From a virus, in IMG/VR virus record IMGVR_UViG_3300045988_064381, positions 1 to 41,393 of that record: DNA of 41,393 bases. One strand, given 5' to 3'. Below the pieces are notes generated by a model that was not told the DNA's origin, did no database searches, and worked only from the letters and a program-made list of their open reading frames with translations. This document shows positions 1 to 41,393 of this stretch, in pieces. The translations under genes and the position numbers were made by a program. Within the stretch, counting starts at the first letter, position 1; each line of letters opens with the position of its first letter.

Positions 1-55
1 GATGGCAAGGCTCATGTAGGTGGTGAGGCTCATATAGATGGCAAGGCTCATGTAG
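1..55. repeat. Terminal direct repeat, identical to 41339..41393
   Basis: A base-by-base comparison of gatggcaaggctcatgtaggtggtgaggctcatatagatggcaaggctcatgtag at both ends shows 55/55 identity. Confidence 0.95.
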
Positions 56-477
56 GTGGTGGGGCTCGTGTGAGTGACAGGGCTCGTGTAGGTGGTGGGG
101 CTTATGTCGGAGGATTCGCTTATGTAGGTGGTGAGGCTCGTGTGGGTGACAGGGCTTATGTAAGGGGCAACACTTGGGTAAGTGGCAAGGCTCATATAGA
201 TGGCAAGGCTCGTGTAAATGGCAACGCTTATATAGAGGGCGACGCTCGTATAAATGGTGAGGCTTGCTATACAACAATCAAGGGTTTTGGAACCGAATTT
301 AGAAATACAACCTTTTTCAGATGTAAAGACAATAAAATCAGGGTTCAATGTGGTTGCTTTTACGGAGATATTGACGAGTTCAGAGAGCAAGTCAAACGCA
401 CGAGAAACGGCAAAATCGCAAAAGAATATCTAATGATAGCTGACTTAATGGAATATCACTTTAGCGAGGAGAAATAA
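1..477 (+). CDS. C-terminal part of a hexapeptide (beta-helix-like) repeat protein; continues from 41063..41393 across the contig junction
   Basis: Frame 1 is open from nt 1. It carries 6-residue repeats G-x-A-x-[VI]-x (GKAHVGGEAHIDGKAHVGGGARV...), then a non-repeat tail (FRCKDNKIRVQCGCFYGDIDEF). Removing the 55-nt overlap joins both parts in frame (276 + 477 nt). Confidence 0.7.
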   Translation, partial: DGKAHVGGEAHIDGKAHVGGGARVSDRARVGGGAYVGGFAYVGGEARVGDRAYVRGNTWVSGKAHIDGKARVNGNAYIEGDARINGEACYTTIKGFGTEFRNTTFFRCKDNKIRVQCGCFYGDIDEFREQVKRTRNGKIAKEYLMIADLMEYHFSEEK

Positions 478-888
478 ATGTTTAACAGACAAATTGGTAA
501 CAAATTCGAGGAAGAATTTGCTAAAAAGTTATACGACCATGGATATTGGGTGCACCGAATCACTCAAAATGCGTCGGGTCAGCCTGCTGACATAATCGCC
601 ATCAAGGGGTATAGTGTCAGCCTCATAGATTGCAAGGTTTGTACAAAAGATTATCTCGACTTGTCGAGAATAGAGGAAAACCAAATGTTAGCTATGACAT
701 TGTTTGACGAGAGGGCGAAAAGACCAAGTGTTAGTTGGTTCGCGATCAAACTCAAATCCGGGGACATATATATGTTCACATGGTTGATGATACAGATGAC
801 ATTAGAGGCAGGTAAAACTAGATTACCCGCTAATGATATCAGAGATTATGGAATGTCACTTAGCGAATGGTTGAGGCTAGACCGATAA
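478..888 (+). CDS. PD-(D/E)XK nuclease, Hjc-like Holliday junction resolvase candidate
   Basis: The ATG overlaps the upstream stop (TAAATG). Motif layout is FEEEF ... GQPADIIA ... LIDCKV, which resembles the E / D / (D/E)xK arrangement of archaeal-type resolvases. Confidence 0.55.
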   Translation: MFNRQIGNKFEEEFAKKLYDHGYWVHRITQNASGQPADIIAIKGYSVSLIDCKVCTKDYLDLSRIEENQMLAMTLFDERAKRPSVSWFAIKLKSGDIYMFTWLMIQMTLEAGKTRLPANDIRDYGMSLSEWLRLDR

Positions 889-2285
889 TGTCACATTTCA
901 AATTTTCAAACGTAATTGAGGTCGATAACCCATCAGTTGAATTGTGTAAGTGGTGCGATAAAAATCTAACTTTTGCAAATCCCGAGTACGCTAAAATGTC
1001 ACGGATGAATTTACCGACAAACGGAATCCCCAAAGCCATTAACTTGTTTGAGACGAGAGGTAGGACACTGATTTTACCTTATGGTGTTCTAAGTCTAATG
1101 CCACCTAGATTGTACATTAACAGTACGAGTGAGGAAATGTTCAAAGATATTCCCAAAATCGCTTATACGAGCGAAATATCGCTCAGAGAGTATCAGTTAA
1201 AAGCAGTACAAGGCATGATTCTAGCAGAGGGTGGAATTTTACAAGCCCCCGCTGGCTCAGGTAAAACTCGATGTGGGATAGCACTATTTATGAAGTTGAA
1301 AGCTAGAACGCTATGGTTATGTCACACCAAGGACTTAATTAGGCAAGCTAAAGAAGTTGCGAGTGAGTTCATAACCCCATCACTAATTGGAACAATCGTA
1401 GAGGGCAAAGTTAATATCGGTGAGGGTGTGACATTTGCAACAGTTCAGACGATGTGCCAACTTGACCTATCACTATATAAGGACTATTGGGAATGTGTGA
1501 TTGTGGATGAGGCTCACAGAATAAGTGGCTCACCCACGGTGCTTACTCAATATCGTAAAGTGCTCAACAACCTATCAGCTAGATATAAGTATGGTCTATC
1601 AGCTACAGTGCACAGAGCCGATGGTATGGAAAAGTGCATGTTCTCGCTAATAGGAGATGTGGCATATAAAGTGTCGGATGAATCCGTAGCAGAAAACATA
1701 ATGACGATAGGAATCGCAACGATATACACCGGGACGAGAATATCACATCGAGCTCAAAATACAGACGGTACGATTAACTACACTAGGTTAATCAGTAGCC
1801 TTGCAGATGATGTAAATCGCAACAACATCATTAGAGATACACTGATAATAAATAAAGACCACTCGAGCATTATTCTATCAGAAAGATTAACTCAGCTGGA
1901 CACCATAATGTCACAATTACCAAAAGAAATGCGAGATAAAGCAGTGCTAATTCATGGAAAAATGACAAGCAAAAAAGGTAAGGAAGAACGAGCAAGGGCA
2001 ATAGACGATATGCGAACAGGTAAGAAAAAATACCTATTTGCAACATATCAGTTAGCAAAAGAGGGGTTGGATATACCTTGCTTAGAAAGATTATACATGG
2101 CGTCACCTGTCAAAGATTATGCTGTAGTCACACAATCGATAGGTCGAATCGCAAGGGTGCATGAGGGAAAAGCCGACTCAATATGCTTTGACTTTGTTGA
2201 CACAATCAAGTGGTGTGAGAAAGCCTACAAAAGGCGATGTACCACTTATAGGAAAAATCGTTGTTATTTTATAAAGGAGAAATGA
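888..2285 (+). CDS. Superfamily 2 DEAD/DEAH-box DNA helicase
   Basis: Walker A APAGSGKT, DEAH box VIVDEAHR, motif III LSAT and motif VI QSIGRIAR are present. The TAATG coupled start at 888 is preferred over the in-frame ATG at 867, which has no RBS. Confidence 0.85.
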   Translation: MSHFKFSNVIEVDNPSVELCKWCDKNLTFANPEYAKMSRMNLPTNGIPKAINLFETRGRTLILPYGVLSLMPPRLYINSTSEEMFKDIPKIAYTSEISLREYQLKAVQGMILAEGGILQAPAGSGKTRCGIALFMKLKARTLWLCHTKDLIRQAKEVASEFITPSLIGTIVEGKVNIGEGVTFATVQTMCQLDLSLYKDYWECVIVDEAHRISGSPTVLTQYRKVLNNLSARYKYGLSATVHRADGMEKCMFSLIGDVAYKVSDESVAENIMTIGIATIYTGTRISHRAQNTDGTINYTRLISSLADDVNRNNIIRDTLIINKDHSSIILSERLTQLDTIMSQLPKEMRDKAVLIHGKMTSKKGKEERARAIDDMRTGKKKYLFATYQLAKEGLDIPCLERLYMASPVKDYAVVTQSIGRIARVHEGKADSICFDFVDTIKWCEKAYKRRCTTYRKNRCYFIKEK

Positions 2286-2473
2286 TGGAACAAAGAATAG
2301 TTAGGTCTTATCAAAACGGAATGATAGATAGTCATGAAAAAGTAAACATATTACTATCTGAGGGGTGGGTTGTCGCACATTCAACTGTAATACCACCATC
2401 AGGTGATTTAAGTGGATATATCGAATATGTGCTTGAAAGACACCCAATCCCTAGGGGCGTGGAAAATGATTAA
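2282..2473 (+). CDS. Small hypothetical protein
   Basis: A tandem ATG ATG follows AAGGAGA (2274-2280) and overlaps the helicase stop. It is 63 aa with no motif I recognise. Confidence 0.5.
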   Translation: MMEQRIVRSYQNGMIDSHEKVNILLSEGWVVAHSTVIPPSGDLSGYIEYVLERHPIPRGVEND

Positions 2474-3494
2474 GGTCAATGAATTATTTGCTGGAATCGG
2501 AGCATTTAAGTGTGCATTAGATAACCTCGACATTCCTCATGAAATTGTGGGGATATCTGAGATAGACAAGTACGCAATAGCGTCATATAACGCCATGTGG
2601 GGAGATACGAGAAACTATGGCGATATTTCAAAAATAGAGAAACTCGATTATGCCGATTTATGGACTTATGGATTCCCTTGTCAAGATATATCAACAGCGG
2701 GAAAAGGAGCCGGAATTGTAAAAGGCGAGACAAGAAGTGGGTTGCTGTATGAGGTTGAGAGATTGCTATTAGAAAGCCAAAAGGCTGATGAGTTACCTAA
2801 ATATCTCATTATGGAAAATGTCAAAAATCTTGTAGGAAAGAAATTTAGATCCGATTTTGAGAGATGGTTGGATGTTTTAGAAACGCTCGGTTACAAAAAT
2901 TATTGGCAAGTTATAAATGCGAAAGATTACGGAATACCTCAAAACAGAGAGAGAGTATTTTGTGTGAGCATATTAGGTGAGGGTGATTATCAATTTCCTG
3001 AAAAACAACCTCTCACATTGAAATTAAGTGACATGTTGGAATCGCACGTCGATGAGAAATATTACCTATCGAAAGAACAAGTTGACAAAATAAAAGCCTC
3101 GACTTTTCACACAAGACAAAGTCGAATACAGGAGAAAGACTGGTGTGACACATTATGTGCTAGGGACTATAAAGACCCTAAATGCGTTCAAGTCAGACCT
3201 CTAGGTACTATCTATGCTCATGCTAGCGATAGGTTTGGAAAAGGTTATATCGAGGGAATGTCCAAAACCATCAAAGCGATAAGCCACGATACATCAGTAG
3301 TGTTTAGTGATTCTAAAATCAGAAAACTCACACCGAAAGAGTGTTGGCGACTAATGGGGTTTGATGATGTGTTATTTAACAGAGCCGAGAAAGTTTGTAG
3401 TAATTCTCAGCTATATAAACAAGCTGGAAATTCAATAGTAGTTGATGTAGTTGAGCAGATACTAGATAACTTAATACCAAAGGAAATGAGGTGA
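2466..3494 (+). CDS. DNA (cytosine-5)-methyltransferase
   Basis: Motifs I FAGIGAF, IV GFPCQDIS, VI ENVKNL, VIII QNRERVF and X GNSIVV are all present. The start is taken at ATG 2466 (MIKVNELFAGIG) rather than the longer track ORF. Confidence 0.9.
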   Translation: MIKVNELFAGIGAFKCALDNLDIPHEIVGISEIDKYAIASYNAMWGDTRNYGDISKIEKLDYADLWTYGFPCQDISTAGKGAGIVKGETRSGLLYEVERLLLESQKADELPKYLIMENVKNLVGKKFRSDFERWLDVLETLGYKNYWQVINAKDYGIPQNRERVFCVSILGEGDYQFPEKQPLTLKLSDMLESHVDEKYYLSKEQVDKIKASTFHTRQSRIQEKDWCDTLCARDYKDPKCVQVRPLGTIYAHASDRFGKGYIEGMSKTIKAISHDTSVVFSDSKIRKLTPKECWRLMGFDDVLFNRAEKVCSNSQLYKQAGNSIVVDVVEQILDNLIPKEMR

Positions 3495-3620
3495 TATAAA
3501 CGTGGTGGGTGTATCTACTCACAACCAATTATTGTAAATTTCTACATTTTATCAAAACGACGCCGTGAGTAGGTACTTGGTTGAGGAGATTTATTACTAA
3601 CTAGAGAGGAGTGATGTTAA

Positions 3621-6137
3621 ATCAATTTTTACACTTATGACTTTGAGGTTTTTAAATATGATTGGATTGTTGTATTTAAAGACCACGAATCGGGTCGATA
3701 CACTGTTTTCCATAACGATAATGAGGGTTTTGCCGAGTTCATATCCGACACTGAGATTTACATCGGATTTAACTCAAAGCACTATGACCAATATATTGCA
3801 AAAGGTGTTGTCAGTGGATTCTCGCCCGAGGAATTAAAAGCCTTAAATGACTACCTAATTGAGGGATTCCAAGGTTGGCAATACCCACCATTGAATGACA
3901 GTTATTTTCGCCTAAACAACGTTGATATTCGTGACGATATGTACAAAGAGCTATCATTAAAAGCCATCGAGGGTCATCTAGGTATGGACATTGTGGAATC
4001 AAGTGTCGATTTTACCATAGATAGACCACTAACACAAGCTGAGATAGAAGAAGTTATTAAATACTGTAAGCACGATGTTGACGCAACAGAGAAGATTATA
4101 GAACTGAGAGAAGATTATATCATCACTAAAAAGAATCTCGGTCAGAGGGCGAATATACCTACACTAAAAGCTATATCTAGCACTAATGCCAAGCTAACAG
4201 CTCAAATGCTAGGTGCTAAGAGAAAGGAACGAAATGATGGTAGGGAGTATGTATTCCCGGAAAACCTAGACACATCAGTGATACCAAAAGAAATATTGGA
4301 TTTCTTTGAACAAATACACGATGATTCAATCCCTGATGACGAGCTTTTTAAAAAATCATTAGAGATTGAGGTCGCAGGTATGCCTTGCAAATTTGCATGG
4401 GGTGGTGTACACGGTAGTAAGCTGGGTTATTTCGAGCAACGACAAGGTACTAGAATCATCCAAAATCGAGATGTATCGAGCCTTTATCCGTCACTTATCG
4501 AGATATATAACTACATATCGAGAAACGTGGCTGACCCTCAAATATATTTTCAGATGAAGAGGGATAGGATCGAGGCGAAACATAATGGCGACACGCAGTT
4601 GGCGAAAGACTTGAAATTACCACTCAACACCTTATCGGGTGCACAGGAGAACGAATTTAATGACCTATATGATCCATTACCAACTAGGTCAATGAGAATC
4701 TCAGGTCAGCTATTTATCACAGTTCTACTGATGAGATTGGTAAATGAATGTAAAACCTTTATCCCACTCAATTTTAACACTGACGGATTGATGTACTCAA
4801 TCGATGAGAGCGAGTTACCAATCGTGGACAAAATATGTGCCGAGTGGGAAAAAGAAACAAAGTTTGAGCTGGAAACTGATGATATCCAAAAAGTGTGGAT
4901 AAAGGATGTAAATAATCTACTCTTTGTGGATATGTCAGGCAAAGTCAAAACTGTAGGTGCCTATCTAAACTATGGAATATCTGTAAAAGGACAATGGGCG
5001 ATTAACAATAGTGCTATCGCTGTTAAAAAAGCCATCATCGAATACATGGTAAATGGTACACCACCTGATGTGACAATCGCTGAAAACGACAACATTTTTG
5101 ATTATCAAATTATCGCCAAAGCTGGTTCAAAATTTGAGAGAGTATATCAGCTGGTCGATGGCGAGGAAGTGCCTATGCAAAAGGTGAATCGAGTGTATGC
5201 AACGGCAGACACTAGGCGAGGCAAATTATATAAGGTAAAGCGTGAAAATGGCTCTATCGCTAAGATAGAGAGCTTGCCTGATCACTGTATCGTTGACAAC
5301 AGTAATGAGCTGAGTATCAGCGATGTTGATAAAAGTTATTACATAGACCTAGCAAATCGTAAAATCGATGATTTTCGAGGGGTTAAGAGAACAAAGAAAG
5401 GAAAAACCAAAATGGCAACAAAGAAGAAAGATGAAATCGAAACAACAACACTCAATGTGTATCAGAAACTCAACAGAGCGAGAGCGATGTTTTTGGAAGA
5501 GAATATCAAAAAGACAGGCAAAAACATGCACCTAGCTTTTAAGTTCTTCGAGCTAGAGGACATTGTACCACCTGTTACACAGATTTTTAACACAGTCGGT
5601 CTTATCGGTATCGTGAGATTCTCAAACACAACAGCGACGATAACAATCACCAATACTGACGCACCTGATGACAAGATTGTATTCACATCACCATTTAAGG
5701 TGCTTGAACCTATCATCAGCAACACGGGTAAGCAGGCGACAAATGAAATGCAGTCTCTAGGTAGCTCAATTACCTATATGCGTAGATATCTATACATGAT
5801 TGCAATGGATATAGTCGAGAGTGATGACTTTGACGGAAGTGTCGGCTCGCCAAGTGATACATCTACAAAATCAGAATCACCTAAGAAAACTCGCCCAGCT
5901 ACAGTCGAGGAGCGTAAGGAGACAAAGAGTGAGCTAACGGCACCCGAGGATAATGCGACAGCACTACAGATTAAGGGATTGAAGAGAGTTCTAAAGGAAC
6001 TTAACACAAAGAACCCATCGGAAGAACCATACATCTCAAAAATCATCCTAGATTCTGAGAATTTTACAAATCTGACAAAGACCAAGTGCGAAGAATTGAC
6101 ACAGGAAGTCAGCAGTAAGCTAGAGAAACTAGGTTAA
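3621..6137 (+). CDS. Family B DNA polymerase (3'-5' exonuclease plus polymerase) continuing without a stop into an ERF-like domain; start codon unresolved
   Basis: My translation of the frame upstream of the track ORF is open back to 3621. It contains ExoI YDFEVF and ExoII GFNSKHYD. ExoIII YCKHDVDA, motif A DVSSLYPS, motif B KLPLNTLSG and motif C NFNTDG follow. The frame has no ATG, GTG or TTG between 3621 and 3891. Confidence 0.8.
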   Translation: MNFYTYDFEVFKYDWIVVFKDHESGRYTVFHNDNEGFAEFISDTEIYIGFNSKHYDQYIAKGVVSGFSPEELKALNDYLIEGFQGWQYPPLNDSYFRLNNVDIRDDMYKELSLKAIEGHLGMDIVESSVDFTIDRPLTQAEIEEVIKYCKHDVDATEKIIELREDYIITKKNLGQRANIPTLKAISSTNAKLTAQMLGAKRKERNDGREYVFPENLDTSVIPKEILDFFEQIHDDSIPDDELFKKSLEIEVAGMPCKFAWGGVHGSKLGYFEQRQGTRIIQNRDVSSLYPSLIEIYNYISRNVADPQIYFQMKRDRIEAKHNGDTQLAKDLKLPLNTLSGAQENEFNDLYDPLPTRSMRISGQLFITVLLMRLVNECKTFIPLNFNTDGLMYSIDESELPIVDKICAEWEKETKFELETDDIQKVWIKDVNNLLFVDMSGKVKTVGAYLNYGISVKGQWAINNSAIAVKKAIIEYMVNGTPPDVTIAENDNIFDYQIIAKAGSKFERVYQLVDGEEVPMQKVNRVYATADTRRGKLYKVKRENGSIAKIESLPDHCIVDNSNELSISDVDKSYYIDLANRKIDDFRGVKRTKKGKTKMATKKKDEIETTTLNVYQKLNRARAMFLEENIKKTGKNMHLAFKFFELEDIVPPVTQIFNTVGLIGIVRFSNTTATITITNTDAPDDKIVFTSPFKVLEPIISNTGKQATNEMQSLGSSITYMRRYLYMIAMDIVESDDFDGSVGSPSDTSTKSESPKKTRPATVEERKETKSELTAPEDNATALQIKGLKRVLKELNTKNPSEEPYISKIILDSENFTNLTKTKCEELTQEVSSKLEKLG
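5412..6137 (+). CDS. erf: ERF-family single-strand annealing protein, nested in frame in the 3' part of the polymerase ORF
   Basis: An internal ATG lies 9 nt after AGAAAGGA (5395-5402). Typical ERF features are the N-terminus LNVYQKLNRARAMF and the signature GSSITYMRRYLYMIAMDI. The C-terminal tail is acidic and Ser-rich. Confidence 0.65.
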   Translation: MATKKKDEIETTTLNVYQKLNRARAMFLEENIKKTGKNMHLAFKFFELEDIVPPVTQIFNTVGLIGIVRFSNTTATITITNTDAPDDKIVFTSPFKVLEPIISNTGKQATNEMQSLGSSITYMRRYLYMIAMDIVESDDFDGSVGSPSDTSTKSESPKKTRPATVEERKETKSELTAPEDNATALQIKGLKRVLKELNTKNPSEEPYISKIILDSENFTNLTKTKCEELTQEVSSKLEKLG

Positions 6138-6140
6138 GTC

Positions 6141-6446
6141 ATGGCTATTCCTAGAGCTAAAAAGCCTAAGACAAAGAAATATGAATCGTGGCAAGTCGAT
6201 TCAGCAATAGAACTCACCACCCAAACAAGTTTTGCGATTATGGTGAGAACAGCACAAATGGTATTTGATTTTGATAGCGATAAACTAGCCGAGTTTTGCG
6301 AATCGTATTCAGCTTTATTACAGGAAGTTGTAGATGGTCGAGTGTCAGCTCAACAATTCATATCGGACACTAACGAAATGTGTGGTGTCGATGTTGCTAA
6401 AATCATTAGAGACTTAAATGTGCTAGATAGAAAGGAGAATAAATGA
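6141..6446 (+). CDS. Hypothetical protein
   Basis: A 101-aa ORF is tightly packed between the ERF and the exonuclease and overlaps the next start. Confidence 0.55.
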   Translation: MAIPRAKKPKTKKYESWQVDSAIELTTQTSFAIMVRTAQMVFDFDSDKLAEFCESYSALLQEVVDGRVSAQQFISDTNEMCGVDVAKIIRDLNVLDRKENK

Positions 6447-7483
6447 AAGAAATTAGATGGGTCGATAATCATATAGAGATTGACCCCCCAAAGAGAACAA
6501 AGAAGATCACAGGAACTAGGTTCGCAACAATTTTAGGTAAAAATGTATGGGCGACACCTTTTCAGATGTGGTGTGCGATCACCAAAACTTATGAAGAACC
6601 TTTTGAGGGTACTATCTACACCGAGGCAGGTAAGACAATCGAACCTAAGCAGGCTGAATACATGCGTAAGGCATATGGTGTAAAAATCGTGACACCCGAG
6701 GATGTGTATGGAAAAGATTATTTTAGCAAAACTTGGGGTGACTTTTTCCCTAAGAACAAGCACCTCGGTGGTATGTGGGACTATCTAGGGCTAGATGAAG
6801 ATGGTGAGATAGATACCGTCTTTGAAATGAAAACCACAAAGCGAGTTGAGGATTGGAAAGACGACGTACCTGAATACTATTCATTGCAAGCGTCTTTGTA
6901 CGGATATTTGCTGGGGGTTGATGATATCGTAATGGTTGCGTCATTCCTAGAAGATAGTGACTATGAGCACCCCGAGAAGTTTAACCCAACTGTAAATAAC
7001 ACAATCACGGTTGAGTTTAAGATTTCAGAGAAATACCCGAACTTTGCTGAGATGGTGGCTGAGGCTGAGGCTTGGTGGAAGAACCATGTTGACACTGGCA
7101 TATCCCCGGATTTTGATGAAAAGGCTGACGCAGATTTCCTAAAGGCATTGAGGACAAATAGTCTATCACCTGACACAGATATCGACAGCTTAATCGCTGA
7201 GGGAGAATCGCTAAAATCTGAGATAGATGAGGTCACAAAGTCGATTGCAGATAAGGAAAAGCGATTAAAGAAAATCAATGATATCATCAAAAAACATGCT
7301 ACAGAGCAGTTTAGGGATGGTGATAAAAAGGTCGAAATTAAGGGAGCTACGTTCATCTGGACACTAACTAAGACAGAAAGCCAAAAGACCGTGTATGATG
7401 ATGACTTACTCAAATCTGATGGAGTATTTGACAAATACGCAAAAGTCGAACCTAGTGTGTCATATAGACTCGCAGTTAAGTAA
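6443..7483 (+). CDS. YqaJ-like (lambda Exo-type) recombination exonuclease with a coiled-coil C-terminal extension
   Basis: The N-terminus ITGTRFATILGKNVWATPFQMW is YqaJ-like and VFEMKTTK is an ExK-type nuclease motif. It sits next to the ERF annealase. Confidence 0.7.
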   Translation: MKEIRWVDNHIEIDPPKRTKKITGTRFATILGKNVWATPFQMWCAITKTYEEPFEGTIYTEAGKTIEPKQAEYMRKAYGVKIVTPEDVYGKDYFSKTWGDFFPKNKHLGGMWDYLGLDEDGEIDTVFEMKTTKRVEDWKDDVPEYYSLQASLYGYLLGVDDIVMVASFLEDSDYEHPEKFNPTVNNTITVEFKISEKYPNFAEMVAEAEAWWKNHVDTGISPDFDEKADADFLKALRTNSLSPDTDIDSLIAEGESLKSEIDEVTKSIADKEKRLKKINDIIKKHATEQFRDGDKKVEIKGATFIWTLTKTESQKTVYDDDLLKSDGVFDKYAKVEPSVSYRLAVK

Positions 7484-7495
7484 AAGGAGTGAAAA

Positions 7496-7702
7496 ATGGA
7501 AAAAATGAATGGAAACACAATAACAATTAGTGAGGAGAAAATGTACATGATAAATGAAATAGCATATTCTCAACTGATGTTACTAAATATGAAACATGGA
7601 AATAACCATACTTTGAATAGGGTATTCAAGGACAATTATGACTATGGCAAAGTATTAATTGACATGTTCGTCGAATCTTCAAAAAGTGAAAGTGAGGAAT
7701 AG
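7496..7702 (+). CDS. Hypothetical small protein (paralog A)
   Basis: A 68-aa ORF preceded by AAGGAG; it shares an ITISEE..N(E)..Y...ML core with the next ORF. Confidence 0.5.
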   Translation: MEKMNGNTITISEEKMYMINEIAYSQLMLLNMKHGNNHTLNRVFKDNYDYGKVLIDMFVESSKSESEE

Positions 7703-7703
7703 G

Positions 7704-7922
7704 ATGAAGAAATTAATAACCATCAGTGAAGAGGAATTGAATGATGTGAATGAACTCACATATCATGGAATAATGTTAAAAATGAGGATGTTAGGAATCG
7801 CTGATGAAAATCTTGATATCCTATTAGACCTAAACAAAGAGTATGGCGAGATATTGATAGACAACATCAAAGATGTTGCCAAAATGAGGAGTAGAGAAAA
7901 ATGTACATCAACCCGTTCGTAG
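7704..7922 (+). CDS. Hypothetical small protein (paralog B)
   Basis: ATG 7704 follows GAGGAATAGG. MKKLITISEEELNDVNELTYHGIMLKM parallels the upstream NTITISEEKMYMINEIAYSQLMLLNM. Confidence 0.5.
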   Translation: MKKLITISEEELNDVNELTYHGIMLKMRMLGIADENLDILLDLNKEYGEILIDNIKDVAKMRSREKCTSTRS

Positions 7923-7990
7923 CTGGAGTAATCACGACAATTTTTGTCGAATTTACAATCGTAATCGGAATAGCAATTTTTAAGAAGTAA
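7901..7990 (+). CDS. Possible 29-aa single-pass membrane peptide
   Basis: AGGAG (7887-7891) lies 9 nt upstream of the ATG. The product MYINPFVAGVITTIFVEFTIVIGIAIFKK is hydrophobic. It is absent from the ORF track because it is short. Confidence 0.3.
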   Translation: MYINPFVAGVITTIFVEFTIVIGIAIFKK

Positions 7991-8001
7991 AGGAGAATAA
8001 T

Positions 8002-8415
8002 ATGAGAGTACCAATGAGAGATACATATCAGGTTTTACCCGAGGGCGAATACATCTTTTTAATCACGGATGTAAAAGAAGATGAGGACTTTGGAAAAATC
8101 GAAATAACCCTCGAAACTAAAGAGGGTAAAAAGCACCGTGAAAGATTTAGCCTAAAAACAGCCGATGATGAGTGGAATGAGGGTGCATTAAATGCGTTTT
8201 CATATTTTTGCAAAACAGCCACCCAAGATTGGGAATCTGAGGAGATTGATCCACAGTCACTCGTGGGTTGCTACATAAAAGCCGAGGTCGAGCACACAAT
8301 CGTACAGTCTAACAAGGACACAGGTAAGACCGTCACTTTCGCCAACTTAGGTGATAAATGGTCAGCAGATGGTTTTGACGGTCAAAGTGATTTAATGTCA
8401 GCACTAGATGACTAA
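8002..8415 (+). CDS. Hypothetical protein, possibly a DUF669-like replication-module protein
   Basis: AAGGAGA RBS. The N-terminal pattern YQVLPEGEYIFLITDVKE...GKIEITLE resembles DUF669-type proteins from memory; this is not verified. Confidence 0.5.
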   Translation: MRVPMRDTYQVLPEGEYIFLITDVKEDEDFGKIEITLETKEGKKHRERFSLKTADDEWNEGALNAFSYFCKTATQDWESEEIDPQSLVGCYIKAEVEHTIVQSNKDTGKTVTFANLGDKWSADGFDGQSDLMSALDD

Positions 8416-8424
8416 TATATCTAT

Positions 8425-8447
8425 GGGTGTGGGATTGTCTCACACCC
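8425..8447 (+). other. Stem-loop directly after a stop codon (10-bp stem, no U tract)
   Basis: gggtgtggga ttg tctcacaccc pairs with one G-U. The sequence downstream is AATATTAAG, so it is not a classical terminator. Confidence 0.4.
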
Positions 8448-8470
8448 AATATTAAGAAAAGGAGTTATGA

Positions 8471-8926
8471 ATGAAATACACCGAATTTATTAAGAAAATA
8501 TGTAAACTCGACTTTGCTGTTAATAATACGGATGACATGATAATTTGCACAGACATATACAGTGATAAACCTGTTATAAGTATATCTAAGATTTCCCAAA
8601 ACAGTATGGACATTAATATTTCAGCAAGAGCACTCACTGACACGATGGCGATTAAATGGGCGACAAAGCTCGCTAGAACACCTCTCAAAGATAGAGAGGG
8701 GTCGGCTCAATATGAAATTATGTTGCCTAATTTATTAACCTCGGCTGAAAACCATCAGTATATCACGGAATATAAAGGCTATTACTTTGTAAGTGCACCC
8801 TCATCTCAATACGGTAAACGAGTGTTCTCCGAATACGACATGTTGAATGTACCCAAAGAGTACCATGTTTTTGCCAAAGATATCGAGACAGGTGAACCAT
8901 ATATATCTGAGGGGGTATCACTATGA
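8471..8926 (+). CDS. Hypothetical protein
   Basis: A 151-aa ORF with a GGAG RBS, coupled to the next ORF by an ATGA overlap. Confidence 0.6.
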   Translation: MKYTEFIKKICKLDFAVNNTDDMIICTDIYSDKPVISISKISQNSMDINISARALTDTMAIKWATKLARTPLKDREGSAQYEIMLPNLLTSAENHQYITEYKGYYFVSAPSSQYGKRVFSEYDMLNVPKEYHVFAKDIETGEPYISEGVSL

Positions 8927-9189
8927 GAGTCTCAACAGATTCAATCAGAATAGGTTCAATAGGAGTGGTCACTTTTAAACACAGACTAACCAACGCGACC
9001 ATCTCTGCCATCACTAACCCAAATCACAATATAGACCTAACGGAAAGACCTAATATACGAATCGTTTTTGATGACACAATCGAGCTTTATACAATGCGAG
9101 ACACTTTGAACATACTTATAGAATTTATCGAAAGAAACTATGATAACAGAATTAAGGAGAACCGAAATGAGATTGATAGACGCAGATAA
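8923..9189 (+). CDS. Hypothetical protein
   Basis: An 88-aa ORF with a GAGGGGG RBS. Confidence 0.5.
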   Translation: MRVSTDSIRIGSIGVVTFKHRLTNATISAITNPNHNIDLTERPNIRIVFDDTIELYTMRDTLNILIEFIERNYDNRIKENRNEIDRRR

Positions 9190-9559
9190 GCTGATAAAAG
9201 AAATTGTCAACACACCAACGAGATATGAAGATGATGGGATTGACGCAAGGTGTGGAATAGCGTATAGACAAAGTGAAATTTTAGACATCATTGACAGACA
9301 GCCCATTGTGGAACAGTGGCATAAACTCACATTCAGACCGATAACCCTTGAGGAAAAAGAATTTCATCCTGATTGGACAGAGATTGTCGAAAACTTGCCT
9401 AATCTTAATGAAGAGGTACTTGTGACCGATGGGACAAACATATGGGTAGATGGCTTTGAGATGGACGATTTCTTGTGCCTATCGATGTCGGGTTATGAAG
9501 TTGACGGAGTTGTAGCATGGATGGAAATACCACCATACAAGGGGGTACAGAATGACTGA
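9167..9559 (+). CDS. Hypothetical protein (MRLIDADKL... N-terminus)
   Basis: ATG 9167 lies 6 nt after AAGGAGA. It is chosen over the longer track ORF starting at 9140. Confidence 0.6.
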   Translation: MRLIDADKLIKEIVNTPTRYEDDGIDARCGIAYRQSEILDIIDRQPIVEQWHKLTFRPITLEEKEFHPDWTEIVENLPNLNEEVLVTDGTNIWVDGFEMDDFLCLSMSGYEVDGVVAWMEIPPYKGVQND

Positions 9560-9761
9560 GAAAAGAATAATATCGATTGAGGTGACTTGTTGTGCAGATT
9601 GTCCATTTTACTGTGAACCCTTACTCACATCACCATTACTACCACGAAAAGGCGTTTGTAAGAAAACAGGGAACTCTGATATTGAAAGTGCGTCATCACA
9701 TTTTATATGGGATTGCCCTTATAAATCAGAAAAGAGGGATAGCGATGATACCATACGATAG
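9552..9761 (+). CDS. Small Cys-rich protein
   Basis: A 69-aa ORF with CCADCPFYC ... VCKK ... WDCPY, a possible metal-binding arrangement. Confidence 0.5.
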   Translation: MTEKRIISIEVTCCADCPFYCEPLLTSPLLPRKGVCKKTGNSDIESASSHFIWDCPYKSEKRDSDDTIR

Positions 9762-9915
9762 ATTGATAAAGTACTCAACCATTTTTCTTGAATGGGGGAT
9801 AGATAATGTCGAAAAACTATTAGAGCGTGACGATTTCGACAAATTTAGCATAACCATACTTAACAAGCAGTTAGAAGAATACAAGTACGATTTAGAAGAG
9901 ATTAGAAAGGGGTGA
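9745..9915 (+). CDS. Hypothetical small protein
   Basis: ATG 9745 follows AGAGGGA. The upstream part of track ORF 9592.. overlaps 9552..9761 and is probably not translated. Confidence 0.4.
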   Translation: MIPYDRLIKYSTIFLEWGIDNVEKLLERDDFDKFSITILNKQLEEYKYDLEEIRKG

Positions 9916-9920
9916 GGGTA

Positions 9921-10031
9921 ATGGATTTATGTGCGTTTGGTATGTTCTGTATAATTTTAGGAACATTATTAGGATTGTATGCTATTTATCGTATGGAAAG
10001 AGAATCGAGAAAAGATAAGGAGCGTTGGTAA
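9921..10031 (+). CDS. Possible 36-aa membrane peptide
   Basis: GGGGTGAGGG RBS. The product MDLCAFGMFCIILGTLLGLYAIYRMERESRKDKERW has a hydrophobic core followed by a basic tail. Its stop overlaps the next ATG (TAATG). Confidence 0.35.
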   Translation: MDLCAFGMFCIILGTLLGLYAIYRMERESRKDKERW

Positions 10032-10705
10032 TGAAACTAAAAATAGAGTTAAGGCGAGACGGCACAACAATTTCAGGAAGAGAGTTGTGGCTAGATGAGA
10101 CTTTGAGGAGAACGATAGATGATACTGACTTTTTAATTAGCACAGATTTTCCCATTGAGTTCTCAGCAGGCAAGGTACATGTGAGAGGCAAACACGACTA
10201 TAAGAATGATACAGTTTTTTGCGAATCTTATGACAGCCTTGCGAGTGCAGAAAATGCGTATAAAAACATTATTAACCTTGTAAATGAGTTAAACGGTGAA
10301 TTAGGTGGAGTGGTAGACGAGCGAGGAAACATATTATTTACTAGAGGTGACATAATAGGGATATTACATCAACGAACAGGGGATTGGAGTGCATTAGAAA
10401 CGACCGATATCGACCAATCGGCAAAAGCTGATAAGGGGAAACTAGAGTTATCACTTGTAAATCCTCAGCTTGTCAAGGCAGTAGCTGAGGTGCGAATGTA
10501 TGGAACAGAGAAGTACGGAGATAGCGAGAATTGGCGAAAGGTAGAACCGAAAAGGTATGTAGACGCACTTTACAGACACTTACTTGCGTACATCGAGGGC
10601 AACGAGGTGGATGAGGAGAGTGGACTATCCCACCTATCACATATGGCTTGCAACATCAGTTTTCTACTTGATGAGGAATATCTCAAAGAGCATAAAGGGG
10701 AGTGA
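10031..10705 (+). CDS. Two-domain protein: unknown N-terminal domain plus a C-terminal DUF5664-like (dATP/dGTP diphosphohydrolase N-terminal type) domain
   Basis: The C-terminal KADKGKLELSLVNPQLVKAVAEVRMYGTEKYGDSENWRKV...ALYRHLLAYIEGNEVDEESGLSHLSHMACNISFLL matches my recollection of the K.D.GK...KYG..NW...RHL...ESG..HL.H...N..FLL signature. Confidence 0.6.
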   Translation: MKLKIELRRDGTTISGRELWLDETLRRTIDDTDFLISTDFPIEFSAGKVHVRGKHDYKNDTVFCESYDSLASAENAYKNIINLVNELNGELGGVVDERGNILFTRGDIIGILHQRTGDWSALETTDIDQSAKADKGKLELSLVNPQLVKAVAEVRMYGTEKYGDSENWRKVEPKRYVDALYRHLLAYIEGNEVDEESGLSHLSHMACNISFLLDEEYLKEHKGE

Positions 10706-10707
10706 CC

Positions 10708-11115
10708 ATGGGTGAAATAGATGTAACAAAGGTAACGGCAATAGAGTATCTTAGAAAATTTGTAAAAATAAAGAAAATGGAGACTTGCGATGATAATCTC
10801 TATGATAATTGCTATGATTGTAAATATGAAAATGTATCATGTTTAAACAAGAATGACTATATCAACTTGGATATAAAAGACCACATACAAAGAGTTATGG
10901 ATTTTGAACTATCTGAACCTAAGATTGATTGGTCAAAGGTCGAGAAAGATACCTTAATAGAGGTTAGCGATGACAATGAGGGGTGGTATAGGCGTTATTT
11001 CACAAAGTATCGGAATGGTAAGATATATTGCTATATTGGTGGTCGTACATCAAAAACAGCCCGTAATGCAAACCCATGGAAATATGCGAGAATGGTAGAT
11101 GATGACGATGAGTAA
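10708..11115 (+). CDS. Hypothetical protein
   Basis: ATG 10708 follows AAGGGGAG; 135 aa. Confidence 0.55.
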   Translation: MGEIDVTKVTAIEYLRKFVKIKKMETCDDNLYDNCYDCKYENVSCLNKNDYINLDIKDHIQRVMDFELSEPKIDWSKVEKDTLIEVSDDNEGWYRRYFTKYRNGKIYCYIGGRTSKTARNANPWKYARMVDDDDE

Positions 11116-11608
11116 AATAAAAATACCCACCACCATACCTGTACGAAAGCCTTGTCCGTTTTGTAATGGTAAAGCTGTATTAAAACGATGGAATATGCGA
11201 TACAACCTAGAATCCATCGCTTTTACAGTAGAGTGTAAAAAGTGCAAATCACACTCGATAGAGAATATCGACCCTGTGATTGCCGTAAAGAATTGGAGAA
11301 AGGAGTCATTTTCACCTCTAATGAAGTCATTGAATCGTAAATTAGATATTGAAGAGATCACTGAGAACTCAGTAGTCTCGGTAATAAGTCAAATCTTATC
11401 ATCAACAACAGGTGAGTTTAAGTCTCTATATATAAAGTCTCTAAATATGTCACCTACAGATAAAAAATATAAAGAGACTATGATAAAGTTAGACACAATC
11501 GAGAAAGAGTTGATACTCACAATAAACTATTGGAATCCCGGTATCGACGCAGAAGATACGATAGCACGAATCAAAGGTGATATTAAGAGAGAGCGAGGTA
11601 TAATATGA
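11099..11608 (+). CDS. Lar-like restriction-alleviation zinc-ribbon domain with a long C-terminal extension
   Basis: KPCPFCNGKAVLK ... VECKKCKSHS ... AVKNWRK resembles the Lar family pattern CPFCG...C..C...A...WN.R. Confidence 0.5.
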   Translation: MMTMSKIKIPTTIPVRKPCPFCNGKAVLKRWNMRYNLESIAFTVECKKCKSHSIENIDPVIAVKNWRKESFSPLMKSLNRKLDIEEITENSVVSVISQILSSTTGEFKSLYIKSLNMSPTDKKYKETMIKLDTIEKELILTINYWNPGIDAEDTIARIKGDIKRERGII

Positions 11609-11796
11609 CAAATCTTGAAATGATAAAAACTATGGATGTAGGTAGTCAATGGCTATTCAACACTACTGTAGATGGAATCGACTGGATAATTGCTGTTCAC
11701 AGACATGCGACAGGTTTTCAAATACAAACTATGTGCGATAACTCTGATATTCAAAAATGGCTACAGGAAGAATACAAAGAACCGAAAGGAGAATAA
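11605..11796 (+). CDS. Hypothetical small protein
   Basis: A 63-aa ORF coupled by an ATGA overlap. Confidence 0.5.
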   Translation: MTNLEMIKTMDVGSQWLFNTTVDGIDWIIAVHRHATGFQIQTMCDNSDIQKWLQEEYKEPKGE

Positions 11797-11797
11797 A

Positions 11798-12094
11798 ATG
11801 TCAAAAAGCTATTACTCAGATTATGTAAACCACTCACTTAGATTTTATGCTAGGTACAAGGAGCCGGTATTTAAGTCAGAGGTAGACCGTCTAAAATGGG
11901 AATCTTGTGACAAGGCATTTAAGTCACTAGACCCCAAGTTCACCGAGCCCATGTTGACCATCTATAGCCAATATGATGGCTTTAACGACAACGTACAGAG
12001 GGCTTGTATCGAGTATGATATTCCCGTTCAGCAGATGTGGGACACAATTAACACCCTAGAGCGTGAGGTTGCAAAAAACAGAGGACTAATATGA
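11798..12094 (+). CDS. Hypothetical protein; weak resemblance to a small HTH / sigma region-4-like regulator
   Basis: ATG 11798 follows AAAGGAGAA. The C-terminal ACIEYDIPVQQMWDTINTLEREVAKNRGLI looks HTH-like. This is a guess only. Confidence 0.5.
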   Translation: MSKSYYSDYVNHSLRFYARYKEPVFKSEVDRLKWESCDKAFKSLDPKFTEPMLTIYSQYDGFNDNVQRACIEYDIPVQQMWDTINTLEREVAKNRGLI

Positions 12095-12885
12095 CAAACT
12101 ATGACAAAATCCCTAACGAGTTACGAGCTCTAAAGCAGTGGGTATGTGCTTGGAAAGACAGCAAAACCCCCATGAGGGCGTGGGAGTATAAGGGTGCGTC
12201 CTCGGTTGACAATAATACTTGGGAGACTTATGATTATGCTATAGAATCGGTACGAGACGGCTTTTACGATTATCTAGGATTCGTATTTGCCGACAATGGC
12301 TATGTCGGTATAGATATAGACACAGGTTACGATGAGGACGGTCTCATCAGTGAGCTCGCAGTAGATATTATCAATAAGTGTAAAAGCTACACAGAAAAGT
12401 CTAAGAGTGGTCGAGGATTCCACATCTTGTTGAAAGGCGACTTGCCGTTCAGTGGAAAAAATAACCTTAATGGCGTCGAGATATATAAGTCAGCTAGGTT
12501 CTTCATAATGACCGGGAATACCTTTATGTATGATGAAATTGTCGAAAATCAGCAGGCAATAGATTACATAGTGGATAAATACTTTAATCTACCCACAAAA
12601 TCGCACACCTCAGCGAGTTTTACATCAGATAGGATATATACACCTATATGGGACAATCCTTTGTCAGAGGGCAAAATAAAGCTCCGACCTAGATATCCTA
12701 AAATCGACAAGGGTGGTCGTAATATATGCTTAACATCTATAGCAGGTAGTTTACATAATGCACATTATAGACAAGAAGAAATCTATAGAGAGCTACAGCA
12801 CATCAATAAGATTGCATGCGTACCCCCTCTATCGGACAGAGAGCTAAAGGTGATAAGTCGTAGCGTATCAAGATATGCGAGGTGA
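12091..12885 (+). CDS. Primase-polymerase (prim-pol) domain protein with a PriCT-like C-terminus
   Basis: ELRALKQWVCW, GFVFADNGYVGIDIDT and SKSGRGFHILLKG are prim-pol motifs. The C-terminus GGRNICLTSIAGSLHN...PLSDRELKVISRSVSRY is PriCT-like. Confidence 0.75.
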   Translation: MTNYDKIPNELRALKQWVCAWKDSKTPMRAWEYKGASSVDNNTWETYDYAIESVRDGFYDYLGFVFADNGYVGIDIDTGYDEDGLISELAVDIINKCKSYTEKSKSGRGFHILLKGDLPFSGKNNLNGVEIYKSARFFIMTGNTFMYDEIVENQQAIDYIVDKYFNLPTKSHTSASFTSDRIYTPIWDNPLSEGKIKLRPRYPKIDKGGRNICLTSIAGSLHNAHYRQEEIYRELQHINKIACVPPLSDRELKVISRSVSRYAR

Positions 12886-12892
12886 TATAATT

Positions 12893-14404
12893 ATGAGTAA
12901 CAATACCAAAAAAGACCCCCAAGTGGATATAGACCAGCTTTTTATAACACGCAATGGCAAAACCATCGCAGATGAGAGACTATCCGACAAGCTATACCAC
13001 ATCAAAAAAGAACGCCCAGAGCGTTCCAGCGAAAGTGACAGTGGGTACGAGTGGTCAGAGATGGGACTAGCAGAGCTTTTCTCAGTAGTCTATAAAAACG
13101 AGGTAAAATATTGCGAGGGGTATAAGAGCTGGTTTGTCTATAACGGTCACATATGGGACAAAGACCCTAGTGGTCATGCTACAGCAGGAAAACTACAAGA
13201 GTTTACGAGGTTACTTAATATCTATGCTTGGGATATCGCAGAGGAAGAAATCCGTAATGCCTACACAAAGTTTACTAAAAAGCTAGAGGACAGGCGTGTC
13301 AGAGACAGAGTACAAAAAGACGCTATAACAGAGCTATCAGTAGATCCGACTATATTTGACGCAAACCCATATCTAATCAACTGTAAAAACGGTACTTATG
13401 ACCTGAAAACACATAAGTTTACCGAGCACAGATGGGAAGATTTCCTGACTATGACAACTAAATTCGGATATGGTAGATTCAAGTACAAATCAGAGAGATG
13501 GTTAAAATTTATCGACGAAATCACAGAGGGCGATAAGCACAAAGCCGATTTCCTACAAAGGGCTCTAGGTTACTCACTACTAGGCGAAAGTAATGAAGAA
13601 TGTATGTTCATCTTACATGGTAAAACTACTAGAAATGGTAAATCGACTTTACTTAACACAATATGTAGTATGCTCGGAGACTACTCGACTGTAGCCAATG
13701 TACAGCTAATCTGTAAAGGCAGTAGTCAGAAATCACAATCGGCTACACCTGAGATAATGGCTCTAAAAGGTCGCAGATTTGTGACTATGGCTGAGAATGA
13801 GGACGACTCTAGGCTAGATGAGAGCAAGATAAAGCAGTTCACAGGTGGCGAAGAAATCACAGGTAGAGCCTTATACCAAGCTCCTATAACATTCCTACCT
13901 CAGTTTTCACTATGGTTATCTTGTAACGACTTACCCGAGGTCACAGACAAATCGCTATTTACATCTGAGCGACTAAAGGTCGTTGAGTTTAATAGGCATT
14001 TCTCACAAGCTGAGCAGGACAAGCACCTAAAATCAGAGCTACTCACAGAGGAGAACATGAGAGGTATATTTGCATGGCTCATAGAGGGCTATAAGAAATA
14101 CAAAAAACATGGTCTAGTAGTACCTGATGATATGCAAAAAGTAATCAAACGATATGAAGAGGATTGTGATGTGGTATTGCAGTTTTTAAATTGTCGATGT
14201 GAGAGAGTAGATGACGGTAAACTAACTAAGGTTAAAGAAATCCACACAGCATATAAAAGCTGGGCAAAAGGTGAGGGGCTACAGGTGATGTCTAGTAGAA
14301 AATTTAGAGCAGAAATTGACAGACACCCTGAGTGGTATGACCGTAAATCGACTAAGGATGGATATGTTGCATATGAGGGGTTAAAGTTAAAGGAAATAAT
14401 GTAG
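12893..14404 (+). CDS. D5/P4-family primase-associated SF3 helicase
   Basis: It has a D5_N-like YLINCKNGTYDLKTHKF and the Walker A LHGKTTRNGKST. ATG 12893 lies 7 nt after GAGGTGA. Confidence 0.8.
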   Translation: MSNNTKKDPQVDIDQLFITRNGKTIADERLSDKLYHIKKERPERSSESDSGYEWSEMGLAELFSVVYKNEVKYCEGYKSWFVYNGHIWDKDPSGHATAGKLQEFTRLLNIYAWDIAEEEIRNAYTKFTKKLEDRRVRDRVQKDAITELSVDPTIFDANPYLINCKNGTYDLKTHKFTEHRWEDFLTMTTKFGYGRFKYKSERWLKFIDEITEGDKHKADFLQRALGYSLLGESNEECMFILHGKTTRNGKSTLLNTICSMLGDYSTVANVQLICKGSSQKSQSATPEIMALKGRRFVTMAENEDDSRLDESKIKQFTGGEEITGRALYQAPITFLPQFSLWLSCNDLPEVTDKSLFTSERLKVVEFNRHFSQAEQDKHLKSELLTEENMRGIFAWLIEGYKKYKKHGLVVPDDMQKVIKRYEEDCDVVLQFLNCRCERVDDGKLTKVKEIHTAYKSWAKGEGLQVMSSRKFRAEIDRHPEWYDRKSTKDGYVAYEGLKLKEIM

Positions 14405-14474
14405 TTAGAATAATCCGTTAATATATACAAAAACGGATATAATGAGTAGTTTTTTATTTTAAAATATATATTTC

Positions 14475-14600
14475 AAGTGGAAAACAGTAAAATAAGTGGA
14501 GTTTTATATAATTTTGGGAAAGTTTTATATATAGGGGTCTCTATAGGGGACTTTACCCAAAGTACCTCAGAACTCCACTTGTTATCACTTAACTCCACTT
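14475..14600. repeat. Inverted and direct repeat cluster (AAGTGGAGTT / AACTCCACTT) in the intergenic region upstream of terS
   Basis: AAGTGGA occurs at 14475 and AAGTGGAGTT at 14494. The reverse complement AACTCCACTT occurs at 14571 and 14591. AGTTTTATATA and TATAGGGG are each present twice in between. An AT-rich tract lies at 14450-14475. Confidence 0.8.
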
Positions 14601-15315
14601 GGAGAAAGAGAGGGTAAAATTGAGTATAGAGCATAATAATGTGTTACTAGATGAGAATGGTAAGCCTATGGTCGATGAGGATGGAGATATAATTAGAATC
14701 TCCCCTAGAACAGGTAAACCTGTGCAAAAGAAGTTCTCACCTAAGTATAAGGGTGGTAAGAAAAAGAAAAAATGCCCCAATAAGTCGAAGAATGGGAAGA
14801 ACTCTCCCGTGATCGGTATGAATGGTTATGACTTGCAACCGGGAGATAATACTAATACGATGATGGTGGGGATTGAGATATTCAACTTACCTGAAATCGA
14901 CTTTGATAATGTGGATGAGGTGAATCAGAGGATAAATGAGTTCTTTGGTATATATGCTAAGTATGATATGAAACCGACTGTTGTAGGATTGGCGATGTCA
15001 CTAGGGATAAGTAGGTACAAGCTGATGGCTATTGTTAATGATAGACCTATTAATAGTCAAGGGTACTATGCGAATGTAAACATTTCCGTTGCCACGTCAA
15101 TCAAAAAAGCACACAATCTTATGGAGAATATGTGGGAGCAATACATGACATCAGGTAAGATTAACCCGGTAGCTGGAATTTTCCTAGGAAAAAACAACTT
15201 TGGGTATGCTGACAAACAGGAACACGTGGTCACACCGAACACACAAAGAGACGACGACTTTAGCACCGAGGATATCAGAGCAAGATATTTACCACCGACT
15301 ATAGAAAACGACTAA
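14599..15315 (+). CDS. terS: Terminase small subunit with a Lys-rich N-terminal extension (start uncertain: TTG 14599 or TTG 14620)
   Basis: INEFFGIYAKYDMKPTVVGLAMSLGISRYKLMAIVND is a typical TerS HTH segment. GAGAGGG lies 5 nt before TTG 14620. Confidence 0.7.
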   Translation: MEKERVKLSIEHNNVLLDENGKPMVDEDGDIIRISPRTGKPVQKKFSPKYKGGKKKKKCPNKSKNGKNSPVIGMNGYDLQPGDNTNTMMVGIEIFNLPEIDFDNVDEVNQRINEFFGIYAKYDMKPTVVGLAMSLGISRYKLMAIVNDRPINSQGYYANVNISVATSIKKAHNLMENMWEQYMTSGKINPVAGIFLGKNNFGYADKQEHVVTPNTQRDDDFSTEDIRARYLPPTIEND

Positions 15316-15543
15316 GAAATTAAAAAACCACTAGCGACTATTCGTTAGTGGTATTTTTATGCGACTATATTTTGATTTTACGAATTACAACTCTTATATT
15401 ACGAACAACTATGGCTAGAACCTATCTAATTTAATTTTTAAGCGACTTTTATGCGACTATTGATAAAATTATCGACTATAAATAAAAAATCGCTTAAAAC
15501 TCAATTTTGAGCCTTAAACGACTTTTGTTTAAAAACGACTATA
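15309..15543 (+). repeat. Array of 8 same-orientation CGACT(A/T)(A/T)(A/T) repeats
   Basis: CGACT starts at 15309, 15335, 15362, 15443, 15454, 15473, 15519 and 15536. A 14-mer TTTTATGCGACTAT occurs twice (about 15355 and 15447). Confidence 0.8.
15327..15359 (+). terminator. Intrinsic terminator after terS
   Basis: The stem accactagcga / tcgttagtggt (one G-U) has loop ctat and is followed by ATTTTTAT. An A-run precedes it, so it may act in both directions. Confidence 0.6.
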
Positions 15544-15564
15544 AAACCTCTTCATGATCCGGGG

Positions 15565-15780
15565 CTATAAAAACTCTTTTCCTGATCCTCTATCTATCCA
15601 TGTAATCTTAATATCGCAGTCTAGGGCGTCGGCGATCTCCTCAAGTTCCTGAGTCCTAAAGTTATCGCGACTAAAGATTTGAAATAGATTAGAGGGTGAT
15701 TTATTTAGTCTCTTTGCTAAATCTGAGTTCTTGATCCCTTTATAGCCCATTATCATTTTTATAATTTTTGATTGTTCCAT
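15565..15780 (-). CDS. XRE-family HTH regulator (island repressor candidate)
   Basis: GIKNSDLAKRLNKSPSNLFQIFSR is an HTH segment. The RBS is GAGGAG. It is transcribed divergently from the 15997.. operon. Confidence 0.8.
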   Translation of the reverse strand: MEQSKIIKMIMGYKGIKNSDLAKRLNKSPSNLFQIFSRDNFRTQELEEIADALDCDIKITWIDRGSGKEFL

Positions 15781-15797
15781 TTTAGTATCTCCTCTTC

Positions 15798-15957
15798 ATT
15801 TTGTAATTAATAAAATACCATAAAAAATATATTTTGTCAAATATCATTATTTATTGTAAAAATAATGCTATATATAAAGGAAGAAAAAATATTTATTAAA
15901 AAATAAAAAATATGCTTGACAAAGTAAATAAAAAGGTGTATTATTTAATTACAAAAT
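15798..15957. promoter_or_regulatory. Divergent promoter/operator region with a 13-bp inverted repeat
   Basis: ATTTTGTAATTAA (15798-15810) is the exact reverse complement of TTAATTACAAAAT (15945-15957). A possible minus-strand promoter is TTGACA (complement of 15835-15840), a 17-nt spacer, then TATTTT. Confidence 0.5.
15916..15944 (+). promoter_or_regulatory. Sigma70-type promoter for the 15997-18604 operon
   Basis: TTGACA (15916-15921), a 17-nt spacer and TATTAT (15939-15944). An operator copy begins 1 nt downstream. Confidence 0.6.
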
Positions 15958-15996
15958 AAATAAAGTTAATTTTAAAATGAAAGTTGAGGTCATAAG

Positions 15997-16419
15997 ATGT
16001 TGTACAAAGAAATGAGCATATTTGATTTTGAACCGTGGAGTGGAGCAGTTAATACTTATGAGAGATTAAAGCGTGAGGATAAATTAGACGAGTTAGATAG
16101 CCTATTACCTGATATGTTTGGCAAAGATGCTGTTGAAGAAACTGAGCTAAATGATTTGTTATGGTTTGAGCCTGATACCGTGTATGAGCTTGTAGGCTTG
16201 CCTACAGAATCAGAGATTAGAGAGGATATTGAATATATTAACGAAAGAATAGAGGATGAGGAGAGTGCTATAAACGATTTAGAAATGGACATGACAGAAT
16301 ACGAAGAGGGCACAGGAAAATGGCAAGATATAGAAATTGAGATTTTTGAGAGATTGAAAGAAATAGAAAACTTGAAAGAGGAAAAACAAGAATTATTTTC
16401 AGAGCTTAACAGTTTATAA
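15997..16419 (+). CDS. Highly acidic hypothetical protein
   Basis: By my count about 44 of 140 residues are D/E against 13 K/R. It has a coiled-coil-like C-terminus and the motif FEPWSGAVNTYE. Confidence 0.65.
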   Translation: MLYKEMSIFDFEPWSGAVNTYERLKREDKLDELDSLLPDMFGKDAVEETELNDLLWFEPDTVYELVGLPTESEIREDIEYINERIEDEESAINDLEMDMTEYEEGTGKWQDIEIEIFERLKEIENLKEEKQELFSELNSL

Positions 16420-16432
16420 AAAGGTGGTTACA

Positions 16433-16792
16433 ATGTATTACGATTATTACAACGAAGTTAAAAACGATGTTATTGATTACATCAAAAATAATATTGATTT
16501 GTCAGAGTTTGATTCACTTGTAGATTTACAAGAATACTTATATGATGAGTTATTTGTAGAGGATAGTGTAACGGGTAACGGGTCCGGGAGTTATACAATG
16601 AGCAATCGAAAAGCGTGGGAATATGTTGGCGACAATTTGGATTTATTGGGGGATGCGTTGGAAGAGTTCGAAGAGGCAAGATATACATTATTACAAGGTG
16701 CAGAGGCGTGCGACGTTACTATTAGGTGTTATGTGTTGCCGGAGTGTATCGATAATGCACTAGATGAATTAATGGGAGAAAGTGAGGCGTAA
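16433..16792 (+). CDS. Acidic hypothetical protein
   Basis: ATG 16433 lies 5 nt after AAAGGTGG. By my count about 29 of 119 residues are D/E against 6 K/R. Motifs SVTGNGSGSYT and GAEACDVTIRCY are present. Confidence 0.6.
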   Translation: MYYDYYNEVKNDVIDYIKNNIDLSEFDSLVDLQEYLYDELFVEDSVTGNGSGSYTMSNRKAWEYVGDNLDLLGDALEEFEEARYTLLQGAEACDVTIRCYVLPECIDNALDELMGESEA

Positions 16793-16793
16793 C

Positions 16794-17096
16794 ATGTTAG
16801 AGTTCAGTAATATGATTGTGATAAACAGAAAACAGATCAAAATAATAAATAAGTATGAAGTTTGCCCGGTCGGGACTCAAAAATCATTTTATGGAAAAGC
16901 GAAAATATTGGAGCTAGCGAACGGGATGAAGATATTAAAAAGCTATGACACATTGATCTTGATCCAAGATGGTGACAGATTTATGAGGCTGTGGGATGGT
17001 TGGAGTGCTACAACAGGCAAGCACATATATTCATTCTGTGGAATACGTAAAAAGGATTTTGTCAAGCTAACATGTGATGAATGGTGTGAGGTGTAA
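16794..17096 (+). CDS. Hypothetical protein
   Basis: ATG 16794 follows GTGAGG. It carries the motif SFYGKAKILE...SYDTLI...WSATTGKHIYSF, for which I know no function. Confidence 0.55.
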   Translation: MLEFSNMIVINRKQIKIINKYEVCPVGTQKSFYGKAKILELANGMKILKSYDTLILIQDGDRFMRLWDGWSATTGKHIYSFCGIRKKDFVKLTCDEWCEV

Positions 17097-17098
17097 CA

Positions 17099-17392
17099 AT
17101 GATGGATGTTATAGATAAAATATATAGTGTGCTGTATGAAGTCGATAGGTGCAGAGGGTCATACTTTTGGCGTCCTGCCAGTAGTGCAAGCACAAGGCGA
17201 CACAATGAGCGAAAACATAATATAGAGCCTTTTGAATGGTCAGAGGGTGGGGACACTTACACAGCCGGGTTCATTTATGAAGAGAGTTGTAACAACGTAT
17301 ATGCTTATGGTGTCTATACAAAGAATGGCAATAAAACAACACTAACAGCCATCAAGAATAGTTTGAAGAGGATGGAAAAGAAAGGAATATAA
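17099..17392 (+). CDS. Hypothetical protein
   Basis: A 97-aa ORF immediately after the previous stop. Confidence 0.55.
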   Translation: MMDVIDKIYSVLYEVDRCRGSYFWRPASSASTRRHNERKHNIEPFEWSEGGDTYTAGFIYEESCNNVYAYGVYTKNGNKTTLTAIKNSLKRMEKKGI

Positions 17393-17396
17393 AGAG

Positions 17397-17957
17397 ATGG
17401 GAACGATTAATCTAGCAAGAGGAAATATAATTACATTAGGGTATGTCACGGACGAATATATATCAGATGATGAGTTGAGGGAATGGGCTACAGAGGAGTT
17501 TGGAATAAATGAGTATTTACAAGAGTTATATACATTAGAGGGTTATATTAAGCTTAGAGCTCAAGAGGCGTACAGTGAAATGATATTTGATTGGGAATAT
17601 GATTGCGCTAGCGAGTGCAAGAGTGCAATAGATAGGCTAATACTATCTACTGATTGGATAGGCGTGAGGGTCGAACCCGGATATTATAGCGGGTTTTCGG
17701 TAGTAGTTAATATTGAACCAAGGGAGTATTTTGATGATTACAATGAAAAAGAAATGGCGATGGATGACGTGAAAGACGTTCAAAAATTATTAGAAAAGTT
17801 ACTTGATAATTACGGCGTAAATGTTGTATATCCCGGTTGGGTTGAAACATGGCTAAATTATGAGGAATCAAAGAAAGCTATTAAAAAGGCGATGGCTGAA
17901 TTAAGGCGTCAAATAAAGGCGATTCCGTGTTGGTCAAGATATAGAAAGGTGGTTTAA
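17397..17957 (+). CDS. Hypothetical protein
   Basis: A 186-aa ORF, tightly packed. Confidence 0.6.
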   Translation: MGTINLARGNIITLGYVTDEYISDDELREWATEEFGINEYLQELYTLEGYIKLRAQEAYSEMIFDWEYDCASECKSAIDRLILSTDWIGVRVEPGYYSGFSVVVNIEPREYFDDYNEKEMAMDDVKDVQKLLEKLLDNYGVNVVYPGWVETWLNYEESKKAIKKAMAELRRQIKAIPCWSRYRKVV

Positions 17958-17958
17958 A

Positions 17959-18537
17959 ATGGTTACAAAAGGCTATTTAATTAGAGGTGCATACCACTAT
18001 GACGATGAACGATATCATAGAAATAAAGAAAGTTTTGAGCCATCACACTACAACGATTTTACGGGTTACCGTGAGGGCGATGGTGTGCGAATAATTAGGG
18101 TGTTGAATAGTGATATACTAGGTACAAACGATTACAACATTGTTATAATTGCAAGAGAAACAGCAACGCAGTGCGATGATGAGATGTTTGGTCAGTGGTC
18201 TGATGGTATATTTGAAAATTGTAATGTTGAATCGCCTACAGAGTTAGGAGCAGAAGAGACACAAAAATATATTGAGATGTTTGATTCATACAATCGCAAT
18301 AGGTTTGTGGATGTCTCAAATTGTAATAAAATGATGGATAGCTTAGACGGTCTCAAAGAGCTGATCACATCCTTATCGCTTGAGCTAATAAACAATATCG
18401 GCAAAGAATACGGCGAACATTATCGTGGACAGCTTAGCACATTGTTGCAAGATGTGGGCGACATCTTATATAATATTCGTGAGGTAGCTACAAGACAAAG
18501 AGACAATACAAATTATATTAGTCAAAGGAGTGTTTAG
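17959..18537 (+). CDS. Hypothetical protein
   Basis: A 192-aa ORF with a GGTGG RBS. Confidence 0.6.
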   Translation: MVTKGYLIRGAYHYDDERYHRNKESFEPSHYNDFTGYREGDGVRIIRVLNSDILGTNDYNIVIIARETATQCDDEMFGQWSDGIFENCNVESPTELGAEETQKYIEMFDSYNRNRFVDVSNCNKMMDSLDGLKELITSLSLELINNIGKEYGEHYRGQLSTLLQDVGDILYNIREVATRQRDNTNYISQRSV

Positions 18538-18538
18538 A

Positions 18539-18604
18539 ATGATACTACTAGCAATCATATTATTTCCAATAGCTTTATTACTGGATTTAGCGAAAAAATC
18601 ATAA
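18539..18604 (+). CDS. Possible 21-aa hydrophobic peptide
   Basis: AAGGAG (18525-18530) lies 8 nt upstream of the ATG. The product is MILLAIILFPIALLLDLAKKS. It ends 6 nt before the terminator. Confidence 0.3.
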   Translation: MILLAIILFPIALLLDLAKKS

Positions 18605-18610
18605 CAGTGT

Positions 18611-18636
18611 ACCACCCTCTAAAGGGTGGTTTTTTA
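18611..18636 (+). terminator. Intrinsic terminator ending the island operon
   Basis: accaccc tctaaa gggtggt followed by TTTTTT. Confidence 0.85.
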
Positions 18637-18678
18637 GTGCTCAGATTTATACATTTACTTAATGGGTGTAGCTGTAGA

Positions 18679-18696
18679 ATCTAATCTTGATTAGAT
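18679..18696. repeat. Perfect 18-bp palindrome ATCTAATC-TT-GATTAGAT in a locally GC-richer non-coding stretch
   Basis: Read directly from the sequence. GGGTATACCC (18704-18713) and several GGGG/CCCC stems follow. Confidence 0.8.
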
Positions 18697-18814
18697 GTAT
18701 AAAGGGTATACCCGTGGGGGATAGCTGCCCCGGTCAGCCACCTCGGGTTAGTTGCTTAAATTCCCCAAAAAATTAAAAAGGCTTATAAAAGATAAATTTA
18801 CAACACATTTAGTA

Positions 18815-18843
18815 TTGACATAATATCATCATAGTGCTATACT
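18815..18843 (+). promoter_or_regulatory. Near-consensus sigma70 promoter with an extended -10
   Basis: TTGACA, a 17-nt spacer ending in TGc, then TATACT. AGAGAGGTG RBS and ATG 18866 follow. Confidence 0.7.
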
Positions 18844-18865
18844 ACACATAAAGAGAGGTGAAAAC

Positions 18866-19075
18866 ATGATATTAAACAACATAGAACTAGATGTAAAGGT
18901 CAAATGCTTAGAGGCAGATATGACCCAAGAAGATTTGGGGTCAGCCATTGGTACAACAGGTCAGTATATCAATCGAATCATCAAGCAAAAGAAAGACGGA
19001 ATCGTCAATAAGACTTTTGTATCGATGTTAGAGGCATTAGGATATGATATTGAGTTGACATATATAAAGCGATAA
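18866..19075 (+). CDS. XRE-family HTH protein
   Basis: MTQEDLGSAIGTTGQYINRIIKQK is an HTH segment. The C-terminal LEALGYDIELTYIKR parallels ADALDCDIKITWIDR of the 15565-15780 protein. Confidence 0.8.
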   Translation: MILNNIELDVKVKCLEADMTQEDLGSAIGTTGQYINRIIKQKKDGIVNKTFVSMLEALGYDIELTYIKR

Positions 19076-19118
19076 GGTGCAAATATTTTTGCATATAGTG
19101 AAGAGGGGGTGTATTCCT

Positions 19119-19868
19119 ATGAAGAAAGCGATAGCGTATATAAGAGTATCTACAGAGGGTCAGTTTGGTGATGATAAGTACGGTGTTGATTCTCAGAAAC
19201 AGGCGATTTTGGATTTTGCGAACGAGCAGGGTTATCAGATACAGAATTGGTATATTGATAAAATTAGTGGTACGACTGAGGAGAGACCTGAACTTGATAA
19301 GATTCTGTATAGACCTGATGAATTGCCACAGCATGAGGCAGTGATTGTGTTTAAGAGCGACAGAATCGCTAGAGATACTAAATTATATTTCTATTACTTT
19401 TACACCCTCGAAAAGCGTAATATTAAGCTCTTATCGTCGGTTGAGCAGTTTGATGAGGGTAATGATTTTGCGAATATCTATAGGTCGCTACTGATGTTTG
19501 TGGCAGAACAGGAGCGTAAAAATATTGCTCTAAGAACTAGCAAGGGGCGTCAGCTAAAGGCTCAGTGTGGGGGATATTCAGGTGGAAATAAGCCATATGG
19601 ATATAGTGTGCTAGATGGGGTGTTGACCATTAACCCAAGTGAGCGAGGGGTAGTAGAACTTATTTTTAAGAACAAGTCATTGCCATTATCTGATATTTGT
19701 GATATATTACAGGAGAATGGATATAAAACCCGTAAGGATAAGAGATTCCAACCATCCACGGTTAGAAGTATCTTGCAGAATGAGAAATTTTATCAGGGTT
19801 TTTACAAGTATGGTGGCTCGAATTGGGTCAAAGGGGTGCATACCCCGATATTGATGGGGGCGTGCTAA
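19119..19868 (+). CDS. Truncated large-serine-recombinase homolog: catalytic and recombinase domains only, no zinc ribbon or coiled coil
   Basis: AIAYIRVSTEGQ carries the catalytic Ser motif, and a recombinase-domain segment GGNKPYGY...FQPSTVRSILQNEKFYQG follows. The ORF stops after GVHTPILMGAC, where full-length enzymes such as 38067..39602 continue for about 250 aa more. Confidence 0.75.
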   Translation: MKKAIAYIRVSTEGQFGDDKYGVDSQKQAILDFANEQGYQIQNWYIDKISGTTEERPELDKILYRPDELPQHEAVIVFKSDRIARDTKLYFYYFYTLEKRNIKLLSSVEQFDEGNDFANIYRSLLMFVAEQERKNIALRTSKGRQLKAQCGGYSGGNKPYGYSVLDGVLTINPSERGVVELIFKNKSLPLSDICDILQENGYKTRKDKRFQPSTVRSILQNEKFYQGFYKYGGSNWVKGVHTPILMGAC

Positions 19869-20312
19869 ATGTCAAGGTCAAAGAAAATTGCGAATATAAT
19901 TGGTATCATTTTCGCCATTATTATTGTAGTGGGTCTTATAGGTTGTATCACCATTAGTTTTTTGGGAGAGAGTGGGTTTATAAAAGCACCCACGCCCGAT
20001 ATAGATACAATCAATGCAATCGATATCATGGATAAATATGCTGAAAATCAATATAATGCTGAGAAGTTATATAACGACGAGCGATTTAGGACAACAGCCA
20101 CTATTGAAAATATCGGTGGGGATATAAACATCGTTGGTGGAATAGAGTTGACTATGATTGCTGAAAAAGACGGTAGAACTGAGCAATTCTATGCGTATTT
20201 TAGAGATAATCAACGAGATGAAATAGCAAAATTAAAGGTGGGGGATAAACTTACATTTGATGGGACTATTTTGAACGGTAAGATTTGGAAAGAGTGTAGT
20301 ATAGTAAAATAA
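19869..20312 (+). CDS. Predicted lipoprotein with an OB-fold (tRNA_anti-like) ectodomain; superinfection-exclusion candidate
   Basis: The N-terminal hydrophobic segment ends in a lipobox-like LIGC. The pattern YNAEKLYNDERF...KLKVGDKLTFDGTILNG...ECSIV resembles tRNA_anti-like OB-fold proteins from memory. Confidence 0.55.
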   Translation: MSRSKKIANIIGIIFAIIIVVGLIGCITISFLGESGFIKAPTPDIDTINAIDIMDKYAENQYNAEKLYNDERFRTTATIENIGGDINIVGGIELTMIAEKDGRTEQFYAYFRDNQRDEIAKLKVGDKLTFDGTILNGKIWKECSIVK

Positions 20313-20331
20313 TATAAGAAGTTTAGATTAG

Positions 20332-20368
20332 GGGCGTTATCGCATAAGCGATAGCGTCTTTTTCTTTT
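20332..20368 (+). terminator. Intrinsic terminator immediately upstream of terL
   Basis: The imperfect stem gggcgttatcgc / gcgatagcgtc is followed by TTTTTCTTTT. Confidence 0.6.
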
Positions 20369-20377
20369 GGGGGTTAA

Positions 20378-22015
20378 ATGGGGATATTAGGTAAAATTAA
20401 GAAAGAGATTGAAGTAAATCCTGAAAATGTACAAGCATATGAAGATTATTACTATATATGCAAAGAGGATATATTTAAAGATAAAGAGGGTGTGATTTCT
20501 AAGCTCAAATGGTTATCAGATGAGATTGAAAAGAATATAAGCGAGATTGCCGATAATGAGGAAATGCTCAGATTGTATCGCATACATAAGCGAGTATTGT
20601 TGGTATTAGCACCTTGGGATTTTGAAAGCTACATGTTATATGTGGAATGGGAGCGTGACCCGGATAAAAAGTTTTACATACCAAGGCGTAAGGCATTACA
20701 TGACGTGGTGAAGTCATTACAAGATTTGGCAGATGATAAGTTAGATATATTGTCAATCAGTTTACCACCGGGCGTTGGGAAGAGTACACTTGCAATATTT
20801 TATTTAACATGGATAGCTGGTCGAGAACCCAATAAGCCGTCTCTAATCGGTTCACATTCCAATTCGTTCATTCGAGGTGCTTATGATGAGTGTTTGCGAA
20901 TATTAGATCCATCAGGGGAATATTTATGGAGCGATGTGTTTTCGGGTTTATCAGTCACTAGCACTAATGCCAAGGATTGTCGAATCGATATTGATAGACG
21001 ACAAAGATTTGAGACATTGGAGTTTACATCGGTCGGCACGGGTAATGCTGGATTGTATAGAGCAATGAGCCTATTATATTGTGACGATCTTGTATCGGGA
21101 CTAGAAGTAGCACTATCGAAAGAGCGATTGGATAAGTTGTGGGGAGTATACACAACCGACCTTAGACAGCGAAAGCAAGGTAGTAAGTGTAAGGAGCTAC
21201 ATATCGCTACAAGATGGTCAGTGCACGATGTTATAGGACGACTAGAGCGTGAATATGGGGGTAACGAGCGAGCAAAATTCATACGAGTTCCTGCTATGGA
21301 TGAGAATGATGAATCTAATTTTTTCTATCCATACGATGTTGGATTTACCACAGAGCAATATCGAGAGCAACGAGAAATCATGGATGAGGCGTCATGGAAA
21401 GCTGTATACATGAATGAACCTATTGAGCGAGAGGGTCTATTGTACAATGAAGAGGAGCTAAGGCGATACTTTGAATTACCTGATGGCGAACCCGACGCAA
21501 TTATAGGAGTATGCGATACGAAAGATAAGGGTAAGGACTATGCGTTTTTGCCAGTTGGATATAAATTTGGAAATGATTACTATATTGAGGATTGTGTATG
21601 TGACAACAGCCTACCACATATTGTAGACGCTCGGCTAGTTGCAGTATTGATGATTAACGATGTTCAGATGTGTCGGTTCGAGAGTAATTCAGCTGGGGGG
21701 AGAATAGCTGAGAAAGTAAATAAGGAGATAAAAGAGAGAGGTGGTAATACTCGAATCACCACGAAATATACCACAGCAAACAAAGAAACCAAAATCATAG
21801 TTAATAGTGGTTGGGTCAAAGAGCATTGCCTATTTAAAGATAAGAGTATGTATAAGCGACAGAGTGACTATGGCAAAATGATGGATATGCTATGCTCTTA
21901 TACGGTGGTAGGTAAAAATACACATGACGACGTACCTGATGGAATGGCAATGTTTTCGGAGTTCGCCCAATCTATCACAAATGGTAAGATTGAAGTATTT
22001 GGGCGTCCAATTTAA
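20378..22015 (+). CDS. terL: Terminase large subunit
   Basis: The Walker A-like LPPGVGKST, its size (545 aa) and its position before the portal gene support this call. Confidence 0.9.
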   Translation: MGILGKIKKEIEVNPENVQAYEDYYYICKEDIFKDKEGVISKLKWLSDEIEKNISEIADNEEMLRLYRIHKRVLLVLAPWDFESYMLYVEWERDPDKKFYIPRRKALHDVVKSLQDLADDKLDILSISLPPGVGKSTLAIFYLTWIAGREPNKPSLIGSHSNSFIRGAYDECLRILDPSGEYLWSDVFSGLSVTSTNAKDCRIDIDRRQRFETLEFTSVGTGNAGLYRAMSLLYCDDLVSGLEVALSKERLDKLWGVYTTDLRQRKQGSKCKELHIATRWSVHDVIGRLEREYGGNERAKFIRVPAMDENDESNFFYPYDVGFTTEQYREQREIMDEASWKAVYMNEPIEREGLLYNEEELRRYFELPDGEPDAIIGVCDTKDKGKDYAFLPVGYKFGNDYYIEDCVCDNSLPHIVDARLVAVLMINDVQMCRFESNSAGGRIAEKVNKEIKERGGNTRITTKYTTANKETKIIVNSGWVKEHCLFKDKSMYKRQSDYGKMMDMLCSYTVVGKNTHDDVPDGMAMFSEFAQSITNGKIEVFGRPI

Positions 22016-22038
22016 TACCATATATAGAATTTAAAATA

Positions 22039-22067
22039 TTGACAGATACTATATATTGTGGTATACT
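22039..22067 (+). promoter_or_regulatory. Near-consensus sigma70 promoter with an extended -10 between terL and the portal gene
   Basis: TTGACA (22039-22044), a 17-nt spacer ending in TGg, then TATACT (22062-22067). Confidence 0.65.
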
Positions 22068-22073
22068 ATACTT

Positions 22074-22147
22074 ATAAAAGGTCGGTCAAGGTTCAGAATG
22101 GTGCATAATTGCAAGTGATTACTTGTAGTTATGCACTATTTTTATTT
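22074..22147 (+). ncRNA. Candidate short terminated transcript (about 70 nt) from the 22039 promoter
   Basis: A promoter is followed about 30 nt later by a 16-bp hairpin and a U tract. No ORF lies in between. Confidence 0.35.
22101..22147 (+). terminator. Strong intrinsic terminator hairpin
   Basis: gtgcataattgcaagt gatt acttgtagttatgcac forms 16 pairs, including two G-U pairs in RNA. TATTTTTATTT follows. Confidence 0.7.
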
Positions 22148-22164
22148 GATAAGAGAGGGTAAAG

Positions 22165-23613
22165 TTGGCACACGAAATAGATACATCTAAGCCTAGACTA
22201 GAGGCAAAACAATTAAATGGTAGACGTGTCATTAAAGTAGGTGCGTCAAAGGTTACGAGCGATAATGTGCTTAGTATTTTGGAAAAGGTTGAAATTGACC
22301 ACGATTTGAATCGTAGCGAGATTGACTATCTATACAAATACTATAAAGGCGACCAACCAATTAGATATAGACATAAGGAAATCCGTGAGGATATTTGTAA
22401 CAAGATTGTTGAAAATAGAGCGAATGAAATCGTGGCATTTAAGGTCGGCTATCTTTGTGGTGAGCCCATTCAATATGTTAGCAGAAATGGTGGCGAAACA
22501 GTTGTCGAAGAGATTAACAGACTGAACGAGTTGATGTTCGCTGAGGATAAGGCAAGCCAAGATCAAGAGCTTGTTGAGTGGCAGATGATTTGTGGCACAG
22601 CATACAGATTGGTGTTGGCAGATAAACCCGAGGAAGTCGATGACAGCCCATTTGAGATGTACACATTAGACCCTAGAGATACATATGTTGTTTACTCGAA
22701 TGAAATTGGCGATAAGCCATTGCTAGCTGTTAAAGAGCGTGTCGATGAGGATGGTAGAGTATTCAAATCGGTCTATACCGACACAGATTATTATAGGATT
22801 TGTGATGGTGAAATTATCGAATCGAAAAAGCACATACTTGGGATGATTCCAATATTTGAGTACCCTGCTAACAATTCAAGGTTGGGTGCATTTGAAATCG
22901 TGCTACCACTATTGGACGCAATAAACACAGTCGATAGCAATCGTATGGATGGAGTGGAGCAGTTTGTACAAGCATACTGGAAGTTTGTAGGGTGTGATAT
23001 AGATATCGATGACTTTAAGAAATTCCTCGAGGCGGGTGCGATTAAGATTCCACCTAATAGTCAAGGTGGAAATATAGATGTTGACCTTATTGTAAAAGAG
23101 TTAAATCAAGTACAAGTACAGACTTTGAAGAATGATATGTATCAGTCGGTACTCACAATATGTGGTATGCCTAATCGTAATGGTGGCACATCCACAAGTG
23201 ATACAGGGTCGGCAGTTGTGTTACGAGATGGTTGGTCGGACGCTGAGGCGAGAGCTAAAGACAGTGAGAATGTATTTAAGCGTTCAGAGAAACGAATGTT
23301 GAAGTTAGTTCTCAAAATTTGTCGAGATATGGGTGGTATGACACTCAGATTGAAAGATATAGACATGCGATTCACACGTCGAAACTATGAGGCAGTACAG
23401 AGCAAGTCACAGGTGCTAATCTCAATGTTAAATAACAAGATGATTCACCCACAGCTAGCATTTTCTCACAGTGGCTTGTTTACCGATAGCGAATCGGCAT
23501 ACACAATGAGCATGGACTATTACAATCAACATAAAGACGATGAAACGGAAACCACCGTTTTAGATAGTGACATCAGAGAAGATGTAAAAACACAAAATAC
23601 TACAGAGAAGTAA
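22165..23613 (+). CDS. Portal protein (SPP1 gp6-like), TTG start
   Basis: It is 482 aa and follows terL. YLYKYYKGDQPI is a typical portal N-terminal motif. AGAGAGGG RBS. Confidence 0.85.
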   Translation: MAHEIDTSKPRLEAKQLNGRRVIKVGASKVTSDNVLSILEKVEIDHDLNRSEIDYLYKYYKGDQPIRYRHKEIREDICNKIVENRANEIVAFKVGYLCGEPIQYVSRNGGETVVEEINRLNELMFAEDKASQDQELVEWQMICGTAYRLVLADKPEEVDDSPFEMYTLDPRDTYVVYSNEIGDKPLLAVKERVDEDGRVFKSVYTDTDYYRICDGEIIESKKHILGMIPIFEYPANNSRLGAFEIVLPLLDAINTVDSNRMDGVEQFVQAYWKFVGCDIDIDDFKKFLEAGAIKIPPNSQGGNIDVDLIVKELNQVQVQTLKNDMYQSVLTICGMPNRNGGTSTSDTGSAVVLRDGWSDAEARAKDSENVFKRSEKRMLKLVLKICRDMGGMTLRLKDIDMRFTRRNYEAVQSKSQVLISMLNNKMIHPQLAFSHSGLFTDSESAYTMSMDYYNQHKDDETETTVLDSDIREDVKTQNTTEK

Positions 23614-23647
23614 AAACACAAAGAATCAGAGAAGATGTAAAAACACA
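23572..23647 (+). repeat. Three tandem copies of a unit of about 26 nt across the portal stop codon
   Basis: ATCAGAGAAGATGTAAAAACACA is exact at 23572-23594 and 23625-23647. A middle copy, CAGAGAAG-TAAAAACACA (23603-23620), lacks ATG and supplies the portal TAA. Confidence 0.85.
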
Positions 23648-23660
23648 GAAAGAGGGTATT

Positions 23661-24236
23661 ATGGCGAAGATTGATTTGACAAAGATTGTCGGATATGAGG
23701 CGATGAATGAGGCTGAAAAGTTGAAAGCACTCGAGGATTATGAATTTGATGATCCTGACTACACAGGTTATGTGAAGAAAGAGATATTTGACAAAACAGC
23801 GTCCGAGTTAGCGTCTAAGAAGAAAGAGCTAAGGGATAAGATGAGCGAAGATGAGCGAAAGACTCAGGAAGATAAAGAGGCATTTGACGAGTTGCAGACA
23901 GCCTATGCGAATCTTAAAAGAGACAGTGAGGTCTCCAAGTACAAGGCTCAGTTCTTAGCAATGGGCTATAGCGATGAGTTGGCTACAGATACAGCCACAG
24001 CAATGGTTGATGGGGACAACGACAAAGTGTTCGCAAATCAAAAGGCACATCTACAAGGGATGGAAAGCAAGATTAAGGCAGATATCCTCAGTTCTACACC
24101 AAAGCCAGAGGGTGGTAATACCGATAAAAAACTCACCCTAGAGGCATTTAGAAAGCTATCACCAAGCGAGCGATTGGAGTTCGCAAATGCGAATCCAACG
24201 GAATATGAGGCACTATATACAGGGGGTAAAGAATAA
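23661..24236 (+). CDS. Scaffolding protein
   Basis: A charged, coiled-coil-like 191-aa protein between the portal and capsid genes. Confidence 0.65.
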   Translation: MAKIDLTKIVGYEAMNEAEKLKALEDYEFDDPDYTGYVKKEIFDKTASELASKKKELRDKMSEDERKTQEDKEAFDELQTAYANLKRDSEVSKYKAQFLAMGYSDELATDTATAMVDGDNDKVFANQKAHLQGMESKIKADILSSTPKPEGGNTDKKLTLEAFRKLSPSERLEFANANPTEYEALYTGGKE

Positions 24237-25033
24237 TGGCACACACAATATATAGTAATTTTTATCTATCAAATGAGATTGAGGACGCATACAAGTCACA
24301 TCTCGATTTGACAAAGTTTTGTAAGGTTGACAACACTCTAGTTGGCACACCGGGTATGGAGCGTAAGATTAACGTGTACAGTGCAGTGAATGGAGCTGAA
24401 AAGCTAGCAATGGGTGCAGGAAACACAAAGTCAATCGAGGTTAAGTACACAGAAAGACCTTACACAATCGCACTAGCTCAGAGCAGATTTGAGTATTTCG
24501 ACGAGCAGAATATGACAGACCCAATGCTTGTCCCAACAGGACTAAAGTACATGGGTGCTGATATGTTTAACACAGTAAATGCTGATATCTTCGCTGAGTA
24601 CAACAAGGCGAAACTAAAGGTACAGCCAAAGGCATATGACTTTGGTGCATTTGCTGACGCACTCTCACTTATCAATGTCGAGGACACTGATAATGACCCA
24701 CAGGACATCAACGCATTTGGTTTTGTAAACCCAAAAGACATGGCATTGGTACGTAAGGCTCTAAAAGATGACCTAAAGTATGTTGAGAGTTTTGCGAGAA
24801 CGGGTTATGTAGGTACTGTAGCAGGAATCAATCTCTACACAAAGAAAGACGCAGTAGCTGGTACTTGCATTGTCGGTGTGAAAGACGCGGTAACACTCTT
24901 TAACAAAAAGGGTACAGAAATCGAACAGCAGAGAGACGCAAATATTAGAAAGAATAGTATTTTCTCAAGAAAATATTATGTTGCGGCACTCACTGATGAG
25001 ACAAAGGCAGTGAAGATTATCATCACACCTTAA
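24236..25033 (+). CDS. Major capsid protein
   Basis: Assigned from its position after the scaffold gene, a TAATG coupled start and its size (265 aa). Confidence 0.65.
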   Translation: MAHTIYSNFYLSNEIEDAYKSHLDLTKFCKVDNTLVGTPGMERKINVYSAVNGAEKLAMGAGNTKSIEVKYTERPYTIALAQSRFEYFDEQNMTDPMLVPTGLKYMGADMFNTVNADIFAEYNKAKLKVQPKAYDFGAFADALSLINVEDTDNDPQDINAFGFVNPKDMALVRKALKDDLKYVESFARTGYVGTVAGINLYTKKDAVAGTCIVGVKDAVTLFNKKGTEIEQQRDANIRKNSIFSRKYYVAALTDETKAVKIIITP

Positions 25034-25080
25034 TTTGGTTTTCATTCATTTTTTCTTTTCAATGGTAAGGGGGTAGCAAA

Positions 25081-25398
25081 GTGACAGATGATGAAAAACT
25101 CAGTATGGTAAAGGCAATGTCAGAGGGGGTTGACACTGATGAAACTTTGCTCACCTACCTCAAAATTGCAGAGAAGAAAATATTAAACAGGTTATATCCG
25201 TTTGGTGACGAAAATAAAACGATACCTGAGAAGTATGAAATCATGCAATGCGAGATAGCAGTATATTTGCTCAATAAAAGAGGGGCAGAGGGGCAGACAA
25301 TACATGCTGAGAATGGTATCTCTCGAAGTTATGAATCCGGGGATATAGCTGAAACGCTACTCGCTCAAATCACACCTATCGTGGGGGTGATGAAGTGA
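25081..25398 (+). CDS. Head-tail connector / DNA-packaging protein (gp6-like), GTG start
   Basis: Assigned by position. LLTYLKIAEKKILNRLYPF is typical of this small family. AAGGGGG RBS. Confidence 0.5.
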   Translation: MTDDEKLSMVKAMSEGVDTDETLLTYLKIAEKKILNRLYPFGDENKTIPEKYEIMQCEIAVYLLNKRGAEGQTIHAENGISRSYESGDIAETLLAQITPIVGVMK

Positions 25399-25799
25399 AA
25401 TGCTTGGAGCGAAATAAGACATCATTTTGGTATTCGCCCTATATCGATAAGTCGGAGATAATCGACGAATATGGCAATGGGACAGGTGAATATCGAATCG
25501 ATAGAGCCGACCCAATAAAACTCAGAGCTAATATATCGTCGGCAAAAGGGGAGACTGAAAGCCAACTCTTTGGTGACACTGAAAATTATGATCGTGTAAT
25601 TGCATTAGATAAAGTGTCGCCACCGATAGATGAGTACACTATTTTGTGGATAGACACCGTACCTTTACTCACAACGAATGGTGAACTGAGACGAGACGCA
25701 GATGGTCAAATCTTAACACCACATAATTACATCGTGAAGAAAGTCGCAAAAAGTCTTAATTCGACACTTGTGGCGATTAGTAAAGTGACGGTATCGTAA
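25395..25799 (+). CDS. Head closure / head-tail adaptor protein (by position)
   Basis: A coupled ORF in the connector block. Confidence 0.4.
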   Translation: MKCLERNKTSFWYSPYIDKSEIIDEYGNGTGEYRIDRADPIKLRANISSAKGETESQLFGDTENYDRVIALDKVSPPIDEYTILWIDTVPLLTTNGELRRDADGQILTPHNYIVKKVAKSLNSTLVAISKVTVS

Positions 25800-26311
25800 T
25801 GCAGATCAAGGTGGAGTTATCACAGGATAGTGTCGATAAAGCAATCCAAAAGTTGGAGCAATATAAATCGGGACTTTTAGAAAAAGAACAAATTTTGCGT
25901 GAGGAGATAGCGAAAGTGCTAGAATCTCACGCTCAGTCAGGTTTTGATTCAGCGATTGTCAGTGACCTACTAAACGGTAGAACTGAGAAAGCTAATGTGA
26001 CAGTATCACACACAAGCAGTGGCAATACAACAGTTGTAATCGCAAAAGGTGAGGACGCAGTGTGGGTCGAGTTTGGTGCGGGTGTATACCACAACGGTTC
26101 AGTTGGTCAATCTCCTCATGAAAAAGGTAACGAGATGGGGATGACGATAGGTAGTTATGGTCATGGTCTAGGTCGAAGAGATGTGTGGGGATATATGGAC
26201 GGTGGTGAACTTATACTCACTCACGGTACGCCAATGCAATCACCGATGTATGAGGCACTTATGGTAGTGTGCTCAGAGCTACCAAAGATAGTAAAAGGGG
26301 TTTATGGATGA
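25799..26311 (+). CDS. Head-tail joining protein (gp10-like, by position)
   Basis: A coupled ORF in the connector block. Confidence 0.4.
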   Translation: MQIKVELSQDSVDKAIQKLEQYKSGLLEKEQILREEIAKVLESHAQSGFDSAIVSDLLNGRTEKANVTVSHTSSGNTTVVIAKGEDAVWVEFGAGVYHNGSVGQSPHEKGNEMGMTIGSYGHGLGRRDVWGYMDGGELILTHGTPMQSPMYEALMVVCSELPKIVKGVYG

Positions 26312-26712
26312 TAGATATAGAAAATGAAATATTCAATGCTGTATCTAAGCAGTTAAGAGCAATGTACAAGAATATATTTATCACTGGTGAATACGTGAAA
26401 GCACCACCATCATTCCCTTGTGTATCTATAGTGGAGATGGACAATCAGGCTTATCGTAGAACTAGGAGTACAGATTGTGTCGAGAATCACGCTCAGGTGA
26501 TGTATCGAATTAACATCTACTCGAACAAGGTTAGTGGTAAAAAGGCTGAATGTAAAGCTATATTATCGATTGTGGACGACGTATTTAGTGGGTTAGGGTT
26601 TAATCGAATGGGTGCGAGCCCTATACAAAACGAAAACGACGCTACAATCTATCGAATGGTTGCTCAATATAGAGCAGTTATATCAACATCAAAGAAAATT
26701 TACAGGGGGTAA
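26308..26712 (+). CDS. Tail completion / terminator protein (by position)
   Basis: ATGA overlap start at 26308, immediately before the tail tube gene. Confidence 0.4.
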   Translation: MIDIENEIFNAVSKQLRAMYKNIFITGEYVKAPPSFPCVSIVEMDNQAYRRTRSTDCVENHAQVMYRINIYSNKVSGKKAECKAILSIVDDVFSGLGFNRMGASPIQNENDATIYRMVAQYRAVISTSKKIYRG

Positions 26713-26717
26713 AGGTT

Positions 26718-27149
26718 ATGGCAATAATCACATATAAGACTTTTCTGATGAAAAAGGGTACATCGACTTGGGAAAAGGTACTAGATATCACAAGTTTTCC
26801 TGACCTCGGTGGTGCACCTGAAATGCTAGATACAACAACACTATCGGACAGCATGAAAACATCTGAGCCGGGAATCCTATCAGGTGGTACACTCGAGTTT
26901 GGTGCTAACTACACACTAGCTGATTATAAAAAGCTAAAGGCACTCGAGGGTAAAGAAGAGGAGTATGGAGTATGGTTTGGTGGCACAGAAACAGCTGGGG
27001 CACTAACACCAAAGGGTGATGACGGTAAGTTTAAATTCAAGGGCAAGCTAACAGTGACCCCACCTAATGGTGGTAGTGTCAACGAGGTTGTTAAGATGAA
27101 GATTTCTATCGCACCATCTACACCTATCACACTAGATACTACAGTATAA
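26718..27149 (+). CDS. Major tail (tube) protein
   Basis: It lies before the chaperone pair and tape measure gene. The N-terminus YKTFLMKKGTSTWEKVLDITSFPDLGGAPEMLDTTTLSD resembles TP901-1/phi13-type tail proteins. Confidence 0.6.
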   Translation: MAIITYKTFLMKKGTSTWEKVLDITSFPDLGGAPEMLDTTTLSDSMKTSEPGILSGGTLEFGANYTLADYKKLKALEGKEEEYGVWFGGTETAGALTPKGDDGKFKFKGKLTVTPPNGGSVNEVVKMKISIAPSTPITLDTTV

Positions 27150-27178
27150 GCTAAAGATACTAAAAGGAGAGATATAAA

Positions 27179-27502
27179 ATGAAACAGCTAAAATTTACTT
27201 ACGACGGAACAGAATACACATTAGAGTTCACACGAAAGACCGTAGCAGAGATGGAAAAGAGAGGGTTTATTGCGTCAGAAGTTGACACAAAGCCGATGAG
27301 CACTCTTCCTGAACTGTTCGCTGGCTCATTTCTAGCACATCACAGATTCATACAGCGTAAGCTAGTTGATGAGATTTATGAGAAGATGAACAACAAGTCC
27401 GAGCTAATAGGTAAGTTGGCAGAAATGTATAACGAGCCTATCATGACACTTGTAGAGGAGCCGGCAAAAAAGGGAAACTTGGAGTGGACGACGGATTTTT
27501 AG
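27179..27502 (+). CDS. Tail assembly chaperone (gpG-like)
   Basis: It lies between the tube and tape measure genes and contains the slippery site near its 3' end. Confidence 0.65.
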   Translation: MKQLKFTYDGTEYTLEFTRKTVAEMEKRGFIASEVDTKPMSTLPELFAGSFLAHHRFIQRKLVDEIYEKMNNKSELIGKLAEMYNEPIMTLVEEPAKKGNLEWTTDF

Positions 27503-27960
27503 AGGATTCGTCGCCCTACACAATGGATGATAGGAGAGAGGTTTTGCTTAAAAATCTCTCTCTAACACCTTATACGGATATTTTCGACGAGCAGTTTCCA
27601 TATTATTTGGCAATAGGTATGACGTATGACCAATTTTGGAATGATGATCCAACCATAGTCAAGGCATTTAGAAAAGCTGAGGAAATCAAAACCACGAAAG
27701 CTAATCAGATGGCATGGTTACAAGGACGATATATCTATGACGCAATATTAAGGGTAACACCTGTTATCGGTGGTCATGAACCTATCGAATATCTCAGTGA
27801 GGCATATCCAATCGGAGATACAGCAATAGAAAAGGCTCAGGAAAAGCAGGAAGAAACGAATAGGGCTAAAGCTAAACAATTCATGGAAATGTTCGCAGTG
27901 AACAATAACGCAAGATTCAGTGAAAAGGGGGAAGAAGATGTCAGACGCAATGAGGATTGA
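27179..27960 (+). CDS. Tail assembly chaperone G-T fusion made by a -1 frameshift at 27472
   Basis: The -1 frame reads GKLGVDDGFLEDSSPYTMDD... and joins track ORF 27484..27960. This arrangement is conserved in long-tailed phages. Confidence 0.55.
27466..27472 (+). promoter_or_regulatory. -1 programmed frameshift slippery heptamer A_AAA_AAG
   Basis: In the zero frame the codons are gcA AAA AAG. The -1 frame is open from here to 27960. Confidence 0.65.
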
Positions 27961-30900
27961 CGCACTGGAAATACAGATACAGACATCGTCACAGTCGGCA
28001 GTCAATGGTGTCGAGGCTTTAACGAGCTCTCTCTCAAAACTTAGAGATTCCCTAAAAGGTGGGATCGGATTAGATGGCGTTATTGGTGAGTTGAAAAAAC
28101 TCGACGATACAACCCGTTCTTTAGATGGGTCAGCGTCGGTAAAAATTAGAAATTTATCAAATGCTATCAAAACCTTGTCCGATGTTAGTAAGAACAAAAT
28201 ATCATCCTCTCTCGGAAACCAACTCAAAAAAATATCAGATGGGTTAAAGGATTTCAAGGGTGGTGATTATTCATATCTAAACGAATTATCGAGAAGTTTG
28301 GCTAGTCTATCACACATTAAAAGTGGGTCGGGTGTAAAGACACTTGTAAACCAACTCAAGGAGTTACCCGCTATAGCGAGGGAGTTAAAGTCATCCGATA
28401 TGCAAGGTTTTGTAGCTACCCTAAAGAGTCTAACAGGGGCTCTAGCACCATTGGGCTATGTTATACAAAGATTGCAAGGCAATATTAGTAATTTGCCATC
28501 TAAATTTTCACGATTAGCATATACATCAAGTAAGGTCGCTGAGGCTAATGCTAGTCTAAAAAGTAGTCTAGTAGGTATATACGCTAAGGCAAAGATGGTA
28601 TGGGTTGGCTTTTCACAACTTAGAGAGAAACTCAGTGGGTTTATAACGGAATCAAATAAATATATCGAGGACTTAAACTTATTCACAGCGTCAATGGGCG
28701 AGGGATCTAAGTCGGCACAGCGATTTGGTGAAAAGGTTAGTGACGCAATGGGAATTGACCCAGCTGAATGGATGAGAAACCAAGGTATATTTAATACTAT
28801 TACTGAGGGATTTGGTGTCGCTAGTGACAGAGCCCACATCATGTCAAAGAATCTAACACAGCTAGGATATGACTTATCATCATTTTTTAATATCAGCTAT
28901 GAAGATTCTATGCAGAAATTACAGTCGGGTCTAGCTGGCGAACTAGAGCCACTAAGACGACTAGGATTTGACTTATCTGTAGCTAGGTTACAGCAAGAGG
29001 CGTACAACCTCGGTATAAATCAGAGCGTAAATAGTATGACACAAGCTGAAAAGGCTCAGTTGAGATACCATGCTATTTTGACCCAAGTAACAGTGGCTCA
29101 GGGTGATATGGCAAGGACAATCGACGCACCTGCTAATCAGCTAAGAATATTCAAGGCTCAGATAACACAGGCGTCTAGGGCAATCGGTAATATGTTCATT
29201 CCAATGCTACAGGCTATATTACCATATGCAATCGCAGTGGCAAAAGTGATTACCCTGATGGCGAATGTGCTAGCAAGATTATTCGGATATAAGAAAGTTG
29301 ATATCGATTACAGTAGCGTCAAAAAAGGTAGCAGTGCTCTAGGTGGTATGACCAACAACGCAAATAATGCGGGTCGAGCACTAGGGGGTGCTACAAAGAA
29401 AGCTAAAGAACTTAAAAATGCACTATTAGGAATCGATGAACTACACATCATCTCACCATTAGAGCAAGGCTCAGGTGGGTCAGGTGGGGGTGGTGGAATC
29501 GGTGGTGTAGATGGTCTAGGAACGGGTATGGATTTTGACTTAGATTCTTATGATTTTACACTAGGTAAGATTTCGCCAAAGTTTGAAAAGATTTTCCAAA
29601 AGATGAAAAAATGGCTCGGTCTCGACAAAGAAATAAACAGTTGGAGCGAGTTAATGGACACTAGATTTGGTCACATACTTGAAGAGGTGGTAGCCATAGG
29701 TGTCGCATTTGGTACGTGGAAAATTGCGAAAGGTTTGTTATCGGCAATTCGAGAGATTGAAAAACTAGGTGGTGTCTTTAATGGCATAACCATAGTAGGA
29801 GCGATCCTATTTGTCCAAGATATACTAGAATTTGTCGAGGCTATACATAGAATTGCTAAAGAGGGTGCAGATTTTTCAACAGTTGGAAAAGCTATATCGG
29901 AATTTACAGGTATGCTCGGTGATTCCCTCATAATTCTCGGCAAAACCAAAATCGGTGGAGCACTGAAAGTTGTACAAGGTATAGGTGAAATTGTCACAGC
30001 TTTACGACATATCTCTAAAAATGGTATTAACTTTGATGATATTCAAGATGTAATTCAAGGTATTGGAAACATCGGAATAGCCGTCGGAATTATGACAAGT
30101 AATTGGAAAACCCTCGGTGTCGGAATGATAATACAAGGTATATCGGGTACGATTGATGAGTTGAGAAAAGTCATACCAAAACTTAAAAAAGGCGATTGGT
30201 CGGCTCTTCGCTCACCTAAACTTATTATCAGTGCAATCGAGATGTTAGCTGGAATAGGATTCGTATTCGGTTGGTTTTCAAAACTAAAATTCCCATTTAA
30301 AAAGGCAGATGTACTAGAAAAAACAAAGACTATTACAGAGGCTACAGAATCCGTCAACCCGGTTAAGTCAGGGATGACAGGTAAGCTAAAGAATTTAGCG
30401 AAAGATATGGGACTAGGTCTTGTGATAATGGGTGAGGTAATCGTCGCTGTAGCATTATTTGTTGGGGCGATTGCTCTTATAGGATTTGAACTCGGACTTG
30501 TTGGTAAAGCATGGAAACCTGTAATTGAAAATAAAGACGACATCATAAAGGGTGTCGGACTAGGTACGCTAACACTTGTTGCAGTCGGTGGGGGCACATA
30601 TCTACTCGGTCAAGCGGGTAAGGAAATTGCACCTAACATGGCAATCGGTATTGCAGTATTAGTCGAGATAGGAATAGCAACAGCGATATTCCTTGCTGAA
30701 ATCATCATCGTTGCAAAACTACTAGAGATGGTTGGTAAGGCTTGGCAACCCGTTTTGGAAAATGGCGATACCATTAAGAGGGGTATTAAATATGGCACAT
30801 TATTGTTAGTTGGAATTGGTGTTGTTACAGCTGGACTAGGCTTTATAACTGTAGGAACAGGGGGAACTATACCAATGGCGATTGCAATAGGTACAGCGTT

Positions 30901-32338
30901 GTTAGTGGAGCTAGCTGGAGCACTTGTACTATTTGTAGATAGCCTTGTCGATGTCGCTAATAGTTTGAGTGGTAGATTAGCACCCGCTCTAGGTAGGTTA
31001 AATGATAAGCTACCAAAACTGAAAGACGATATGTCGGACTTTACTAAGTTTATGGGTGATTTTGCAGAAGAGGTATGGGACTATACAAAGAACTCAGCCA
31101 TAGCTGGATTTGGGGCAACAATCGATAAGGGGCTAGATTTCTTCCTAGCCGACCCAATCGAGCGTTTGTCGGATGATGTCCATGACATAAGCACACAAGC
31201 CTCATCTCTAAGACGAGAGTTGAAAAAAGCTATACCTAAGCTAGAAGATTGTAGAGATTTGATGACAAGCTATAAGGGTGCATTGCGAGAACTTAGAAAG
31301 GTCATAGGTAAGAATAGTGGAAACTATAACTTATCCGACAATCTAAGTGTTAGTGTAACAGTGCGAGTAAATCTCACTAAGAATGGATGGTCAACAATAG
31401 GTTCATTCATCGGTGATATCCCAACCCTCAGTCAGAGAATTAGTCTAAGGCGTAAAGATTGGCGAACGGTTAAAGAATGGGTAGGTGATATACCTGTACT
31501 CAGTCAGGCAATACAACTTATTAAGAGAGGTTGGACAACAGTTGCGTCATGGGTAGGAGCTGGTGGAAATATCACAGTAAGTGTATATCTAAGGCTTGCT
31601 CGAGGACATAGCTTAGAGAATCTTATCGGAACATCAATCACTATCGATGTATCGCTAAAGAAAAAGAACTGGAAATCGGTTAAACATTTCTTTGGACTAT
31701 CAGGTGGTGGATATTTCAACTCGAATCTCTTTGGTACATTCGCAGATGGTGGCTATATGCGAAACGGTAATCAGACGCATTGGGGCAACATACCAATGTA
31801 TGCTAATGGTACTAGCAATGCTCTACATGGCTCAATGTTCATAGCTGGCGAATCCGGGGCAGAAATGGTCGGACATATAAATGGTCAGACAGAAGTTTTG
31901 AATCAGTCACAAATCAAATTGGCGATGAGGAGTGCTGTAATCAGTGGTATGCTACAGTTCACAGGGTATTGGTCACAGATGAACAATCTCCTAGTAGCTT
32001 GCACAAATTCGGTGATTAATGCGATTTTGGTGAGTGCTGAGGCAATCAATAGATCTCAAACAGTAGTACAAGAGTATGACCTCTCAGAAAATGTGGCAAA
32101 TAGCCTATTTACAGAAAGTCAAAGGTTGACAGCCCAATCTCGAGCAGAGGGCACATCACAGCAGGAACTTGCTGACCTATTCAGAGAGTATATCGAACCT
32201 ACACTGAGGGAGATTGCGATAGATACTAAGCGACAAGCTGATAAGAGCGAACGCACAGTAGTTCAGATTGGTAATAGGACGGTAAGTGACGTGGTTGAAA
32301 CTCAGAGGAACGCTAATGGATTTGTATTTGCAAAGTAA
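27938..32338 (+). CDS. Tape measure protein
   Basis: A 1466-aa protein with a helical N-terminus, a Gly-rich segment and a long stretch of hydrophobic helices. ATG 27938 follows AAGGGGGAAG. Confidence 0.85.
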   Translation: MSDAMRIDALEIQIQTSSQSAVNGVEALTSSLSKLRDSLKGGIGLDGVIGELKKLDDTTRSLDGSASVKIRNLSNAIKTLSDVSKNKISSSLGNQLKKISDGLKDFKGGDYSYLNELSRSLASLSHIKSGSGVKTLVNQLKELPAIARELKSSDMQGFVATLKSLTGALAPLGYVIQRLQGNISNLPSKFSRLAYTSSKVAEANASLKSSLVGIYAKAKMVWVGFSQLREKLSGFITESNKYIEDLNLFTASMGEGSKSAQRFGEKVSDAMGIDPAEWMRNQGIFNTITEGFGVASDRAHIMSKNLTQLGYDLSSFFNISYEDSMQKLQSGLAGELEPLRRLGFDLSVARLQQEAYNLGINQSVNSMTQAEKAQLRYHAILTQVTVAQGDMARTIDAPANQLRIFKAQITQASRAIGNMFIPMLQAILPYAIAVAKVITLMANVLARLFGYKKVDIDYSSVKKGSSALGGMTNNANNAGRALGGATKKAKELKNALLGIDELHIISPLEQGSGGSGGGGGIGGVDGLGTGMDFDLDSYDFTLGKISPKFEKIFQKMKKWLGLDKEINSWSELMDTRFGHILEEVVAIGVAFGTWKIAKGLLSAIREIEKLGGVFNGITIVGAILFVQDILEFVEAIHRIAKEGADFSTVGKAISEFTGMLGDSLIILGKTKIGGALKVVQGIGEIVTALRHISKNGINFDDIQDVIQGIGNIGIAVGIMTSNWKTLGVGMIIQGISGTIDELRKVIPKLKKGDWSALRSPKLIISAIEMLAGIGFVFGWFSKLKFPFKKADVLEKTKTITEATESVNPVKSGMTGKLKNLAKDMGLGLVIMGEVIVAVALFVGAIALIGFELGLVGKAWKPVIENKDDIIKGVGLGTLTLVAVGGGTYLLGQAGKEIAPNMAIGIAVLVEIGIATAIFLAEIIIVAKLLEMVGKAWQPVLENGDTIKRGIKYGTLLLVGIGVVTAGLGFITVGTGGTIPMAIAIGTALLVELAGALVLFVDSLVDVANSLSGRLAPALGRLNDKLPKLKDDMSDFTKFMGDFAEEVWDYTKNSAIAGFGATIDKGLDFFLADPIERLSDDVHDISTQASSLRRELKKAIPKLEDCRDLMTSYKGALRELRKVIGKNSGNYNLSDNLSVSVTVRVNLTKNGWSTIGSFIGDIPTLSQRISLRRKDWRTVKEWVGDIPVLSQAIQLIKRGWTTVASWVGAGGNITVSVYLRLARGHSLENLIGTSITIDVSLKKKNWKSVKHFFGLSGGGYFNSNLFGTFADGGYMRNGNQTHWGNIPMYANGTSNALHGSMFIAGESGAEMVGHINGQTEVLNQSQIKLAMRSAVISGMLQFTGYWSQMNNLLVACTNSVINAILVSAEAINRSQTVVQEYDLSENVANSLFTESQRLTAQSRAEGTSQQELADLFREYIEPTLREIAIDTKRQADKSERTVVQIGNRTVSDVVETQRNANGFVFAK

Positions 32339-32349
32339 GGGGGTATAAC

Positions 32350-32721
32350 ATGGCTTATATTTCAATTAATGGTTACGCATTACCCCCTTGCAAAAGGGGA
32401 GTGAGGATAGTTCTCACAACGGCTGTAAATGCGGGTCGAGATGGCAATGGTGCAGTTGTTGGTCAGAGAATTGGACGAGACCAATATAAAATAGACGGAT
32501 TGGAGTGGGCATGGCTCACAGCAAGCGAATGGCAGAGAATATTGTCATTGCTACAGAACTTTTATGTTAATGTCACATTTAATGATCCTTATACAAATGC
32601 TCGAAAGACACTTAGGATGTATTGTGGCGATAGAACGGCTGAACCTTATTGGGTCACGGAAGATGGGACACCTACACATTATAGAAATTGTAAAGTCAAT
32701 CTAATCGACACAGGTCTATAG
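32350..32721 (+). CDS. Tail component (by position)
   Basis: A 123-aa ORF directly after the tape measure gene, with a GGGGG RBS. Confidence 0.45.
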   Translation: MAYISINGYALPPCKRGVRIVLTTAVNAGRDGNGAVVGQRIGRDQYKIDGLEWAWLTASEWQRILSLLQNFYVNVTFNDPYTNARKTLRMYCGDRTAEPYWVTEDGTPTHYRNCKVNLIDTGL

Positions 32722-32729
32722 GGGGAGTT

Positions 32730-34952
32730 ATGCAAAAAGTATCAAAAGAATATCAAGCTAGTATGAGCTCGCCATTGCGAGAGAGGGCATTTATTCAGGT
32801 ATCTTTTGGCTTGATAAATCAGACAGCACAGACCGAGGCAAAACTGAGAGCTAGTAATGAATCATATTACTCTAGTTCGGCAAGCGTGCTAACCTTTGGG
32901 GCGAATAATGTGGAGTATGCTACATTGGAACGAAATTTTACAAAGGTTGATGGTAGTATGCGATTCCTACCTAGAGAAGATTTAGATGTTATTTACCATG
33001 ATACAGGGATTGTATCGGAAAACACACTCGAGACGGAAGAATTTGCACTTTTGGTAAATTTTGGGAGCGAGGAAATCAGTTTTAAGGGATTTTCAATAGA
33101 CTTTGGATATAACTATCCAACAGCGTTTAAAATCGCTACAAACAACGGAAAACGACTTAATATAACGAATAACGATAAATCGTTATGGGTAACAGATGAA
33201 ACCTTTGATAAAGTGCGAGGAGTGACCATCTTGGTACGAAAAATGAAGTACGAGGGTTGTCGAGTGCGAATAAAGTCACTACAGTTTGGATTGGGATTGG
33301 TATATGGCAACGAATATGTGTTAGATAGTTCACTTGAATCGTATGTGTCACCAATTTCGGCAGATATCCCACAGATTGATTTTATGGTCAAACTCAAAAA
33401 CGACGACAAATATTTTAATGTGGATAACCCAAAGTCAGCGATAAACTATTTTGAGACAGGTCAGCAACTCAGTGTTATGTATGGCTATAAGTTACCCGAT
33501 TCTAATAATGTAGAATGGGTCAAAGGTGGGCAGCTTGTTTGCACAGAATGGGAGAGCGATGATAACACAGCGACAATTCGAGGCACAGATTTACTCAGAG
33601 GGTTAGACAGAGAGTATAGTATGGGTCAATATTCATCAGTGGGGGTTAGTTATTACGACGTCCTCACAAGTCTATTCAGAGAGATGGGTATTAGAAAATA
33701 CTACATAGAACCTAGATTGAAATTACTTAAACTCAAAAATCCAATACCTCGAGTGAAGTTGAAAGAGGTAATACAGCTATTAGCGAACGCTTGTAGGTGT
33801 ACAGTATCTCAATCAAGATGGGGTGAGATACAGATAAAGTCAAATTATATACCTGAATTAAGTATCGGTTCTGATGATGGGGATAGAATGTCGAATCTAG
33901 CGAACGTACTTAAACCGGGTCAAAAGGTGGAATTTGCTAGACTTGATAGAGATTACACCACAGTTGATGGTAGTATGTTTTTTGCAAATAGAACAGGGGT
34001 GTCAAGGAGATCCGTTGGGTTTGTATCAAATAGAGCGACAGATTCTACAGGAGCGTTCGCTAACCCTGTCAAAATTGCAGTCATGATGGATAATATACGA
34101 GCCTATTATAATGTCAATATTGAGTTCGGTGACACATTACCGTCTTTATTTACAATCGATACCTATAACAATGGGGTGAATACAAATACTTTTACTGTGG
34201 ATAGCTCAGAGATTAGTAAAAAGATGTCAGTCATACGAGATTTTGGCGAATGTGACAAGATGGTATTCAGTTTTGAGGAAACCATCAAACCTAACAACCA
34301 TGTGGTAGTAAGACGAATCGGTTTAGAGACGGCTACAAACTTTATGATAACTAGACGAGATATGTTGTCATCACCAAAGGCTATAAAGCAAGAATCGATT
34401 AAAGAAATAATAGTACCTTATTACACTTATCAGGAATCGGACAAAGTGGACGTGCTAATTTCAGAGGATATCGAAGTCTCACAAGATCAAGTGATTACAT
34501 ACTACTTTGATTCACCTTGTTATGATTTTAACGTGCTAGTCGATGATAGGTCTAATCTAGCAAGTGTTGTTAGTAAATCAAATTATGCAATATCAGTGCG
34601 ATATCAGGTGGCAGGTAAGCATAAGCTGGAAATAAAGGGTCGCAAATACAATGTTATCGAGAAACAAGTTAGAGCGTCGCTGAATAATCGAGGTAGAGTC
34701 ATTAAGTGGTCAAACCCACTACTAAGCGATGAGCAGATGGCAAATCAGCTATTACAATGGCTCAAAGAGTATTATACATCTGGAATTGAATATGAATATG
34801 ATACAAGGGGCAATCCTGAACTAGACGCAAATGACATTATTAATCAGGAAAATGAGTTCCACCCTGAGATGAAAGTATGTATATACAAGTATAATATGAA
34901 ATTTACTAATTCATTTTCAGCAAGTGTGATAGCAAGGCGACAAGGGGGATAA
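32730..34952 (+). CDS. Distal tail / baseplate protein (by position and size)
   Basis: A 740-aa ORF after the tape measure block. Confidence 0.5.
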   Translation: MQKVSKEYQASMSSPLRERAFIQVSFGLINQTAQTEAKLRASNESYYSSSASVLTFGANNVEYATLERNFTKVDGSMRFLPREDLDVIYHDTGIVSENTLETEEFALLVNFGSEEISFKGFSIDFGYNYPTAFKIATNNGKRLNITNNDKSLWVTDETFDKVRGVTILVRKMKYEGCRVRIKSLQFGLGLVYGNEYVLDSSLESYVSPISADIPQIDFMVKLKNDDKYFNVDNPKSAINYFETGQQLSVMYGYKLPDSNNVEWVKGGQLVCTEWESDDNTATIRGTDLLRGLDREYSMGQYSSVGVSYYDVLTSLFREMGIRKYYIEPRLKLLKLKNPIPRVKLKEVIQLLANACRCTVSQSRWGEIQIKSNYIPELSIGSDDGDRMSNLANVLKPGQKVEFARLDRDYTTVDGSMFFANRTGVSRRSVGFVSNRATDSTGAFANPVKIAVMMDNIRAYYNVNIEFGDTLPSLFTIDTYNNGVNTNTFTVDSSEISKKMSVIRDFGECDKMVFSFEETIKPNNHVVVRRIGLETATNFMITRRDMLSSPKAIKQESIKEIIVPYYTYQESDKVDVLISEDIEVSQDQVITYYFDSPCYDFNVLVDDRSNLASVVSKSNYAISVRYQVAGKHKLEIKGRKYNVIEKQVRASLNNRGRVIKWSNPLLSDEQMANQLLQWLKEYYTSGIEYEYDTRGNPELDANDIINQENEFHPEMKVCIYKYNMKFTNSFSASVIARRQGG

Positions 34953-34953
34953 T

Positions 34954-35379
34954 ATGTGGCAAAAACCAAAAACGGATTGGTCAGCAAATTATATCGATGG
35001 TGTGTATGAGGGAGATTACTTTAATGTAGAAGATTACAATCGTATTAAAAATAACCTCAACCATTTGAACACTTTAGCACAAGTTCTTTACCCAAAGTTT
35101 TCGATAGCTGATATGGGAGAAGATAAGCAAGTGGGTGATTATTTCTATGCAGATGAAATAAATATGTTCGAGGATAATCTTCGCACAATTAATATCCATA
35201 CGGTTAATCTAAATATCGGTAGCACACCTAGATATTTGCCCGATGAGGGTATCATGACATTTTCAGACCTAAATAGGTTAGAGGGTGAAATATTGCATTT
35301 ATACAATATTTTACAAAACTCTTATGATAATAGACGACACTTAAAGTTAAGGTTTGAACAAAGAAAGGTGATAATCTAA
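34954..35379 (+). CDS. Tail-tip accessory protein (by position)
   Basis: The N-terminus WQKPKTDW...FNVEDYNRIKNNLNHL is seen in Firmicutes prophage tail-fibre regions, from memory. Confidence 0.45.
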   Translation: MWQKPKTDWSANYIDGVYEGDYFNVEDYNRIKNNLNHLNTLAQVLYPKFSIADMGEDKQVGDYFYADEINMFEDNLRTINIHTVNLNIGSTPRYLPDEGIMTFSDLNRLEGEILHLYNILQNSYDNRRHLKLRFEQRKVII

Positions 35380-36002
35380 TGAGCTTGAGAACAGATTACA
35401 AAGACGCAATTTATTCAGGAAATAAGAAATATAACATGATTAGGAATGACGATGGCACGGTGTCTTTTGAGGACAAAACAACTTACTATGAGTTTGACGA
35501 TACGTCCTTATTTGGTGCGAATGATATAAATCAAACAAACGAGAAACTTAATCAGATATTGGAAATGCACGAGAATGGGACACTCTCGATAAATGTCAGA
35601 GGTCTCGACATGGCAACAGGTTCGGAATACAAAGATGACACCCTAGTAATTCTAAGTTCAGGTGGTAAATTATATCGTGGGACGCTAAAAACACTTGCGA
35701 ACTATCTCGCTAGAGTATCTCCAAAATTTGCTGAACCAACTGATGTATATTGGGGTAATGGGTCATGGACTTGCCCTGCTGATGGATTTCTAGTTGTAAA
35801 AGTCACAAGTGGGAGTGCTACAAATTATACATTAACCTACATATCTGACAGTAAGAATGATATTAAAGGGTCTATATATGGCGAGGGCAATGGGGGAACG
35901 TTCACAACAACGATTCCTGTATATAAAGGCGTTACCTATAAAACAGGTTACACACTTAATACAAACTCTATTAAAGCTATATATTCAAAACTAGGTCAGT
36001 AG
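35379..36002 (+). CDS. Tail fibre / receptor-binding candidate (by position)
   Basis: A 207-aa ORF, the last structural ORF before the lysis genes. Confidence 0.45.
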   Translation: MSLRTDYKDAIYSGNKKYNMIRNDDGTVSFEDKTTYYEFDDTSLFGANDINQTNEKLNQILEMHENGTLSINVRGLDMATGSEYKDDTLVILSSGGKLYRGTLKTLANYLARVSPKFAEPTDVYWGNGSWTCPADGFLVVKVTSGSATNYTLTYISDSKNDIKGSIYGEGNGGTFTTTIPVYKGVTYKTGYTLNTNSIKAIYSKLGQ

Positions 36003-36013
36003 GGGGTATTTGC

Positions 36014-36403
36014 ATGACAGCAGTAGTTATTTCGATAACCGTTGGAGTTTTGGCAATTATAAGTTCAATAGCAAAAGGGTTTAATTGGTTAGCTAAGAAA
36101 ATAGAATCTGACTACCAAAAATCTCTCGATAACAACAATGCTAAGAATACCATTGAGGAAATCACTCGACAACTCAATGCTAATTCGGTTGGGACAAGGG
36201 CAATGTTACGATTCAGACTGAGGTCGGAAATGTTAGTAGCAATAGAGCGAGGATGGAAGTCAATCATCGAGTTTGAGGATATGACCACTATGTTTGAGGC
36301 ATATAAAGAGCTCAACGGCAATGGCACTATGGACGATATTTATAGGCACTATTGTGCGTTACCAATTAAAGATGTTAATACCCTTATTGATTGTGGGTGC
36401 TAA
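36014..36403 (+). CDS. Membrane-anchored hypothetical protein in the lysis cassette
   Basis: It has an N-terminal TM helix (VVISITVGVLAIISSIA) and lies upstream of the holin gene. Confidence 0.5.
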   Translation: MTAVVISITVGVLAIISSIAKGFNWLAKKIESDYQKSLDNNNAKNTIEEITRQLNANSVGTRAMLRFRLRSEMLVAIERGWKSIIEFEDMTTMFEAYKELNGNGTMDDIYRHYCALPIKDVNTLIDCGC

Positions 36404-36418
36404 GAAAGAGAGGTTAAG

Positions 36419-36712
36419 ATGAATTTAAAACTTAGAGTAAAGAACAAGGTCACACTACTAGCTATAGTATCAACAGCCCTATCAATAGTGTACACATTTC
36501 TAGGTATGGTGGGAATAGTACCATCTATTACTCAGGAACAGTGGCACAATCTGTTTGTGATAGTAATACAACTACTTGTACTACTTGGTGTGGTTGTTGA
36601 TCCAACAACGGATGGTATAAAGGATAGTGCACAGGCTATGGAATATACCGAGCCGAGAAAGAATGACCCATCAGATGAGGAAGATACTGTAATCAAAGGT
36701 TTTAGAAATTAG
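36419..36712 (+). CDS. Holin
   Basis: Two TM helices and a charged C-terminus. VVDPTTDGIKDSAQAMEYTEP is typical of phi-LC3-type holins. It lies directly before the endolysin gene. Confidence 0.7.
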   Translation: MNLKLRVKNKVTLLAIVSTALSIVYTFLGMVGIVPSITQEQWHNLFVIVIQLLVLLGVVVDPTTDGIKDSAQAMEYTEPRKNDPSDEEDTVIKGFRN

Positions 36713-36722
36713 GAGAAATACC

Positions 36723-38006
36723 ATGGCATATCAATTTATAGAGGACTTTGACAGCCCGAACTTTGGCAAATACTTTGTCGGAGAAACGAATCAGAATCAC
36801 CCTGAATACATCTGTATTCACCATTGGGGAGCAATGGGGCAGTCATTTATGGGTGTTGTTAATTGGCTATGCAACCCTAAGAGTGGCTCATCGGCTCATC
36901 TAGTAGCTGAGGCTGGTAGAGTTGCTTGTATCGTTAGTTATTCTAACGTTGCTTGGCACACTGGAGTTATGGAAGAAAACGCAAGGTCAATCGGCATTGA
37001 GTGTCGCCCTGAGTGTCGCCCAGCTGACTTTGAGACAGTAGCAGAACTTATCGCTGATATATGGCGATTCTACGGTCGAAAATTGCCACTAAAGGGGCAT
37101 TGTGACATCAAGCCTACTCAATGTCCGGGACTATGGTATGATAGACTAGACGAACTCTATCGCAGAGCAGAGTATTACTACAATGGGGGAAATGCTCAGC
37201 CTGTGGTCGAGAAGAAATCTATTCCATCAGATGTCAAGATAACTAGGTACAATGGAGAAGATAGGTACAAGACTGCTGACCTAATCGCTGAATCACATCT
37301 AAAGCCTAACAAGGTTGTTGTTAGTGGCAAGACATTTGCCGATGGCTTGAGTGCTGGCTATCTTGCATACACTAAAAATGCTAATCTAGTATATGATGAG
37401 TGCAAGGGTACTAATGGACTTGAGACAACAGTTGTCGGTGGTGATGTAAAGATTAATGGTGCTGGAGTAAAGGTGCTCAGTGGTGCTGATAGATACGCAA
37501 CTAATCTTGAGGTACTCAAAGAGTGCATAAAGGGGGCTAAAAAGCTAATCATCACAAGTGGCAAAGATTGGGCAGATGGTGTGTCTGTTTCGACAGTGCG
37601 TTATCCTGTTATGATGGTAGGCGACTATCTCACAATCAAGCAAGCGTCGTTCCTAGACAAGCAGTCTGACCTAGAGTACATCATACTAGGTGGCGAGAGT
37701 GTAGTGTCAAAGGATATTGAGCGACAGCTTGCAGACATCGGCAAGGTAACAAGGCTTGACGGATTAGATAGATACGAGACATCAACAAAGATTGCCGATA
37801 AGTTTTACCCACAGAGCGACACCGTGATTTTGATCAATGCTTGGGCAGACGGACTTGTAGCAAGCAACATCGGAGATTACCCTGTTATATTGCTCAACAA
37901 GTACACCAACGAATCAACAAGGGCTTACATCAAAAAGCACGGAATCAAAAAGGCTTATGTCTTAGGCGACATATCGGATGACATATTAGCAGATATATTT
38001 AATTAG
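36723..38006 (+). CDS. Endolysin: N-acetylmuramoyl-L-alanine amidase plus three CWB2-type cell-wall-binding repeats
   Basis: Amidase_2-like ICIHHWG...SAHLVAE...NVAWHTG...GHCDIKPTQCPG. Three repeats carry the G.DRY signature (NGEDRYKTADLIAE, SGADRYATNLEVL, DGLDRYETSTKIADKF). Confidence 0.85.
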   Translation: MAYQFIEDFDSPNFGKYFVGETNQNHPEYICIHHWGAMGQSFMGVVNWLCNPKSGSSAHLVAEAGRVACIVSYSNVAWHTGVMEENARSIGIECRPECRPADFETVAELIADIWRFYGRKLPLKGHCDIKPTQCPGLWYDRLDELYRRAEYYYNGGNAQPVVEKKSIPSDVKITRYNGEDRYKTADLIAESHLKPNKVVVSGKTFADGLSAGYLAYTKNANLVYDECKGTNGLETTVVGGDVKINGAGVKVLSGADRYATNLEVLKECIKGAKKLIITSGKDWADGVSVSTVRYPVMMVGDYLTIKQASFLDKQSDLEYIILGGESVVSKDIERQLADIGKVTRLDGLDRYETSTKIADKFYPQSDTVILINAWADGLVASNIGDYPVILLNKYTNESTRAYIKKHGIKKAYVLGDISDDILADIFN

Positions 38007-38041
38007 TAGTAAATCTTAGTTGATTTATATATCTCAAAGGA

Positions 38042-38068
38042 AAATCCCACTAATAATTAGTGGGATTT
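38042..38068. terminator. Bidirectional terminator (27-bp perfect palindrome) between the convergent endolysin and integrase genes
   Basis: AAATCCCACTAAT A ATTAGTGGGATTT. T-runs follow on both strands (ACCTTTTT on +, TTTTCCTTT on -). Confidence 0.6.
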
Positions 38069-39602
38069 ACCTTTTTACTAAAAACACATATCCGATGTGA
38101 GTTGAGGTCACAAAATAAGGGTTCGGATATGCGTACATTGGTATAGCTAATGATGTAGTATCCGATACTTTTATCGTAACATTGTTGTTACTCGAAGTGT
38201 TGAAATTCAGCACTAATCGAGCCGTCCCATCGTCATCGTCATATATAAAGACAGAGTTTACCAATGTGTCAATGATTCGTCTTTGATATGATTCGTCATC
38301 AATATCACCATTTTTGAATGATAGCAACCAATATACAACCATGTCCTTTGTGATTGTTGGCTTTGACATCTTTTCGCTTGCTATTTTCTTTTCTAGTGAT
38401 TTTTTCTCTTTTTCCAATTCGGAAACTCTATTAGCGACGGATTCGGAAATCACACCCTGTTCAAGTGCTTTTAATAAATTTGAAAATCGAGTAGTAACAT
38501 CATCTAATCGAGCAGTAAGCTCGGCTAACATAGATTTATCAGAATATTCCCGCGTTATGAGTTCCACAACCTTTTCGGCTATTTTCTCGATATTTTCATC
38601 AGTCAGCACATAATTTTTAGTGTATTCAACGACAATACGTTCTATCCATTCTTTTCGCTCAATCTTTTTATCGCAAGTATGTTCTCGCTTGCGTGTCGCA
38701 CACTTATAGTATCGGTAAGTAGTACCATGTCGAGATGTACCACTCTCACCGATCATCATTGCACCACAATGTCCACAAAATAATTTCCCGGTTAGTAAGT
38801 AAGGATCTATAGCTTTTTGTTTGGCTCTAAAATGCTTATTATACCCAAATGTACTCTGTACACGCTCGAATAGTTCTCGGTCGATAATGGGCGGGACAAT
38901 ATCTTCTATAACAATATCGTCGTATCGATATACACCTATATACTTATCATTGGTCAAAATTCGACGCAGACTGTTTTTGTTAAATTGACCACCTGTGGTA
39001 GTCTTATAGCCATTATCATTGAGCCACCTTACTATATCTATGATTGGTTCATTACGAGCATATCTCTCAAATATCTCCCGGACAGCTTTTGCCTCATAGG
39101 GATCTATTTCATATTTTTTGTCTTTACCTCGCCTATAACCTAGCGGGGTTTTACCATTCACATATCCTTTTAATGCGTTTTCTCGCATACCACGTTTTAC
39201 ACCACGTCTAAGGTTCTCCACATAATACTCAGCATACCCCTCAAGTACAGATTCCAAAATAATACCCTCGGGTGTATCAGGCATTGGTTGTTTTGCATAC
39301 AGCAATCTAACACCGTTCTTTTTTAATTTTGCCTTATATATCGCACTATCATATCTATTACGAGCAAATCTATCAAGGGTGTACATTATTACAACATCAA
39401 ATTTACCCTTGGGGCTATCTTTAATCAATCGCTGAAAAGCTGGGCGATTATCAGTTTTACCCGATATCGCCCTATCTATATATTCATCAACGATTTGTAG
39501 ATTGTTTTTCTCAGCAAATTCTCGACATTCCCTTATTTGACCCTCTATCGATTCCTCTCTCTGATTATTGCTTGAATATCTTGCATATATTACAGCGTCC
39601 AT
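38067..39602 (-). CDS. int: Large serine recombinase (phage integrase)
   Basis: AVIYARYSSNNQ is the catalytic motif. It also has a recombinase domain, the zinc ribbon CGHCGAMM...YYKCATRKREHTC and a coiled-coil region. 511 aa. Confidence 0.9.
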   Translation of the reverse strand: MDAVIYARYSSNNQREESIEGQIRECREFAEKNNLQIVDEYIDRAISGKTDNRPAFQRLIKDSPKGKFDVVIMYTLDRFARNRYDSAIYKAKLKKNGVRLLYAKQPMPDTPEGIILESVLEGYAEYYVENLRRGVKRGMRENALKGYVNGKTPLGYRRGKDKKYEIDPYEAKAVREIFERYARNEPIIDIVRWLNDNGYKTTTGGQFNKNSLRRILTNDKYIGVYRYDDIVIEDIVPPIIDRELFERVQSTFGYNKHFRAKQKAIDPYLLTGKLFCGHCGAMMIGESGTSRHGTTYRYYKCATRKREHTCDKKIERKEWIERIVVEYTKNYVLTDENIEKIAEKVVELITREYSDKSMLAELTARLDDVTTRFSNLLKALEQGVISESVANRVSELEKEKKSLEKKIASEKMSKPTITKDMVVYWLLSFKNGDIDDESYQRRIIDTLVNSVFIYDDDDGTARLVLNFNTSSNNNVTIKVSDTTSLAIPMYAYPNPYFVTSTHIGYVFLVKR

Positions 39603-39603
39603 T

Positions 39604-40035
39604 TTATTCCCCGTGCTTATTAGCTATATATTCACCATATTTAATGAGGTCACTAAGATTTTTATCATCTAACTCACGCATGATATCCATCATCTTAAAA
39701 ACCAAACTAACATCATTAGGTGTGGGACAATCTGAGTTATTACTATATGAATAATAATTGTTGGTTGTCGAACTACTTGTATCACCTATATTAGTAGAAA
39801 TATCTCCATTGGTACTTGTGGGGTTGACAGAGTTACTAGGCTCATCATCCATGAAGAAATCCATTACCTGACAATTTAGATGTTTTGCAAGGCGTATCAA
39901 CACCTCTTCCTTTGGTAGCTGACCATTATTTATAGCTGTAGCCTTTGATGATGAAAAACCTAAGTCAAGCATTACTCGAGTTAATGACGTGTCTTTTTCT
40001 TTGCAAATTCTATGCAAATTCGTTTTAAATGACAT
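39604..40035 (-). CDS. CI-like repressor (XRE HTH plus low-complexity linker plus C-terminal domain)
   Basis: It has an N-terminal HTH and is divergent from the Cro-like gene. It lies immediately upstream of and is coupled to int. No S24 peptidase motifs were seen. Confidence 0.7.
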   Translation of the reverse strand: MSFKTNLHRICKEKDTSLTRVMLDLGFSSSKATAINNGQLPKEEVLIRLAKHLNCQVMDFFMDDEPSNSVNPTSTNGDISTNIGDTSSSTTNNYYSYSNNSDCPTPNDVSLVFKMMDIMRELDDKNLSDLIKYGEYIANKHGE

Positions 40036-40083
40036 ATTCGTTGCTCCTTTTAAAAATAATTTATAAAAAATGAATTTTTGTGC

Positions 40084-40112
40084 TTGACAATTCGTTATGC
40101 ACGAACTAGAAT
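40084..40112 (+). promoter_or_regulatory. Rightward early promoter with a palindromic operator in its spacer
   Basis: TTGACA, a 17-nt spacer and TAGAAT. The spacer contains TTCGT-tatgc-ACGAA. Further ATTCGT / ACGAAT half-sites lie at 40018, 40036 and 40134. Confidence 0.6.
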
Positions 40113-40157
40113 AAGAACAAGAAGTTTTGAAACACGAATTGATAACAAAAATCCCGT

Positions 40158-40184
40158 CTTTTTAGAGGTGAGAACTCTAAAAAG
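40158..40184. other. 10-bp perfect hairpin between the two switch promoters
   Basis: CTTTTTAGAG gtgagaa CTCTAAAAAG. On the - strand it is followed by ACGGGATTTTTG. Confidence 0.6.
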
Positions 40185-40208
40185 AAAAAGCGAGTTGTTT
40201 ACATAAGA

Positions 40209-40237
40209 ATAATAACAATAATTATTTAGAATGTCAA
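40209..40237 (-). promoter_or_regulatory. Leftward consensus-like promoter facing the rightward promoter
   Basis: The reverse complement reads TTGACA, a 17-nt spacer (ttctaaataattattgt) and TATTAT. Confidence 0.5.
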
Positions 40238-40277
40238 TCGTGTTTTATAAATTCAAGATGTAAGAAAGGAGAAAGGT

Positions 40278-40475
40278 ATGACTGAAATTAAGAAAAGAAT
40301 GATGTCACTAGGTATTCGTCAGGTCGATATTATATTTGAACTGAGAAAGCGTGGGTTTAAAATACAGCCCCCTATGATGTCAAGCGTGCTAAGTGGTGTC
40401 TACACATCACCAAAGGCAAAAGAGATTCTAGCAGAATGTGAGACTATCTTGAATGAGCGAGAAAGTGGAAATTAA
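40278..40475 (+). CDS. Cro-like small DNA-binding protein (by position)
   Basis: AAGGAGAAAGG RBS. A 65-aa protein and the first gene of the rightward operon. LGIRQVDIIFELRKRG is HTH-like. Confidence 0.5.
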   Translation: MTEIKKRMMSLGIRQVDIIFELRKRGFKIQPPMMSSVLSGVYTSPKAKEILAECETILNERESGN

Positions 40476-40593
40476 CGAAAAAGACATCACAGAGCTTGCT
40501 AGCTCTTTGGTGGAAACCATTACTAAGTTTTACGAAAATCCTCAAAACGAAAAGGAGTATAAAAAATGGTTAAAAGAAAGAGAAAAGGTATAA
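40453..40593 (+). CDS. Possible 46-aa protein
   Basis: The ATG lies inside the end of the Cro-like ORF. The product is MSEKVEINEKDITELASSLVETITKFYENPQNEKEYKKWLKEREKV. It is below the track's length cutoff. Confidence 0.3.
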   Translation: MSEKVEINEKDITELASSLVETITKFYENPQNEKEYKKWLKEREKV

Positions 40594-41066
40594 GGCTGTA
40601 CAGCTTTATTGCACCAACATTGGTGATTTTATCGGTATTACTACTGAACAGTCTAGCAACGAGAATTGAATTTCCCGAGGCGTGTAAGACTGAGCCCACT
40701 AAGTATAGGCTTAATATACCGGGAATATGTGACGAAATGATTGATGATATTGCAATCAAGTGTGGATTAGACCCGGAAATTATAAAAGCTATCATCTTGG
40801 AAGAATCCAATGGCGATCCCAATGCTATCGGTGATAATGGCGAAAGCATAGGACTAATGCAAATACAACCTAGATGGTATAGGGTCGAAATGGAAGAGTT
40901 GGGAATCGTAGATTTGTTTAACCCACAGGAAAACGTAATCTTGGGTTGCACCATACTATCAAAGCTATACGAACAGTATGGAAATTATACAGACGCACTT
41001 AGCGTCTATAACAGTGGAAATACCGAGGATGGGCGTGAGTATGCAGAAAGGATATTGAGAAAATGA
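40566..41066 (+). CDS. Membrane-anchored lytic transglycosylase (SLT domain)
   Basis: An N-terminal TM helix is followed by ILEESNGDPNAIGDNGESIGLMQI (catalytic E-S ... GLMQ signature). AAGGAG RBS. Confidence 0.8.
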   Translation: MVKRKRKGIRLYSFIAPTLVILSVLLLNSLATRIEFPEACKTEPTKYRLNIPGICDEMIDDIAIKCGLDPEIIKAIILEESNGDPNAIGDNGESIGLMQIQPRWYRVEMEELGIVDLFNPQENVILGCTILSKLYEQYGNYTDALSVYNSGNTEDGREYAERILRK

Positions 41067-41393
41067 AGAAATATGAACTAACGACCGATACGAAAGTTAT
41101 TTTTGGCAAGAAGTATTTTAGGATAAGAGCTCTTGTAGATTTTGGCACTGTATTGAAAGGAGACTTGGGTGGTTACATCGAAAGTGAGGACAATTTACCA
41201 AACGACACCAAATATGGAGAGGCTTGGGTAGGTGGCAACGCTCGTGTAGATGGCGAGGCTTGGGTAGATGGCAACGCTCGTGTAGATGGCGAGGCTTGGG
41301 TAGATGGTGACGCTTATGTAGGTGGTGAGGCTCATATAGATGGCAAGGCTCATGTAGGTGGTGAGGCTCATATAGATGGCAAGGCTCATGTAG
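41063..41393 (+). CDS. N-terminal part of the hexapeptide repeat protein; runs off the window end and continues at 1..477
   Basis: ATGA overlap start. It begins MKKYELTTDTKVIFGKKYFRIRALVDFGTVLKGDLGGYIESEDNLPNDTKYGEAWVGGNARVDGEAWVDG... and has no stop before 41393. It is missing from the ORF track. Confidence 0.7.
   Translation, partial: MKKYELTTDTKVIFGKKYFRIRALVDFGTVLKGDLGGYIESEDNLPNDTKYGEAWVGGNARVDGEAWVDGNARVDGEAWVDGDAYVGGEAHIDGKAHVGGEAHIDGKAHV
41339..41393. repeat. Terminal direct repeat, identical to 1..55
   Basis: 55/55 identity; it lies inside 18/36-nt coding tandem repeats. Confidence 0.95.

Follow-up and report, generated by a model that had tools for sequence, protein, structure and literature searches.

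The terminase genes of the virus IMGVR_UViG_3300045988_064381 are held apart by what is, on balance, a built-in accessory bay of its phage lineage and not an insertion. In the 41,393-nt stretch that we analysed (the window), terS and terL lie 5,062 bp apart, matching the separation of about 5.06 kb predicted earlier from the sequence. The lineage that carries the bay infects gut bacteria. The bay has two parts: a six-ORF operon with fast turnover, and a conserved cassette that ends at a hairpin directly before terL.

The terS–terL interval across the clade

The wide gap is not peculiar to this genome. Among related viral contigs whose TerL proteins are 67–98% identical, all 45 that hold both genes have a gap of 3.2–5.2 kb (median 4.1 kb), and in none are the two genes adjacent. 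Clostridium phage Maintenon, a relative at 45% TerL identity, has a gap of 2.65 kb with tRNAs inside. The original prediction described an insert between terS and terL. The block is real, accessory and self-regulated, but comparison with relatives places a block at the same position in all that hold both genes.

What fills the gap differs sharply between its two halves. On the right, 43 of the 46 viral loci have the XRE/recombinase cassette, which also lies upstream of terL at 10 of 12 genome loci and occurs on other contigs; the left-hand content varies. A packaging role has been shown for no ORF of the block. Near relatives lose synteny at about 16.2 and 18.5 kb, yet their flanks remain 85–96% identical, and left-half genes are swapped even among relatives with flanks 93–99% identical. 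Cargo also differs between subclades, examples being ParE/DUF6290, DUF5067 lipoproteins and glycine-zipper proteins.

Features of the bay and its flanks

The left flank carries a small terminase gene and a candidate packaging site. terS scores 29.1 bits against Pfam PF16677 (GP3_package), just under the cut-off of 29.4, and all 24 clade homologues match that family (best E 5e-11), which answers the earlier doubt that this gene might not encode a small terminase. Most relatives have a palindrome of about 110 nt with invariant AAGTAGT boxes at the same position before terS. CGACTWT occurs nine times in the array, with only seven further plus-strand copies across the remaining 41 kb (Poisson P about 5e-18); in 45 of the 46 loci, CGACT is most densely clustered at the 3' end of terS. 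We give roughly even chances that this array, the best pac candidate, is a pac site bound by TerS; otherwise the repeats may mark a replication origin or be bound by some other protein. Relative L102 has its CGACT array about 1.65 kb downstream of terS instead of at the end of that gene, which weakens the link between the two. Erf-like and RecE-like proteins are also encoded by the phage and, with a gp3-type TerS, fit P22-style headful packaging.

In the left unit, a leftward XRE1 repressor would face a strong rightward promoter serving a close-set run of six small ORFs, of which four are acidic. Outside the lysogeny module, xre1 is the one credible gene on the minus strand; in near relatives it is 87–93% identical. 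The plus promoter reads TTGACA-17-TATTAT. Inverted TTGTAATTAA boxes at 15795–15810 and 15945–15960 (16 nt, 94% complementary) cover both predicted transcription starts and are putative XRE1 operators. Spacing between the operon ORFs is only -11 to +4 bp. Homologues of the 140-aa ORF (N-terminal part) occur in Enterococcus phages, and those of the 104-aa DUF8033 ORF in the terminal-repeat region of Staphylococcus Kayviruses. Homologues of the 122-aa ORF fall into over 1,800 clusters, none of which carries a name; a fold search with the AF2 model of this ORF (pLDDT 93) gave no significant match, the highest TM-score (0.41–0.44) being to the DNA mimic Ocr at E=6. The AF2 model of the 186-aa ORF (pLDDT 84.5) matched no PDB fold, and a PADLOC defence search returned nothing meaningful. 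Early action on the host, or against its defences, would be the probable role of the six products.

The right cassette is conserved and consists, from left to right, of GC-rich element, promoter, XRE2, short serine recombinase and variable envelope-protein gene. The GC-rich element is retained whichever recombinase type follows, and a search of it for conserved RNA structure found none. Relatives conserve the promoter pattern TTGACA ... TGCTATACT, and xre2 is 52–99% identical in most of them. The 147-aa product has a signal peptide with a LIGC lipobox, read from its sequence; in relatives its place is taken by a DUF5067 lipoprotein or by glycine-zipper proteins. The L010–L014 subclade is without the XRE and recombinase genes and, where checked, also without the GC palindrome.

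Each unit of the interval appears to close with an intrinsic terminator. The hairpin and T tract before terL recur in 48 of 50 unique relatives. Only 7 bp separate this last terminator from the terL start, too few to fit a promoter; transcripts from upstream starts would therefore have to reach terL and the structural genes by read-through or antitermination, as judged from consensus scans. An SPP1-type portal gene follows terL.

Much of the original prediction's inventory is borne out. The direct-repeat array, the sole minus-strand gene outside the lysogeny module, the lipoprotein and the terminator after terS with two further ones are all present. Both near-consensus sigma-70 promoters (15916 and 18815) match at 11 of 12 positions, and HTH_26/HTH_3 hits support both XRE genes. 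Searches of Pfam and PHROGs assigned none of the island ORFs to a packaging or virion family. The region is accessory and non-packaging, with its own promoters, regulators and terminators, and its left half is mosaic.

Table 1. Features of the terS–terL interval and its flanks (window coordinates)
Feature	Position	Strand	Basis or remark
Palindromic element, boxes AAGTGGAGTT ... AACTCCACTT, just upstream of terS	14491..14601		Inverted repeat and sequence; context, outside the interval
terS, small terminase, P22 gp3 type	14599..15315	+	PF16677 GP3_package; phrog_606
CGACTWT array over terS 3' end and intergenic region; candidate pac site	15255..15542	+	Nine same-strand copies
Intrinsic terminator after terS	15327..15352	+	11-bp stem then T run
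Terminator-like hairpin for leftward xre1	15485..15526	-	19-pair stem then T run on minus strand
xre1, 71-aa Cro/CI-type HTH regulator, leftward	15565..15780	-	HTH_26 33.2 bits; phrog_4 repressor
Divergent promoter region	15795..15960		Minus promoter 15840..15812; plus promoter 15916-15944
ORF, 140 aa, very acidic, net charge -31	15997..16419	+	phrog_5149 (function unknown)
ORF, 122 aa, acidic (net charge -23), all-helical	16424..16792	+	
ORF, 104 aa, DUF8033 family	16782..17096	+	phrog_4264, phrog_5643; PF26096 on identical gene of another contig
ORF, 97 aa	17099..17392	+	No family match in Pfam/PHROGs; in 5/46 loci
ORF, 186 aa, acidic	17397..17957	+	45 homologue clusters, none named
ORF, 192 aa, acidic	17959..18537	+	No family match; in 3/46 loci
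Intrinsic terminator closing six-ORF operon	18611..18630	+	8-bp GC-rich stem then TTTTTT
GC-rich non-coding element heading right cassette	18700..18790		Conserved upstream of cassette promoter across clade
Near-consensus sigma-70 promoter, extended -10	18815..18843	+	TTGACA-17-TATACT with TG, 11/12
xre2, 69-aa HTH_3 regulator	18866..19075	+	
Short serine recombinase, 249 aa from ATG	19119..19868	+	In-frame GTG at 19077; independent gene call also 249 aa
Predicted lipoprotein, 147 aa, OB (tRNA_anti-like) domain; variable cargo slot	19869..20312	+	PF12869 30.1 bits
Strong hairpin with T tract and RBS, immediately before terL start	20330..20371	+	Terminator 20330-20361
terL, large terminase	20378..22015	+	phrog_38 at 5e-55; tblastn matches to annotated TerLs

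The short recombinase and the origin of the bay

The serine recombinase had been called truncated, which is correct only for its domain content. It has a Resolvase and a Recombinase domain and is missing the zinc ribbon and coiled coil, but it is no decay product. The protein belongs to a large family of about 250 aa in which 119 of 120 representatives keep the catalytic RxST motif, and its dN/dS is 0.00–0.01 at dS 0.14–0.28, tighter than terL or the portal gene and the strongest constraint of any gene locally. By these measures of its sequence, the short recombinase is functional and selected. It matches 3bvp at E 3e-10 and is 30% identical over residues 2–226 to the 511-aa large serine integrase that the phage encodes separately (38067–39602). 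Other clade members fill the slot with unrelated small serine recombinases; in all, at least three subfamilies (25–33% mutual identity) occupy it. In nearly all clade members a serine recombinase lies 0.07–1.5 kb upstream of terL, and in some genomes it abuts terL, where terS would normally stand.

A recent insertion of the whole 5 kb into a once contiguous terS–terL pair, or a leftover of an element that integrated there and whose recombinase has decayed, is very unlikely and, for this genome, already largely refuted. The composition check that the original prediction called for gave a split answer: the interval is the most deviant 5-kb segment of the genome in tetranucleotide usage and has 35.7% GC against 39.0% for the genome, but the GC3 of its ORFs is ordinary, falling inside the genome's range. 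Although its own promoters, regulators and terminators, a recombinase gene and a left half that is unlike between close relatives would suit an insert, the adjacent arrangement is found in no relative, repeat searches of the window gave no flanking att-like repeats beyond chance, and the recombinase is intact. The foreign-module claim falls on these points; the deviant composition makes some horizontal origin of the contents likely, though the bay itself is old. It is also unlikely that the right cassette represents, or derives from, a small autonomous element that was mobilised by its own recombinase and colonised the terL leader early in the clade. The same module does occur by itself on a bacterial chromosome, flanked by an acetyltransferase gene and tsaD in surroundings free of phage genes, and has 72–75% nucleotide identity to the phage cassettes from GC element to recombinase stop; the cassette's absence from L010–L014 would also fit. 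Yet among 120 family representatives, substitutions in the catalytic motif (IQVSA for IRVST, PEQER for AEQER) are seen in this chromosomal copy alone, and it resembles a relic or a domesticated version rather than an active element. No vacant site turned up: the one other match likewise carries the cassette. In phages the cassette always occupies one position. The GC element stays constant while the recombinase type changes, and is thus unlikely to be the recombinase's own site.

Could the recombinase instead have a position-tied role in DNA processing, such as cyclising or resolving DNA near pac or aiding packaging initiation? Its fixed place before terL, the several subfamilies filling that slot, its strong constraint and its distance of 2.5–4 kb downstream of the pac-like array all point that way. 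We nonetheless consider such a role distinctly improbable, given that L010–L014 dispense with the gene, that Erf-like and RecE-like proteins are available for cyclisation and a bona fide TerS is present, that the window holds no repeated candidate site, and that a related, catalytically altered copy survives without any terminase. Least credible is phase variation, with the recombinase inverting either the cassette or its promoter. A perfect 11-bp inverted repeat (CTATACTACAC at 18837–18847, GTGTAGTATAG at 20294–20304) brackets xre2, recombinase and lipoprotein gene, extends over the -10 box and is also present in L002 and L009, and JGI names one family member 'DNA invertase Pin-like'. However, by a rough estimate, chance alone would give about four such repeats in 6 kb; this one is absent in L005, and the relatives sharing it are too close to be independent. 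Alignments to seven near relatives are all colinear with no inverted variant, and the window recombinase is without the HTH_7 domain of Hin/Gin invertases. The accessory bay that we favour does not explain why a recombinase is retained in exactly the terL-leader slot.

Relation to known phage regions

Terminase genes need not be contiguous. T7 has genes 18.5 and 18.7 between genes 18 and 19. In lactococcal 936-type phages, an HNH endonuclease gene is present or absent between terS and terL (PMC6105707). The junction therefore tolerates extra genes. These cases involve one or two genes, under 1 kb and in one operon, whereas here the interval spans 3–5 kb, with 10 genes, two promoters and three terminators.

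The recombinase invites comparison with two other systems. P1 has Cre/loxP a few kb from pac, Cre being a tyrosine recombinase that acts at a known site and serves the plasmid prophage. As in P1, an oriented short-repeat cluster lies at the small-terminase gene with a recombinase gene a few kb downstream; unlike Cre, the enzyme here is a serine recombinase, and integration falls to the separate large serine integrase. Large serine recombinases (TP901-1 Int and the phage's own integrase) have homologous catalytic and recombinase domains, but the short protein ends at the recombinase domain, before the zinc ribbon and coiled coil with which large enzymes bind the outer half-site and set directionality.

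The closest parallels to the bay as a whole are units of accessory cargo. Lambdoid morons and the P22 immI/sieA region, the latter embedded among late genes, are likewise self-contained promoter–terminator units of varying content among essential genes, and their cargo is often an envelope or exclusion protein, as we propose here. In contrast to these, the bay splits the terminase genes, holds a fixed position clade-wide and keeps a conserved regulator/recombinase core beside its cargo. Temperate Streptococcus phages carry Ltp-type superinfection-exclusion lipoproteins (PMC3952083). Here too a prophage-borne lipoprotein gene would sit in an independently transcribed slot, but it has no sequence relation to Ltp, encodes a tRNA_anti-like OB domain and lies beside terL, not in the lysogeny module. 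The cassette would probably behave as a moron expressed from the prophage, if the promoters found by consensus scans are active, and the OB-fold lipoprotein would change the cell surface or exclude other phages. A phage accessory region of this sort is of a known kind; its location between the terminase genes is unusual, and conserved.

The terS-terL interval as a probable accessory bay

The DNA between the two terminase genes is probably an ancestral accessory bay, fixed in position, in which a fast-evolving cargo operon sits beside a conserved regulator and recombinase cassette. The original prediction had read it as a foreign module, or the remnant of an integrated element, separating genes that are normally adjacent. 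Most of the parts it described held up. The predicted gap of about 5.06 kb measures 5,062 bp and contains three terminators, unlike the single-operon arrangement of P22 gp3-type terS and terL. Consensus scans recovered these three intrinsic terminators and both rightward promoters (11/12 matches each, the second with an extended -10), and added leftward signals for xre1, which, apart from genes of the lysogeny module, is the only credible gene on the minus strand. Together, the two promoters and three terminators bracket two bay units that are separable from the neighbouring operons. Domain matches confirmed two XRE regulators and a lipoprotein, the latter with an OB-fold, and family searches matched no packaging or virion signature in any island ORF. 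These ORFs were also the ones called by an independent gene caller on a second contig, whose 186-aa ORF is identical to the window's.

Features of the terminase region and related elements in the window
Feature	Position	Strand	Evidence or description
Palindromic element	14491-14601		~110 nt, just 5' of terS
terS, small terminase, P22 gp3 type	14599-15315		PF16677
CGACTWT array	15255-15542	+	direct repeats
Intrinsic terminator	15327		consensus scan
Leftward terminator	15526..15485	-	consensus scan
xre1	15565-15780	-	putative regulator
Leftward promoter	15840..15812	-	consensus scan
First rightward promoter	15916	+	consensus scan
All-helical ORF	16424-16792		confident model
Second modelled ORF	17397-17957		confident predicted structure
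Intrinsic terminator	18611		consensus scan
GC-rich element	~18700-18790		non-coding
Second rightward promoter	18815	+	consensus scan
xre2	18866-19075	+	putative regulator
Short serine recombinase	19119-19868	+	Resolvase and Recombinase domains
Lipoprotein gene	19869-20312	+	last cargo gene
Hairpin, T tract and GGAGG	20330-20371		includes the terminator at 20330
terL, large terminase	20378-22015		phrog_38 at 5e-55; tblastn matches
26-nt repeat	23572-23651		~3 copies, at the portal gene 3' end and just past it
Endolysin	36723-38006		Amidase_2 domain, three CWB2 repeats

The window represents the whole genome of a temperate phage of siphovirus type, which encodes a 511-aa large serine integrase in its lysogeny module, its own replication genes, Erf-like and RecE-like proteins and an SPP1-type portal. 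The two ends of the window (3-271 and 41197-41393) belong to the same tandem array of an 18-nt, six-codon repeat, an array overlapping the first ORF (70-477). A circular genome cut open inside a repetitive gene would look like this. The cell-wall-binding repeats of the endolysin point to a host whose wall proteins are anchored via CWB2. The small terminase scores 29.1 bits against its Pfam family, 0.3 bits short of the 29.4-bit cut-off, and that family is matched by each of 24 aligned homologues from the clade (best E 5e-11), which upholds the predicted assignment. Neither TerS nor TerL had hits among PDB sequences. A nucleotide search of GenBank phages returned no match, so the phage has no close cultured relative; prophage relatives reside in gut Bacillota (Faecalibacterium, Lachnospiraceae, Catenibacterium and Acutalibacteraceae).

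Comparison across the lineage argues against a foreign insert or integrated remnant. TerL identified 142 relatives in IMG/VR, 80 of which were fetched (67-98% identical). All 45 loci that contain both genes have a distance from terS stop to terL start of 3,185-5,211 bp, with a median of 4,141 bp, and no empty site with adjacent genes occurs among them (0/45). A shorter gap of 2.65 kb, with small ORFs and two tRNAs, separates the genes in Clostridium phage Maintenon, whose TerL is 45% identical. Searches for direct repeats or att-like duplications flanking the island found only short chance matches, and the recombinase, called truncated in the original prediction, is not decayed. Composition tells for foreign origin in one respect and not in another: tetranucleotide deviation makes the island the top outlier window (0.27 versus 0.21 +/- 0.025), whereas GC3 of its ORFs stays within the genome range. 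This gives mild support to horizontal acquisition of the contents, which gene-cluster maps of 46 loci show to be variable and dispensable among relatives.

An ancestral bay of this sort belongs to a kind of feature that is already well known, the phage accessory or moron region. T7 genes 18.5 and 18.7 are a smaller precedent for genes between terS and terL. Another is the HNH gene found there in 936-type lactococcal phages (PMC6105707). Three things are unusual here: a site that separates the terminase genes, the fact that this site is conserved, and a recombinase before terL that has been replaced repeatedly. Literature searches turned up neither this arrangement nor any recombinase beside terL.

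Variable cargo and the conserved cassette

ORF clustering of 46 gaps revealed a bay in two parts. On the left of the window, leftward xre1 faces a rightward operon of six tightly packed ORFs (spacing -11 to +4 bp), and inverted TTGTAATTAA boxes cover the two transcription starts predicted for the divergent promoters, plausibly as XRE1 operators. Against relatives with flanks 85-96% identical, colinearity is lost between ~16.2 and ~18.5 kb, where left-part genes are missing, reordered or just 44-66% identical. The operon ORFs have scattered homologues, annotated as "hypothetical proteins", in phages of Bacteroides, Clostridium, Enterococcus and Staphylococcus; the Staphylococcus matches include the Kayvirus terminal-repeat region. 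Plasmids gave only two weak hits to the island ORFs, which leaves no link between the island and conjugative elements. Elsewhere in the clade, other bays carry a ParE/DUF6290 pair; in three loci of a cassette-less subclade (L011, L012 and L014; for example L012:2125-2418) the toxin and its DUF6290 partner lie on the minus strand of the gap.

The cargo is rich in acidic proteins and poor in recognizable ones. Four of the six operon products carry net charges of -13 to -31. The all-helical ORF (net charge -23, pI 4.05, pLDDT 93) has more than 1,800 homologue clusters, none of them named. Its fold search against the PDB gave no significant match; the top TM-score, 0.41-0.44 at E=6, fell to Ocr (8q56_B). 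An Ocr-like DNA mimic, of the Ocr/ArdA anti-restriction type, is thus a lead only, drawn from a predicted model. A fold search with the second confidently modelled ORF found no match. PADLOC, run on all island proteins, returned weak generic HTH hits and no known defence system. Rfam searches of the window at gathering thresholds, of the island at E<=1 and of four related loci found nothing, as did a tRNA scan. For every cargo gene, and for the recombinase, function is something we infer.

Conservation marks the right part. In nearly all relatives the cassette opens with the GC-rich element and a TTGACA-17-TGCTATACT promoter, both kept regardless of the first gene or the recombinase type. Next come, in this order, between one and three small HTH genes, a serine recombinase and a variable final gene: the OB-fold lipoprotein in the window, and a DUF5067 lipoprotein or glycine-zipper membrane protein elsewhere. 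XRE2 is 52-99% identical among relatives. Six loci (L002, L003, L005, L006, L008 and L009) have ~175 bp more between xre2 and the recombinase, encoding an acidic ORF of 54 aa (reference copy L002:8516-8697); the window (at 19069-19075) and L004 do without it.

Conservation of the GC element is at the sequence level, reading CCCCCGGAGGGGGA ... GGGAGGGAGT ... TTAAATTCCCCAAAA ... AAAAAG in relatives. As an RNA it showed no conserved structure (RNAalifold -0.03 kcal/mol, two invariant pairs). As a cos end it fared no better: 8 of 43 contig ends lie within ~200 bp, yet their positions are scattered, and they look like assembly breaks where variable sequence meets conserved sequence.

Immediately 5' of terL, 48 of 50 unique relatives carry a strong hairpin followed by a T tract and GGAGG, with stem sequences that are partly conserved (GCGTTATCGC...). 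The hairpin could be a terminator insulating terL or a leader element controlling it. In the window the T tract stops 7 bp short of the start codon, and because no promoter fits in that space, terL would be transcribed by read-through from upstream.

A short serine recombinase held before terL

The recombinase is short by family design. The original prediction called it truncated, and its Resolvase and Recombinase domains are present while the zinc ribbon is missing; what fails is the implied decay. The catalytic domain (PF00239, 99 bits) has its serine nucleophile in an intact YIRVST motif, and the recombinase domain (PF07508, 34.5 bits) covers model positions 3-64. The independent gene caller starts the protein at an ATG, giving 249 aa with no PF13408 zinc-ribbon match, against ~450-700 aa for large serine recombinases. 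The phage's own integrase, 30% identical over residues 2-226, has a zinc ribbon, whereas the short protein stops at about the end of the recombinase domain. It also differs from resolvases and invertases (~180-200 aa), having that domain in place of a short C-terminal HTH. Among solved structures, the catalytic domain of TP901-1 integrase is closest to it. Lengths across the 120 best homologue clusters (61-100% identical) run from 244 to 304 aa, median 253, with the RxST motif intact in 119 representatives. The ~250-aa architecture without a zinc ribbon is therefore a family trait. Comparison with seven near relatives gives a dN/dS of 0.00-0.01 (dS 0.14-0.28), below the values for terL (0.03-0.07) and the portal gene.

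A recombinase is found in 43 of 46 viral loci. Of 12 genome loci, 10 have one upstream of terL, as do further contigs, and sometimes it abuts terL. Other clade members fill this slot with Resolvase-domain proteins of ~190 aa. These form two more subfamilies, types B and C, only 25-33% identical to each other and to the window type; of the two, type C alone weakly matches a C-terminal HTH. One subclade (L010-L014) lacks the recombinase and XRE2, and the GC palindrome where checked, so the recombinase is not essential to the lineage.

It is unlikely, in our estimate, that unrelated subfamilies refill this slot because a serine recombinase before terL serves a position-dependent step on phage DNA, such as cyclisation or resolution near pac, or packaging initiation. 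Were it true, proteins of ~250 aa with only catalytic and recombinase domains would form a functionally distinct class of serine recombinases. A scan around the recombinase in 25 loci found no positionally conserved bracketing pair of inverted repeats; one 11-bp inverted repeat brackets the window's cassette and could be chance. Near relatives showed no inverted variants.

One family member, P0045, sits in a bacterial chromosome between an acetyltransferase gene and tsaD (L094:7276-9337; also L095-L097 and L108), with a GC element, promoter, XRE gene and GRAM-domain gene and no phage genes nearby. This cassette is 72-75% identical in nucleotides to phage cassettes. The collection indexes exactly the P0045 protein in 224 blocks. 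Its reading frame is intact, and it is the sole representative of the 120 with catalytic-motif substitutions (IQVSA, PEQER). No empty site was found: the metagenome collection had just one more match, and it has the cassette too. We read it as a relic or domesticated copy, not as proof of cassette mobility.

A candidate packaging site and the use of the bay

The predicted direct-repeat array is a lineage-wide landmark. Nine plus-strand CGACTWT copies crowd into ~290 bp at the end of terS and beyond, with seven in the other 41 kb (Poisson P ~5e-18). Dense plus-strand CGACT clusters (7-12 copies per 300 bp) recur in 45 of 46 loci, L028 having 3, while the minus strand never exceeds 4 per 300 bp in any locus. 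In all 46 the densest cluster starts -292 to +205 relative to the terS stop. Clusters of short repeats form the pac sites of P1 and SPP1, and this same-orientation cluster at or near terS resembles them enough to be a candidate pac. Flanking bases vary by subclade (CGACTAT, CGACTTT, AGCGACTC), a pattern that a co-evolving binding protein would produce, with TerS the obvious candidate. In the related locus L102 the array lies ~1.65 kb downstream of terS, for which reason it may instead be an origin or another kind of binding array.

The palindromic element before terS recurs as well. Most relatives carry it twice, before terS and beside the recombinase (for example L017:5153-5266 and L017:8498-8607), with invariant AAGTAGT-N2-AAGTAGT boxes in both arms. 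Across 38 sequences the arms are invariant, which favours a DNA site bound by protein over an RNA. A single diverged copy (AAGTGGAGTT / AACTCCACTT) occurs in the window, with no second. In another locus, three related long palindromes lie in the bay (L077:5108-5186, 7208-7297 and 8382-8474), two of them bracketing variable ORFs.

These observations bear on annotation across a widespread lineage of uncultured gut Bacillota phages, in which adjacent terS and terL are not to be expected, nor should the intervening DNA be labelled an insertion. As a natural catalogue of swappable cargo (small acidic proteins, toxin-antitoxin pairs, envelope proteins), the bay is an obvious search ground for anti-defence and exclusion functions. 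At its right edge, a short recombinase is strongly constrained and fixed in position, in a slot that differing subfamilies fill across the clade. To map pac and late-gene control in these phages, one could start from three conserved non-coding elements: the CGACT array, the GC element and the terL leader hairpin.
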